DNA of 64,000 nucleotides, from assembly GCA_963695345.1 (NCBI GenBank), contig OY968769.1, positions 736,001 to 800,000 of the forward strand. The letters run 5' to 3'. The notes below the pieces were generated by a model. It ran no database searches. It was not told the DNA's origin and worked only from the letters and a program-made list of their open reading frames with translations. Of this stretch, positions 1 through 64,000 are shown in pieces. Positions within the stretch are counted from its first letter, which is position 1; each line of letters starts with the position of its first letter. Made by a program: the position numbers and the translations under genes. The DNA comes from an uncultured Methanomassiliicoccales archaeon. Its GTDB lineage: Archaea > Thermoplasmatota > Thermoplasmata > Methanomassiliicoccales > UBA472.

Positions 1-3000
1 GGCATCGCTGCGGGTCCAGGCGACGGTCATCGAATCGACGATCGAATACGTGCCGTTATCCGGGGCGGTGATCGACAGGGTCGGGGCGATCGTGTCCACG
101 CGGAAAGTGACCGATGCCATGACATGGTTGTTCGCCACGTCGTAGGCTTCGACATAGACCGTGTGGGTCAGCTCCGCCAGCGAGGAGAAGGTGTTCTCTG
201 TGATCATTTCGATCGACGACCAAGACCCGGAGTCTATCCTGTACCGGTAGCCCTGCAGGCCGGTGCCCAGGTCGCTGCCTGCCCAGCTGGTCAGGACCGC
301 GCTGACGTTGAAGTTCTGGTCCGCGTTCGGTGCGGTGATCGTCAAGGACGGCGCGGTGACATCGACGGTGAAGTTGACCGACCGGACCTCCGAGTTGCCG
401 ACGTTGTCGGTCGCTCTGACGTCCACCCTGTGGTTTCCGTCAGATAGGCCGCCGAAGGCATGGCTCAGTGATCCAGACAGCGCGGACCATCCCAGTCCGT
501 CGACGCGGTACTCGTAGCCATTCACGCCGGAGCTCAGGTCCGTCGCAGGACCAGCTGACCGTGACCGTGGAGCTGTTGAAGATCGCGCCTTCGGTCGGCG
601 AGCCGATGACCAGCGCCGGAGCGGTCAGGTCGACATGGACGGTGACGCTGACCACGCGGTGGTTCTGGGCGTTGTCGGTGGCCCTGACGCTGAAGATGTG
701 GTCGCCCTCGCTCAGTCCGGCGAAGACCTGGGTGAGGCCCAGTCCGGTTGATGACCATTCAGCGCCATCCAGGGCATACTGGTAGCCGAGGATGCCGGAG
801 GTGGCATCGCTTCCGTTCCAGAATACCGTCACGGACGTGCTTCCGGTGTAAGAACCGGTCACTGGGGCGCTGATCGCCAAGGCCGGGACGACCGTATCCA
901 CGATGAAGTGGACGGTGGCGGTCGCCTCGTTGTCGGCGTTGTCGATCGCCTTGACGTAGACCGTATGCGTACCGTCGAGCAGTCCAGCGAAGTCGTGGGT
1001 GAGGCCTAGTGACGTACCGGACCACGACCCAGTGTCAATCTTGTACTGGTAGCCCTTGATCAGCGACGTGGCATCCTCGCCTGTCCAGAACACCGAGACG
1101 GTGGTGGAGTTGGTGTTGAGGCCTTCCATCGGTCCGGTGATCCCTACGGTCGGAGCGACGGTGTCGACGTTGAAGGTGACGGACGTCTCTTCCTGGTTGC
1201 CTGCCCTGTCGATGGCACGGACCTGGACGGTGTGATCTCCCTCGCTCAATCCAGTGAAGGTGTTGGTGACCGAGGACGAGACCGAGCTCCAGGCCAGTCC
1301 GTCGATGCAGTACTGATATCCCTGGATCCCGGAGCCGGAATCGGTACCGGTCCAGTCGACCTTGACCGAGCTGGATGGTGAGTAGTACCCACCGGCTGGC
1401 GATGTTATCGTTATGCCCGGTTTGACGGTATCGACGCGGAACGTGACCGACGCAGTGGCGGTGTTGCCGACCAGGTCGAAGGCCTTGACATAGACCGTGT
1501 GCAGTCCGTCGGCCAGTCCGGACAGATCGGTGGTGACCGCGCTATCCATTTCGGACCAGGCGACCGCATCGACGTGGTATTCATACCCGGCGATGGCGGT
1601 GATGACGTCGTTTCCGTTCCAGTTTACGGTCACCGTCGATGAGCTGGAATTGTATCCGCTGGCCGGAGCGGTGATGGTTACGGTCGGCGCGGAGGTGTCC
1701 AGCTTGACGTGGACGGAGGTAACGGCAAAGTTCCCGGAGCGGTCCGTGACCTTGACCTCGACGAAGTGTCCACCGTCAATTAGCCCGGTGAAGGTGCGGG
1801 TCAGGGTCATCGCGGAAACGGACCAGGACCCGTTGTCGATGCGGGACTGGTAGCCCTGGACGCCGGATGTGGCGTCCGTTCCGTTCCAATTGACGATGAC
1901 GGATGTGACCAGTGCGCCCTCCGTTGGGGAGGAGATGGTGACGGTCGGGACGGTGACATCGACGGTGAACGTTACCGACGATGTCCTCAGGTTGTTGATC
2001 TGATCGTATGCCCGGATGTCCACTGTGTGCGAGCCGTCGGCCACTCCGTTGAACACCGTGGTGGCGGTCATGGACTTTTCTGACCATGCGCCTCCGTCAA
2101 TGCGGCACTGGTATCCTGAGACACTAGTAGTGGCATCTATCGCGGACCAGGTGGCGGTGACCGACGACGAATCTAGATATGCCGATGCGGACGGGGCGGT
2201 GATGGTGATGACCGGCGCTACGGTGTCGACGGTGAAGTTGACCCGCTTGATTGTGGTCCTTCCGGCCAGGTCGACGGCCTTGACGTCGACGTAGTGGCTG
2301 CCGTCAGAGAGCCCGCTGAACAGGTGGAAGATCGGAGCCGTCGTTCCGGAGAAGCTGGCACCGTCGAGCGAGTACTGGTAGCCCTGGATTCCGGCAGTGG
2401 CGTCTGATCCGTTCCAGAACACCGTCACCGATGTCGAGTTCGTGAGGTAGAGGTTGGCCGGATTATCGATGACCAGCGTCGGGTTGACCGTGTCGATGGT
2501 GAACGACACCGACCTGGTCTGGTAGTTGTTGGCGTTGTCCCAGGTGCGTATCTCGACGGTATGCACTCCGTCCGTGAGGCCGCCGAAGGCATGGCTCACG
2601 GTGGCGAGGACGATGGACGACCATCCGCCCTCATCGATCCTGTACTGGCTTCCCTGCACATTGGAACCGGCGTCGCTGCGCGTCCAGGTCACGGTCTGCG
2701 AGGTGCTGGTCTGGTAGGCGTTGTTGGCCGGGGCGGTGATCGACAGCGTAGGCGCGGTCAGGTCGACCCGGACCGAGACCGATGCGGAAACGTGGTTGCT
2801 GGCGTTGTCCCAGACCTCGACGTAGAGGATGTGGGTCGTCTCGGTGAGCACGAAGGTGTAGCTCAGGTCGGTGACGATGCCTGACCAGGCGAGGGCGTCG
2901 GCATGGTAACGGTAGCCCTGCACGCCAGTACCGACGTCGGCGCCGGTCCAGCTGGCCAATACTGATGTTATGTTGAAGTTCTCACCGGCGGTCGGCGCGG

Positions 3001-6000
3001 TGATCGAGATCGTCGGTGAGGTCACATCGACGATGAAGGTGACCGATGCCTCGGATGGATTGCCCACGTTATCGAGGGACCGGACGTCCACTGTGTGGCT
3101 GGTGGTGCCCAGGCCGGTGAAGGCATGGCTCACGGTGCCGGAGACGGCCGTCCATCCCAGTCCATCGATCTGGTACTGGTATCCCTGCACTCCGGAGCTG
3201 GCATCGGTGGCGGACCAGGTCACGGTGACGGTCGAGCTGTTGAATATCGCCCCGCCCGACGGCGAGCTGATGGTAAGGACCGGCGCGGTCAGGTCGACAT
3301 GGATGGTGACGCTGACCGTGTAGGCGTTCTGCGCGTTGTCGGTGACCTTGACCCGGACGGTGTGGTCTCCCTCGCTCAACCCGACAAATCCCTGGCTGGT
3401 GCTCATCGAGGACGAGGACCATTCAGCACCGTCCAGCGAATACTGGTATCCCTGCACGCCGGAGAGGGCGTCACTGCCGCTCCACACCACTGTGGTGGAG
3501 GTTAGTGCGGTGTACGAACCGGTCACCGGGGAGCTGATCGCCACGGATGGCAGGACGTTATCCATTGTGAACTGGACCGACGTCTCCGCCATGTTATTGG
3601 CATGGTCATAGATCTGGACATAGACGGTATGGACCAGGTTCGAGAGCCCGGCGAAGTTGTTGGTCGCCGTCATCGAGATGCTCGACCAGGACCCGGTATC
3701 GAGCTTATACCGATATCCCAGGATGCCGGATGTGGCGTCGGACCCGCTCCATTCGACACCAACTGTGGTTACGTTGGTTATGTAGTTGCTCGCCGGCGAA
3801 TCGATCTGCACCGATGGTGCGACCGTGTCCACGTTGAACGTGACCGAAGTTTCTGACGGCAGGCTGGCGTTGTCCATGGCACGTATGTGCACCGTGTGGT
3901 CGCCCTCGCCCAGTCCAGAGAACGCGTGGGTCTTGGTCCAGGCCAGGACGGACCAGTCCTCGGCGTCGATGCGGTACTGGAATCCGGAGACGCCGGAACC
4001 GCCGTCGGTGGCGGTCCATACGACCGTGACCGTCGCCGAACTGGAATAGTAGCCGGCGGACGGGGACGATATCGAAACGGCCGGCGCGGTGGTGTCGACC
4101 CGGAACGTAACGGACGTGGTGGCCGAGTTACCGGCGTTGTCGACCGCCTTTACGTATACGGTGTGCAGGCCATCGGACAGACCGGAGAAATCATTGGTGA
4201 CCGCTCCGGACAGCGTGTTCCATCCTTCGGCATCGATGCGGTACTGGTAGCCGTTGATGCCGGCCGGGGAATCGGTGGCCGTCCAATCCACCGTGACCGT
4301 GGTGGAGTTGGTGATATAGCCGCCGGCGGGGGAGGTAATGGCGACCGCCGGTGGCGTCATGTCCAGAGTGAAGTTTACGGAAACGGTGTAGGTGTTGCCG
4401 GACCTATCGACCGCCCTCACCTCGACGAAGTGTCCTCCGTCGGCGAGACCGACGAAGGTGCGGGTGAAGGTCACGGCGACGGCCGACCAGGATCCGTTAT
4501 CGACCCGGGATTGGTAGCCCTGGATGCCGGAGGTGGCGTCGTTCCCGGTCCAATCGACGGTGGCGATGCCGACCAGAGCGCGGTCCGCCGGCGAGGTGAT
4601 CGATACCGCCGGGTCGGTGATGTCCACGACGAACGTCACCGAGGCGGTCCGGATGTTATTGGCCACATCATAGGCCCTGATGTCCACGGTGTGGGACGCG
4701 TCCGACAGACCGGTGAAGGTGTTGGTAAGGACCATGGCCTTGTCCGACCATTCTCCGCTGTCTATCCTATACTGATATCCGGAGACGCCGGAGACGGCGT
4801 CGGTGGAGGACCAGGTGACCGCTACCGAGGTGGAGTCAAGATAGGCTCCGGCCGACGGAGCCGAGATGGTCAGCACCGGAGCGACGTTGTCGACCGTGAA
4901 GTTGACCCTCTTGGTGGTGGTCCTGGTGGCCTTGTCGACGGCCTTGACGTCGACGTAGTGGTTACCGTTGGAGAGCCCGCTGAACAGGTGGAAGATCGGA
5001 GCCGTCGTTCCGGAGAAGCTGGCACCGTCGAGCGAATACTGGTAGCCGTTGATGCCGGCGGTGGCGTCTGATCCGTTCCAATAGACGGTCACGGACGTGG
5101 AGTTGGTAAGGTAGAGGTTCGCCGGGTTGTCGATGACCAACGTCGGGTTGACCGTATCGACGGTGAAAGAGACGGACTTGGTGGTCACCAGGTTGGCGTT
5201 GTCGAAGCAGCGTACCTCGACCACATGGACGCCGTCGGTAAGGCCGGTGAATGTGTTGCTGGTGGTTGCCAGAACGATCCCCGACCAGGCGCCGCCGTCG
5301 ATATGGTAGGAGCTTCCCTGTAGGCCGGAGCCGGCGTCACTGCGCGTCCAGGTCACGGTCTGCGAGGTGCTGGTCTGGTAGGCGTTGTTCGACGGTACGG
5401 TGATCGTCAATGTCGGGGCGGTGGTGTCGACCCGGAACTGTACGGTCGCCACGTAGATGTTGCTGGCGTTGTCGGTGGCCTTGATGTGCACATGTGCACG
5501 GCCTGCGACAGGCTGGTGAAGGTATGGGTCAGAGCTTCCGGCGATGGTGGAGTAACCTCCGCTGTCGATCTCCCACTGGTACCCGGCGATCCCGGCCAGG
5601 TTGTCGGTCCCGTTCCAGTTGACGATGACGGTGGTGACGTTGAAGATGGCGTTGTTCGCCGGGTAGGAGATCACGACGGACGGAGCCGTGGCGTCCAGAG
5701 TGAAGTTGCGGAACGTGTCGGCATAGTTGCCGGCCCGGTCGAACGCTTTCACCTGGACCATGTGGTTGCCGTCCGCCAGGCCGGTGAAGGTGCGGCTCGC
5801 GGTGGCGGAGAGAGAGGACCATGATCCCCCGTCGATCCGCGACTGGTAGTTCAGTATCCCGGAGGTGGCGTCATTGCCGGACCAGACGACTGCCTGGGAG
5901 TTGACAAGCTGGCCCTCGGTGGGCGAGGTGACGCTGACGGTAGGTGCGACGGTGTCGACGACGAACGTCACCGTGAGGGTGGCGATGTTGTTGACGTTAT

Positions 6001-9000
6001 CGTGCGCCCTGACCGATACCGTGTGCGAGCCCTCCCCCAGTCCGGTGAACGCGTGGCTGATGTCCATGGAGAGCGTCGAATAGGCCTCGGAGTCGACCTT
6101 GTAGGTGTATCCCTGGAGCCCGGTGACGGCGTCGCTTCCGGTCCAGACCACTTCCACCGTGTTCACGTTGAAGTACGATCCGCCGGCCGGAGAGGTGATC
6201 AGAAGGCTCGGCGCCACCAGGTCCACGGTGAAGCTGACCGTGGCCGAACCGGTGTTGCCGGCGTTGTCCTGCACCTCAACGTACACGGTGTGCACGCCGG
6301 TGGTCAGCGAGGTGAACGTGCGGGTCAGCGAACCGGAATAGGCAGACCAGGCCACCGAGTCTATGTGGGAGCGGTAATGCCATACGCCGGAGTTCTCGTC
6401 GGAGCCGGCCCAGTCGACCTGGACCGAGGATGAGGCGGTGATCAGCCCGTTCGCTGGGGACGAGATCGACACCGTCGGCTGGATCGTGTCGACGTTGAAG
6501 GTGACGCTCACCGAGTTCTTGTTGCCGGCGTTGTCCTCGGCCTCGATGACCACGGTATGCACTCCCTGGTCCAGCCCGGAGAAGGTGTGGGTGGCGGTCA
6601 TGCTCAGCGAGGAGAACTCATCGGAACCGATCTTGTAGCGGTAGCCGGCCAGCCCGGTGCCGAGGTCGATCCCGGTCCAGGTCACGGTGACCGACGTGGA
6701 CGAAGAGATGTAGTTATCGGCGGGAGAGCTGATGGAGACGCCCGGTGCCGCCGTGTCGACGATGATTCTGATGGTGTCCACGGCGTTGTTGCCGGCCAGA
6801 TCCCAGACCTGTATGTCGACAGTGTGGGTGTCATCGCCCAGGCCAGAGAACTCGTGGGATAGGTCGTTGGACAGCACCGACCAAGCGCTTCCGTCGAGAC
6901 TGTACTGGTAGCCAGTCACTCCGGACAGCGCGTCGCTGCCCTCCCAGATGACCGTGACCGTCGAGGAGGCAGAGATGGAATAGTCAGCCGGCGATGTTAT
7001 GTCGATCGTCGGCGCGGTGGCGTCGAGCGTGAAGTTGACGAACGCATAGGAGCACGAGCCGGTAATGTCGAACGCCCGGACCGTCACGGTGTGATTGCCA
7101 TCGGCCAGTCCGGAGAACGTATTGCTGGTGGTCAGGTCCATGGTCGACCAGGCGCCGCCATCGGCACGGTACTGGTAGCCAGCGACACCGGAGGTGGCGT
7201 CGGAGGCCGCCCAGGTGATGTACCGGTCGTTGACAAGCTCCCCCTCGGATGGTGAGGTGATCTCCAGAACCGGAGGCACCGTGTCGACCATGAAGGTTAT
7301 CGACCGGAGCGTGACCAGGTTGGCGTTGTCGAATATCTGGACCCGGACGGTGCGGTTGCCGTCCCCCAGGCCGGTGAACGTGTGGCTGGTGTCCGAGGAG
7401 ATCGAGGACCAGGCACCGCCGTCGATGCTGTAGCGGTATCCCTGGACATCGGATGTCAGGTCGGATCCGGACCAAGAGACGGTGACCGAGGTGAGGTTGG
7501 TCAGATGGTCGACGGACGGGGCGGTGATGGATAGGCTCGGAGCGACCGTGTCGACCACGAACGTGACCGAGTCGGTCTCGCTGTTGCCGGCGTTGTCGGT
7601 GACCTTGACGTAGACCGTGTGGGTCCCGTCCGTCAATGAACCGAACAGATGGCTGGTCGACATGGACGAGGAGGACCATGAACCGCCGTCCAGCTTGTAC
7701 TGGTAGCCGGCGATGCCGGAGGTGGCGTCCTCTCCGGTCCACCCGACGGTGACCGAGGAGACGTTGAATATGTCGTCGTTCGGAGGGCGAGTCGATCGCT
7801 ATCGTCGGGTTCACGGTATCGACCTTGAAGGTGACCGAGGCGGTCGCCATGTTGTTGGCGTTGTCCCAGATGCGCACGTTCACCGTGTGCGATCCATCCT
7901 CCAATGCATCGAACGCCTGGCTCAGCGAACTGGATATCGCGGACCAGGCACCGCTATCGATGCGGTACTGGTAGCCCTGAACGCCGGTACCGACGTCGGC
8001 GCCGGTCCATACGACGGTGACGGAGCTGAGCTTGGAGTTGTAGTTGTTCGCCGGGGAGGAGATCGTTATCGTCGGCAGGGTCAGGTCCACGGTGAAGCTG
8101 ACGCTTCCCTGGGCGGTGTTGCCGGCGTTGTCGATGACCTTGACGTCGACCTTGTGCAGGCCCTTGATCAGACCGCTGTAGGTGTGGCCCAGGGCGGTGA
8201 CCACCGATGACCATGAACTGCCATCGATGCGGTACTGGAAGCCGGCGATGCCGGAATTGGCGTCGGTCGCCGTCCAGTTGACCGTGACGGTGGAGGAGTT
8301 CGAGTTGAACACCGTTCGCCGGGGAGACGATGGTCAGCACCGGCGAAATCGTGTCCACGGTGAAGGCGACGGTGGCTGTTGCGAAGTTTGTGGAACGGTC
8401 GACCGCCATGACGTCGGCGGTGTGCGGTCCCTGGGCGAGCCCGGAGAACCCGTTGCTGACCCGCGAGACCAGTGACGACCATTCGCCGCCGTCGATGCGG
8501 TACTTGTAGCCCGCCAGGCCGGATGTCGCGTCGCTGCCGGTCCATATGACCGTGACCAGCGAGTTGCCGGAGATGAAGCCGTTCGGCGGCGAGGTGATGG
8601 AGACCGACGGATCGACCGTATCGACCACGAAGGTCACGCTGGCAATGTAGGAGTTGCCGGCGTTGTCGATCGCCTTGACGTAGGCGGTGTGCGATCCCTG
8701 GGCAAGACCCGTGAATACGTTGTCGGTAGATCCTGACTTCAACGACCAGGAGTCCCCGTCGATCCTGTACTGGTAGCCGTCCATTCCGGTGGTGGCGTCG
8801 GTCGCGGACCAGAAGACGTGCGGGTCAGCGGTGTTCAGGAACGCCCCGGTGGACGGCGAGGATATCGCCAGTACTGGTGCGGTGGTATCGACGGTGAAGC
8901 TGACCGCCGCGGTGGCGGTGTTGTCGGCCCGGTCATAGATCATGATGTCGACGGTATGCGAACCGTCGGAGAGGCCGGAGAACCCGTGGATCAGCATGAC

Positions 9001-12000
9001 CGTGAGCGAGGACCATTCGCCGCCGTCGATGCGGTACTTGTAGCCCTTGACGCCGGACGGGACGTCGCTGCCGGTCCAGGTAACCACGACGTTGCTGGCG
9101 GCGGAGATGGACCCGTTCGACGGCGAGGTGATGCTGACCTCCGGCGGGCTGTGGTCGCCGGTGTCGATGATGAACGTGACCGAGGACGTGGCAACGTTGC
9201 CGACGTTGTCGACGGCCCGGACGCTGACGGTATGCGATCCGTCATCTAGGGCGGAGAACAGGTGGCTCAGTACCACGTCTATTTCGGACCAGTCGCCGGA
9301 GTCGATCTTGAACTGGTACCCCTGGACGCCGGTCGTGGCGTCGGTGGCGTGCCACACCACGTTCATGAACGTGTCCGATGTGGCGGCGCCGCCGCTGGGA
9401 GAGGATATCGTAAGACTGGGAGCGACCGTGTCGACGGTGAAGTCGACGGAAGCGGTGCGGTTGTTGCCCGCCCGGTCGAACGCGCATACCTCGACGGTGT
9501 GCGTGCCGTCCAGCAGGTTGGTGAACGTGAAGGTCGTCGCCGACACCAGGCCGGACCAGGCGCTGCCGTCCAGGTTGTAGCGGTAGCCGAGGATGCCGGA
9601 GGTCGGGTCGACCCCGAGCCAGGTGACGGTCATCGACGTCGAACCGGTGTTGACGCCGTCGGCCGGGGAGCTGAACGATATGTCCGGCCGGACCGTGTCC
9701 ACGGTGAAGCTGACGTTGGCGGTCTCGAAGTTGTCGGCGTTGTCATACGCCCGGACGTATACCGTGTGGGATCCTTCGGACAGTTCCGCGAACAGATGGG
9801 TGACGTCGTCGGTCAGGGAGGACCATGCCTCCGAATCCACCTGGTACCGGTAGCCCTTGATGCCCGATGTCGGGTCGCTGCCGTTCCAGTTGACCTGCAT
9901 GGACGAGGAGTTGGTGTATACCGAGCCATCCGGCGAGGATATCGCGATGAGCGGCTTGACCGTGTCGACCGTGAAGTTCACGCAGGCCTTGTCGAAGTTA
10001 CCGGACATGTCGAAGACCCTGACCTCGACTATGTGCATTCCTTCGGAGAGCGGCCCGAACACGTGGAACAGGTCGTCGCTCATCTCGGTCCATTCCTGCC
10101 CGTCGATGCGGTAGATGTAACCGTCCACGCCGGACATCTCGTCGTCGCCGGTCCAGCTGACGTTCACCGACGAGGAGGGCGAGTAGTATTCGTTGACCGG
10201 TCCATTTATGGAGATGGTCGGATCGATGGTGTCGACCATGACCGTGACGGTCCTGATCCGGTCGTTGTCGGCGTTGTCCGTGGCCCGGATGTCCAGTACG
10301 TGCGTGCCTTCGGAGAGCGAAGTGAAGGTGAAGGTTATTTCATCGGTCAGATCGGACCACGCGCCCCCGTCCAGCCGGTGGCTGAAGCCCTTGAGCCCGG
10401 AATGAACGTCCCCGCCCAGCCAGATGACCCTTACCGATGATTGGTCGGAGTAGAACCCGTCCGCGGGCGAGGTGATCGACAGCGTCGGCAGGACGTTGTC
10501 GAGGTAGAACGTGACCGAGGCGGTGGCGGTGTTGCCGGCGTGGTCGGTGTCCCTGACCCAAACGGTGTGCTGGCCTACCGAGAGGCCGCTGAACACGTGG
10601 TCGCCGGAGACGCCGATGTCCGTCCAGCCCTGCCCGTCCACCATGAACTGGTAGCCCTGGATGCCGTAGCTCCCGTCCGCGCCCAGCGCGGAGACGCTCA
10701 CCGATGATGAGTTGACGTAGCTGCCGCTCGTCGGCGAAAGAATGCTTATCGTCGGCGCGGTGCAGTCGACGGTGAAGTTGACCGAGGCGGTCACGATGTG
10801 GCCGGCGTTGTCCCAGGCGCGCACGTCGACCCGGTGGTCCCCTTCCGGCAGGTAGTACGAGAAGGAGTAAGACAGCGTCGGTGAGGACCATCCGCCGTCA
10901 TCCAGCTCGTACTGGATCCGGTTGATGCCGGAGGTGACGTCGTGCAGGTCGCAGCTCACCGTGACCAGCACCGAGCTGGTCGACGAACCGTTGGCGGGCG
11001 ACGTGATGGACAGCGTCGGGGCGACGGTGTCGATCATGAACTGCACCGAGTCGGTGAGGACCGTGTCGTTCACGTCGACGGCGCGCACGTAGACGGTGTG
11101 CCATCCCTCGGACAGTCCGGAGAAGAACTGGTCCTCGGACAGTCCGCATGGGACCCATGCCCCGCTATCCAGCTGGGTCTCGTAATGGTCGATCTCGAAG
11201 GTCTTGAACAGACCCCAGGTGACGGTGACGTCGTTCGTCGTGAACGCAGTGTACCATCCAGGCGAGGTTATGGCGAAGGTCGGGCCGGTCCCGCCGATGT
11301 AGAAGCCGACGGCGTCGCTGCCCATGTTGCCGGCGTGATCGTATGCGCGTACGTAAACCGCGTGGTAGCCCTCGGACAGCCCGTTGAACGTGGCCGTCAG
11401 GTCTATCGAGAGCGGCGACCACTCGCCGCTGTCCATGCGACACTGGTAGCCGACGACGCCGGAGTTGAGGTCGCTCCCGGTCCAGCCGACGACGGCGGTC
11501 CGGTTGTCTACAGGCCCGGTGACCGATAGATAGTTGATGTCGACGATCGGCGGGTACGAGTCGGTGGTGAAGTTGACCGTCGCCGTGGCGAAGTTGCCTG
11601 CGCGGTCGTAGGCCCGGACCGTGAGCACGTGGCGCCCGTCCTGGATGGAGGTCAGAACCGTCCCGGTGGCAGAGGTCAGACCGGACCATCCGCTGCCATC
11701 CAGCCGGTACTGGTATCCGAGAAGGCCGCTGGTAAGGTCGCTGGCGGTCCAGTTGCAGTAGACGGAGGGGCTGGTGGTGTTGAACTCCGCGGCCGGGTCC
11801 AGGATGCTCAGGACCGGCGCGACGGTGTCGACGGTGATGGTAATGGATGCGCTGTCGTTGTTGCCGGCCCGGTCCAGGACCCTCACATCGATGGTGTGTT
11901 CGCCGTCGATCAGATCAGCGAAGGCGTGGCTTGTGCCGGTGGCGACGATAGACCATTCGCCGGAATCGATGCGGTACTGATATCCTTGCACCCCGGAGAC

Positions 12001-15000
12001 CGAATCGCTGCCCAGCCAGGAGACCGTGACCGACGGCGTCGCGAATATGGATCCGCTGCCCGGGGAGACGATCAGGACCGTCGGTTCGCCCGAGTCCACG
12101 GTGAACGTGGAGGTGATCCGGGCCCAGTTCATGGCGCCGTCGTACGCCTTCACGTCGAAGGTGTGCATGCCGTCCGGGAGACCGGCGAACGTCGCGTTCG
12201 GTGAATCGGAAAGCTCGGTCCAGGCCTGTCCGTCAATGCGGAACTGGTAGCCGGAAATGCCAGAAGTAGGGTCGGAAGAGGACACCCGGACAGTCACTGA
12301 TGAGGTGACGTAGGCCCCTTCCGACGGACTGATGATACCGAGGATGGGGATATAGGTATCTACGATGAAGGTGACCGAGGCGGTGGCTTCGTTGCCCGCC
12401 TTGTCGATGCACTTCGCCTCCGCGCTGTGCGGACCTTCTGCTAGTCCGGTAAAGTCGTGGCTGATCGCCTGGGTGGTGGCGGACCAGGCCCCGCCATCGA
12501 TGCGGTATTGGTATCCGCTCAGCCCGGCGGTGGCGTCGTAGGCGAACCAGATGAGCTTGACGGTGGCACTGTCGGAGTTGAATCCCATCGCCGGGGAGGT
12601 GATGGACATCTCCGGGGCGGTGGTGTCGACGACGAACGTCACGCTCTTGGTGATCGAGTTGTTGGCATTGTCGTAGGCGACGATCTCGACGGTGTGCGTT
12701 CCGTCCCAGGTGGAGGTGAACGTGAGCTCGGTGTCGACGGTCATATCGCTCCAGTCGCCGCCGTCGATGCTGTACAGATAGCCCTGGACGCCGGACGTGA
12801 GGTCGGTGGCGTTCCAAACGACGTGGACGAGGGCGTTGCCCAGGAACGCGTTCTGCGCCGGGGACAGTATCGTCAGTACCGGCGGGACGGTGTCGACGAC
12901 GGTGAAGTTCAGCGTGTCGATGGCCAGGTTGTTCGCGTGGTCGATGACCTTGACGACGAACGAGTGGTCGCCATCGCGCAGACCGAGGAAGGTGTGGCTG
13001 GTGGAACCGGTGATCGAGGACCAGGCGCCGCTGTCAAGCTTGTAGTAGTAACCGGCGATGCCTCCGGTGGCGTCGCTGCCCTCCCAGACGACGGTGAGGG
13101 CGGTCTCGTTCGTGATCAGGTCCGGCTCGGGCGAGGTGATCTGGACGGTCGGGACGGAGGTATCGACGTAGAACGTGACGGTCCGGGTCACGGTGTTGCC
13201 GATGTTATCGTAGGCCTTGACGCTGACCGTGTGCGAGCCGTCCGCCAGACCTTCGAAGACATGGCTGTAGACCAGCGATGTCGCCGGGTAGCTTTCCGAA
13301 TCGATCTTGAACTGGAAGCCGAGGAGACCGGATGTCGGATCGCTGCCGGCCCAGGTCACGTTGACCGTTGACGACGGTGAGTAATATCCACCCGACGGGG
13401 AGGTGATGGACAGTGACGGCGCCGTCGAATCGACGATGAAATTGACCGAGATGGTGGCGGTGTTGCCGGAGCGGTCGATGCCCAGGACGTCCACCTTGTG
13501 GCTGCCGTCCGACAGCCCCACGAAATTGTATGTCTTGGTCATGCCCAGTGCGGACCATCCGCCGTTGTCGATGCGGAAGCGGAATCCCTGCAGGCCGGAG
13601 GTGTTGTCGCCGCCGTCCCAGGTGACGGTCATGCTCTGGAGCAGGGTCATCGTACCCTCGGCAGGCGTGGATATCGACAGGTATGGTGCGGTGGTGTCGA
13701 CGGTGAAGCTGACCGAGGCCACAGCAATGTTGTTCGAGTTATCCAGCGAACGGACGTATACCATGTGCACGCCGTCGGCCATGTCGGTGAACAGGTTGGT
13801 GGTGGCGTTGTCGATCGGCGACCATTCGCCGTCATCGAGGCGGAACTGGAATCCCTGCAGGCCGGAGTTCAGGTCGCCGCCGGTCCAGTCCACCCTCATG
13901 GAGGTGACGCTGGAATAGATCGTTCCGGTCGGGTAGGTGATGGAAATGGATGCCGGGACGGTGTCCACGGTGAAGTTCCGGCTGACCAGCCGGACGTTGT
14001 CGGCACTGTCGAAGACCTGTACCTCGACTATGTGCATGCCTTCCGCTAACGACGTGTACTGACGGGAGGCGGTGAGGCTTGATGCCGACCAGGCCTGTCC
14101 GTCGACGCGGAACTGGTAGCCCTTGATCGGGGAGGAAGCGTCGGTAGCGGTCACGTTCACCGTGACCGTCGAGGCGTTGAGGAATGCGCCTTCTGACGGG
14201 ACGGTTATCGTTACCATCGGCGCGGTGGTATCGATGACGAACGAGACGGTCGCGTTCTCCACCAGGCCGGCCAGGTCGAACGCCTGGACGGTGAAGATGT
14301 GGGCCCCGTCCTCCAGGTCGCTGAGGGTGATGTCGTTGAAAATGGAGATCGATGACCATTCGCCGTCATCGAGGCGGCAGCGGAACCCGGTCAGGCCGGA
14401 CCCGTTGTCGCTGCCGGACCAGATGAACGTGACCTGGTCGGTGTCGGACAGGAAGTCCTGCGCCGGCGAGGATATCGTGACCACCGGGGCGTAGGGATCG
14501 ACGCGGAACGTGACGGTGGCGGTGACGTAGTTGAGCGCCTTGTCCAGGACCTTCACCTCGACGGTGTGTGTGCCCTGGGAGAGGGCCGGATAGTTGAACG
14601 AGGAAGAGACGTTGATACCGCTCCATTCGCCCCCGTCAAGACGATACTGGTAGCCGAGCACGCCGCAGCCGGCGTCACCACCGGTGGTTACGACGGTCAC
14701 GGACGAGGTGTTAACCCAGTCGTTCTCGGCCGGGAAGTCGATGGCCAGCGTCGGAAGCGTCAGGTCGATGGTGAATGTGACCGAGGAGTTCTGGGAATTG
14801 TTGGCGATGTCGAAGACCTTCACATATAGCGTGTGCGAGCCTTCGCCCAGTCCGGTCAGGTTGATCGAGGGGGAATTGTTCAGTTCCGACCAGTCCCCGC
14901 TGTCCAGTTTGTACTGGTACCCGGCCAGCCCGGTGCCGGCGTCGCTGCCGGTGCAGGAAACGGTCACGGAAGATGTGTTCAGGTAGCTGTCTTCGGCGGG

Positions 15001-16356
15001 CGTATCGATGGCCAGGCTCGGAGCTGTCGTGTCGACGATGTACCAGACGGACGCTGTGGCGTTGTTGCCAGCCCGGTCGAGGACCTTCACATCGACGGTG
15101 TGATTGCCGTCGAACGCGCCCATCATTATGGTGGTCTGGGTCCCGGCGCTGTCCCATTCTCCGCTATCGATCCGGAACAGGTAATGATCGATGCCGGAAC
15201 CGCTATCGCCAGCGGTCCAGATTATCTCCACCCAGTTATCGCGCGATATGGTCCCGTTGGACGGGGTAAGGATAGATATCGTCGGATAAACGGCATCATT
15301 GGTGTAGACCGATACCGATGCGCTATCGGGGCTGGCAGTATCGGCATGGGCCACCAGGTAGTAGGTGTAGTTGGAAAGGTAGTGAAGGCCATTGTCCGTG
15401 TACGAAACGTCGTCCGGGCCGAGCGGGATCGAGGCGTTGTCGCCGGTGTCCGAGATGCGGTAGAGGGTAAGTCCGGTAACCGGTGAGCCGATGGTGTAGT
15501 TGAGGCCGGTCCAGGTGAGATGGACCGAGCCCTGTCCGACCACGGCGCTGAGACCGTAGGGCGAGGCGACCAGGGCGACCAACGGATACCCGTCGATGGC
15601 AGCGCCCGGTCCCGCCAGGAGATAGTCGGAATCTATTATGCTGTCGTGATCGAGATCCACCGATGGCAGGTCGCTCCAGTAGTTGCCGATGGAAGCTGAG
15701 GACCAGAGGTCGCTGGTGCCGTCCTCGTATGCCTGGGCATGTTCGATGTCGTAAACGGAGCTCGCGCCGTTGTTTCCGGTGAGGGCGTTGCCGTAGAAGG
15801 TGTTTCCCGACGAGCCGTTGGAGACCAGTCCGAAAGAACTGCACTGGGTGACTGTGTTGTTGTATACAGTGGTCGAGGTGGAGTTGCGGATCAGAACGCC
15901 GTAGCGGCACTCGCCGATGGTGTTGTTGACAATCAGGACGTGACTGGTGTTGAACAGGAATATGCCGGCACCTTCACCGAAGCCAATGGACAGGAGGGAG
16001 GCGTTGGTAAGGTGGGAGTTGGTTATGATCAGGTAAGAAGAGGTGTTGCCGATGGAGATGGCGTTCGAAGCGCCGGTGGCGTTTATTTCGAGGTTCTGGA
16101 AAATGTAAGGGTTGGCGGATGAACCATCACCCGGCCAATCGTTCAATGCCATCAGGTCGGCCAGGTCGGTGTTGTTGTGGACGACGATGGGGCCGTGTTC
16201 GAGCATCGGGGATGAGAGGCCCTGGGCAGACACCTGTCCGGCCGGCCCGATGAACAATGCTCCGGCGAGCGAGACCATCATCACCACTGCAAGCAGTGCG
16301 GGGATGATGCTCCTCTTTTTGTCATTGAACGAACGCTTGGTAATCCTGTCGATCAT
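1..16356 (-). CDS. Giant secreted/surface protein (>5,400 aa, C-terminus outside the window): signal peptide, NosD-like right-handed beta-helix, FN3, then >50 tandem ~88-aa Ig-like repeats
   Basis: ORFs 7954..16362, 6984..8312 and 440..7663 and the open frame from ~545 to 1 all carry the same repeat (P.l.I.sP..g......v.v.W...D..SG..GY.Y.iD...WS......tf..L.dG.H.v.v.a.D.agN....v.F.vD). They join through single-base insertions at ~8312, ~7781 and ~546, plus a compensating +1/-1 pair at ~5490-5535. ATG is at 16356, followed by a hydrophobic leader (SIIPALLAVVMMVSLAGALF). N-x-S/T sequons are abundant. Confidence 0.85.
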
Positions 16357-16550
16357 AGGCAACCCTTCTAAATGTTAAAAATGAGGTCGGAATATTAGAA
16401 GGGGGTAAGTCCGGTTACCATTCCTGATAACGATTTTTTCGTCGTTGATAACACCATCCATACGTTCGAATCTATCGAACTAGGAGGTTGACGATATGCG
16501 GAAAATGGAAGGAGAAGACCTCCAAGAAATCGCCGATATTCGCAATTCAT
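16047..16550. repeat. Copy 1 of a ~500 bp imperfect direct repeat (5' end and upstream region of the giant gene)
   Basis: Aligns with 24681..25180. Blocks 16174-16220 = 24805-24851 (47 bp) and 16240-16311 = 24871-24942 (72 bp) are identical. Confidence 0.9.
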
Positions 16551-16979
16551 TGGTTGATTGGGTAGGGTGTGCATCGAGCAGTTCAAAACCATGAAAACTC
16601 TTCTTTAATGGTCGTAAATTTTCGGGAGAATCATTCTCAACTTGCCGTACCTGAGATTGGACTTCGTTCAACGACCGAAGGGTGAACCACCCAAATCGTT
16701 CAATATTCAATGGTGTGCCTTCTGAGCGGTCCCCTTCCAGTTATTGCTTTGCGAAAATATTGGCTAGTAACTATCGGTCCTGTGAAAGATATTTGCTGGA
16801 CCATTCCAATGTATGAGTGGGAGTAGCTAATCTCATGAAGGTGATTGCTGATGTCCTATCGAAGTAGCGGATGACAATTGTAGCCCTTCCCATCTCTAGA
16901 GTCATCATTTTGATTTCATCCAATGGTCACATCTCTCTTAGCCAATCGTTTCCGGATATCTGGCATCCATCGGAGATGG

Positions 16980-17276
16980 TCACCTCGTTCTTTTCACCCC
17001 GAAGTCCCTATTGTATTTGTCCAGCATGCTCGCCACTTTCATCGAGGCGGATTGGCCGCCGGCACCCAGTGGAGAACTGCTGATCGGGAATTCAAAATCG
17101 CAACGTGGACATCTAACGTTGGCGCACCCTTTGATCGCATGAGGACACCCTGCACAGGCAAATGTGCGAGCATAGAGGAGACTGAACTTGTTGTTGCATT
17201 TGGGGCAGGATAGTACCTCTGCCGTCGCCCTTCTAAGTCTCGGGTCAATGCCTAATTCGTTCTGCTGACCGATCAT
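16980..17276 (-). CDS. Small Cys-rich metal-binding (Zn or Fe-S) protein, 98 aa
   Basis: This is the C-terminal part of ORF 16980..17570. ATG at 17276 follows an SD-like GAAGGCGA. Motif: CPKC...C-x2-C-x6-C-x4-CPRC-DFEF. Confidence 0.7.
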   Translation of the reverse strand: MIGQQNELGIDPRLRRATAEVLSCPKCNNKFSLLYARTFACAGCPHAIKGCANVRCPRCDFEFPISSSPLGAGGQSASMKVASMLDKYNRDFGVKRTR

Positions 17277-17382
17277 ATCGTTCGCCTTCATTTCACTATA
17301 ACAACGAATGTAAAGAAAGAATTGCCGGGGGACGGGGGGAGAGGCGTGCACCCCGGGGGGATGTCGTTTTAACGGCGCAGGC

Positions 17383-18480
17383 CTAGCGCGGCTTTCTCTC
17401 CTGCCATTCCTTAGTCTCGGCATAATCGCGGGTCGCCTTGACCATGGCAAACAGGTTCGCCGCTGGCGTGGAGACAGGCAGTTCGCATCCCGGGCCGACA
17501 ATGTACCCGTGCTCGCATTTCGTAGCCGCAACGTCCAGATGGTCCCTGGTCGTCTTATACACCTCATCATAGGTGTTGATCATGAACTTAGCTGGCTCGA
17601 TGTTGCCCACGATCATTGTGGACTTCCCGAAGATGTCGATGACCTTCGGTAACGGCGTCCGGTAGTCGAAGTTGATGGCGAACGAACCTGGCACTTTGGC
17701 CCACAATTTCGCATTGTCGGTCTGGTTCCCGCAGGGGTGGCAGAGGAAACCGGCAGGAGCTCCTGCCTTCAAGGCACCCTCCCTAACCTTGATCAGCGAC
17801 GGCAACGCGAACTGCTCGAATTGCTTGTCGCTGATCAGATCGTTCGAGTCCGTCGGACCTCCATCAAAGAACATTATCGGGCCGACCGTGGACAGTATGT
17901 ACTTGACCTCATTGATGAGGAACTCTGACACGCTGTTTAGAACCTTATGCACCAGATCCGGTTTCTTCAGCATCCAGATGAGCATCGTCTCCACGCCGAT
18001 GATGTTCCCGGCGTTCGAGAAGGCGTCACCGGCCTGGACGGTGGGGTTCTTGTAGCCCTCGGGATAAGTTTCGAGAACATACCTGGCTCCACGACACCAA
18101 TCTTCGATCTCTCCCGCCGTGGCGGGGTCTGGGGTCTGCATCTTGTCGACTGCGTCCGGCGTTTCGATCGGGTGCCGCACGATGAGCGGGCTCTGAGCCC
18201 TCGAATCAGCTCCAGGGTAAGAGAGTTCTCCCCCGTATTCGGCAGCTCCGGCGCAAGCGTGGCCGAACAACGGCCCGGTGTCGAATCCGTAAAGCTCCTG
18301 GACCGGAAGGAACGCTTTGGCGAACTTAACCGGATCCTTGTAGCATTCACCGATGGTCAATCCCTTGTGCTGCTTGGATACGAAACCCATGGCGAATGCC
18401 CCGGCCCCCGGACGGTCTGCCCATCCGGTCTGGAAGAGCGACATCATCCTCTCGATGGGGGTCATAGTTTCCTTGAACAT
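17383..18480 (-). CDS. URO-D/MtaA-CmuA family methylcobamide methyltransferase, 365 aa (paralog 1)
   Basis: N-terminal MTPIERM..L....ADRP, Zn-thiol motif H-x-C (LCHPCG), C-terminal GPGCELP, IVGNIEP and NLFAMVKA. The ATG at 18480 lies 1 nt after the corrinoid gene stop, preceded by GGAGGTG. Confidence 0.9.
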   Translation of the reverse strand: MFKETMTPIERMMSLFQTGWADRPGAGAFAMGFVSKQHKGLTIGECYKDPVKFAKAFLPVQELYGFDTGPLFGHACAGAAEYGGELSYPGADSRAQSPLIVRHPIETPDAVDKMQTPDPATAGEIEDWCRGARYVLETYPEGYKNPTVQAGDAFSNAGNIIGVETMLIWMLKKPDLVHKVLNSVSEFLINEVKYILSTVGPIMFFDGGPTDSNDLISDKQFEQFALPSLIKVREGALKAGAPAGFLCHPCGNQTDNAKLWAKVPGSFAINFDYRTPLPKVIDIFGKSTMIVGNIEPAKFMINTYDEVYKTTRDHLDVAATKCEHGYIVGPGCELPVSTPAANLFAMVKATRDYAETKEWQERKPR

Positions 18481-18481
18481 T

Positions 18482-19138
18482 TCAAGCACCTCCGAACAGC
18501 TTGTTGATCTCGGTGACAGCGACCTCGCCATTGTCAGCGGTGGTATCAGCACCGATCTGTTTGGCGAATTCCTTGTTAATCGGTGCACCTCCGATCGCCA
18601 CCTTGAACTGGTCACGGACTCCGCGGGACTTCATCAGGTTGATCGCGTCCGTCATGCCGGCCATCGTTGCCGTCATTAGAGTGCTCATTCCGATCAGGTC
18701 CGCCTTCTCCGCCTGTGCGGTGTCTACGATCTTCGAGATCAACACGTCCGCACCCAGGTCATGAACATCGTATCCGCCGACACCCAATAGGGTGGCCACT
18801 ATGCCCTTTCCTATCGAATGGACGTCGCCTTCGACGGTGCATATGACCACCTTGCGGGCCTTTGCGCCCGATGTCTCTTTCTTGAGGTGCGGTTTCAATA
18901 TGGCCAAGGCAGCGTTCATGGCGGCCGAGGCGGCCATCACCTGTGGTAGATAGTACACCTTCTGCTCGTACAGGACGCCTACCTCCTTCATCCCTTCGCT
19001 CAACCCGTGCAGAATCGCCGTCTTAGGGTCGTAACCGTCATCCAAGACCTTTTGGGCGGTCTTTGCGGCCACAACTTCATCGAAGTCGATGACGCTCTGC
19101 TTAAGCTCTTTCAATAGCTCAGATTCTTGTGTCTTCAT
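18482..19138 (-). CDS. Methyltransferase cognate corrinoid protein (MtaC/MtbC/MtsB-like), 218 aa
   Basis: N-terminal helical cap (GLSEGMKEVG..Y....YLPQV), cobalamin motif EGDVHSIGKGIV, DLIGMSTLMTATM and KVAIGGAP. Confidence 0.95.
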   Translation of the reverse strand: MKTQESELLKELKQSVIDFDEVVAAKTAQKVLDDGYDPKTAILHGLSEGMKEVGVLYEQKVYYLPQVMAASAAMNAALAILKPHLKKETSGAKARKVVICTVEGDVHSIGKGIVATLLGVGGYDVHDLGADVLISKIVDTAQAEKADLIGMSTLMTATMAGMTDAINLMKSRGVRDQFKVAIGGAPINKEFAKQIGADTTADNGEVAVTEINKLFGGA

Positions 19139-19154
19139 TTTTTCACCTATCCAT

Positions 19155-19766
19155 TCAGCTCTTTTTTAACAAGATTGGACACACTTGTTTCCTTGCGCAT
19201 CCGTTGATCACCGAAGCAACGCTAAGGTAGAATGCCAGAACTCCCACGATCACCGCGAGCACGCCAATGGCGGACAGTAGAGTCGCATCGGTGGTCAGCG
19301 CATGAATGCCGACCATCATGAACATCACCGACGCCAGCCCGATTATGATGGTCAGCAGGCGGACCGGGAAGAACGTGGTAATTATGGCCAGCATGGCCAC
19401 GAACAATGCGAAAGATATCATGAAGGTTGCGAACTCCGCTGATGTCGGCGGACTGACCAAGCCTGTGGCGGGCAGGATGTTGAGCGCCACGAACGACCAG
19501 GCGAAAACCATTATCATTCCGAACGCAAAAAGCCCGAACTCGTTCCCCTTCTTCCAGGAGGTCAGGGCCACGATCAGAAACCCGAACCCGCAGAAGAACA
19601 CCACAGACAGGACCATGCCGCTGACCGGGTAGTAGTTCAATGAGGCGAAGGCGAACACTATGGTCAGCCACCCCAACAATGCCGATCCCAACGACAGCGA
19701 ATCCGCTGACGTATCAGTTATTTCGAATTTCCGTTCATCCGCTACGCTAATGCTTGCATTTTCCAT
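19155..19766 (-). CDS. Divergent GPR1/FUN34/YaaH (SatP-like) membrane channel, 203 aa
   Basis: About 200 aa with six hydrophobic helices. GNEFG..AF resembles the family GNTFG..AF, and C-terminal AFYLSVA..IN also matches. The NPAPLGL signature is replaced by DSLSLGS. Confidence 0.7.
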   Translation of the reverse strand: MENASISVADERKFEITDTSADSLSLGSALLGWLTIVFAFASLNYYPVSGMVLSVVFFCGFGFLIVALTSWKKGNEFGLFAFGMIMVFAWSFVALNILPATGLVSPPTSAEFATFMISFALFVAMLAIITTFFPVRLLTIIIGLASVMFMMVGIHALTTDATLLSAIGVLAVIVGVLAFYLSVASVINGCARKQVCPILLKKS

Positions 19767-19801
19767 TTTCCTTTCCTCCTAGTTCTACGACTTACCACTA
19801 A

Positions 19802-20899
19802 TTATTTTCTGCAGTGGTCTTTCCATTCTGGCGATTCGGCATAGTCCCTTGTCGCCTGGACCATCGCGAAGAGATTGGCTGGCGGGACCGAGGATGGCAT
19901 TTCGCATCCCGGTCCGACCGCGTATCCTCGATTGCATTTGGTTGCAGCCAAATGTAGGAATTCCTTTGTTGTGGAATAGATTGAGTCGAAATTCTGAGAG
20001 ACAAACGAGCACGGTTCGATGCTGCCCATGACGGTCGAATCATTGTGGAACTCCTCCACCACCCTATTGATAGGCGTCCGATAGTCGAAATTGATATACC
20101 TGATGTCCTTCAGCTCTTTCCATAATTTGATGTTCCGGGTCTGATCGCCACACGGGTGGGAATTGATCCCGATCGCTCCGTGCTTCATCGCGCCAGTGTG
20201 GTATTCCCTGAGATATGGCAGTACAAAATACTCGAACTGTTTCGCACTTATGAAATCATTCGACTCGGCAAGGCCTCCTTCGAACAGGACCATTGGTTCA
20301 AGCGTCTCCACCAAATACTTCGCGTAGTCGATTTGGAATTCGACCACCTTGTTCAGCAATTTGTATACGAGATCGGGGCTCTTGATCATCCAGGTGAGAA
20401 CGGTCTCCATTCCCACGATGTTGACCACCCAGGTGAACGGCGTCCCCACAACGACGGACGGGCTCCGGTACCCATCTGGATATTCCTTGAATACATGGCG
20501 GCAGGCCTCGACGATCTTCGGGACCTCACCGACGGTGCTCGGGTCCGGGACGGCCACTCGGTCCACATCCTCGGGAAGATTGATGGCGTGGTTGACGATG
20601 AAAGGAGAACAGGCCTTGGACCTTTTACCGGGATAGGCCAAGGTTCCCCCGAACTCGGCGTTACCAGCGCATGCATGTCCAAATAGCGGACCTGAGTCGA
20701 ATCCGAAGAGCTGCCAGATGGGCAGGTATGCCTTGGCGAAGGAGAGCGGGTTGGCATAACCCTCCCCCACGGTCAGTCCATGGGTCATTCTAGGGACCAT
20801 CCCCATCGCGAACGCAGATATGCCGGGCCTGTCCGCACACCCCGTTTCATAGAGCGAGTTCATCCTCTCCATGGGGGTCATGGTCTCTAGGAAGGACAT
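19802..20899 (-). CDS. URO-D/MtaA-CmuA family methylcobamide methyltransferase, 365 aa (paralog 2)
   Basis: MTPMERM..L....ADRPG, NSHPCGDQ (H-x-C), GPGCEMP and NLFAMVQA. Colinear with the 17383..18480 protein. SD GAGGTGA lies upstream. Confidence 0.9.
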   Translation of the reverse strand: MSFLETMTPMERMNSLYETGCADRPGISAFAMGMVPRMTHGLTVGEGYANPLSFAKAYLPIWQLFGFDSGPLFGHACAGNAEFGGTLAYPGKRSKACSPFIVNHAINLPEDVDRVAVPDPSTVGEVPKIVEACRHVFKEYPDGYRSPSVVVGTPFTWVVNIVGMETVLTWMIKSPDLVYKLLNKVVEFQIDYAKYLVETLEPMVLFEGGLAESNDFISAKQFEYFVLPYLREYHTGAMKHGAIGINSHPCGDQTRNIKLWKELKDIRYINFDYRTPINRVVEEFHNDSTVMGSIEPCSFVSQNFDSIYSTTKEFLHLAATKCNRGYAVGPGCEMPSSVPPANLFAMVQATRDYAESPEWKDHCRK

Positions 20900-20927
20900 C
20901 GCGTCACCTCTTCTCTCTTCATAGTCA

Positions 20928-21080
20928 CAAATACCTCCGTATTTGCGATATAATGATTATGACCCAGAATGGGGCTTAAGGGCTCTTTCGTCGAAACTTG
21001 AGAGCACGGCCTCATAGCGTTGTCATTGATCATTCGGACGGAGGTCTGATATTTCATTTGAAATACAAACGTAATACAAA
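20928..21080. promoter_or_regulatory. Divergent promoter region with candidate AATAC-containing operator sites
   Basis: Inverted repeat CAAATAC-ctcc-GTATTTG at 20928-20945. Direct repeat AATACAAA at 21062 and 21073 (11 bp period). Both sit next to TATA-like tracts. Confidence 0.4.
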
Positions 21081-21115
21081 TGATATATATCTTTCTCCTA
21101 CCTTTGGGGGAGCAG

Positions 21116-21403
21116 ATGACAATAAACGAGAAGAAACGAAGGGGTGAAACCCAGATCGTTAATCTCCGGATGCCCTATGGACTCGTGGCCGAGATTGAGA
21201 ACATCGTGGATCGGAGAATGTTCAAATCACGATCGGATTTCATCATAGCCGCGGTTCGTCACTACATCGATTATATGTCCTACGATGAGATCACTGGCAA
21301 CAAGGGTCGTGAAGAGATATTGAAGAGGATGTATCTCCAAGGCCAGCTGAAGGGATCGAGCATACCTATTCCTGAGGATAACGGGCAAGATGAAAAAGAG
21401 TAG
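21116..21403 (+). CDS. Ribbon-helix-helix (CopG/Arc/MetJ) transcriptional regulator
   Basis: IVNLRMPYGLVAEIENIVDRRMFKSRSDFIIAAVRHYI matches the RHH pattern. ATG at 21116 follows GGGGAG. Confidence 0.85.
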   Translation: MTINEKKRRGETQIVNLRMPYGLVAEIENIVDRRMFKSRSDFIIAAVRHYIDYMSYDEITGNKGREEILKRMYLQGQLKGSSIPIPEDNGQDEKE

Positions 21404-21630
21404 GGTTAAGACCTGTATGCGCCCACATGGATGTTCGTTCTGAACTCCTGGCTCGCCGATTTGTCATACGGCATTAAAACAGAAAAAAGTCCCAATATAT
21501 ATAGAAATCGGGCACTGACTTTGACAGGACAGCATCTGCCTAAATCATTATTATTCTCTAATCATTCATTGCCCGATTTAAACCCGGTCAGATCGTTGAG
21601 CTTGGTTTTGCCTATCAAATAAGAGGATAA

Positions 21631-21882
21631 AGGCCAAGTCCGATCGTAGGGTTCCTGTTCGCCCTGTACTTCGCCGATAGCGCTAAGAAGATCGCAGGGT
21701 TGACCTTGGGCTCCCTGCCGGTCCTTTCATTCAATTGGACGGCCATATTGAACACGATCGTCCTGATACTCGCCGTAGTGTTCTTCTTGGTACAGACCAA
21801 GCGCTGGATAGTCAGGAGAAGGCACCTGATAAGATTGAGGAAGATGGAAATGACGGTCCTGGAGGAACTTCGTATCCGATGA
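21631..21882 (+). pseudogene. 3' remnant of a membrane protein gene
   Basis: Open frame after a TAA at 21628-21630 encodes two hydrophobic stretches and a basic tail. There is no convincing start codon. Confidence 0.35.
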
Positions 21883-21910
21883 TCGCCCGGTAAAGTACCT
21901 CTCGTGTCTC

Positions 21911-24569
21911 TCAAAGATCGACAAGCGCCTTCTGTATCGCCTCTTCCAGCTGTTTCATTGTGTACGGTTTCGGCAGAACGCCCTTGAAACCGTAGCTGAT
22001 GTAGTTCGCCGTTATCGGGTCGTTGGAATAGCCGCTGGAGACGATGGCGTTGATGTTGTCGTACTTTTCCTGGAGCCGCCTTATCGTCTCCCTGCCGCCG
22101 AGCCCGCCCGGTATGTTGAGGTCCATGATGACCACGTCGAACGGGTCGCCGGACGCCTCCGCCTTGGCGTAGAGGTCGATCGCCTCCCCTCCTTCCCTGG
22201 CCGCCACCACATAATGTCCCAACGCCTCCACCATCTTGGACAGGACGTCCAGGATGCCCTCGTCGTCGTCCATTATCAGCACTTTGGCCGGCCGGTCCGG
22301 ACCGTGCTTCGGCCTGGCCGCCGGGGCGTTGACGCATTCCGACCAGGCCAGCAGATAGACGTCGTAGTTCGAGCCCTTGGACGATGTGCCGATGACCATG
22401 AACCCGTCGTGCCTACGGATGATGGAGTTGGCGATGGCCAGGTCGAGACCCTGCTTCTCGTCGAACTCGGAACCGTGGGACCGGGGCTTGTCCCTCTCCG
22501 ACCTCGGCGATATCCAGGTTGGCGCCTCCAGCTTGACGACCACATATCTGGCGGGGGCGAGCGATGTCGCTTTCGCAATGGCAACTTCCTGATATGATAA
22601 TGTGATTTCGAGGACGATCCCGGAGGGTGCGCTGGCCAGCGCATTGGAAACCAGGTTCGAGAACGCCTGGCCGATCTGGACCTCGTCAGCGTTAACATAG
22701 TACTGCTCATTCTCGGACGAGACCCGGACCTCCACCCGGGACCCGTCTGAATATCTTACGCCAATATCCTCCAGCAGGTCCAGCACGGAAACGCAGCTCC
22801 TTACCGGTTCCCCGCCCCGGGCGAATGTCAGCAGCTGGTTCGACAGGTCCTTGGCCTTCATGGCCGCCTGCCTAACATCGTTGAGGCTGGCCTTCCTGCG
22901 TTCCTCGTCCAGCGGCATGTAGCTGAGCATCTCGACGTTGCCCAGAATCGTTGTCAGGACGTTGTTGAAGCTGTGAGCCATGCCCCCGGCGAGCTGCCCT
23001 ATCGAATCCAGGCGCTGCGCCTCGGAGACGGCCTTCTGCAATCGGACATCGTCAGTTATGTCCCGGAAGACGATCACATAACCGATCACCTGGCCGGCCC
23101 GGTCCCTGACTGAAGCGGAGTTGTAGGAGAGGTCGCGGCGGCCGCTAAGGTCGACCAGGATGCCTTTCCGTTCGGATGTGGAATCGTCATCACGGGAAAC
23201 CCAGTAGGATAAGACGGGCTTCTCCATGATCGGGTCAAGGATGGGAAGGACGTCGTTTATCTTCTGACCGGTTATCGTTCCCGTAAAGGAGCATTTATCC
23301 TCGGCGATCTGATTCGCCAGCCGGATGGTCCCATCTATCTCGGTGACGATGACGCCTTCCCCGATGCTGCAGATGGTGACGTCCAACCGTTCCTTTTCCT
23401 GGAACAGCCTCTCTTGCGCATCTTTGGTCCGTTTCACTTCTTCGGCAAGACGTTCCGTTACCTCGGTGAGGTCCTTGGTCCTCCCCCTGACCTTTCCCTC
23501 AAGGTCGTTGGCGTATGATCTTAGTGCCTCGATCATTCGGACCTTCTGGATAGAAAGAAGGGAAAGGTTGGCGAGCGAGTGGAACGGCCCCTTCCGGTCC
23601 TTTGTGAACCACTCTGGGTCGGGATGTCCGAAGATCATAGCCCCGATGATCTTTTCGTCCTCTATCAGGGGGACGACCACCCATGCCATGTCGCCATGCA
23701 CCAATGTCTGAGGTCCTGGTTCCATTTTGTCGATGAGCGTTTCGATCTCGATATCCGGCGGTGTCCCTTTTTGAGCGATCCTCACCATCTTGCCTGATGG
23801 GTCAAGATCGTAAACCAGAGCGGAAGATGCCCTGCAACCGGTCCACGGCGACCCCACATATGCTCTCCAGCGAATCTGCGGCCAGTTCGGAACCGATGAT
23901 CTTCCGGGAAACGTCGTAGAGGGCTTCCAGCTCCTCCGCCCTTCTGGCCAGCTGGATCGTGCTCTCCTTCTGTTCCGTCACGTCCGAGATCATCTCCAGG
24001 ACGTATCTTTCCGAGCCGGTCTCATCCGCTATCGGAGTGGAGACCCGTTGGACCCAGATCGGTTTGCCGTTCTTGCGGGAGAATCGGGCGACACCCTCGT
24101 GGAAAGCGGGGGTCGACCTCGGCTCGGGGATGATGTCCGTCGAGTGCACCACGAAATCCTTCAGGTTGGAACCGATGAGCTCGACCGAGCTGGTGCCGAG
24201 GATCTCGTTCGCCTTGAGGTTGGCGCGGATAATGAACCCGTTCTCATCGCTCTCGATGATGCCGTAGGGAGCACGCTCGATCATGACACGGATACGCCGC
24301 TCGCTCTTGCGGAACGAGGTTTGGGAGGACCTCAGGTTGTCAAAACCCTTCTTGACCAGGTAATAGAGAAGAAGTGATGTCAGAATGATGAAGGCCAGGC
24401 CCTTGACGACCGAGATGTTGTACCTCGTGGATGGGTCCTGGACCATGATCCAGACTAGGTTGTCCGATAGGAATATCCAGATGGCTGAAACGATGAAATA
24501 GACCAGCACTATCTCCAACGGCCGTTCGAACAATCTGCGTCTCGCCGGATCTGCGTTCTTCTTCTCCAT
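21911..24569 (-). CDS. Membrane-anchored hybrid sensor: 2 TM-PAS-GAF-PAS-HisKA-degenerate HATPase-REC
   Basis: ORFs 23802..24569 and 21911..23857 join through a one-base indel at ~23831. H-box GGMAHSFNN. C-terminal receiver VLIMDDD...DVVIMDLNIPG...VSSGY...PKPY. Confidence 0.85.
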
Positions 24570-24680
24570 TTCCCTTCTCCTGGTCTTTACCGATTGTTAC
24601 ACTATGGGAGGTCATGGCATAAAAAGACGATAGCAGAGTAATTGGAAGGGATAGTTGTAAGTGATTGATAAGGAATATTT

Positions 24681-25180
24681 TGCCGATGGAGATGGCGTTC
24701 GAGGCGCCGTAGGCATTTATTCCAAGTTTCTGATTAGAAAAGGATTGGCAGATGAGCTATCACCCGGCCAATTGTTCATGGATATCAGGTCAGTCAGTAG
24801 TGTCGTTGTGGACGACGATGGGGCCGTGTTCGAGCATCGGGGATGAGAGGCACATGGCAGACACCTGTCGGGCCGGCCCGATGAACAATGCTCCGGCGAG
24901 CGAGACCATCATCACCACTGCAAGCAGTGCGGGGATGATGCTTCCCTACTGTTACTGAAAGAACACTTAGTTACCTGTCGATCATTAGCAACCCCCTGAA
25001 CGTTAAAATTGGTGCTTGCGCATTAGAGGGGGGTAAGTCCGATTACCCTTTCTGATGATACCTATTATATCGTTTGACGATACCGACCATACAACCGTTA
25101 TTATCGAACTGGGATGTTTAGAATAACGAAAAATGGAAGGAGATGGTTCCATGAAAATTGCCGATATATTGTATTCACTA
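24681..25180 (-). pseudogene. Copy 2 of the direct repeat: decayed 5' fragment and upstream region of the giant surface gene
   Basis: Homologous to 16047..16550. On the minus strand it reads ATG ATC GAC AGG TAA (stop at codon 5), and homology ends at ~24681. Confidence 0.85.
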
Positions 25181-25477
25181 GGGATTATCCTGAATGGAGA
25201 TTTCTCTCAATTTGGGGTTGCTTCAAGATTATTCTGAATCATTTTAATAAATTGAAATACGTCTCTACCTGGATGGGTGGAAAATATCCCACAAACATTG
25301 TAATAAAAAAGAGGATACCTCGATACTGTATTTGATGAAATAATTTCTTCCATTGTCTTATGCACTCTTTCCTGATACCTATTATTGATTCGGCGCAGAG
25401 AATATCTCCCAACTGGATTTCAGATCACAATATTGATCTGCTAATATTACAGTTAGTCCTCAACTCGAGGGGAAGTT

Positions 25478-27103
25478 ATGAGTGTCGTAGAGGAAATTAG
25501 AAGTGAGGTTCGAACAATAGCATCAGATAGGAATCTGAATGACGATCGAGCTTTCGGTTATTGGTTCCTTGAGGGGTTTGAGGATTTTAGTCCAGAAGAG
25601 GCGGAGTCTTGCATTGTTGATGGTCCCTGGGATGGGGGAAGAGATGCAGTATTTTTCGATGAAGATGAGTCTATTTTGAAAATATACCAGTTTAAATTCT
25701 CCAATTCTATTGATTATGTAAAAAAAGCATTTGCCGATATTCAAAAGGCTCTAATAAATGAAAAAGACAACGCGTCTCGTGCAAAGCAGGTACAGTTGAT
25801 CGTAGTATCATTGGTTGATTCAAATCAGGATATTCTAAGAATCGAGAGATCAGCAAGAACTCGAGCGAGAAAATGGATCAAGAAGCAAAATCTTGCTACT
25901 GAAATCGATCTGAAACACTATGATTTGAATGAATTCAAAAAAATGCTAGATAGAATTCAAGGAGTGAACCTTTCTATCAGTTTTAAATCCAAACCAGTTA
26001 TCGACGGAAGAGATCTGATCGGACTAATTAATGCAAATGAGCTTAGAGAACACATAAATGATGATAATATTCTTGCTTTTAACATAAGAAAATTCCTTGG
26101 ACTCAGAAAGGGATCAGTAAATTATCAGATTAGGCAGACTCTCGAGAATGAAGATCTCAGACCAAAATTTTGGAATCTGAATAATGGAATCGTTACACTG
26201 TGCACAAATGGTAGAGAAGAGAGTTCATCAGAAAATAAATGGAAATTTGAAAACTTTACAATAGTAAATGGGGCTCAAACAATCAACACTATTTCAAGAT
26301 TCCTCGATGATTCACCAACATTAAGAGACGATCCAATTTGGGTAGTGGCCAAAGTCATTGTAGTCGACGATACTAATATTGAAGAAGCTCTCATATTAAC
26401 CAAAACATCTAACAGTCAAACAGCGACAAACGATAAGGATCTAAGAGCAGTAGATCCGACACATAAAACACTGAAGAGATGGTTTGATCAATACTATTCT
26501 TTCAAATACTTAACAAGAAGAGGAGAAAAAGTAAAAAGAGACACTCCATCGATAACAATGAAGGATTTGGCACAGTCATATGTTGCGTTCTCTATGGATA
26601 TGCCAAATGTTTCATTTTCACAACCAGGAAAGATATTCGAACATGCGAATTTTTATTCCGTTGTGTTCCCTGACTCTGTCATATCTATTCTCGACAAAAC
26701 AGGAGGAGAGGACAAGCAGAGAAATTTCATTCTCCAGAGATTAGTACCAACATTATTACTATGGAAGATACGCCCCTATGTTAAACAAAAAGCACAAGAT
26801 TCTAATGATCTTAAGTGGAAATCTGTTTCTTATCATATCTTGTGGTTATATGGATGTATGTTCAAAGAAATGAAGATTGAAGATTGGAAGAAGATACATT
26901 CTAATCTGGATTTTATCTTTGCTTCTACTATTGAATTATTCTATGAATATCTTCATAACATGACAGAATTCAACCCATCTATTGAAATTCCTAGAGATCT
27001 TAAAAACACCAAGATTATGGAAGAGATAAAAAGGAGCAAGATCTTTGAGAAACCTGGATTCAAATCGATAATTATAAAAATTGATTCAATAAATAAGGAA
27101 TGA
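25478..27103 (+). CDS. AIPR family protein (abortive infection phage resistance-associated)
   Basis: N-terminal DGPWDGGRDA...IYQFKF. Core NIRKFLG...VNYQIRQTL...FWNLNNGIV...IVNGAQT...SNSQT...DLRAVD. The gene is AT-rich relative to the rest of the window. Confidence 0.9.
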   Translation: MSVVEEIRSEVRTIASDRNLNDDRAFGYWFLEGFEDFSPEEAESCIVDGPWDGGRDAVFFDEDESILKIYQFKFSNSIDYVKKAFADIQKALINEKDNASRAKQVQLIVVSLVDSNQDILRIERSARTRARKWIKKQNLATEIDLKHYDLNEFKKMLDRIQGVNLSISFKSKPVIDGRDLIGLINANELREHINDDNILAFNIRKFLGLRKGSVNYQIRQTLENEDLRPKFWNLNNGIVTLCTNGREESSSENKWKFENFTIVNGAQTINTISRFLDDSPTLRDDPIWVVAKVIVVDDTNIEEALILTKTSNSQTATNDKDLRAVDPTHKTLKRWFDQYYSFKYLTRRGEKVKRDTPSITMKDLAQSYVAFSMDMPNVSFSQPGKIFEHANFYSVVFPDSVISILDKTGGEDKQRNFILQRLVPTLLLWKIRPYVKQKAQDSNDLKWKSVSYHILWLYGCMFKEMKIEDWKKIHSNLDFIFASTIELFYEYLHNMTEFNPSIEIPRDLKNTKIMEEIKRSKIFEKPGFKSIIIKIDSINKE

Positions 27104-27169
27104 TTTGTTCATAGCACTGGTCCAGGCATCGAATTGCTTCGGGGCTTACAGGATCTGTGAATCTAAACC

Positions 27170-27823
27170 TCACCAAATATGAGGGAAGAGCCTGTAATTG
27201 ACCTTCTTCAATACTCAGTATATCCTTCCAGTTCCTTGTTGAGCATCTTCTCCTCACCGATTATCCTCCCCATCAGGAGAACAGTGACCGCTAAACCGAC
27301 AAACACCCCAAATACCGAGCCGAGCAGCAACGGTGCACCGATCAGCATCAGGATCGCCCCTAGGTACATCAGGTGCCTGACGAAACGGTATACGTCGGTG
27401 GAAACAACCGTCTACTACTTTGCTCCTGGATCCGGACCAACGGTGACAGGAACGTATTTTCCGCGTATGACCAGAAGAAGAGATAGTACGATCCGACCAG
27501 CCAGGAGCGGAAAGACCGAAGACCATCCATACCGTCTGGCATCCAACGGCATATCAATTATCAAGGAGGTGAACCAGACGACAGTCCAACGACGACGCAC
27601 CTGTCCAGCCTTTCTCGTTACCCGTGCCGGGCTTCTTGTATCGTTCCTCCAGAAGCACCGGGTCCTTCCGATAAAAGTAATAGATCGCGGAATAGCAGAG
27701 CAGTATGAGCCAGATGCTGAACGCCCACCCCTCCGACCAGGCCAGGTCCCAGGAGAGTAGGATGATCAGTACCGGGAACAGCAGAATGGACAGCGATGAG
27801 CCGATGACCTTGGTGACCATCAC
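27170..27823 (-). pseudogene. Isoprenylcysteine carboxyl methyltransferase (ICMT/PEMT) family membrane protein, disrupted
   Basis: Pieces in different frames: KDPVLLEERYKKPG, PLDARRYGWS, YAENTFLSPLVRIQ, VVSTDVYRFVRHLMYLGAIL, GEEKMLNKELEGY and YRLFPHIW*. Several frameshifts and apparent deletions. Confidence 0.75.
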
Positions 27824-28088
27824 TCTACCGAAGCGGTAACGGCATTGGGTTGCTAGTCATTGTTGCCAGAACGTTCAGATTGCACAAGGATTACGACAAA
27901 ATTGACATACTATTGATCCCCGAGGGATCCTTCATCGGGTCGGAACTGCTTCCTCTTAGACGGCTCCAGTTCGAACCCCTGCGACTAGGAAATTACAGCC
28001 ATCCCCATTCGGTTAATCCTAACGAAATGATGAGATCTCTCGGGCTTTCTCCCCTCCTCCTCGGTTGGGTATCTCCGTAACGCTGAGA

Positions 28089-30826
28089 TCATACCGCCGG
28101 ACCAGGTGCCGGAGGGCCGTCGACCTCCAAGATGGGAGGTTCCGCCTTCTCGATGAAACGGAACTGCCCCGGAGGTATCAGCATCTCGAATCGCGCCCCC
28201 TCGCCCGGCTTCCCCGTCTCCTTGATGGTGATACTGGTTATGGACAGTACCTCTCGGGAAAGGAACAGGCCCAGACCCGTCCCATGGCCGCGGCCCTTCT
28301 CGAATATCCTTTCCTTCTCCCGAGCTGGCACCCCCGGTCCGTTGTCCTGATACGCCGCCCGGCTTCCCTGTCTCCCTGATCGTGATCCCGGTTATCGACA
28401 GGACCTCCCGGGAAAGGAACAGACCCAGACCCGTCCCATGGCCGCGGCCCTTCTCGAATATCCTCTCCTTCTCCCTGACGGGTACACCCGGCCCGTTGTC
28501 CTGGTACGAGATCGTCAGTCCCTGCTCGGCCACTTCGCAGTCGATGTTCACGCACACGAACTTGCCGGCGTACTTGACGCTGTCCTCCAGCAGGTTGTGG
28601 AACACCTTCTTCAGCATCGGGTCGGCGCTCACCTCCAGCGCCCTGGCCCGTCCCGGATATCTCCAGCGACTCCAGCCACTTGACGATGTCCAGCCCCTCC
28701 ACCGTTTGGGCCACGTTCTGCCAGCACGGGGCGGTCGTCCCCAGCCCCTGGTAGTCCCGGGCGAACTCGATGTGCGAGCCGATGATGGTCGCCGCCCGCT
28801 CTATCCGCCTCAGCCGGTCGGCGGGATCGGAGTTCGGCAGCTTGGCCCGCTCGACGTTGCCCATGATCACCGTGACCTGGTTCTGGATATCGTGGTGCGT
28901 TATGTCCCCCAGCAGCTCGAGCTTGTGCCGCACCTTGCGCATCTCCATCTCCGCCTCCTTGCGCTCGGTGATGTCCCTCAGCGTGATGATCGTGCCCTCG
29001 TACACCCCGTCGGTGAACACCGGGTTCGGCGAAACGGTGGCCCAGAACTTGGAGCCGTCGCTCCTGCGCAAGCGGTGGTCCATCTGTCCCCGACGACGTT
29101 TCACCGAGTTGGGGATCAGGGCGTCCTTCGAGCCTTCGCACAGCAGCGCGCTGGAATCCATCCCGATCATCTTCTCCATGGGGAGCGCCACGATCTCCGA
29201 CGCCCTTTCGTTGGCGAAGACAATCCGGTTGTCGGTGTCGATGGCGATTATTCCCTCGGACAGGCAGTCCAGGATGCGGTTCTGCTTGAGCTTGGTCTCC
29301 TTGATCATCCGGCGCGTGCTCTTGGCGTTGGAGATGTCCTGCACGATGCCGAACAGAAGGGTCCGTCCCTTGTAGTTGATCGGAGCCAGGAAGATCTCCA
29401 CGTCCCGGGTCTCCCCGTTCTCCAGCCGGTGCGGGGCGAAGAAGTAGTTGTTCTCGTTGTTCCGGGCCGACCGCAGCCGGTTCCAGTAGTCCTCGAACGG
29501 AAGGATGCTGATGTCCGACAGCTTCATCTTGGAGATGGCGAGTTCAGTATATCCGTAGAACTTGCAGGCCGCCTTGTTGGCGTGCACGATCTGGCCGGTC
29601 TCCGGCTCGATGAGGAGCATGTTGGCCGGGTTGTTGACGAACAGGCTGCGGCTGTTCTCCTTCTGCTGCATCAGGCGGGTCTCGAACTCCTTCTGCTCGG
29701 TGATGTCCTTGAAGCTGAAGAACCGCCCCAATATCTCGCTGCCGATGCGTTCCGGCGTGGAATAGACCTCGGCGAAGCGTCCGTCCTGGAACTCCAGGAG
29801 CAGATTGCTGTCCTCGGGGCGGGTCCAGCATTCCTCGACGTACTTCGCGAACCGGGCGGGGTCCTTCAGCTGGTTCTTGGCGTAGTCGATGACCCTCTTC
29901 CCGGAACCGGCCTCCATGATGGACGGAGGGATCCTCCACATATCCTGGAACCGCAGGTTGTGCTCCGATATGACCCCCTCGTTGGTTATCACCAAAATGC
30001 CTTCGTCGCTGGAGTCGAGCGTGGCGCGAAGTACCGCCGTGGAGTGCTGGAGCTTCATCTCCGCACTCTTCAGCGCGGTGACGTCGTTGCCGATGGCCAG
30101 CAACTCCGTCAGCCGTTCCTCGGCGTCACGTACTTCGCGCAGGGTCCAGGAGACCCATGCCTCCTTGCCTTCCGACCGGGCCGGGAAGGTGTAGCTGTCG
30201 CCGTGCCGGTCGGATGAGATGAATGCCTGGAACTGCTCGGCCAGGGGTAGTTCGGGATAGTCCCCGGGAATGATCAGGGTGCCGATGACCGGCCTTCCGA
30301 TGGTCTCCGGCCCGAGGCCGAAGAACTGTTTGCCGAAGGTGTTCAGGAAGATGATGTTGCCCACCGGGTCCAGTTTGAGTATGATGCTGTTGGCGCCCTC
30401 CACCAGGTCCCGGTACTTCCTCTCGCCCTGGGCCACCAGGCCTTCCGCCTTGCTCCTCTGCGCCAGCTGGATGATGGCGTTCTTCAGCTCCCGGAACTGG
30501 ACGTTCGGGTCGCCCCCCTTCTGCAGGTAGAAATCGGCCCCGTTGTTGAGCGCCTCGATGGCGACCTCCTCCCGCCCCCTGCCGGTGAACAGGATGAACG
30601 GGGTGCGGTCACCGATACCCCGTAACGCCTTGAGAAGTTCTATGCCGTTCATCTCCGGCATCTGGTAGTCGCACACGACCACGTCGTAGTGGTCGGTTGA
30701 GATGCTGTCAAGCGCCCGCCGAGGGTATCCCTCGATGTCCACCTGTATCTCGTCGTCCTCCTCGAGAAACAGCTTGGTTATCTCAAGCAGTCTCGGTTCA
30801 TCATCGACGTAGACGACACGGGGCAT
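28089..30826 (-). CDS. Archaeal-type REC-multi-PAS histidine kinase, with a frameshift at ~28652 and an out-of-frame internal duplication near the 3' end
   Basis: REC domain VVYVDDE...CDYQMP...FTGRGREEVAIEALNNGADFYLQKG, four PAS-like domains and H-box ITHHDIQNQ. The HATPase (VFHNLLEDS, YQDNGPG, GTGLGL) is in ORFs 27985..28632 and 28089..28331. Confidence 0.85.
28202..28508. repeat. Tandem imperfect duplication, 154 bp period, of HATPase coding sequence
   Basis: 28202-28354 and 28356-28508 both encode YQDNGPGVP(A/V)REKERIFEKGRGHGTGLGLFLSREVLSIT(S/G)ITI(K/R)ETGKPG. Confidence 0.9.
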
Positions 30827-30979
30827 TGCCAGGCAGCATCGGCTAAAGGGAACTAATAGATTGCCATGGGACAGGCCTGACGGTGTTCTGTTGATATCTG
30901 TGAGGACATCGCTTCCCAGGCCTATGGAGACCGATCCTTTGGCGAACGGATCGCCTCACCTCATCCATAAAAGAGATCC

Positions 30980-30996
30980 GGGGTCTTATCGACCCC
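30980..30996 (-). terminator. Putative terminator hairpin after the DUF1059 gene
   Basis: GGGGTC-n5-GACCCC stem followed on the minus strand by GGATCTCTTTT. Confidence 0.4.
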
Positions 30997-31012
30997 TTCG
31001 GCATGAAACGGA

Positions 31013-31183
31013 TCACGGCTTGATGGCGGCCTTGATCTTCACCATCATGTCCGGCGGGACTTCCTTCAGATCATGTGCCGTTGCGGCGTGAGTGGCGATC
31101 GCCTTCATCATTTCTTCATCGGTCTTGGTCTTGATCTCGAACGGGCATTGCATCCCGGTGTCTGCGCATTTGAACGACGGCAT
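31013..31183 (-). CDS. DUF1059 family small metal-binding protein, 56 aa (not in the ORF track)
   Basis: Translated by hand: MPSFKCADTGMQCPFEIKTKTDEEMMKAIATHAATAHDLKEVPPDMMVKIKAAIKP*. C-x6-C and H-x4-H pattern. Confidence 0.85.
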   Translation of the reverse strand: MPSFKCADTGMQCPFEIKTKTDEEMMKAIATHAATAHDLKEVPPDMMVKIKAAIKP

Positions 31184-31301
31184 CTTCCAACCTTCGGGAC
31201 CGACTTCGTAACGACGTTAATAAAAAGCTATCTAGTCGATCCGGCGGATTTCTGAGAGTCAAGGGTCATGGCCCTGGGGGCCAGGTGACGGAAGAAATGG
31301 A

Positions 31302-34300
31302 TCAGGCCCTCCTCCGCCGGATCAGTATGATGGCGCCGACCATGGCGGCGCAGGTCCCGCCGACCACCAGGATCAGCAAGAGCCCGTTGCCCGGGTCCGG
31401 GTGCAGCGCCCCCGGCTCCACCGTCAGGCCTCCGCTCGTTACCGCATCGGCGGTCATCGTCACGCCCATGCTCTTTGCCAGGTATCCGACCTCCGTGAAC
31501 TCCAGGGCGTAGCTGCCGATGGCCACATCGTAGAACGTGAAGGCCCCCTTCGCGTCCGATGTCGTCTCCCGCACGGTGTCGATCGCGGTCGACGCGGCCA
31601 GGCCGATCTGCCCCAGGCCCGTCCGGGCGGCGGTCGGTCCGCCGATCAGCCTCACGACGGTGTTGGGCAGCGGTTTCCCGTCATGTCCGTACAGGATGCC
31701 CGATATCTTGCCCACCATGGCGGTCTGGAACATCCAGCTCTCCTCGACGGTGTTCCCGGCCAGGTCGAAGCCCCTGACAAAAACGGTGTAGGTGGTTATC
31801 CCCGTCAGTGCCTGCGACGGCGTGAAGATGAGGTTGTCCCCGGCCCATTGAAGATTTCCCTGGACGCCGGTGATGGAGACGGTCGACAGGGACCGGTCCA
31901 TCGCCTCATCGAAGGTGACCGTCACCGATATCAGGGTGGACTCGCCGGCGCCGGTCGGTGACCGGGTCATCAGGACCGGCGCCAAGGTATCGACGGTGAA
32001 CGGGACCGAGGCCGTCACGTAGTTCCCGGCCCGGTCCGTCGCCCGGATAAAGACCTGGGCCTCGCCGTCCCCGAACAGGAGGGAAGCGGAGCTACCGGTC
32101 TGCGCCGTCCAGTTCGTTCCGTCAACGCTCAGCTCCACCCGGTCCAGGCCGGACACCTGATCGATGACGCTCCAGGCGACGGTCACCGTCTGGGAACCGA
32201 GCATCGCCCAGGCGGCCGGCGAGGTTATGGTCACGGTAGGCTCGGTGACGTCGACCATTATGAGGACCGACCGGGTGAGCACGTTGTTCGCCGCATCGGT
32301 CACCCTGACGGACAGGGTGACGTTCCCGTCCGGGAGCCCGCCCATCAGTTGGCTCGTGCCGCTCACCGTTCTCCAGGCCTTCCCGTCCCGGGACACCTCG
32401 GTCTTGACGATGGTGGAGCTCAGGTCCGTCACCGTCCATTGCAGCAGCACGCCCCCGGTCCGGTCATAGGAGCCGGCCTCCGGCGAGGTGATCGCCAGGG
32501 CGAGGATGCTCGGATTCCTCAGCGGCTTGATCATGACCGTGGACGAGTTGGGCCCGTTCCCGATCGCGTTGTGCGCGGCCACCATGAACGTGTAGGTACG
32601 TTCATTGGTCAGGCCGGTGATGGTTGTGTTCAGGGTAGTGACCGTGCCCACCCGGACCCCATCCTGGTAGACCACGTAGTGATCGATCGCCAGGCCCCCG
32701 TCCGCCGGGGCGGTCCAGTTGAGGTTGACCAACCCATCGCCCGAGTTGGCGGTCAGGCCGATCGGTGCGTATGGCACCTGCTGCCTGGTCCAGCTGGCGG
32801 TCTGGTTCAACGGGCCGGTTATCTGTATGGCGCCGGTGACTGGATTCTCCATGCCGGTGTAGCTGCCGGTCCCGCTCCCGGTCCAGCCGTTGAAGATGTA
32901 GCGTTCGCCGGCCCCGGCGGCCGGAGCGGTGGCATTGAGCACGATGCTCGAACCTTCAACGACCCATAGTTCCCCCGCGATCGGATCGGTCGTCCCGTAG
33001 TTCGTGGTGATGTTGACCAGGTATTGATGGATCCAGCTGGCGGTCTCGGTGATCGGTCCGTTCATGGTGACATTGGCCGCAGGCGAGGCCCCCGCCCCGG
33101 TGTAGTTCCCCGACCCGGACCCGGTCCAGCCGACCCAGTGATAGCGTTCGTAGGCCGATGCCACCGAGGGGGCGGCCGCGTTTATCGCAACCTTGGAACC
33201 GGCGTTCTGCCAGGTACCGGTCCCGCCGGCCGCCGGCGTGGTGGTGCCAACGTCGGCCGCCATGGACAGGAGGTACTGGTGGTCGAAGTCTGCGATCACC
33301 GTGGCGGTAAGGGCGGTGACCGTGTAGCTATGGATACGGGCCCCTCCATCGCTCCAGGAACTGAAGGCGTATCGTTCCCCGGACGTCCCGACGGTTTGGA
33401 CCGCCTGGATGGAATGGACCGCCCCGATGGTCCATTTGAAGTTCGCCGGAGTGGTGATCGGGCTCCCGTCTACCAGCACGTACCCCGCCCCGGTCGGGCT
33501 GGAGGTTATGGTTATGCCCAACGCCAGCACGAAGTTCGCGGTGATGGTTCCCGGACCGCCGATGAACGCAGTGGTCAAAGCGGTCTGGGCGCCGAAGGTC
33601 AGGGAGGTGGACCCGCTGGTCCAGGTGGAGAACGCATAGTTCGTCGCCGGTGTGGCCTGGATCGTGATGACATCCCCGGCGTCGTACCAAATGTTTGTGC
33701 CAGCGGGAGCGGTGGTGCCCCCTCCTGCCGGCGTTACGGCGAAGGAGACCTGGTATTGCCTGGTCCAGTTGGCCGTCTCGGTGATCGGGCCGTTGACGGT
33801 AACGGCATTGGTGGCCAGCTTGGTGGTCCCGGAGTAGCTCCCGGTGCCAGTTCCGCTCCAGCTGTTCCAGACGAAACGATATCCCGTACCGGACGCCGGT
33901 GCGGCGGCGTCCAGCGTTACCGTTGACCCGACATTGTACCAGTAGGAGCCGACCGCCGGGGTCGTCGTGCCTCCGTCGGTCGCCATCGTGACCAGGTACT
34001 GGTGGGCGAAGGTGGCGGTGACGGTCGCCGTTGCGGTCACGGTGTAAGAATGGACCCTGCTCCCGGAATCGCTCCAGGACGTGAACGAGTACCTTTCTCC
34101 CGTCCCGACGGTCACCGTACTCAGTGCTTCGAGCGAATGGATGGAACCGGGAAGCCAGCTGAAGGCATGCGGCGTCGATGTCGCAACCCCGTCAACCAGG
34201 ACATATCCCGTCCCAGAAGGGCTGGAGGTGATCGTCACCGTCACCGGCTGAAGTGTGAACGCCGCCGTGATCGTTCCCGGACCGTTGATGTTGGCGGTCG

Positions 34301-37260
34301 TGGAAGCGGCCTGCGCGTTGAACGTTATCGAGGCCGTGTCGCTGTCCCAGGAAGTGAACGCATAGCCGTCATCCGGCACCGCCTGGATCGAGAGCGGAGC
34401 CGGCGTCCTCCCAGACCAGTCCGGACGGTGAGGTCGTGCCGCCGGCCGATGGAGAGGATACGAATGACACCAGGTACTGCGTGGTCCAGCTGGCGGTCTC
34501 GGTGATCGGGCCATTGACGGTAACGGCATTGGTGGCCGGCCGGTTGGTCCCGGTATAACTGCCGGTGCCCGATCCAGCCCAGCCATTCCATTCGTATCGT
34601 ATAGTGGTCCCAGCCGTCGGTGCCGTGGCATCCAGGGTCACCTGTGACCCCACGCTGTACCAATGAGTGCCGACCGCTGGCGTGGTTGTCCCGCCATTGG
34701 TTGCCAGGGTGACCAGGTACTGGTGGGCGTAACTGGCGGTGATGGTCGCAGTAGAGGAGGTTACCGTGTAAGAATGGACCCTGCCACCGCTGTCGCTCCA
34801 TGACGTGAATAGGTATCGCTCATTCCCACTGATGTCGACGCTCGCCGCCGCTTCGAGAGTATGAGACTCCCCAGGCAGCCAAGAGAATGTGTGGGGAGTG
34901 CTGAACGCATCATTGTCCACTAGGACATAACTCGGCCCGGTCGGACTGGAGGTTATGGTCACGCCGACCGGAAGCAGCGAAAAGGTCGCCGTGATCGTCC
35001 CAGGCCCTTCGATGGTGGCCTCTGTCGAGGCGGACTGAGCGTCGAAGGTTATCTTCGTTGGATTACTGGATGACCATGATTCAAATGCATATCCAGATAA
35101 GGGCGCCGCCTGGATCGATAGCGAGCCAGCGTTCTCCCATACATCCTCCCCCGCAGGGGTCACAGTACCTCCGCCAGGGGGAGACACGGCGAAGGAGACT
35201 TGGTATTGATGGACCCAGGTGGCCGTTTCCGTGATCGGGGCGTTCATGGTGACGGCGTTGGAGGCTGGATTGCTAGTTCCATCGTAGCTTCCTGTACCCG
35301 TTCCCGACCAGGAAGTGAACTGATATCGTTCTCCGGCAATGTTCGGTCGGATGAGTGGCAGTGATCGTCACCTGGGATCCGGCATTGTACCATGATCCGG
35401 TCTCGGGACTGGTCGTTCCGGCATTTGAGACCATTGATCAGTCGGTACTGGTGATTCCAGCTTGCATATTCGGTGATAGGGCCGTTCATGGTGACGGCGT
35501 TGGAGGCTGGATTGTCCGTGCCATCATAGCTTCCAGTACCCGTTCCGGACCATGAAACGAACAGGTATTGTTCCCCGGTAACAGTGGTCGGATGATTGGC
35601 GGTGATAGTAACCTGGGAACCGGCGTTGTACCATGTACCGGTCGAGGGTTCGACTGTGCCATCACTGGAATCGATCGTCAGCTGGTATTGGTGGGTCCAA
35701 GTGGCTGTCTCTGTGATCGGACCGTTCATGGTGACGGCGTTGGAGGCTGGATTGTCCGTCCCATCATAGCTTCCAGTGCCTGTTCCGGACCATGAGACGA
35801 ACTGATATCGTTCCCCAGCAACAGTGGTCGGATGATTGGCGGTGATTGTTACATGATCTCCCGCATCGTACCAGGATCCGGTCACCGGACTGGTCGTTCC
35901 GGCAGCGTTTATCATGGTCAGCTGATACTGCAAGTTCCAATCGGCGGTTTCGGTGATCGGCCCGTTGACCGTCACGGCGTTGGTGGCCGGATTGTCCATC
36001 CCATCGTAGTTACCGCTCCCGCTTCCGGCCCAACCGTTCCAGGTGTAACGAGCACCTTCGTCTGCTGCCGGCTCTGTAACCTCCAGAGTAAGATGCGTCC
36101 CGGCGTTGTACCAATGAGTGCCTACCGTCGGCGTGGTGGTCCCTCCATTGGTCGCCATCGTGACCGAGTACTGGTGTGCGAAGCTCGCGGTGACGGAAGC
36201 CGCCGCACCTACGGTATAGGAATGGATTTGATTCCCAGAATCAGTCCAAGATGTGAAAGAGTACCTTTCTCCCGTCCCGGCAGTCACCGGGGACAGCGCC
36301 TCGAGTGAATGGCTTGACCCGGGGACCCAATTGAAGGTGTGCGGCGTTTCGGTTTCAGCTCCGTCCACTATGACATAACCTTCCCCGATCGGGCTAGAAG
36401 TTATTATAATCTGGACAAGATTTTGAACGAAGTTCGCGGTGATGGTTCCAGGCCCTCCAATCTGAGCCGTTGTTGCAGCAGTGGTCGATGAACCGAAGGT
36501 TATATCGCCATTGTTGCTGGACCATGATGCAAAGGTGTATCCAGCCGATGGAGTTGCCTGAATCGAGAGAGAGCCCTCGTCCTTCCAATCGTCCGTTCCA
36601 GATGGGGTGGTTGTCCCTCCGCCCGCCGGTGAAACGGCAAACGAGACCAGGTACTGATGGGTCCAGGTCGCTGTCTCGATGATGGGACCGTTCATCGTCA
36701 CTGTGGTCGGGTTGAGCGCTCCATCATAGCTGCCTGATCCCTGGCCGTCCCAGATTAGAGATACGAATTTATCGTTGGCTGACGCCGATGGGGCCATGCC
36801 GGTGATGGTAATCTCGGTACCTTCATTGTGCCAAGAATTGCCAACACCAGGGCTTGTGGTTCCAACGTTGGCAGCCATAGTGAGCTGGTATTGGTGATCA
36901 AATACCGCGGTGAACGCGGCGGTCAGGTCCGTGACAGTATAGGCATAGGTTAGGGTATCAGTCAGGTAAGTGTCATCTTCCCAGTGATTGAACGAATACT
37001 GTTCCCCCGTTACGCCGGGAACGGACAGATATTGCGACAAGGGTATGTTCGGTCCCTTGCTCCCAGTTGTGAATGGTCGTTGGCGTTTCGATCGCCTCTC
37101 CGTCCACCATGACGTATCCGGGCCCGGCGGGGTTGGATGTGATGGTGATCTCAACGGTGTCGGCGACGGCAGATCCTGTAGCCAATATGATCACTGCGCC
37201 CAACATCAGTCCTAGTGCGACCAGCAGGATGATGCCCCCAATCTTTGACTTTCCTAACAT
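31302..37260 (-). CDS. Large surface adhesin-like protein (~1,980 aa): signal peptide, many ~80-aa InlB-B-like/bacterial repeat domains, FN3, Ig-like, SbsA/Big_5-like, carboxypeptidase-regulatory-like domain, C-terminal TM and RRRRA
   Basis: ORFs 36973..37260, 35244..37154, 34369..35247 and 31302..34631 join through +1 insertions at ~37030, ~35438, ~35346 and ~34397. Repeats such as F..W.G.G.GSY.G...VTmNGPITETA.W.HQY recur. Confidence 0.8.
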
Positions 37261-37616
37261 ATGGAATCCCCGCCCCCTTTGTGAAATGGTGCCGGTGGAG
37301 CTATTAACTCATCACGAAGCAGCTGAATATCATTCTTGATAATAAGAAGAACGCTGAGCAACTTGAATTATTTCATTGGTGTGACCTTTCGGGGAATGAA
37401 ATGCCGGACCAGGCCTTATTGTCGATTCTGATAATGAGATGAGGTCGGCTCTCATATCTTACTGGCAGGAAATGTTTTCGCCTTTACCGAGTCCCTGATG
37501 CTCTGACCTGGCGGACGATTGATGGAATAGCGGTCGCTAGAGAACAGAAAATGATTAGAAAAAAGCCCGAAAAAATCCCAAAGGGGTTTTTGCTGCCCTC
37601 ATTCAGCAAAACTAAC

Positions 37617-37889
37617 TTATTCGCTACTGCCAAACAAGGACACGCGGGATGAAACGCCGTCAAATAACGCCGAGTCGCAGAACGTCAGATCGCAGGATCC
37701 GGTCGTGAGCGCAAGGCAGGCTGAATCGGTTTGGTTGACTCCTTGTGTGCCCGTTTGAGTGGCGGTCTGATCGTGCGTAACGGCGTCAGATCCGCCTGAT
37801 GATAGCTGTACTCCTACTGCCAGGGTCGAAAACCCCAGCATGGCCAGCACCAACACTGCGGCTATCTTCAATCCCCCAGATTGATCCAT
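37617..37889 (-). CDS. Small secreted/membrane-anchored hypothetical protein, 90 aa, 3 Cys
   Basis: N-terminal hydrophobic segment, Thr/Gln-rich linker and C-x7-C-x4-C. TATAAA lies ~30 nt upstream and a hairpin/U-tract lies downstream (~37571-37591). Confidence 0.55.
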   Translation of the reverse strand: MDQSGGLKIAAVLVLAMLGFSTLAVGVQLSSGGSDAVTHDQTATQTGTQGVNQTDSACLALTTGSCDLTFCDSALFDGVSSRVSLFGSSE

Positions 37890-38300
37890 AGTTATGACCT
37901 TTCCCTCCCCCAATTTATATCGTTTTCATGGTTATGTAAATGGTTTTTCGCCCGTGGCACGGTGAGATGAGTGTTCACGGCTCATCAGAGGCAGCCTCTT
38001 CTCGGACCGACTTTTAGACGTCGATCCGAACCACAGACCGGCCTACCTCTACCAACCCTAAAGGTCGGTTCCCCTGATTCCCGACTAAGCTTCCATGTTA
38101 TCAAATTTGATATTTAGAATTTAGTTGATGAAATAGCGGATAAAATGCAAAATATCCGACGAAAACTCAATTTTGTTTGTTACCTGATTTGATAAGCAAT
38201 AGTTTCGACTCGAAAGCGCTGAGCATCGGATTGGTTGTTCAGGACCTGCCCCTGTCGAATGTAGGTCCGTGTCCGGGAGCCCATGACCATCGGTCGACGC

Positions 38301-39404
38301 CTAGATAACGACAACGAACCTAGCCCCCTTGGAACGGTCACCGGGAACCCGGTCCTCGACCCAGACCCTCCCTCCCTGTTCCTCGACCAGGCGTTTGACC
38401 AGATAGAGCCCGAGGCCGTGCCCGGTCACCTTGGTCCCCCCGCGGGTGGAGCGGTCGAACACCTTCTCCTTCATGTCGTCCGGTATCCCGGGGCCGTTGT
38501 CCTCGATGCTGACCCGGCAATGCTCATGTCCCTCCTGGGAGGGATTGACCAGGTTCATGCCGATCTCCAGCGGTCCGGTGGAGTGCTTGATGGCGTTGCT
38601 GACGATGTTGCCGAAGGCGTCCTTCAGCAGGCTGGAGACCGGCCGCGGGCAGCCCCCCCGGCCGTCCAGCTTGATGACCACGTCCCTTCCCGGTGGGTGC
38701 TCGTACTCTTCCTTGATCTGCTCCAGCATGGCGCAGATATCCACCATCTCGGCCTTGAAACGGTCCTTCTCGAGCCTCTGTATGTTGCGCACGTTGGCGA
38801 TCAGCTCGCTGCTGTTCCGGAGCTCCTGCATCGGTATCAGGAGCAGCCTCTTGTCCTTGTCCTCCAGCTGCAGCCGCATCTCCGCCAGCTGCAGATACCC
38901 CAGGGCGGCGGTGATGTAATTGTTTATGTCATGGGTGAGCAGGTCCAGATAGAGCTCGGCCCGGCCCTTCTCCTCCCTCAGCTCCTTCTCGATGCGCTTC
39001 CTCTCGATGGCGAAGACAATGGCATGGCTCAGGTTGCTGGAGGTGAGGTCGTTCTTGAAAAGGTAGTCCTGCGCCCCCTCGTTGATGGCCCGCGCCGCCT
39101 CGTGCTCGTCGGTGGAACCGGTGAGCACGACGATGGGGACCTGCGGGAACCGGCCGTGGATATTCGTAAACGTTTCGAACCCGTGGCTGTCCGGCAGGTT
39201 CAGGTCGAGCAGGATCACGTCATAGGCTTCGTTCTCGAGCATCCTCAGGGCGTTCGATACCAGGTCGGCGTTGGATATCGTGTAACGTCCCAATATCGCC
39301 TTGTACAGGTATTCCCTGATCAGCCCCAGGTCGCCGGGGTTGTCCTCGACCGCAAGCACCCTGACAGAATCCGCTTTTTCGTCGGCGTACTTCATTGTGG
39401 ACAT
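38301..39404 (-). CDS. REC-HisKA-HATPase hybrid histidine kinase, 367 aa
   Basis: VLAVEDNPGD...LLDLNLPDS...GAQDYLFK, H-box LLTHDINNY, NIVSNAIKH, IEDNGPG and GHGLGL. Confidence 0.95.
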   Translation of the reverse strand: MSTMKYADEKADSVRVLAVEDNPGDLGLIREYLYKAILGRYTISNADLVSNALRMLENEAYDVILLDLNLPDSHGFETFTNIHGRFPQVPIVVLTGSTDEHEAARAINEGAQDYLFKNDLTSSNLSHAIVFAIERKRIEKELREEKGRAELYLDLLTHDINNYITAALGYLQLAEMRLQLEDKDKRLLLIPMQELRNSSELIANVRNIQRLEKDRFKAEMVDICAMLEQIKEEYEHPPGRDVVIKLDGRGGCPRPVSSLLKDAFGNIVSNAIKHSTGPLEIGMNLVNPSQEGHEHCRVSIEDNGPGIPDDMKEKVFDRSTRGGTKVTGHGLGLYLVKRLVEEQGGRVWVEDRVPGDRSKGARFVVVI

Positions 39405-39531
39405 CGATCATCCCTCTAGCTGTGGCGTCGTTTTGATAATCCTTCTCCGTGGAAAAAGCGATGTTTCCAGCCCGAGACATGCTGAAGGTTGGCCTAGGCG
39501 GCGCCTAGGCTAGGCCAGACGTCTCTGACGG

Positions 39532-40565
39532 TCATTTCAGCAGAGAGTTGACCACCCGGACCGCCTCGTCCGCGTCCTTGGCGAAGCCGTCGGCGCCGAT
39601 GGCGCTCCACAGCCCCTCGACGTTGTTGAACGCGTAACCGCCCACCACCACCTTGATGCCTTCCAGGGTGGATTCGGCGCGTATGTGCCGGATGAGCACC
39701 CTGACGCGCTTGATGTTGTAGCCCATGGTGACCGATACCAGGAGCGCCTTGGCCTTCCGCTCCTTCAGCATGGAAATCACGTCCGCGTGCGGGGTGTTCG
39801 CGCCCAGATAGCTGACGTCCCATCCGTCCATCTCCAGGAAGTCCGCCACCATGCGCGAGCCGAGGCCGTGCATCTCGTTGCCCACGCAGGTGACCACCAG
39901 GTTTCCCTTGCGGCAGACCTGGCAGGTCATCGCCAGGCTTACCTGGGACAGCACGTGATGGGCGAACTCGGTGGCGTAGTGTTCCTGGGCCACGCTTATC
40001 TGGCCCAGCTGCCAGCGCCGGCCCACCTCGTACTGCGCCGGCTGGATGATGTTGATGTAGATGTCCTTGGGCTGGATCCCCTGGGCGACGGCGTTCCGGA
40101 TGGTCTCCTGGGCTCCGGCCCTTTCTCCCGCCAGCACCTGCTCCACGTAGGTCTTGGCGATGGTGCCCATCTCGACGCTGTCGTTTATGAACGGGGCTTC
40201 CGACTCCGGCATGGTCGGATATTGTTCGATGGTGAGCCCCAGGATGCTGTCCACCTGCTCGGCGAATGAACCCTTGAGCTCGCCGCGGCATTGCCTCCGG
40301 ATGATCTCCAGCTTTTCCTGGACCACTCCGGAGGGGACACCGGCGTGGATCAGCACGATCTTGGACCAGGCGATGTAGTTGACGAACATCGGCGGGCAGT
40401 TGATGTTGGCCGCATCGAACAGGAACGCGATCTGTTTCCGGGTATCCTCCAACCAGGGATCGTTCGGCTCCCCCGGTAATGGGCAAAGATGTCCGGCCGC
40501 AGCTTCTTGTGGTCCGCCATGACATTCAGGGCCAACCGTTCGATCGATCCATATGGGTCATCCAT
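39532..40565 (-). CDS. Cobalamin-binding protein with CarH-type cap and B12-binding domains and an N-terminal helical domain (~344 aa)
   Basis: YEVGRRWQLGQISVAQEH (W-x9-EH), CVGNEMHGLG (E-x-H), YLGANTP and VVVGGYAF. The N-terminus (ORF 40350..40565) joins if one G is added to the G5 run at 40470-40474. Confidence 0.85.
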
Positions 40566-40650
40566 CTATGCCACCTGACCTGTCGGATGACCGCTCCGCC
40601 TTAAGAATGTTCTGAAGTCATTGTCCGTAAGCCATGTTGACGTCATCTGG

Positions 40651-41325
40651 TCAGCCCTCCCTCATGATCGGTTGCCCTTCCCCTGCCGCTGCGCCCCGCT
40701 CCGCCGCCATCCGGGCGGCCAGTTCCTTGACCTGCTTGATCGCGTCCGTCATGACGACCAAGGTCCCGTCCCGGGTCTCATAGGAAAGCGACAGCTCGTC
40801 GGCGAACAGCTTGGCCTTCTTCTCGAAGCACTCCCGCTCGCCGATGGTGTGGATGTACACGGACCGGGAGTATCCGTCGAACATCTTGGAGTACATCCTC
40901 TTGAAATCGTCCGAATCCATCTCCATTCCCATCTTGCTCTCCCAGTCGTTCTCCTGCCATTCCATGTCCATGTCCGAGAAGTACGGCGTCGAGTAGTAGG
41001 TCAGGGGTACCTTCTCCCGCTCCCGGTCGTACACCTCCTGGGTGAGGTAGACGGCGATGCAGTCGTCCGCCTTGAAGGTGACCGTGGGCACCCTGAGCTC
41101 GTCCACGATGTTGTTCAGCGACCCGCAGACGCCATAGCCCAGCAGCACCGCGTCCATCGTGCCCTCCAGTCCGTTCACCTTCTCCACGATGACGTCCCGC
41201 AGCCGGTTCGGATCGTTGTGCAGGTTGAACTCCAGATAGTCGCGCATGACGAAGTCGGTATCACCTTCGGTAAGCGCTTCCAGCTCACGCTTGAAGTGAT
41301 CACATGCAACTATAGCGATTCTCAT
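40651..41325 (-). CDS. DUF1638 domain protein
   Basis: IVACDHFKRE...LEFNLHNDP..LR...VLLGYGVCG...KADDCIAVYL...MFDGYSRSVYIHT. Confidence 0.85.
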   Translation of the reverse strand: MRIAIVACDHFKRELEALTEGDTDFVMRDYLEFNLHNDPNRLRDVIVEKVNGLEGTMDAVLLGYGVCGSLNNIVDELRVPTVTFKADDCIAVYLTQEVYDREREKVPLTYYSTPYFSDMDMEWQENDWESKMGMEMDSDDFKRMYSKMFDGYSRSVYIHTIGERECFEKKAKLFADELSLSYETRDGTLVVMTDAIKQVKELAARMAAERGAAAGEGQPIMREG

Positions 41326-41485
41326 CTCGGGAATACCTCACAGTTCATCCTGATATGATTGGACTGGCGTCGTTCGGGCGTGATGGAACTGTCCCTGGTC
41401 CGTATTTATTCATTGCGATTTTCCCAGCCGCCAGAAACGTAGGTTCCCCTGAACGGCTCGGCTCACGTCAACGAGGCGGCGAGGA

Positions 41486-41953
41486 CTACTTGCCGCTAAT
41501 CGCCGCCACCAGGCCCAAGGCCCACTCCTTTACCTTCCCCGGTTCCCCGTCCCGGAACTGGTATTTGTCCTTGCCACCGTGGACGTAGGCGAGCAAGGGG
41601 GCGGTGACGATCTTGAACCCCAGCTCCTCCAGCTGCTTCTGCATCGCATTGTTGGCGTTGCCGCTCATGAACGATTTCATCTGGGTGTCGAAGGAGGCGG
41701 CGAACTTTCCCGACAATTGCTTTCCCTTGAGCCCGTCCAGGAAGCTCACTGTCCCCTTGGTCGGCCTCCACCCCATCGTCGGGGAACCGATGATAAGGCA
41801 GTCATAGTCCTCGATCCTGACCCCTCCGGCGTGGCCCACATGAAGGGCCTCGGCCTCGATCCCCTTTTCCTTCAGCGAATCCTGGATGATCACCGCCACC
41901 TTTTCCGTCATCCTTGTCTTCGATACTGAATCATACACGATCACGACCTTCAT
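41486..41953 (-). CDS. Flavodoxin-like protein
   Basis: VIVYDSVSKTRMTEKVA, LIIGSPTMGW, FAASFDT and GEPGKVKEWA. Confidence 0.85.
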   Translation of the reverse strand: MKVVIVYDSVSKTRMTEKVAVIIQDSLKEKGIEAEALHVGHAGGVRIEDYDCLIIGSPTMGWRPTKGTVSFLDGLKGKQLSGKFAASFDTQMKSFMSGNANNAMQKQLEELGFKIVTAPLLAYVHGGKDKYQFRDGEPGKVKEWALGLVAAISGK

Positions 41954-42023
41954 TTCCATACGCCTCGGGAAAATAGAGCGGTATGGGATATTTAACAGTG
42001 AGGGGGTGATAATATTCAAGGGA

Positions 42024-45000
42024 TCAAAATGTAAAAAGATGAAATGGAACGGGTTTGGGGGGCCGGAACACCATCATTCCCTTCCCGGTCATCTCCGGAG
42101 GCCCGTTCGCCGGTCCCTCGTCCTGGGGCTGAGGCCCGGTCAGCGCCGGCGGGTTCCTTCTCCTGCGGACCAGCTTGACCAGGCCCACCAGGACGACCGA
42201 GATGGCCACAATGGCCCCCATGAACAGCAGGCCGTCGCTGGTGCCCGCCGGAGATACCTCCGCGTTGACCGTGAGGATCCCGGCCTGGATCGCGGCCATG
42301 GTCATGGACACCGGCGTGCTCTTGGATTGGTGACCGGGCTCGGTGACCTCCAGGGTGTAGTTTCCGACGACCACGTCGTAGAACGCGTAGGCCCCGTTTA
42401 TGTCCGTCGTCGTCACCATCACCTTGCCGACGCCGGAGGACGCCGCCAGCGAATACTGGCCCAGCACCGTCTGGGCGGCGGTCGACCCCCCGATGAGCTT
42501 CACGACGGCGTTGGCCACCGCCTTGCCGTCATAGCTCCGGACCACTCCGGATATGGTGCCCCAGGGAGCGGTCCGGAAGGTCCAGGTCTTGTTGACGGCG
42601 TTCCCGGCCAGGTCATGCCCTTTCACCGAGACCGTGTAGTAGGTCCAGCCCTTGAGCGCCTTGACCGGGGTGAACGACGCGCTGTCCTCGTCCCATATCA
42701 CCGTTCCATTGACCCCGGCCACCATTATGAGGGTGGACGCCCGGTCCATCTCCTCGTTGAAGGTGATGTTTACGCCCACCCGGGTGGACTCGGCGTTTCC
42801 CCCGGGAGAGGTCATGAGGATGGTCGGTGACACCGTATCGACCGTGAACGGGATGACCGCGGTCACGACGTTCCCGGCGTTGTCGGTGGCCCGGATGTAG
42901 AATTTGTAGGTGCCGTCCCGGTAGGTGGCGGTCCTGCCCGCCACCGTCTGCTCCATCCATATGGAACCGTCGGTGCTGACCTCGGTAAGGAACACCCCGG
43001 AGCCGTTATCGCTCACCATCCAGCTGAACGTGACGTTCAGGCTGTTGACATGGCCGCCGGACTTCGGCGTCTTCATGGTCACCACCGGCTTGGAGAGGTC
43101 GACGACGATCGGGACCGACCGGGTGAGCACATTGTTCACCGCGTCGGTGGCCCGGACGTAGAGGGTGTGGGGGCCTTCCGCCAGCCCGCTCATCAGGTAG
43201 CTCGTCCCGGTGACCGGGGTCCACGGGTAAAGCTCGCTGCTGACCTCCACCTTCACCACCGCCGAGCTGAAATCGGTGACGTTCCACACCAGCCATACGC
43301 TGCCGGTGTTGTTGAAGGAATTGGTGATGGGCGAGATTATCTCCAGGATCAGGCTGTTGGCCCCGGCCATCGGGGTCACCACTATGGCGGCCGGGCTCGG
43401 CCCGTTGCCGATCGCGTTGTGGGCCGCCACGGTGAAGGAGTACGCCTGCCCGTTCGTCAGACCGGTGATGGTGGCGTAAATGGCGGTAACCGACTTCACT
43501 TCCACCCCATCCTGGAACACCACGTACCGGTCTATCATCAGTCCCCCGTCGGAAGGCGCGTTCCAGCTGAGGCTCACCATGGTGTCCCCCTGCAATGCGC
43601 TGAGACCGGTTATCTCGCCGGGCGCCCTGTGCAATGTCCAGAAGGCGGTCTCGGTGATGGGACCGTTGACGGTCACGGCGTCGATGGCCGGGTTGTCCAC
43701 CCCGTTATAGGCCTGCATGCCCGTTCCGGTCCAGCCGACGAAGGTGTATTGCTCGGTCGTTCCGGCGGCGGGCGCAGTAGCGGTAAGCGTGATCATGGAA
43801 CCGGCATCGAACCAGTTGACCCCCGGCAGCGGGGAGGTGGTGCCGAAGTTGGTCACCATGGTGACCTGGTACTGAAGGTTCCACCTCGCCGTCTCGGTGA
43901 TGGGCCCATACATCACTATGGCGACCGCGGTCATGGCGCTCACCCCGGTGTAGTTCCCGGAGCCGGTCCCGGTCCAGCCGGCCCACTGGTAGCGCTCGTC
44001 GGCGCTGTTCGCCGCAGGCGCGGCCGCGTCGATGATGATGGTCGTGCCGGCGCTCTGCCACAGGCCTGTTTCACTGACCTCCGGGTTGGTGGTGCCCAGG
44101 TTGGTGGCCATGGTCAGGAGGAACTGGTGATCGAAGTTGGCGATGACGGTCGCGTTCAGGGAGGTCACCGTATAGGTGTGGGACCGGGGCCCGAGGTCAT
44201 TCCAGGAAGTGAACTGGTACCGCTCGCCGGCAACGCCGGCGACCGATGATATGGCCTCGATGGTGTGCACCGTTCCGGACGCCCACCGGAAGCCCATCGG
44301 GGTCACCACCGGGTTTCCGTCCACCAGGACATAGCCGGAGCCGGTCGGATTGGAGGTGACGGTTATGCCGAGGATCAGTACGAAGTTCGCAGTGATGGTT
44401 CCGGTGCCGTTGATGTTCACGGTGGTCGTTGCGGTCTGGGAATCGAAGGTTATGGCCGCCGTGCCGCTGGTCCAGGAGGAGAACATGTAGTCGGTGGCAT
44501 TGAACGCCTGGATCGAAAGCCGCCCAGCGTTGACCCATTGGCTGACGCCGGACGGACTGACGGTGCCGCCGCCCGCCGGTGTCACGCCGAACGATATCTG
44601 GTATTGCCGGGTCCATTGGGCCGTCTCGGTGATCGGGCCGCCCACCGTCACCGCGTTCACGGCTTGCTGGCTGGTACCGGTATAGCTGCCGGTCCCGGTC
44701 CCCGTCCATCCGTTCCAGACGTATCTGTATCCAGTACCGGCCGGGGGAGCGACGGCGTCAAGCGAGACGACGGTGCTGGCATTGACCCATCGGGTACCGG
44801 CGACCGGCGTGGTGGTGCCGCCGCTGGTGGCCATGGTGAGATGGTATTGGTGATTGAAGTTGGCGATGACCGTCTCGGCCTCGATGGTCACCGTATAGGC
44901 GTGGGAGATCGGGCCTCCGTCGCTCCACGAGGAGAACGAATACCTTTCCCCGTTCACCACTGGTATCTCGGAAACCGCCGCCAGGTTGTGGATCTGTCCC

Positions 45001-47291
45001 GGGTACCAGATGAAGGTGGTGGGCGTGGCGGTCGCGTTTCCGTCCACCAGGACGTATCCCGACCCGGAGGGGCTGGATTCGATCCTGATGGGGACCGGCC
45101 TCGCCTCGAAGATGGCGGTGATGGTGCCCGGCCCTTCCACCATGACCTGGGTGGAGGCGTCCGTCTCCGCGCTGAAAGTGATCGAGGTCGAGTTGCTCGA
45201 CCATGATGAGAACAAGTAGCCGTTCGATGGGGTCGCCTGGATCGTCACGAGCGACCCCGCGTCATACCAATGAGGACCGGTGCCGAGATTGGTGGCGCCG
45301 ATGGCCGGTGTCGCGTCCGGACTGATCGCCAGCGTGACCAGGTACCGTTTTGTCCATCCGCCGGCCTCGGTGATGGGACCGTTGACGGTTATGGTGTGAG
45401 CTATGTCGCTTCCGGAATAGCTACCGATCCCGGTCCCCGACCAGCCTTCCCAGACGAACAGGACCCCGTACAGAACATTGTTGCCGGGGGCCGGCGGATT
45501 GGCGTCGATGGTGATGATGGAACCCGCCTCGTACCAATGCGATCCCGCCGTCGGCGTGGTGTCCCCGCTGTCGGCGGATATCGTGACCAGGTACTGATGG
45601 TCGAAGGTGGCGGTGATGGTGGCCGGGGCCATCGTCACGGTGTAGGAATGGGACAGCGCCCCGCCATCGCTCCAGGAGATGAAGGACAGCTTCTCGCTGG
45701 TCCCGATGTTGATGGCCGATACCGCCTCCAGGGTGTGGACCGTATTGGGAAGCCAGGAGTACGTGCCGGGGGTGACCATGGGGCTCCCGTCGACCAGGAC
45801 GTATCCGGACCCGGTTGGGCTGGAGGTGATCAGGACCTCGACCGGCATCAGAACGAATGCCGCGGTGATCTTCCCCGGACCGTTTATGGTCGCCACCGCG
45901 GAGGCCGAATTGGCACTGAAGGTGATCGAAGCGGTATCGCTGGTCCAGGACGAGAAGGCATATCCAGGCGACGGTGTGGCCAGGATCGGGAGGTTCCCGG
46001 CCTCATACCAAGCGGTGCCCGCCGCCGGAGAGATCGACCCTCCTCCATCTGAGGTGATCTCGAAGGTGACCTGGCAAAGGTGGGTCCAGTTCGCCGTCTC
46101 GGTGATGTCCCCGCCGATCGTAATGGTGTGCGTCTGCTCGGACCCGGTGTACGCTCCCGGACCCGACCCGGTCCATCCGTTCCAGACATATTGTTCACCA
46201 GCCCTCGCCGGCGGAGGGGTGGCCGATAAGGTGACCGACGCTCCCAGCTCGAAGGTCCCGCCGACGGACGTTGTGCCGTAGTTGGTGTGCATCTCAAGAT
46301 CGCACAGGACGACCGTGGTTATGCCCAGCCAGGTCGGATAACCGAACCCGGTGGCGCCATAATGATAATAGATCTTCAGACCGGCATGGTTGGTTATCGG
46401 AGAGACCCCGAGCGTCGGCTGGTTGCCCAGGAACTCCATCCGGACCAGTGAACCGGTCCCCTGGAAAGCCCGGTCCCCGATCGCGGTGACGCTGCTCGGA
46501 ATGATGACGCTCTGCAATCTGTTGCAGCCATAGAACGAATAGGCCCGGATGGTGGTGACCCCGTTCGGGATAGTAATGTCTCCGGTCTTGCCGCCGGGAT
46601 ACTGGACCAACGCGGTCATGGCATGATTGTAAAGAACGCCGTCGAGGCTGGCATAGTTCGAGTTGCCCGCGTTCACGTCAATATCGGTCAGGACGGAATC
46701 CAGCTGGAACGCCCCGGTCCCGATGCTGGTAACGCTGGCGGGGATCGTTATCGACTGCAGGGAGGTGCAGGAGGCGAAGGCGTAGGTGCCTATCGACTGG
46801 AGGCTGCTCGGGTTCTCGAACGTGAGGGGGTTCAGGTTCCCGCATCCCTCGAATGCGCTGTTGCCGATCGAGATGACCCCGTTCGGGATCGTTACGACAT
46901 TCAGACCGGTGCAACCGGCGAAGGCCGAGTTCCCGATCAGCTGAAGGGTTCCGGGGAGATTGATGGTCGCATGACAGTTCTCAAAGGCGTTGTCCCCGAT
47001 GGAGGTCACGCCCTCGGGCAATAGAACGAGGGTATGGTCGGTGCTGGCGAAGGCCGAGTCCCCTATCGATACCACCTGGAAGCCGTCAATGTTCGATGGG
47101 ATGATCAGCGCTGATTCTGCCCCATAATACTTGGTGATCTCCACCCCACCGGCGACGAACCTATACTCGTAATCACCATCCATGGAGAGAACTGCCGCTG
47201 CCGGAGTGGTGGCCACCATGACCAATGCCCCCAGCATCAGCATCAATGCGACCGCGAAAGTGATGAAGTTGACACGAGACCTCAGGAACAT
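42024..47291 (-). CDS. Surface adhesin-like protein, 1755 aa: signal peptide, BspA-type LRR, InlB-B-like repeats, FN3, Ig-like, Big_5-like, carboxypeptidase-regulatory-like domain, TM and basic tail
   Basis: Intact ORF with LRR_5 repeats (IPxxVTSIGxxAFxxCxxL). The C-terminal half is colinear with the 31302..37260 protein. Confidence 0.9.
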   Translation of the reverse strand: MFLRSRVNFITFAVALMLMLGALVMVATTPAAAVLSMDGDYEYRFVAGGVEITKYYGAESALIIPSNIDGFQVVSIGDSAFASTDHTLVLLPEGVTSIGDNAFENCHATINLPGTLQLIGNSAFAGCTGLNVVTIPNGVISIGNSAFEGCGNLNPLTFENPSSLQSIGTYAFASCTSLQSITIPASVTSIGTGAFQLDSVLTDIDVNAGNSNYASLDGVLYNHAMTALVQYPGGKTGDITIPNGVTTIRAYSFYGCNRLQSVIIPSSVTAIGDRAFQGTGSLVRMEFLGNQPTLGVSPITNHAGLKIYYHYGATGFGYPTWLGITTVVLCDLEMHTNYGTTSVGGTFELGASVTLSATPPPARAGEQYVWNGWTGSGPGAYTGSEQTHTITIGGDITETANWTHLCQVTFEITSDGGGSISPAAGTAWYEAGNLPILATPSPGYAFSSWTSDTASITFSANSASAVATINGPGKITAAFVLMPVEVLITSSPTGSGYVLVDGSPMVTPGTYSWLPNTVHTLEAVSAINIGTSEKLSFISWSDGGALSHSYTVTMAPATITATFDHQYLVTISADSGDTTPTAGSHWYEAGSIITIDANPPAPGNNVLYGVLFVWEGWSGTGIGSYSGSDIAHTITVNGPITEAGGWTKRYLVTLAISPDATPAIGATNLGTGPHWYDAGSLVTIQATPSNGYLFSSWSSNSTSITFSAETDASTQVMVEGPGTITAIFEARPVPIRIESSPSGSGYVLVDGNATATPTTFIWYPGQIHNLAAVSEIPVVNGERYSFSSWSDGGPISHAYTVTIEAETVIANFNHQYHLTMATSGGTTTPVAGTRWVNASTVVSLDAVAPPAGTGYRYVWNGWTGTGTGSYTGTSQQAVNAVTVGGPITETAQWTRQYQISFGVTPAGGGTVSPSGVSQWVNAGRLSIQAFNATDYMFSSWTSGTAAITFDSQTATTTVNINGTGTITANFVLILGITVTSNPTGSGYVLVDGNPVVTPMGFRWASGTVHTIEAISSVAGVAGERYQFTSWNDLGPRSHTYTVTSLNATVIANFDHQFLLTMATNLGTTNPEVSETGLWQSAGTTIIIDAAAPAANSADERYQWAGWTGTGSGNYTGVSAMTAVAIVMYGPITETARWNLQYQVTMVTNFGTTSPLPGVNWFDAGSMITLTATAPAAGTTEQYTFVGWTGTGMQAYNGVDNPAIDAVTVNGPITETAFWTLHRAPGEITGLSALQGDTMVSLSWNAPSDGGLMIDRYVVFQDGVEVKSVTAIYATITGLTNGQAYSFTVAAHNAIGNGPSPAAIVVTPMAGANSLILEIISPITNSFNNTGSVWLVWNVTDFSSAVVKVEVSSELYPWTPVTGTSYLMSGLAEGPHTLYVRATDAVNNVLTRSVPIVVDLSKPVVTMKTPKSGGHVNSLNVTFSWMVSDNGSGVFLTEVSTDGSIWMEQTVAGRTATYRDGTYKFYIRATDNAGNVVTAVIPFTVDTVSPTILMTSPGGNAESTRVGVNITFNEEMDRASTLIMVAGVNGTVIWDEDSASFTPVKALKGWTYYTVSVKGHDLAGNAVNKTWTFRTAPWGTISGVVRSYDGKAVANAVVKLIGGSTAAQTVLGQYSLAASSGVGKVMVTTTDINGAYAFYDVVVGNYTLEVTEPGHQSKSTPVSMTMAAIQAGILTVNAEVSPAGTSDGLLFMGAIVAISVVLVGLVKLVRRRRNPPALTGPQPQDEGPANGPPEMTGKGMMVFRPPKPVPFHLFTF

Positions 47292-47360
47292 TGAACCCGC
47301 CCCGAACTATATGTCCCCTAAGCATAGGACTAATTATTATGTTTGGGGGGCAACCCAATA

Positions 47361-47612
47361 TTATTCCCGAAATGGTGGGATTTGGCGAGACCATGTCCGA
47401 GGTTTCGTCGATCTGGCATGGCTGTGTTTAAAGCGTTCCCGGAACGTCTGCCGGTGGATCGACGCGTTGATTTCGTCAAGGCATATCCATATCCATTCTT
47501 CCCTTCTGGATTGATTGATCGCGAAATATCGTTCGGTCCACGGCAGTCCCGTAAGACTGTCCCAACTCGAATCGCCACCGGCATTCCCTCCACTCGGACT
47601 CCGGTCGGTCAT
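47361..47612 (-). CDS. Hypothetical protein, 83 aa
   Basis: ATG lies 4 nt after the DUF2164 stop. No recognisable family. Confidence 0.3.
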   Translation of the reverse strand: MTDRSPSGGNAGGDSSWDSLTGLPWTERYFAINQSRREEWIWICLDEINASIHRQTFRERFKHSHARSTKPRTWSRQIPPFRE

Positions 47613-47616
47613 CAGC

Positions 47617-47861
47617 TCATCTCGTTCGTATGATCTGTAGCGATATCATGTCCTCTATCCGGTCGCCCATGTACTTCGCCGAGTCGCCGACCCCTTGGTT
47701 ATAGAACTCCGGCGCCAGTTTCTCAACGATGAAGTCCAGCAACAGACCGGCGCCGAGATCGCCTATCTCTTCCCCCTTTCCGTCCTGAAGTACCTTTTAA
47801 TCGAGGAGACCATATCGATCCGCTGCTCCTTGGTCAATCTGATCCTTTCAATGCCGCCCAT
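47617..47861 (-). CDS. DUF2164 family protein (one-base frameshift, not in the ORF track)
   Basis: MGGIERIRLTKEQRIDMVSSIKRYFRTERG / EEIGDLGAGLLLDFIVEKLAPEFYNQGVGDSAKYMGDRIEDM. The halves join if the G5 run at 47772-47776 is G6. Confidence 0.8.
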
Positions 47862-48007
47862 GCTCCCTCAACTCCGAGAACGGTAAGCCTGTTGCGGAAT
47901 TAAGAACTTGCATCGCCTGGCAGTCTGTAACTTACATCCGTTCGATCGCCTCACCGGTTTTAAATATCCCCGGCAGGACTTCATTTCATGGTGATAGTGT
48001 CAAGGTC

Positions 48008-48820
48008 GTGGTAGTTTCCGACGTCCACCTGGGGAGCGAGGACAGCCAAAAGGAGTCCTTCGACTCGTTCCTGGCCTCCCTTCGCGAAGACCAGGACCTT
48101 ACCGATCTGGTGCTCCTAGGCGATATCGTGGAGATGTGGCACCGGGACGCTTCCGGGGTGTTCCTGGAGAACATGGACACCATGGGATTGCTCAAGGACC
48201 TGCAGCGGAGGATCAACGTCCATTGGGTGGCTGGCAACCACGACTATCACCTGCTCAAGCTGAAGAACCGGGCACCCCACTATCATTACCCGTTCGAGTT
48301 CCACGAGACGCTGGAGCTGGTGGACGGCGACCACACCTACCACTTCATGCATGGCTATGAGTTCGAGTATGGGAGCGAGACCAGGTTCATCAGGCCGATC
48401 CTGGAGATACTGTGCCATGTCATGTCCGATTCCGATGGTGTCCCCCGGGACGATGTGTGGAGCAACCTTGCCAAGAAGATGAGCGCCCTGCAGACCTCGG
48501 TCACCACCGAACGAGGGGAGGAGGGGAAGCTCAAGGTGACCACCGGAAGCATCAGCGAGAGCCCCGGGAAAAGGCTCAAGAACCGGGTCGAGGGAATAGA
48601 GAGACTGGCCTACGCCGAGGTCCGGGGAAGGCCGGGCCATGTGCTGATCTTCGGCCACACCCACGATCCGTTCATCAGTCAGGACGGGGACCTGGTGAAC
48701 ACTGGGTCGTGGGTCGCGGAGGGAGATCCCCACAATACCTATGTCGTCCTGCAGGAGGGCAGGCCGAGATTGTTCATCTACAACGGCGGGGAGATCCTGG
48801 AACGGAAGACCATGGGTTGA
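48008..48820 (+). CDS. Calcineurin-like metallophosphoesterase (LpxH-like)
   Basis: SDVHLG, LLGDIVE, GNHD, MHG, FGHTH and NTGSW motifs. Confidence 0.9.
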   Translation: MVVSDVHLGSEDSQKESFDSFLASLREDQDLTDLVLLGDIVEMWHRDASGVFLENMDTMGLLKDLQRRINVHWVAGNHDYHLLKLKNRAPHYHYPFEFHETLELVDGDHTYHFMHGYEFEYGSETRFIRPILEILCHVMSDSDGVPRDDVWSNLAKKMSALQTSVTTERGEEGKLKVTTGSISESPGKRLKNRVEGIERLAYAEVRGRPGHVLIFGHTHDPFISQDGDLVNTGSWVAEGDPHNTYVVLQEGRPRLFIYNGGEILERKTMG

Positions 48821-48929
48821 CCCTAAGGCTAAGAGGATGCGGTCCCTCCATGCCATCGTCGACAGCATTTAGGCCAGCGCAGTATTTTAATGAACCCGCC
48901 GCATATCCGGCCGGAGAGAGCTGATTCGA

Positions 48930-49598
48930 ATGGAGACCATCGAGGAGTGCGTGAGGAGACTGCTCAAGACGGATAACGACGGTGAAGAGCTGGCACTGGC
49001 CTTGACCTCCAAGTCCGGGAGCGCCATGGGCAATGAACGGCTCGAGTTCCTGGGCAATGCCGTGCTGAACATGCGCCTGGCCGAGGCGATCTACGGTATG
49101 GAACCACAGTTCGCCCCGGGGAAGATGTCCCTGATGTGCAATTATCTGAGAAGCAACCCGGTCCTGGTCCTCGTTGGCAGGGAGGGAGGGCTGGCGATAT
49201 CGCTTGCCCGGCACCACCGTGAGGAAGGCGGGAAGGTCACCGACAAAATGGTCTCCACTGCGTTCGAAGCGATCGTCGGTACGCTGTACGAGAATGCCGG
49301 TTACGAGGCGGCAAGCGAGTTCATCAGCCATTTCCTGCTTACGGAAGAGCTCATTACCAGCTCGGAGAAAGGCAAGGGAGCCATCACCGACCTTAAGGAG
49401 CTCAAGGACCGGAAACCAAGCGAAGTGGTCGTCCACCACAGCTTCTCCGAGAGTTCTGCGGATGGGGAACTGGTCTTCTGTCACACGACCACGATAAACG
49501 GGAAGACGGTGACCGGCGAGGGCAGGACCAAGAAAATGGCCGAGACCAAGGCGGCGGCCAAGGCACTCGAAGCGGCTATGGCCATGGGGCTGCTGTAG
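48930..49598 (+). CDS. Ribonuclease III family protein with C-terminal dsRBD, catalytic residues altered
   Basis: NERLEFLGNAVL signature, STAFEAIVG and dsRBD GEGRTKKMAETKAA. Confidence 0.9.
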   Translation: METIEECVRRLLKTDNDGEELALALTSKSGSAMGNERLEFLGNAVLNMRLAEAIYGMEPQFAPGKMSLMCNYLRSNPVLVLVGREGGLAISLARHHREEGGKVTDKMVSTAFEAIVGTLYENAGYEAASEFISHFLLTEELITSSEKGKGAITDLKELKDRKPSEVVVHHSFSESSADGELVFCHTTTINGKTVTGEGRTKKMAETKAAAKALEAAMAMGLL

Positions 49599-49679
49599 AG
49601 GTCCAAGACTGCGATAGACTAAGAAGAAGGCCATTTCTGAATCCGATCGAACCCCTTTAAAGAACCATGCACCAAACGT

Positions 49680-51401
49680 TCAGGGAGCAACGGCATTGCG
49701 CCATTTCCCTTCGGGCACGGTGAGCACGAACCTCGCCCCCTGTCCCGGCTCCCCCTCCTCGCGGATGGTGATACCGGTAATTGACAGCACCTCACGGGAG
49801 AAGAAGAGACCCATGCCGGTGTTCTTTCCGAAACCCCGGTCGAAGACACGTTCCTTGTCCTTGAGATCGATCCCGACACCGTCGTCCTGGACCGTGATCA
49901 GCAGCGAACCATTCTCCACCTTCGAGGAGAAACTGATACGGGATGTCGTTTGGCCATGCCTCATGGCGTTGTCGACGAGGTTGTGGAACACCTTTTCGAC
50001 GAGCGGGTCTGTGAGTATCTCCACGGCCGGCATCTGATCCTGAAGTTCGGGCCCGCTCGTGCCCATGCCCTCAACGCCCTTGCGAACCAGGGATGGCAGG
50101 TTTTCCCATCTGGGCGCGGTCATCCCGATGTCCTGATAGTCCTTGGTGAAAGCGATCATGTTCTCGATGTTGATGGCCGCCTCCATGGCGCGGGCCTGCA
50201 TCGATAGGGCCGAAACCAGGCCATTGGCGTTCTTGGCCAGCTCCAGATTTCCCCGCAGGACCATCAGCTGGTTGATGATGTCGTGCCGGGTGATCCCGGT
50301 CATGAGCTGAAGCTTGCGGTTGGCCTCGGCCAATGCCGTCTCTGCGTCGACCTTGGCGGTCTGATCGTGGAGCGTGCCCATGCTTGCCGGAGCGCCCTGG
50401 AAGAAGATGCGCGAGACGCTCAGGTCGACAAGTGCCTCCTTTGAACCGTCCTTGCGCAGCAACCTGACCCGTTCCAGCGCGCCGTCCTTGCCTTTGATCA
50501 GGGTCTTGGCCATAGCCTCCACACGCCCTCGGTCCTGAGGAGATATGAATTCCATTATCGGCCGGGTAAGCATGGTCTCCGGCGTGAATCCCAATATCCT
50601 CTCTATCGATGGGCTCATGAAGACGAACTTGCCATCCTGGATGATGAAGACCGCATCCTGACTGTTCTCGATGAGGATGCGATACTTTTCTGCCGACTCC
50701 TTTAGCGCCAGTGCCGCCTCGGACAGCCTGCGGTTCTCTTCCCTGCGTCTCATATGGAGAACGAAGAATATCGCCACCAACGTGGTGATCAGGATCGCGG
50801 CCAGGCCAGGTACCAATCCTGATTCGATTATCTGTTCGGTCCAATCCCGTGCATCCACATCTATGCCCAGGACCGCTACCACGAGGCCTGTTTCCGGGTC
50901 CTTGATGGGAACCATGCCGCTGACCCAGGTCCCCCACTGATCGATGAGGGGTCCGCCAGTCCCTTCCTTGCCCAAGAACGCGTTGTCAATCGTCACCGAG
51001 GTTATCTCATAGACTTGGCCAGGAGGAGAATTGTCTGGGGATGTCGCCGGTTCCGAATCTACGTAGAAGAAAATCGTGCCATTGGAGTATAGTCCAATCA
51101 GGTACACGAAACGGGCCGATGGCATTGCCGCGCGATCCTCGGCCATCAAGATCTTGAGTTTCTGATAGTGCGGGGAGCTTAGGTCCTCCGGCGTGGCGGT
51201 CAACGCCTTGATGTCGCTCACGTTCACTCCGGCAGCCGCGATCTTGGAATCGGTCAACAGGTCAGCGCGCATGCTGGCATCCTTTCCCACCATGGTCCCA
51301 TAGGTGGCGACTGTCCCGATCATCAGAATTGCCAGGCAAACTGCCAGGATTATCCGTGAAAACCTATCCAACTCTCTGACCTCCATGGTTGGAACCGTCA
51401 C
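49680..51401 (-). CDS. Membrane sensor histidine kinase (2 TM with extracellular sensor, PAS, HisKA, HATPase)
   Basis: Two TM segments, PAS YRILIENSQD, ITRHDIINQ, VFHNLVDNAMRHG, DDGVG and GMGLF. Confidence 0.92.
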   Translation of the reverse strand: MTVPTMEVRELDRFSRIILAVCLAILMIGTVATYGTMVGKDASMRADLLTDSKIAAAGVNVSDIKALTATPEDLSSPHYQKLKILMAEDRAAMPSARFVYLIGLYSNGTIFFYVDSEPATSPDNSPPGQVYEITSVTIDNAFLGKEGTGGPLIDQWGTWVSGMVPIKDPETGLVVAVLGIDVDARDWTEQIIESGLVPGLAAILITTLVAIFFVLHMRRREENRRLSEAALALKESAEKYRILIENSQDAVFIIQDGKFVFMSPSIERILGFTPETMLTRPIMEFISPQDRGRVEAMAKTLIKGKDGALERVRLLRKDGSKEALVDLSVSRIFFQGAPASMGTLHDQTAKVDAETALAEANRKLQLMTGITRHDIINQLMVLRGNLELAKNANGLVSALSMQARAMEAAINIENMIAFTKDYQDIGMTAPRWENLPSLVRKGVEGMGTSGPELQDQMPAVEILTDPLVEKVFHNLVDNAMRHGQTTSRISFSSKVENGSLLITVQDDGVGIDLKDKERVFDRGFGKNTGMGLFFSREVLSITGITIREEGEPGQGARFVLTVPEGKWRNAVAP

Positions 51402-51752
51402 CCGACGTGGCGACCGCTAGAAGAATGACGTATCTTTTCACTGATCCCTTATAGGAATATCTCGCCATTGACTATCCTGTCCCATCCAGGACCACCATCG
51501 GACGCAAGACAGGCATTCGCGTTACGCCCGGCGGCTGAGATGGATGGGAACTATTTGAGGTAAATCCCAGGCCGCGAACAATATTTAGGGGGTCGCATCC
51601 CAGTATCAAGGAATGGAACGACCGGGAATTTTGGCTGGGAACAATGGTACAGTCGAGTCGGAGGTTCATATGCCCCCTAGGGCAGACCAGCTAATCGATC
51701 TGAACCGACCAAGTGTTCTTTGATGCTTCCAGCAGGATCAGCAGAGGAGACC

Positions 51753-52445
51753 TCACTTCTTGACGTCCATCTCGATCCTTCCATCCTTCACGCCGATTAT
51801 GCGGTCGGTCTGTTCCGCTATCCTCCGATCGTGTGTGACGATCATGAAGGTTGTTCCCAATGTTTCGTTGATGTATCGGAACCTGGAATAGATGTTAGCG
51901 GTCGATTCCGAGTCCAGGTTCCCTGTCGGCTCGTCTGCCAGCACGATCTTGGGCTGGTTAATCAACGCCCTCGCCACCGCCGTCCGCTGCTGCTGTCCGC
52001 CGGACATGTTGGTGGACAGGTTGTCTTTGACGCCGGATATGCCCACCAGCTCCATCAGCTCCACCGCCCTGGCGGTGTCCTTGTCGTCCGCCTTTCCTTT
52101 CCGGATTATGACCGGCAGTAGGACGTTCTCCAGCGCGGTGAACTCCGGCAGCAGGTAGTGGAATTGGAAAATGAAACCAATGGTCTCGTTGCGCAGTTTC
52201 GCCAGCTGGTTCTTCTTCATCTGGTCCGCCCTTACCCCATCGATCAGCACCTCGCCGGAGGTGGGCGTGTCCAGCGTGCCGAGGATGTTGAGGAGGGTGG
52301 TCTTTCCGCTCCCGGAGGCCCCGATGATCGAGTTGAAGCTGCCTTTCTCGACCTCCAGGTTTATGTCGAACAGAACCTGGGTCTTGATGTCCCCGGTGAC
52401 GTAGACCTTGTCCACGTGGCGTATCTCCAGGACCTTCTCAGCCAT
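51753..52445 (-). CDS. ABC transporter ATP-binding protein (LolD/MacB-like)
   Basis: Walker A GASGSGKT, signature MSGGQQQR, Walker B VLADEPTGNLD and H-loop VTHD. Confidence 0.95.
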   Translation of the reverse strand: MAEKVLEIRHVDKVYVTGDIKTQVLFDINLEVEKGSFNSIIGASGSGKTTLLNILGTLDTPTSGEVLIDGVRADQMKKNQLAKLRNETIGFIFQFHYLLPEFTALENVLLPVIIRKGKADDKDTARAVELMELVGISGVKDNLSTNMSGGQQQRTAVARALINQPKIVLADEPTGNLDSESTANIYSRFRYINETLGTTFMIVTHDRRIAEQTDRIIGVKDGRIEMDVKK

Positions 52446-53592
52446 TCCTGATCACCTCGATGGGGCTGAGCTTGGAGGACTTGCGGGCCGGGATGGCCGC
52501 CGCCAGACCGGCCGCCAGGATGGCGATGGAGGTGGAAAGCAGAACGAACGCCGGATCGGCCGATATCTGCAGCAGGCTGCTCCCGTCCGGCTGCTTGGTG
52601 AAGGCGGTGAAGCCAATGATCATCACCACCCCCAATATCGCCCCTGCCACCGCCCCCAATACGCCCAGCATGGTCCCCTCGTAGATGAAGATCAGGCTGG
52701 CGTTGCGGTCGGTAATGCCCATGGCCTTCAGTATGCCTATCTGCCTGGACCGTTGCAGCACTTTGATCGCGAGGATACTGGCGATGGCTATGACCACCGA
52801 GGCCAGGACGAACGTCTGGATGATGATGCTGGAGAATCCCTGGCTCTGCAGGCCGCTGAGCAGCTGGGCGTTCTGCTGCTTCCAGTCGGTCACGACGATC
52901 GGCTGCCCGTTGAACTGCACGCGCACCTGCTCCGCCACCTTGTCCGCGGCGAACACGTCCTTGACCTTCATCTCGATGGCGGTCACTCCTCCGCCGTAGT
53001 CGAACATGGCCTGTGCCCCCGCCAGCGGCGTGAGGACCCAGAGCTTGTTGATGGCTTGGACCTTGAGGTCGAAGAGACCGGTTATCGTCAGGGTGAAGTT
53101 CTTCCCCGTCGGGGTGGTTATGCTGAAGGTATCTCCGATTCCCTTGCCCAGCTGGCCGGAGAGGTCCTTTCCGATGGCTACCTCCCCGGACGCGCTCGGG
53201 GCGGATCCTTGATAGATGGCCCTATCCAGATTATAGATGAGGGTGGCGTTCTGGAACTGCAGGCCTCTTACCAGGACCGATATCGTCCGGGAACCGTCCC
53301 TGAGGAACGACGGCGAATCGGCTGACACCGATATCGCGGTTACCGCCGATATCTGGTTCAGGCCGTCGACCATCTGCTGCCAATCGGTCAGAATGGTCAC
53401 GTTGGCGTCGGGGGAGATGGTCACCTGCGGCGAACTCCCCACCGCCGCATCCAGCAGACTGCTCTGCAGGCTGGAGACCAGAGATCCCACGAACACCTGG
53501 ACGGAGACCCCGATGGCGATCCCCAGAACTATGAGGACGGTCTGCACCTTGTTCGACCGGAGGAATCTCAGCGCTATGCGGAACGAGACCAT
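52438..53592 (-). CDS. ABC transporter permease (FtsX/LolE-like)
   Basis: N-terminal TM, extracytoplasmic domain, QRSRQIGILKAMG and AAAIPARKSSKLSPIEVIR. Overlaps the ATPase start. Confidence 0.92.
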   Translation of the reverse strand: MVSFRIALRFLRSNKVQTVLIVLGIAIGVSVQVFVGSLVSSLQSSLLDAAVGSSPQVTISPDANVTILTDWQQMVDGLNQISAVTAISVSADSPSFLRDGSRTISVLVRGLQFQNATLIYNLDRAIYQGSAPSASGEVAIGKDLSGQLGKGIGDTFSITTPTGKNFTLTITGLFDLKVQAINKLWVLTPLAGAQAMFDYGGGVTAIEMKVKDVFAADKVAEQVRVQFNGQPIVVTDWKQQNAQLLSGLQSQGFSSIIIQTFVLASVVIAIASILAIKVLQRSRQIGILKAMGITDRNASLIFIYEGTMLGVLGAVAGAILGVVMIIGFTAFTKQPDGSSLLQISADPAFVLLSTSIAILAAGLAAAIPARKSSKLSPIEVIRNG

Positions 53593-53596
53593 GGGA

Positions 53597-54298
53597 TCAG
53601 TCGCCTCCGAGTGCTAAGATCTCTTTGAACGATGACAGGTGCGCATCGGCCCCGATCTCGTTCCAGGCATTCGGGTTGCTTTCCAGGGCCACGCCCCCTA
53701 CGATTATCATGACCTCCTTACCAGGGAATCTCTCCCTGAGCTTCTTTATCGCCCTTCCAGCGGCGAACAGCGCATAGCTGCTGGTGGCGCTGATGCCCAG
53801 TATCTTGGGGTGGAAATACTCCGCCGCGGAGACTATGTCAGCGAACGGGGTGTTGGCCCCGATCAGCGCCACGTCATAGCCAGCTATGGTGAACATGTCC
53901 GCCACCATCCTGATGCCGAGCTCGTGGTATTCCTCGGTGGGGCAGACCAGCACCACCCATCCCTTCCCTTTGGCACCGGGGCGGCCCCTTCTTTCTTTCA
54001 TCACGTAAGCATGACAGCTTTCGATTATGGTGCGTACGATGGAGGTGCGCATATGCTCCTTCCATATGCACCATTGCCTTTCTTTTAGCGGGCATGTCAT
54101 GTTCTTCAATGCGGGCGCCAGTATGCCCTCGTATAATGTGGGAACGTCGACCTCTTCCCGTTCCAGCAGGCCTAGGGCGTAATGGATGGCACCTTCCTTG
54201 TCCTCTGCTGTGAGCAATTCTAGAAACTTGTCATAATGTTCTGTCAACGCACCCACATCCAGTTTGAGCCCACCTTCCGATTGGATTCCCTTGGACAA
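53597..54298 (-). CDS. Stand-alone cobalamin-binding domain protein
   Basis: LYEGILAPAL...IWKEH, CPTEEYHELG (E-x-H), LIGANTP and IIVGGVA. Ends 4 nt upstream of the permease. The start codon is uncertain. Confidence 0.85.
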   Translation of the reverse strand: MSKGIQSEGGLKLDVGALTEHYDKFLELLTAEDKEGAIHYALGLLEREEVDVPTLYEGILAPALKNMTCPLKERQWCIWKEHMRTSIVRTIIESCHAYVMKERRGRPGAKGKGWVVLVCPTEEYHELGIRMVADMFTIAGYDVALIGANTPFADIVSAAEYFHPKILGISATSSYALFAAGRAIKKLRERFPGKEVMIIVGGVALESNPNAWNEIGADAHLSSFKEILALGGD

Positions 54299-54507
54299 TA
54301 TTTAATTGTTTACGCTGGCCCTGAAAAAACTTGGAACGTTGCTTAGCGGTCTGCCACACTGATCAAGAATTGGATCGTTTATGTGAACGATAGGCAACTT
54401 GATAAGTAGGGCTATGTCCATTTATCATAGAAAAAACCCAAAAAAACCGCTCATTCACAAGATGCACATATAAATCATTCTAATAATTGTTAAACAACGG
54501 GAGAGTA

Positions 54508-56250
54508 ATGCAGATGGTCGATGAAAGCGAAGACTGTTACCATGCGATATTCGAGAATTGCTTTGACGCCCTGATGCTGACAAAGCCCGATGGAAGCATA
54601 CTCGCCGCCAACCATTCGGCCTGCAGTCTGTTCCAGATGAGCCAGGAGGATATCGTCCAGGCAGGCAGATCTGGCATTGTAGAAGACGATTCTGTGTTGA
54701 GGCAGGCTTTATTGGACCGCGAGAAGGAAGGATACGTTTCCGCTGATCTCACCTACATCCGGAAGGATGGTACCAAGTTCATCGGCCAGACCAGGTCCAA
54801 GATGTTCGTCGATCGTGACGGCGTCGAAAAGACCACCATGATAATCAGGGAGGTCACCGACCAGAGGAGGATGGAAAGAGAACTGAATATCAGTGAGAAG
54901 AAGCTTAGGGCGGTTTTTGAGGCGATGGCGGACGCGGCATTCCTCATCGACCAGAAAACCGGCAGGATAATTGACGCGAACCCGACGGCCAGCCGCATTT
55001 ACGGTTATGACCGGGAAGAACTCACCTCGATGAACGCGGTCGATATCTCAAACGAACCGGAGAAAACCTCCATTCTCCTGAGGGATCCTGTGCCTTCGGT
55101 ACCATTGCGTTTCCATCGGCGCAAGGATGGCATGGTATTCCCAGTTGAATTGACCGCCAGTACCTTCATGTTCAGCGGCAACACCATGATAATCACCACC
55201 GCCAGGGACATCACGGAGAGGAGGAGGATGCTCGAGGCTTTGCAGGACAGCGAAGAAAAGTACAAGGATACGTTCGAGACGGTCTCCGATGGCCTGGTCC
55301 TGATCGATCAGGAGGCCGGAACCATCCTGGAATGTAACATATCATTCAACCGGATGCATGGCTATCCCGAGGGCGAGCTGATCGGTTTACCGAATACCAT
55401 AATATCCGCCGAGCCAGAGGTGGAGGGTTTGATCCCTGCACCGGGCCTGAGAAACGTTCCGACCGAATTCCACAGGAGAAAGGACGGCAGCTTGTTTCCG
55501 GTCGAGATCATGACCAGCGTCATGAATCTGCATGGCCGCAAGGTGGTCATCGGCGCTGTAAGGGATACCACGGAAAAGAGACGCACCGAGGAGGCGCTGC
55601 GGCAGGCCAATAGGAGGCTCAACCTGCTCTTCAGCATCACACGGCATGACATCAACAACCAGATCACTTTGCTGGGTGGATATCTCAATCTCCTGGAAGA
55701 TACGAATTCCAACGCCTCGATGGACAAGTATATCCGAGAGGTCAAGACGGCGGCGGGCCGGATATCCACGATGATCCATTTCACCAAGGAATGCGAGATG
55801 ATAGGCGCTCAGGCATCGGCCTGGCAGAACTGCCACTCATTGATAGAGAAGTTCTCCAAGGAATTGAAACTGGACAATATCTGGGTGAATAACGACCTGC
55901 CGAGAGACATCGAGGTCTTTGCAGACCCGCTCATCGGGAAGGTGTTCTACAACCTGATGGACAACGCCATACGTCACGGCGGGAAGACCACGTACATCCG
56001 GTTCGGGGCGCAAGAAAGAGGTGACGCTATGACCCTGACCTGCGAGGATGACGGTATCGGTATCCCTGACAAGGAAAAGGACCTCATCTTCAAGATGGGT
56101 TTCGGCAAGCATACTGGCCTCGGTCTTGCCCTGTCCCGGGAGATCCTGAACATAACGGGGTTGAACATCCGGGAAATCGGGATACCGGGCAAAGGGGCGA
56201 TGTTCGAGATCGAAGTACCGGTCGAGATGCATAGGCGAACTGGTCGGTGA
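54508..56250 (+). CDS. Cytoplasmic multi-PAS histidine kinase
   Basis: Three PAS domains (RKDG..F motifs), ITRHDINNQ, VFYNLMDNAIRHG, EDDGIG and GLGL. Confidence 0.93.
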   Translation: MQMVDESEDCYHAIFENCFDALMLTKPDGSILAANHSACSLFQMSQEDIVQAGRSGIVEDDSVLRQALLDREKEGYVSADLTYIRKDGTKFIGQTRSKMFVDRDGVEKTTMIIREVTDQRRMERELNISEKKLRAVFEAMADAAFLIDQKTGRIIDANPTASRIYGYDREELTSMNAVDISNEPEKTSILLRDPVPSVPLRFHRRKDGMVFPVELTASTFMFSGNTMIITTARDITERRRMLEALQDSEEKYKDTFETVSDGLVLIDQEAGTILECNISFNRMHGYPEGELIGLPNTIISAEPEVEGLIPAPGLRNVPTEFHRRKDGSLFPVEIMTSVMNLHGRKVVIGAVRDTTEKRRTEEALRQANRRLNLLFSITRHDINNQITLLGGYLNLLEDTNSNASMDKYIREVKTAAGRISTMIHFTKECEMIGAQASAWQNCHSLIEKFSKELKLDNIWVNNDLPRDIEVFADPLIGKVFYNLMDNAIRHGGKTTYIRFGAQERGDAMTLTCEDDGIGIPDKEKDLIFKMGFGKHTGLGLALSREILNITGLNIREIGIPGKGAMFEIEVPVEMHRRTGR

Positions 56251-56529
56251 GAAGGAGTTCATATCGATCGATGCCGTCAGGACGGACAGTCAGGACGCAT
56301 AGGATTTCATCCCCGCAGCAAGATGATTATTTTCAATTGTGAATATTGATAATTGGAGATTTAACGGGTGCCATGTCGGATGGAATCAATAACGACCACA
56401 AGAATCGGTGGACAGGGTTCGATTTCTGAAAATAGCCCTCCCAAAGTTATTTCAAATGACGCGTATCAATAATGGATATTATCGCTCCGTGAAACTGAGA
56501 GGTAGCCGAAAACTGGATGGTCCGCCTTG

Positions 56530-56980
56530 AAACCCATGACCCGACGATGCGGCCGAAGATCCCTTTCACTTCTTAGTCGCTGCACAGCCTCCAAAGTTCC
56601 GGCTGGGCCTTTTCTTCCTCGTAGTCGATGTGTTCGAGGTAAGAAGGCCACGAAGCGGTTCCAGGCCAGGTAGAGCTCCTGGAACAGCGCTCTTTTCTCC
56701 GTTGGCGTGACGGAGGCGCCCATCATCATCTCGGCCATGGCCAGGATATCGTCCAGCTAGCGGTGCATCGCCGTGTGGTCCTGCTCCAGCGATGGATATG
56801 GACCTCCTCCATGCGGGCGTGATTGCGCAATTCGTCCCGGAACGCGCCCATGCGGGCGATCAATCCCGACAGGCCCTCGGGGCTTTCCGGCTCGGCCTGG
56901 CCAGCCAGTTCTGAAATGCGGAACATCTCAAGACGCTGGCCCTTGTGTATGTTCTTGTATAGGTCGAAGGTGGATGGCAT
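56530..56980 (-). pseudogene. Hemerythrin-like (HHE) domain protein, disrupted
   Basis: DLYKNIHKGQR...HARMEEVHIH / LEQDHTAMHR*LDDIL...LYLAWNRFVAF / YLEHIDYEEEKAQPELWRLCSD*. An apparent deletion, frameshifts and two stops. The 3' end is approximate. Confidence 0.7.
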
Positions 56981-57133
56981 GGTGAACAGATGGCTGCTGG
57001 ACAGCATATAAGCCGGGCGATGCGCTCGAATAATGAGGGCGAATGCCGGCCCATTCCGGTGTATTGGCCATCGCCGACAATCCGCCCTTGAGGAACGGGG
57101 CCGGGACCGGACCGTCGCATTATGGGAAGGATC

Positions 57134-57532
57134 TCAACGGCCGATCATGCCCGCCAGCATCCTCTCCCCTTGGACAAAGCTAGGGACCCCTCTCAGCCAA
57201 AGGACCATCTTCAGCGTTTCGTAAATCTCGGCATCGCTGGCCCCTGCCCGCTTGGCCTTCTCGAGGACCTTGTGGGTCTGACCCTCCTGCCTCTCCACCA
57301 GTGCCACAGCCAGGGCGATGAGGTGCTTCTCCTTTCGGGTAAGGGCGCCTTCCTTCCATACGTCGTCATACAGGTCGGCGATGACCTTCTCCAGGTTCCC
57401 TCCGATCTCCTCATCGATCTTGCCCGCCCCGGTCAGGGCCAGGGGGACATATCCTATCTTCTCCTCCAGGTCGCACTTGTGGCGGGACTTCCGGCATGCT
57501 CCAGCCTTCTCTTCCGTGGGCGTATCCGTCAT
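57134..57532 (-). CDS. Carboxymuconolactone decarboxylase (CMD/AhpD-like) family protein
   Basis: EGALTRKEKHLIALAVA...AKRAGASDAEIYETL...GVP. No AhpD CxxC. Confidence 0.85.
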   Translation of the reverse strand: MTDTPTEEKAGACRKSRHKCDLEEKIGYVPLALTGAGKIDEEIGGNLEKVIADLYDDVWKEGALTRKEKHLIALAVALVERQEGQTHKVLEKAKRAGASDAEIYETLKMVLWLRGVPSFVQGERMLAGMIGR

Positions 57533-57587
57533 GAGTTATCGTTCTCACCGCCACCTATTTCAAGATTGCATCCGGCCATTTCCATGC

Positions 57588-58232
57588 TCAGAGGTTAAGC
57601 GTCACGGAGTACGTCCCCCCATCGGCGACCGTCAAGGTCCGCAGGTCGCTGTGATCGATACCGCTGGTACCAGGCGCCGTCCCGACTATGGTGATCTGTT
57701 TCTGACCGGTGAAGGCCCAGGGAAAACGGTAGGGGATCGATATGATGCGTATCGTCCCGGGGGCGATGTCGTCCTGCTCAACGATAGCGCCATCGATCCG
57801 TACCTCAAAGTGTTCGGTCCGGGTCAGACCCGTGCCTTTGACGGCAACGTTTAGAGTGCTGGTGCAGAGAGGTGCAAAGACCAATGATATTACCATCAAG
57901 ATCAGGACGCCGGTCAGCAGATAGCTCATCCGCGTGAGTGCTTTCCTTGATTTGACCCGGTGGTCCTCCTGCATCTTCCTGCGGGTCATCCCATCATAGG
58001 GCTCGGCTTTCTCCAGGTCGGCCACTCTGAGAGACTGGCCGCATTCTACGCAATACGTCAATGTCCATCCGTTGACGACACCGCAACGCGGACACGTCTT
58101 CGTCCATCGGGAATGCCTCGGATGTTCCTTTGCCCCGGTAATCTGAGAATGGACCGGAAGGTCACGGCCGCATTGGTTACATGCAACGGAATTTTCGGAG
58201 TTGATGGACCCGCAATTTTCGCATTCGATCAA
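57588..58232 (-). CDS. Double zinc-ribbon membrane protein
   Basis: CENCG..CNQCG and CPRCG..CVECG, one TM and a C-terminal beta-rich domain. Confidence 0.8.
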   Translation of the reverse strand: MIECENCGSINSENSVACNQCGRDLPVHSQITGAKEHPRHSRWTKTCPRCGVVNGWTLTYCVECGQSLRVADLEKAEPYDGMTRRKMQEDHRVKSRKALTRMSYLLTGVLILMVISLVFAPLCTSTLNVAVKGTGLTRTEHFEVRIDGAIVEQDDIAPGTIRIISIPYRFPWAFTGQKQITIVGTAPGTSGIDHSDLRTLTVADGGTYSVTLNL

Positions 58233-58331
58233 GCCCTTACTTCCTGCCTTGACTTGAGCTAGGAGATAGTGTGGGAGACCCCGGCTTTTAATGGTTGGCG
58301 TTAATGAGCTTGTGCGGGCTTGTTCACTTCG

Positions 58332-58763
58332 TTAGCGCTCTCCGGTTTTATCTCCCACGATCTTTTTAAGGTCGACCTCAACGAACAGTCCTTTTCCTTC
58401 CGCGACCAACGCGTTCGTCCTCCCGTTGACGATGGTCGCGTTGACGTGGATCTTCCGACCGTCCCGCTTCTTGACCTCGGCCTCGCAGACCAAGGGGTCG
58501 CCCACTAAAGCCGGGTTTCGATAGTCTACGGTCATGTTCGCGATGACCGCAACGACATCATCCCGCGCGATGGCATGGAACATCACCTCGTCGAAAAGGA
58601 TGCAGGTCACTCCCCCATGCATCAGGCCAGGATATCCTGTGTACTCCGGCTTCACAATGAATTCTATGTGAGCCTTGTTCCCACGATACTCCTTCTTCAA
58701 ATGGAGACCGGACGGATTGTCCGCCCCGCAGCCGAAGCAACGACTAATGTCTACAGCGTTCAT
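58332..58763 (-). CDS. PaaI/hot-dog thioesterase
   Basis: CFGCGADNPSGL...GYPGLMHGGV..LFDE. ATG at 58763 follows CAGGTGA. Confidence 0.9.
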   Translation of the reverse strand: MNAVDISRCFGCGADNPSGLHLKKEYRGNKAHIEFIVKPEYTGYPGLMHGGVTCILFDEVMFHAIARDDVVAVIANMTVDYRNPALVGDPLVCEAEVKKRDGRKIHVNATIVNGRTNALVAEGKGLFVEVDLKKIVGDKTGER

Positions 58764-58976
58764 GATAGTCACCTGATACCGAACATAAACTGGCGGCATG
58801 ATGCGATGGCGCATCCTAACGCAAGCAGAGAATGTATCTAGGGCAAATAAGAAGGATGCTATTCGAGGCCCGATCAGATTCCCTTGGACCGGGTACTGCC
58901 TCTTCTCGGGACCGGGGCGAATGTCTTTGCGCCCTGATGCAAAGGGATTTAATCTGGCGCTTGGCTATTATTCACC

Positions 58977-59549
58977 ATGAGAAAAATTACCGTGTTCAAT
59001 TACGTCAGCCTTGATGGTTACTTCACCGGACTGCTGGGGGAGATCGACTGGTTCAAGTCGATCAGGAAGGACGAGGAGTTCGATCGAGTAACCCATGAAC
59101 AGGCGAAATCGGGAGGAACCATTCTCCTCGGCCATACGACCTATGAGATGATGAAGAACTACTGGCCCACACCAGAGGCGATAGCGACCGATCCGGGAAT
59201 GGCCAAGGCAATGAACAGCGGGGCGAAGATCGTTTTCTCCCGGAGGCTTGAGAGCGTGGAGGAAGGTCCGAACTGGAAGAACGTCACCCTGATGAAGGAG
59301 ATCAACAAGGAGAACATGACCAAGCTCAAGAAGCAGAAGGGGAAGGACATCGTCATAATCGGCAGCGGATCGGTCGTTCGACAGCTGACCGACCTTGACC
59401 TGGTCGACGAGTATCAGCTGATGGTGGTCCCGGTCATCCTGGGAGCAGGAAAGAGCTTCTTCTCCAACGTCCGGCAGATGGACCTTGAGCTCATGGAAGG
59501 AAAGGTATTCAAAAACGGCGTGGTCCAGCTGAGGTATAGGCCGGCCTGA
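58977..59549 (+). CDS. Dihydrofolate reductase-like (RibD C-terminal domain) protein
   Basis: VSLDGYF, LLGHTTYE, GSGSVVRQL, LVDEYQL and PVILGAG. Confidence 0.9.
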   Translation: MRKITVFNYVSLDGYFTGLLGEIDWFKSIRKDEEFDRVTHEQAKSGGTILLGHTTYEMMKNYWPTPEAIATDPGMAKAMNSGAKIVFSRRLESVEEGPNWKNVTLMKEINKENMTKLKKQKGKDIVIIGSGSVVRQLTDLDLVDEYQLMVVPVILGAGKSFFSNVRQMDLELMEGKVFKNGVVQLRYRPA

Positions 59550-59616
59550 GGAACGTAGGGCTGCGGCCCTATCCGAAGCTATTCTTTAAGTATCCCGGGC
59601 TCACAGAATCCGATCC

Positions 59617-60066
59617 ATGAGGTCCATTAACCCGTATTTGAACTTCAAGGACAAGACGGAAGAGGCGTTCAATTTTTACCGGTCGGTCCTGGGCGGGGAG
59701 TTCACGATGCTGCAGAGGTTCAAGGACATGCCTCCGGGCATGGGAGAGGTGGCCGAGAGCGAAAAGGAGCTGATACTGCATGTCTCGCTCGTCCTGGAGA
59801 AGGGGGTCGTCATCATGGGCAGCGATGCCCCGGAAGCCCATGGGCTGAAGGTGATCACCGGCAACAACGTCCACATGATGATCAACACAGAAAGCGAAGA
59901 GGAGGCGCAAAGGATCTTCAATGGCCTCTCTGAGGGCGGGAAGGTCACGATGCCGCTGCAGAAGGCGTTCTGGGGAGCCCTGTACGCCTCCTTCTCCGAT
60001 AAGTACGGCGTCAACTGGATGATCAATTACGATCTGCAGCCGAGACCGTTGGAAGCTGGCTTCTGA
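59617..60066 (+). CDS. VOC/PhnB-like protein
   Basis: INPYLNF...EEAFNFY...ILH..L...IMGSD...MPLQKAFWGA...DKYGVNWMIN. Confidence 0.9.
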   Translation: MRSINPYLNFKDKTEEAFNFYRSVLGGEFTMLQRFKDMPPGMGEVAESEKELILHVSLVLEKGVVIMGSDAPEAHGLKVITGNNVHMMINTESEEEAQRIFNGLSEGGKVTMPLQKAFWGALYASFSDKYGVNWMINYDLQPRPLEAGF

Positions 60067-60317
60067 CGAATAATGGAGAAGGTCCGGACGATCGGGACGG
60101 TGCGACCGCCCAGGCCGATCTGTATTGACATCGCTCCTGGAGGGGCTGCCGGCTCAATCCTGGCCACCATTTCGTAGCCCGATTGCGATAACCGGTTGGA
60201 AGGTCTCCTTTGCGGCTCCAATCATACTTATAATCACAGTCCGTATAATCCTCGAATTTCCGGCAATGCCTGGAATTCGGTCATGTAAAGTGACCATCGT
60301 CCAAGGGGAGGAATAGG

Positions 60318-61163
60318 ATGAGCAGCAAATTAGGGTCAGCGACTTCGAGGTTCGCGAGCGGAACACCCCCGCAAGACTATTTGGTTAGCGGGGAGAACAT
60401 CAAATGGAGCGGCAAGCCAGCGGCGATCGTGATCTTGGGGAGAGGTCTGCTGCTGACATTGTTTTCCGTGGCCTATTTCATCAGCATGCTTTCCTATAAC
60501 GGTGACCGGGGGAACCTTCTGCCGGTTGCGGTCGGCGCCGTTGCCTGTCTCTTCATGATCTGGGACGAACGCCGCTTTGGGCTCTTGGGAGGTCTGGTGG
60601 GCATCGGGATCGCCGTCGTGGCGATCATCTCGAACGGCGGTCTGAGCTGGTATTGGTACTTGATTCCGCTGGTGTTCGCCCTGATCGTGCTGCTGTTCAA
60701 CTACATCTACCTGAACCGGGTCCTGTTCATCATCACGGACCGGCGGATCATATCCAGATATGGCATCTTCTCCTTACGCTATGCGGAGATCGGGGTCGAC
60801 AAGATCCAGAACGTGACGGTCATACAGCCCTGGTACGAAAGACTGCTCGGCTACGGGGATATCTTCTTCGCCACATCGGGCGAGAAGGGCGGGATCGACT
60901 ACGAATCCCCCGGCCTTAAATTGAGGAGCGGAGGGGCGGTAAGCTGGGAGAATGTCGACAAACCATTCGTGGTAATCAGGATCGCCAGCACGGTGGTCAA
61001 TCCGGCGGCCTCGCCGGTTACGGTGGTCAATCAGCCTGGACCACAACCCACAACAAACAATACATCCGACCGATTGAGGGAACTGGATGACCTGAGACAG
61101 AAAGGCCTGGTCACCCAGCAGGAATACGATGAGAAGAGGAAGCAGATACTGGCAAAGCTTTGA
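60318..61163 (+). CDS. Membrane protein with bacterial PH domain and C-terminal SHOCT
   Basis: Four TM segments, FIITDRRII...GIFS...IQNV...ERLLGYGDI and LRELDDLRQKGLVTQQEYDEKRKQIL. Confidence 0.85.
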   Translation: MSSKLGSATSRFASGTPPQDYLVSGENIKWSGKPAAIVILGRGLLLTLFSVAYFISMLSYNGDRGNLLPVAVGAVACLFMIWDERRFGLLGGLVGIGIAVVAIISNGGLSWYWYLIPLVFALIVLLFNYIYLNRVLFIITDRRIISRYGIFSLRYAEIGVDKIQNVTVIQPWYERLLGYGDIFFATSGEKGGIDYESPGLKLRSGGAVSWENVDKPFVVIRIASTVVNPAASPVTVVNQPGPQPTTNNTSDRLRELDDLRQKGLVTQQEYDEKRKQILAKL

Positions 61164-61315
61164 GCCAGGACGATAAAGGATGGATGGAGACCCGTCCCAG
61201 GTAAGAATGGCGGATTGGGAAACCCCGATGATGCCCCGTTACCATATCTCAGAGATCACCGTTCTGAACGGCACAGTGATTGATAGGCCTGATTTCTGAC
61301 GCCTTCGATTCCTGT

Positions 61316-62656
61316 TCAGGACCCGATTGCTCTTTCCTCATCTATTGGCTCCCCCGATTTCTGTACCGGGATTCCAGTAATCCTTACCTGGACGATGCGT
61401 TTTCCAGCGACCTTCTCTACCTGGAACACCAGCCCTTCATACTCCACCGTGGGTTTCTCCTTGACCGCTGGTATCCTTCCTAACTGACCGGTCAGGAAAC
61501 CGTTCAACGTGTCATACTCTTCCTCCGGAAGATGCACTCCGGTCAGATCGCTGATCTTTTCCAGACCGACGACTCCCTTCACCAGATAGGTGTTGCCGTC
61601 GATCGTTTCAATTTCATTTTCTTCCTCATCGAACTCGTCGCACAGACCCCCGACGATCTCCTCCAGGATATCCTCCACGGTCACGATGCCGGCGGTCCCC
61701 CCGTACTCGTCGACGACGATGGCGATATTCTGTTTCTCCTTCTGGAATTTCTTCAGCATATCGTTGATGGGGATGCCCTCGGGGACCGACAGGATGTTCC
61801 TGATCATACCGTCAAATCCTTCCAGGTCATTGCGGATCTTGTGTTCGTAAATATCTTTGATATTGATGAAACCGACCACATTGTCGGTGTTGTCCACACA
61901 CACCGGATATCTGGTATATTTCTCCCTCATGGCCGTATCCAGTACACTGTCGATGGAATCCCCCTTGAAAACACATACTATGTCCATGCGAGGCACCATC
62001 ACGTCCTTGACGATCTTGTCCGAACTTTCAAAGATATTGTCCACATATGTCAGCTCAGTCTTGTCGATAAGACCGTGCTTGTAACTTTCCTCGGCCAATA
62101 TCATGATCTCTTCGTCCGAGTGGGCCGATCCGTGCACATCTGCCATCGAGCGGCCCATAAGCCTGAGCAAACCGTTCGTGGCATGGTTGAACAGCCACAT
62201 TATCGGATAGGTCAACTTGTAGAAAAAGACCAGAGGCATTGCCGTGGCGGTGGAATACTTCACTGCATCCAGTATCGCCAGTGACTTAGGGACGAGCTCT
62301 CCCAACACGATGTGAAGGATCGTGATCATCAAGAAACCCACAGCGATGGAGACGGTGTGGATCATGCCCTCGTCCAACCCGACATAGCTCAGGAGCGGCC
62401 CTATCAACGCCGAGACCACTGGTTCGCCTATCCAACCTAAAGCAAGCGAGGCGATCGTTATTCCCAATTGACAGGCGGACAGGTATGAGTTCAGATCATT
62501 GACCACTTTCTGAGCATATCTCGCTCCGATACCGCCACTGGATGCGAGGACGTCGATCTGCGTTTTTCTGACCTTAACCAGCGCGAACTCCGCGATGACG
62601 AAGAACGCATTCATCGCGATGAAGAAGATGACTAAGAAAATATCCAGAATAATCAT
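61316..62656 (-). CDS. Hemolysin/CNNM (DUF21)-CBS-CorC family transporter
   Basis: NAFFVIAEFALV, QLGITIASLALGW, GELVPK, MVPR, VDEYGGTAGIVTVEDILEEIVG and YDTLNGF. Confidence 0.95.
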   Translation of the reverse strand: MIILDIFLVIFFIAMNAFFVIAEFALVKVRKTQIDVLASSGGIGARYAQKVVNDLNSYLSACQLGITIASLALGWIGEPVVSALIGPLLSYVGLDEGMIHTVSIAVGFLMITILHIVLGELVPKSLAILDAVKYSTATAMPLVFFYKLTYPIMWLFNHATNGLLRLMGRSMADVHGSAHSDEEIMILAEESYKHGLIDKTELTYVDNIFESSDKIVKDVMVPRMDIVCVFKGDSIDSVLDTAMREKYTRYPVCVDNTDNVVGFINIKDIYEHKIRNDLEGFDGMIRNILSVPEGIPINDMLKKFQKEKQNIAIVVDEYGGTAGIVTVEDILEEIVGGLCDEFDEEENEIETIDGNTYLVKGVVGLEKISDLTGVHLPEEEYDTLNGFLTGQLGRIPAVKEKPTVEYEGLVFQVEKVAGKRIVQVRITGIPVQKSGEPIDEERAIGS

Positions 62657-63138
62657 TTACCTATTCAATCCTTCTGTAATTTATGTAATGTATATCTATA
62701 TTAAATAGAAAATGGCAAAATGCCATAACCCATACCTACAACAATTCATCACCGATTTCATAAATAAAGTTATCTTCGCCATCAGAACTGGAGTGATGAC
62801 CGTTCTGGACGCGTACTGACTGGCCAATCGACCCATCCTTCACTCATGCGATCCCTCCGTTCTCTTGACTCCATGGCATGATTGAAAGAATGCGGCAAGA
62901 ACTGCGTATTCATTAGATCCGATAGACCATATCGTTGTTTCTTTTTAAAGGCAGTTCTCAATTGTTGGAGGGCCTTTGCCGATTTCATCACGCCCGCGGC
63001 TGTCGGCAGTTCCTAGGTCTTTCATAGCGGCCATGCTGACCGACTCTCATTGACATCAGTGCCATATCTGGACTGATGGGAGAGGTATCCTAACGCGAAG
63101 TCGCTTGAACCCTCATTACGGCCGGGACCATTTGAATG

Positions 63139-63705
63139 TTAGGGTTTTGTTCTCCCCCATCGGCCTACCCACAATATTACCAGCACCGCAATGGGAATGC
63201 CGAAGATGATGAACACCCAGATGAGCGCAGTAAGTGAGGAGTAAACCAGATAGTCGAACGTCCAAGTTGAGAAAGCGACGTTCCAGTTGCCATCCAGATA
63301 TATTTTTATGCAGAACGCGATGAAAATAAGGAACGACATACCGTTCCCCCCGTTTCTCGCCTGGGACCGCTTTTGAAAGAAGCGATATTCCGACCTCTCC
63401 TCCAGCGGCAGCTCCTTCCACCAGGACCATACTGCTAACAGCGCTACAATGACAGGTATTGCCACCAGCAGGATCACCCAGAAGAGCAAGTTCAACAAGA
63501 ACGTCACCAGGGTGCCCATGGCCCACTGGCCCAAGGACAGGGGTACCATGCCTGTTGCCTGGGCATTGCCTGCTACCCACAGGAACACCAGGATTGCCCA
63601 CACCATAACGAGGATGGCTCCGGCCACGAACAAAATGGTCGCTTTCCAATGTTTTCTGATGAATCTCCTTCGGACTTTATCCTTTTCCGATTCGTTTTCT
63701 TGCAT
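63139..63705 (-). CDS. Hypothetical 4-TM membrane protein
   Basis: 188 aa ORF with four hydrophobic segments and SD-like GGAAGGGGGG upstream. Confidence 0.7.
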   Translation of the reverse strand: MQENESEKDKVRRRFIRKHWKATILFVAGAILVMVWAILVFLWVAGNAQATGMVPLSLGQWAMGTLVTFLLNLLFWVILLVAIPVIVALLAVWSWWKELPLEERSEYRFFQKRSQARNGGNGMSFLIFIAFCIKIYLDGNWNVAFSTWTFDYLVYSSLTALIWVFIIFGIPIAVLVILWVGRWGRTKP

Positions 63706-64000
63706 CTAATCCCCCCTTCCTTTCCATCCAATACCCGAGTGATGAATAAATTGAGCACGTCAATCATAATCCTTTGTAAGGCTCGGTAACATCGTATCTT
63801 TCAAACGGTCACAGAATTGATGGGGCCTCTCCTGACAAACACTCGATCGACCATCCCTTAAGTTTCGCGGATTAGGTTCCATTGACAAATCATGGCCGGC
63901 ATACCTCTGAAGCAGGTCGTGCCAGATCCTCAGAACAGATCTGAGACCCATAAGGCCGAAGAGATATCATTCAACAAAACGATCGGCCGATCAACCTGTT

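Follow-up and report, generated by a model that had tools for sequence, protein, structure and literature searches.

The locus encodes an accessory corrinoid-dependent operon that, in a reading we hold with about even confidence, most likely passes the methyl group of an S-methyl compound into methyl-coenzyme M and from there into methane. It lies in a 64,000-nt window (genome positions 736001–800000), the whole stretch of DNA that was analyzed. The host belongs to a Methanomassiliicoccales-type order and is a methanogen that reduces methyl compounds with H2; its genome contains McrA together with MtaB ×2 (282 and 1849 kb), MtmB ×2 (488–491 kb), MtbB (492–494 kb), and MttB (498–500 kb) with in-frame TAG. 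All of these classical MT1 genes are >250 kb away from the operon and none occurs within the window, in agreement with the proposal of a sequence-only reading of this DNA that the genes form a self-contained corrinoid module lacking a classical MT1. That reading had also considered that the corrinoid protein might be the partner of an MT1 at another locus, which is disfavored because every classical MT1 is adjoined by a corrinoid gene of its own.

Gene organization of the operon

Five co-oriented genes on the reverse strand lie opposite an RHH regulator gene, with gaps of 35, 16, 1, and 106 nt for the starts chosen here. The ORF listing and a sequence check placed the six genes and their gaps, as well as the H-x-C...C motif of the twin methyltransferases and the DxHxxG motif of the corrinoid protein, at the positions reported by the sequence-only reading. 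The first gene, MT_up (19802..20899), encodes a 365-aa MtaA-fold zinc methyltransferase of a non-A, channel-linked subclade, and is followed by genes for a divergent six-helix channel of the AceTr/SatP family (19155..19766, 203 aa), a corrinoid (cobamide) carrier protein of the MtmC/MtbC/MttC type (18482..19138, 218 aa), a second MtaA-fold zinc methyltransferase, the 'A-type' MT_dn (17383..18480, 365 aa), and a Cys-rich zinc-ribbon protein (16980..17276, 98 aa). The full ORF of MT_dn spans 17383–18615, and the ATG at 18480 yields a 365-aa protein beginning MFKETMTP; for the Cys-rich gene (full ORF 16980–17570), the ATG at 17276 agrees with the start of the homologue P0204. The 1-nt junction between the corrinoid and MT_dn genes reads GGAGGTGCTTGAaATG, with GGAGGTG standing 8 nt ahead of the MT_dn ATG, and MT_dn appears to be translationally coupled to the corrinoid gene.

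The regulator gene (21080..21403, forward strand) probably starts at the internal ATG 21116, which is preceded by GGGGGAG and gives a 95-aa protein. Its product matched the Pfam model RHH_1 at 6.7e-4 and 20.0 bits, just below the cut-off of 20.5, and the CdrS/NikR-type RHH models of NCBIfam weakly. The region between regulator and operon (20900..21079) is AT-rich, e.g., GATATAATGATTA, and is presumed to be a divergent promoter region.

The corrinoid protein contains B12-binding (9e-23) and B12-binding_2 (2.7e-20) domains of Pfam, scored 199.5 bits against TIGR02370 (cut-off 215.3), and has MttC (7XCN, 6.8e-43) as its closest solved structure. In its translation, the DxHxxG motif corresponds to D105-V-H107-S-I-G110. 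The operon contains no gene for a corrinoid reductive activase, and the closest of four RACo homologues in the genome is ~94 kb away.

The two methyltransferases form a separate family

Both methyltransferases belong to the URO-D family (Pfam; 6.3e-42 for MT_up and 3.1e-40 for MT_dn) and are 53–54% identical to each other. Against TIGR01463 (cut-off 235.4), MT_up and MT_dn scored 70.5 and 89.4 bits, respectively, whereas the two ordinary MT2s of the same genome scored 327 and 261 bits; across the NCBIfam models, the operon enzymes reached 56–89 bits against cut-offs of 235–600. The zinc ligands H248-x-C250...C332 (MT_dn numbering) did not vary among the 18 aligned family members, nor among the 34 sequences obtained once the sister group was included, and they align with the HxC...C motif of Methanosarcina mazei MtaA (PDB 4AY7). 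The AlphaFold2 model of MT_dn (pLDDT 94.2) was closest to the MtaA structures 4AY8 and 4AY7 among PDB entries (TM 0.79–0.87). The operon enzymes thus share the TIM-barrel URO-D fold and zinc ligands of the methylcobamide:CoM methyltransferases (MT2) MtaA and MtbA, with a sequence identity of just 19%.

In the phylogenetic tree, the family formed a separate clade outside canonical MtaA/MtbA (support 100), a placement that is relative to the members present, which included no named MtsA, MtpA, Sdm/Mlp, CmuA, Mec, or Odm/Vdm sequences. Another split with support of 100 parted the family from a group of MtaA/MtbA-type and corrinoid-fused Mts-type proteins from three Methanosarcinales genomes. Because of their scores far under the cut-offs and their own clade, the family methyltransferases are not considered ordinary MT2s, and the nesting within MtaA/MtbA that would have spoken against a new system was not found. 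MT_up grouped with P0001 and P0003 in one subclade (support 100), and the non-A clades have longer stems. The A-type copies of G000 and M. luminyensis were 66% identical, as against just 49% for MT_up and the second M. luminyensis enzyme, and we describe MT_up as what appears to be the faster-evolving paralog.

Accessory proteins

The channel passed both NF038013 AceTr_1 (69.8 bits, cut-off 50) and Gpr1_Fun34_YaaH (PF01184; 3e-7, 30.7 bits, cut-off 25), and was homologous over its full length to the SatP acetate-succinate channels (5ZUG, 2e-12; 5YS3, 3e-10). The genome encodes four AceTr paralogs, of which this channel scores lowest. The N-terminal ANPAPLGL stretch of the two canonical AceTr paralogs encoded elsewhere is replaced in this channel, which has SADSLSLGSALLGW where they have ANPAPLGLMGFG. 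Its residues L31/I85/A145 align with F17/Y72/L131 of SatP, which we take to be the pore constriction, and the protein is probably a specialised AceTr paralog. None of the papers we consulted describes an AceTr gene inside a methyltransferase operon. The subfamily comprised 10 copies in 8 genomes, five of which were outside the module; since it is not module-specific, the channel may serve an unrelated purpose, such as acetate uptake.

The Cys-rich protein weakly matched Zn_ribbon_4 and MJ0042, and its seven Cys are shared by all 18 aligned members. Its family is present in 198 of the 201 genomes of the order, and a paralog (37% identical) lies at genome positions 1835296–1835607. A complex model with MT_dn scored 0.61 (best control, 0.01), and the model places the protein over the methyltransferase zinc site.

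Distribution and synteny

Close homologues of the methyltransferases were detected in 5 of the 201 genomes of the order, including M. luminyensis (G051), always as two copies accompanied by the corrinoid, channel, and divergent RHH genes. Homologues of the regulator (42–49% identity) divergently adjoin the module in G051, G029, G078, and G037 and on the metagenome contigs L044 and L047. The metagenome scan returned nine loci, six of which matched the family at 48–86% identity (L043–L048). The corrinoid–A-type methyltransferase pair was kept on five of these six contigs, the sixth (L048) being a fragment of the methyltransferase gene alone, and the channel was found on three (L043, L044, and L045). 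L046 contained the corrinoid gene and a single methyltransferase amid housekeeping genes, including mcrC. In L043, from a close relative, the channel, corrinoid, methyltransferase, and Cys-rich genes were retained in this order and the upstream methyltransferase was reduced to a 19-aa remnant, which could equally reflect a decaying module.

The search for synteny that the sequence-only reading had proposed gave a divided result: the set of RHH, corrinoid, two methyltransferase, and channel genes recurs in four other genomes and on metagenome contigs, but its order is shuffled, and only the corrinoid–A-type methyltransferase and channel–second methyltransferase pairs persist. The twin methyltransferases emphasized by that reading are likewise the rule in the five genomes without being obligatory, as L046 and L043 illustrate. 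The corrinoid protein and the A-type methyltransferase make up the invariant core; the second methyltransferase travels with the divergent channel and can be lost.

Comparison with known systems

Corrinoid-based units that dispense with a classical MT1 and rely on MT2-like enzymes are already known from MtsAB, MtpCA, and the SdmABC/type-1 mlp clusters, so the design has precedents. The MtpC/MtpA/MtpP system of Methanosarcina acetivorans resembles the operon in its operon-associated transporter, but MtpP belongs to the MFS family, unlike the AceTr channel, and Mtp has one methyltransferase versus the two family-specific ones here. In Mtp, the MT2-family enzyme adjoining the corrinoid gene is described as a methylmercaptopropionate-specific MT1 unable to use CoM, with an anionic thioether as substrate and the CoM-methylating step supplied separately (bioRxiv 10.1101/548461). 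The operon enzymes are, however, split (support 100) from the corrinoid-adjacent MT2-like genes of three Methanosarcinales genomes in our tree, which did not include MtpA. MtsA/MtsB of Methanosarcina barkeri is described as a corrinoid protein plus one bifunctional zinc MT2-like enzyme, performing both half-reactions with dimethylsulfide or MMPA (bioRxiv 10.1101/548461). The minimal locus L046 is likened to it by layout, whereas the full module adds a second methyltransferase, a channel, a regulator, and the Cys-rich protein.

Proposed function

In the UroD superfamily, S-methyltransferases have been described as retaining His-Cys-Cys and O-methyltransferases as having the Cys exchanged for another residue (PMC10418091). 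With all three zinc ligands invariant here, an S-methyl donor is thus favored (Se or As being less likely) and methoxy compounds are disfavored, including the O-methylated carboxylate that the sequence-only reading had allowed for, although this rule neither tells S from Se/As nor gives the direction of transfer. Our best guess is an anionic methylthio-carboxylate, e.g., methylmercaptopropionate (3-methylthiopropionate). In the core, made up of the corrinoid protein and MT_dn, the latter would play the part of MtpA or MtsA, coordinating the sulfur of the thioether at its His-Cys-Cys zinc and handing the methyl group over to the Co(I) corrinoid. Coenzyme M would next take the methyl group from methyl-Co(III), a step for which MT_up, MT_dn, or either of the two ordinary MtaA-type enzymes could be responsible. 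The channel, beside the second methyltransferase, may let in the anionic substrate or let out the product, a thiol-carboxylate. Regulation of the operon would fall to the RHH protein, and the seven-Cys protein may sit on the catalytic face of the methyltransferase, serving as an accessory subunit or as a regulator.

Among cultured relatives, M. luminyensis is an H2-dependent methyl reducer with methanol and methylamines as its reported substrates (PMC5688252), and our literature search returned no report of its growth on methylated thiols. Methanomethylophilus alvi, with other 'MtsAB homologues', is reported not to have used dimethylsulfide (PMC10673518).

An unlikely alternative is assimilatory scavenging in the style of SdmABC (Methanococcus voltae) or type-1 mlp clusters, in which the enzymes would strip methyl-selenides or -sulfides of their methyl group, here a by-product, to supply biosynthesis with Se or S. 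The architecture matches: these clusters are described as co-directional genes for at least two MtaA-like His-Cys-Cys zinc proteins and a corrinoid protein, with no classical MT1 or H4-folate methylase, and methyl-S or methyl-Se metabolism has been proposed for them by Kountz and Balskus (PMC10418091). A patchy accessory distribution also fits a conditional nutrient role. However, the operon lacks the Ram/RACE gene required by those authors' definition of a true cluster, and the source lists the type in three methanogen genera, all Methanococcales (PMC10418091). No SelD above the cut-off was detected in the host genome (best 82.5 bits vs 125) and aragorn flagged no tRNA-Sec among 34 tRNA genes, which gives no indication of a need for selenium; the AceTr channel and RHH regulator further distinguish the operon. 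Moreover, any methyl-corrinoid of a methyl-reducing methanogen can go to CoM, giving an energy role at no added cost.

Improbable, too, is that these are spare MT2 isozymes and a spare corrinoid protein for the known methanol or methylamine pathways, with no new substrate. The MtaA fold and zinc site, the methylamine-type corrinoid protein, and the several MT2 isozymes often present in methanogens are compatible with this. Arguing against it are the low model scores and separate clade in a genome that already has two canonical MT2s, the dedicated regulator and channel, the corrinoid genes already accompanying all classical MT1s, and the restriction to five genomes, though methanol/methylamine use is general in the order.

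Transfer in the methylating direction, from methyl-CoM or methyl-corrinoid onto a thiol, sulfide, or metalloid for detoxification or volatilization with product leaving through the channel, seems very improbable. Corrinoid/zinc methyl transfers are reversible, AceTr channels can conduct anions outward, and ClMlp2 was assayed in this direction, from methylcobalamin to selenide (PMC10418091); however, no positive evidence points to it, the cell would forfeit an electron acceptor, and conserved linkage to a corrinoid carrier is usually seen in systems for catabolic entry. An O-demethylase for methoxylated acids or aromatics, or a CmuA/mec-like halomethane system, can be largely dismissed: URO-D-fold MT1s do serve such systems (bioRxiv 10.1101/2021.08.30.458270; PMC10418091), but the zinc ligands point away from O-methyl substrates, CmuA belongs to TIGR01463, which the operon enzymes fail, the six genes (Pfam) include no MtrH/pterin-type methyltransferase, PocR kinase, or mec-cassette cation antiporter, and the closest pterin-binding gene is ~100 kb away.

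If the S-methyl reading is true, this methanogen probably gains methane from a sulfur-methylated compound through a rarely found operon.

Operon layout and genomic surroundings

An ORF and family-model scan placed five genes in the same orientation on the minus strand at 16980–20899 of the window. MT_up (19802–20899) encodes a 365-aa URO-D-family methyltransferase (6e-42) and is followed by a channel gene (19155–19766; 203 aa; AceTr_1 score of 69.8 bits, cut-off 50), a corrinoid protein gene (18482–19138; 218 aa, with both B12-binding domains and a DxHxxG motif at residues 105–110), the second methyltransferase gene, MT_dn (17383–18480; 365 aa; URO-D, 3e-40), and a gene for a Cys-rich protein (16980–17276). 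The start of the last is best set at 17276, giving 98 aa, because a 92%-identical homologue (P0204) begins there. The intergenic gaps are 35, 16, 1, and 106 nt; a single base separates the corrinoid stop from the MT_dn start, and GGAGGTG lies shortly 5′ of the MT_dn ATG. An RHH regulator gene (21080–21403, plus strand; probable start 21116) diverges from the operon. When ORFs, domains, and junctions were re-read, the gene set, orientations, gaps, and motifs described in the sequence-only reading were right in every checkable detail.

The operon is surrounded by genes for PAS histidine kinases, an AIPR protein, and giant surface proteins. Two giant ORFs on the minus strand (440–7663 and 7954–16362; 2407 and 2802 aa; GC 0.61–0.64) abut the operon; the translation of the second contains many ~100-aa repeats with recurring 'GYQYRIDGGEWS'-like motifs, and both presumably encode surface or adhesin-like proteins. 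The AIPR (abortive-infection-like) gene (25478–27103, plus strand) lies a few kb past the regulator and two PAS/histidine-kinase genes, in a low-GC stretch within 24000–28000 (0.42–0.45 versus 0.56 for the genome) that may be an island. Horizontal transfer of the module itself, judged by composition, was unsupported (GC 0.54 versus 0.56 genome-wide). A B12-binding gene at 53597–54298 (minus strand, 233 aa) was rejected as part of the operon; it adjoins MacB/FtsX-type ABC transporter and PAS-kinase genes, not methyltransferases. The genome search gave another B12-binding match at ~39559–39903 (minus strand), beside a response-regulator/histidine-kinase gene. The 343-aa ORF translated there had no Pfam match, and the domain may sit in an overlapping 306-aa frame.

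Host genome and its classical methyl systems

In guts, wetlands, and paddy soils, Methanomassiliicoccales rank among the major methyl-reducing methanogens; methanol and methylamines are the substrates known for them. The window is part of one 2.56-Mb contig of the host genome (G000), which encodes McrA, two MtaB, two MtmB, MtbB, and MttB, the amine enzymes with in-frame TAG, as well as two canonical MT2 (methylcobamide:CoM methyltransferases) that pass TIGR01463 with 326.9 and 260.8 bits. Because McrA, classical MT1s (substrate:corrinoid methyltransferases), activases, and canonical MT2s are all encoded, the host is a methyl-reducing methanogen of the order of M. luminyensis. The classical MT1 genes are confined to 282, 488–500, and 1849 kb, in agreement with the earlier observation that none lies at the operon. 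Since each of them adjoins its own B12-binding gene, the operon corrinoid protein probably does not serve a distant MT1.

Two further loci were recorded in the host. At G000:C1:850110–857321, ~50 kb past the window end, the best RACo-type activase (653-aa frame, 322 bits) is found ~6 kb from a pterin-binding gene (81.6 bits), and the pair may represent another methyltransferase system. At G000:C1:149912–151645, a URO-D-family gene, split into ORFs of 194 and 219 aa that overlap, lies directly 3′ of a corrinoid gene; this may be a frameshifted MtsAB-like pair.

Fold, zinc site, and phylogeny of the methyltransferases

The structure model of MT_dn (pLDDT 94.2) was best matched by M. mazei MtaA (4AY8, TM 0.82/0.87; 4AY7, TM 0.79/0.86) at 19% identity. 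MtaA was also its only PDB sequence match (4.5e-6), with H-P-C aligned to H-I-C and PGC to PGC. Model and alignment together reveal the URO-D TIM-barrel fold with a His-x-Cys...Cys zinc site, as in the MtaA/CmuA family, and these zinc ligands do not vary among the family members (18 of 18), nor when the sister group is added (34 of 34). The operon enzymes nevertheless score far under the cut-off of every curated MT2 model: 70.5 (MT_up) and 89.4 (MT_dn) versus 235.4 for TIGR01463, 62 and 56 versus 400 for the MtaA_Meth model, and 69 and 63 versus 600 for the MtbA model. An ESM Atlas search gave generic URO-D clusters only. When 1.84 billion representatives were searched with a profile, 65 proteins fell below 1e-30, only two exceeded 480 bits, and the next reached 259 bits.

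Three trees were built. Tree 1 (88 rows) was drawn from the 150 best matches, taking only those up to P0099 and of 320–449 aa; tree 2 (76 rows) added 28 of 29 URO-D ORFs from loci of Methanosarcina, Methanimicrococcus, and Methanolobus genomes, with one 228-aa fragment left out; and tree 3 (25 rows) was made with a careful search. The operon methyltransferases belong to one clade with support of 100 in all three trees (19 rows in the first two), comprising three subclades: the corrinoid-adjacent A type, which includes MT_dn, the MT_up type, and the second methyltransferase of the M. luminyensis group. In tree 2, a 100-supported split separates canonical MT2-type and corrinoid-fused Mts-type proteins from the side holding this family, an order-wide URO-D-like protein (the type found at 1833653 in the host genome), and a sister group. 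The operon enzymes thus lie outside the canonical MT2 clade formed by the MT2-type proteins of the host, Methanosarcina, Methanimicrococcus, and Methanolobus, and the question of whether they nest within MtaA/MtbA, raised earlier, is answered in the negative by this split and by the TIGR01463 scores.

The sister group, traced in part with the single protein P0185 as query, is made up of single-copy Methanosarcinales proteins together with others from uncultured bacteria. Its named members come from Methanosarcinales, uncultured Chloroflexota, Tectomicrobia, Thermoleophilia, and Syntrophorhabdaceae, not from Clostridia or Methanococcales. In a Methanolobus MAG (L086, 5935–8700), the Methanosarcinales member of this group precedes two corrinoid protein genes; no corrinoid gene adjoins the member in Methanosarcina sp. 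T3 or Methanimicrococcus hongohii (L083 and L076).

Within the family, the A-type copies of the host and M. luminyensis are 66% identical, versus 49% for MT_up and the second M. luminyensis enzyme, and the stems to the non-A subclades are longer in the 25-row tree. The A-type copies are therefore the better conserved. Grouping the non-A enzymes as one ortholog group gave an AU p of 0.53 in the same tree.

Distribution and gene order of the module

Some methyltransferase match at 1e-20 was present in 60 of the 201 genomes of the order, while close matches (389–863 bits) occurred in only five, always two per genome: the host, M. luminyensis (G051), G029, G078, and G037. The next-best match among the 201 genomes reached 94 bits. 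A contig locus scan with MT_up alone found no relative, and a metagenome scan yielded nine loci, of which six match at the level of the family. Among sequencing runs listed for the 4.4-kb operon stretch there was no RNA run, and six DNA runs contained small portions of it.

Gene order in the four other genomes runs from the divergent RHH gene through the corrinoid gene, MT(A), and the channel to the second methyltransferase, MT(B), whereas in the window the divergent RHH gene is followed by MT_up, channel, corrinoid, MT_dn, and Cys-rich protein. Since the order differs, what is kept is two units, namely corrinoid–MT(A) and channel plus second methyltransferase; the conserved synteny looked for thus holds for the gene set and for these units, and not for the overall order. 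Locus L043, with an 86%-identical methyltransferase, reads channel–corrinoid–MT–Cys; L045, at a contig end, reads channel–corrinoid–MT; L044 matches M. luminyensis in gene order; L047 reads RHH, corrinoid, and MT before its contig ends; L046 carries corrinoid–MT alone among housekeeping genes including mcrC; and L048 is a fragment. The pair of corrinoid gene and MT(A), 1 nt apart in the window, is kept in every locus found, the fragment L048 aside. Twin methyltransferases, as emphasized in the sequence-only reading, are not a constant of the module: L046 has a single one, and in L043 the upstream enzyme is reduced to a remnant of 19 aa.

The L043 remnant (within 1–1257), in this closest relative, is C-terminal and precedes the channel gene. 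The Cys-protein homologue of the same locus matches in two pieces (3734–3955 and 3961–4026), which suggests a break in the gene. In G078 and G037 (L041, 691–2802; L042, 6197–7252), one or two extra MtaA-clade genes directly follow the module; the one scanned scored 186–191 bits to MT2 models, under the cut-off. These genes may be the module's dedicated CoM methyltransferases.

Channel and corrinoid protein

The operon channel aligned with SatP over its full length (2e-12) and passed the AceTr/SatP family cut-offs (NF038013, 69.8 versus 50; PF01184, 30.7 versus 25), falling below the E. coli-type equivalog NF007941 (61 versus 297). It is one of four AceTr paralogs in the genome, two canonical (150 and 119 bits) and two divergent (31 bits for the operon copy, 35 for the other). 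At the N-terminal NPAPLGL stretch, which we take to be the AceTr family signature, the canonical paralogs read ANPAPLGLMGFG, and the module channels read SADSLSLGSALLGW or ASPDALGSMLLGW instead; the divergent subfamily has SxxALGxxLLGW at this place. Residues L31, I85, and A145 of the operon channel are aligned to F17, Y72, and L131 of SatP, presumably its pore constriction.

Ten copies of the divergent subfamily occur in eight genomes of the order, five in five modules and five elsewhere; every module in a genome has a divergent channel, and the subfamily is not exclusive to modules. The host's second divergent copy (G000:C1:338013–338774) shares 46% identity with the operon channel and is a solitary gene near an Lrp/AsnC-like regulator; similar stand-alone copies were seen in G029, G021, G072, and G101.

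The corrinoid protein combines B12-binding cap and Rossmann domains with DxHxxG and scored just under the TIGR02370 cut-off (199.5 versus 215.3). Its closest solved relative is MttC (6.8e-43).

A 7-Cys mini-protein as a possible partner

A word search with the Cys-rich protein found one homologue, and a four-sequence profile extended the family to 198 of 201 genomes, each carrying between one and four copies. Seven Cys are shared without exception by the aligned members (18 of 18), and no Pfam family covers the protein. The window copy is a paralog (37% identity) of the copy found universally, and a copy inside the module occurs only in the host and L043. The universal copy lies in an order-wide conserved cluster (G000:C1:1833653–1835607; also L072, L073, L074, and L075) of genes for a URO-D-like protein, DUF7479, a radical-SAM protein with an HMPTM zinc ribbon, the Cys protein, DUF169, and an AMP-binding protein. 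In at least 26 genomes besides the host, according to tables compared by eye, a Cys-protein copy lies within 5 kb of a URO-D-family match.

Complex modelling of MT_dn with the Cys protein gave a median score of 0.61 over three runs, which expresses model confidence and not a measurement, versus 0.01 for the best control. With the mark used, 58 of 80 solved complexes pass and so do 2 of 110 mismatched pairs; these rates are rough here, where our own alignments were used. Between runs, at least 75% of contacts agreed, and the partner had a pLDDT of 75 or more. The modelled interface on MT_dn covers residues 250–251 and 332 (zinc ligands), 163–173, and 212–216, i.e., the catalytic mouth. We know of no solved complex of MtaA with a small protein that the model could have remembered. 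The mini-protein is accordingly modelled as a possible partner of MtaA-like enzymes.

Comparison with known systems

Combining MT2-like enzymes with a corrinoid protein in place of a classical MT1 is an already known principle, represented by MtsAB, MtpCA, and SdmABC/mlp. MtsAB and MtpCA share the layout of an MT2-family gene adjoining a corrinoid gene without a classical MT1. Like the type-1 mlp/SdmABC clusters of Kountz and Balskus, the operon has at least two MtaA-like methyltransferases and a corrinoid protein, co-directional (gaps of 35, 16, and 1 nt versus ≤2 kb), and no H4-folate methylase within 20 kb, the only Pterin_bind matches in the genome being at 857 and 1617 kb. Unlike them, it has no Ram/RACE reductive activase; the four RACo_C_ter matches lie at 507, 850, 1851, and 2360 kb, the nearest ~94 kb away. 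Because the cluster has no Ram gene, it falls outside the mlp definition. The mec (dichloromethane) cassette, according to the available text of its description, places the sensor-regulator MecA/D, MtrH-type MecF, activase MecH, and antiporter MecJ beside MtaA-like genes (10.1101/2021.08.30.458270), whereas none of those domains is found among the six genes here.

What appears new, judging from the sequence trees, is a distinct, narrowly distributed methyltransferase clade apart from the canonical MT2 of the genomes included, together with an AceTr-type channel embedded in the operon, RHH control, and possibly a 7-Cys partner. 'MtsAB homologues' with substrates untried, and a lack of DMS use by Methanomethylophilus alvi, are mentioned in the available parts of earlier reports on Methanomassiliicoccales (PMC10673518, PMC7824343, PMC4153887). 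Borrel 2014, in the text available, mentions 'mtsAB' in M. luminyensis, which may or may not be the operon locus (PMC4153887), and the clusters described in the available text of Kröninger 2017 do not include the operon (PMC5688252). Our literature search found no publication naming this locus or the M. luminyensis accession WP_026068804, and none joining Methanomassiliicoccales, 'uroporphyrinogen decarboxylase', and corrinoid.

Proposed function

The operon most likely transfers the methyl group of an S-methyl compound to methyl-CoM. This reading follows from the rule that S-methyltransferases of the UroD superfamily have His-Cys-Cys while O-methyltransferases replace Cys (Kountz and Balskus, PMC10418091) and from the precedent of MtpA, an MT2-family protein that acts as an MMPA (methylmercaptopropionate)-specific MT1 and cannot use CoM, and of MtsA, which performs both steps, as stated in the available text of Fu and Metcalf (10.1101/548461). 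In O-demethylases, one or both Cys are changed to a carboxylate or non-ligand residue (PMC10418091); this OdmB/VdmB-type zinc sphere is absent here, His-Cys-Cys being invariant. Of the S- or O-methylated donors first proposed, the S-methylated ones are hence favoured, and the O-methylated ones disfavoured, with Cys kept in 18 of 18 members.

Under the S-methyl reading, the corrinoid–MT(A) pair is best read as a loading or bifunctional unit that can stand alone, as in L046, and the second methyltransferase with the channel would be an add-on, either a CoM-methylating partner or an enzyme for a second substrate. The AceTr channel suggests an anionic substrate or product, and a methylthio-carboxylate such as MMPA would fit, since it satisfies both clues, the S-methyl zinc site and the anion channel.

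Selenium scavenging as in SdmABC, which shares the layout of MtaA-like enzymes and corrinoid, is less likely: no SelD scored above its cut-off in the host genome, and aragorn flagged no tRNA-Sec, an absence that is not firm given that only 34 tRNAs were found. A broader proposal, to which we give little credence, is that the operon is the entry for an unrecognised substrate class in gut and wetland Methanomassiliicoccales, i.e., small anions methylated on a soft atom (methylthio-carboxylates, even methyl-arsenicals like dimethylarsinate), taken up via a re-purposed acetate-type channel, with the 7-Cys mini-protein as a new subunit capping the zinc site across the order's MtaA-like branch. Cultures of M. 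luminyensis are reported to demethylate dimethylarsinate, by an enzyme left unnamed in the available text (PMC10579292).

The analysis defines a new clade of MtaA-like enzymes, as far as sequence comparison goes, and flags a near-universal 7-Cys mini-protein as their possible partner. The existence of this orphan operon for methyl transfer, regulated and equipped with its own channel, suggests a further precursor of methane, probably an organosulfur acid, and cultured M. luminyensis has the same module, so the question is directly testable. If such a precursor is used, sulfur cycling, and possibly that of selenium or arsenic, would be tied to methane in these archaea.
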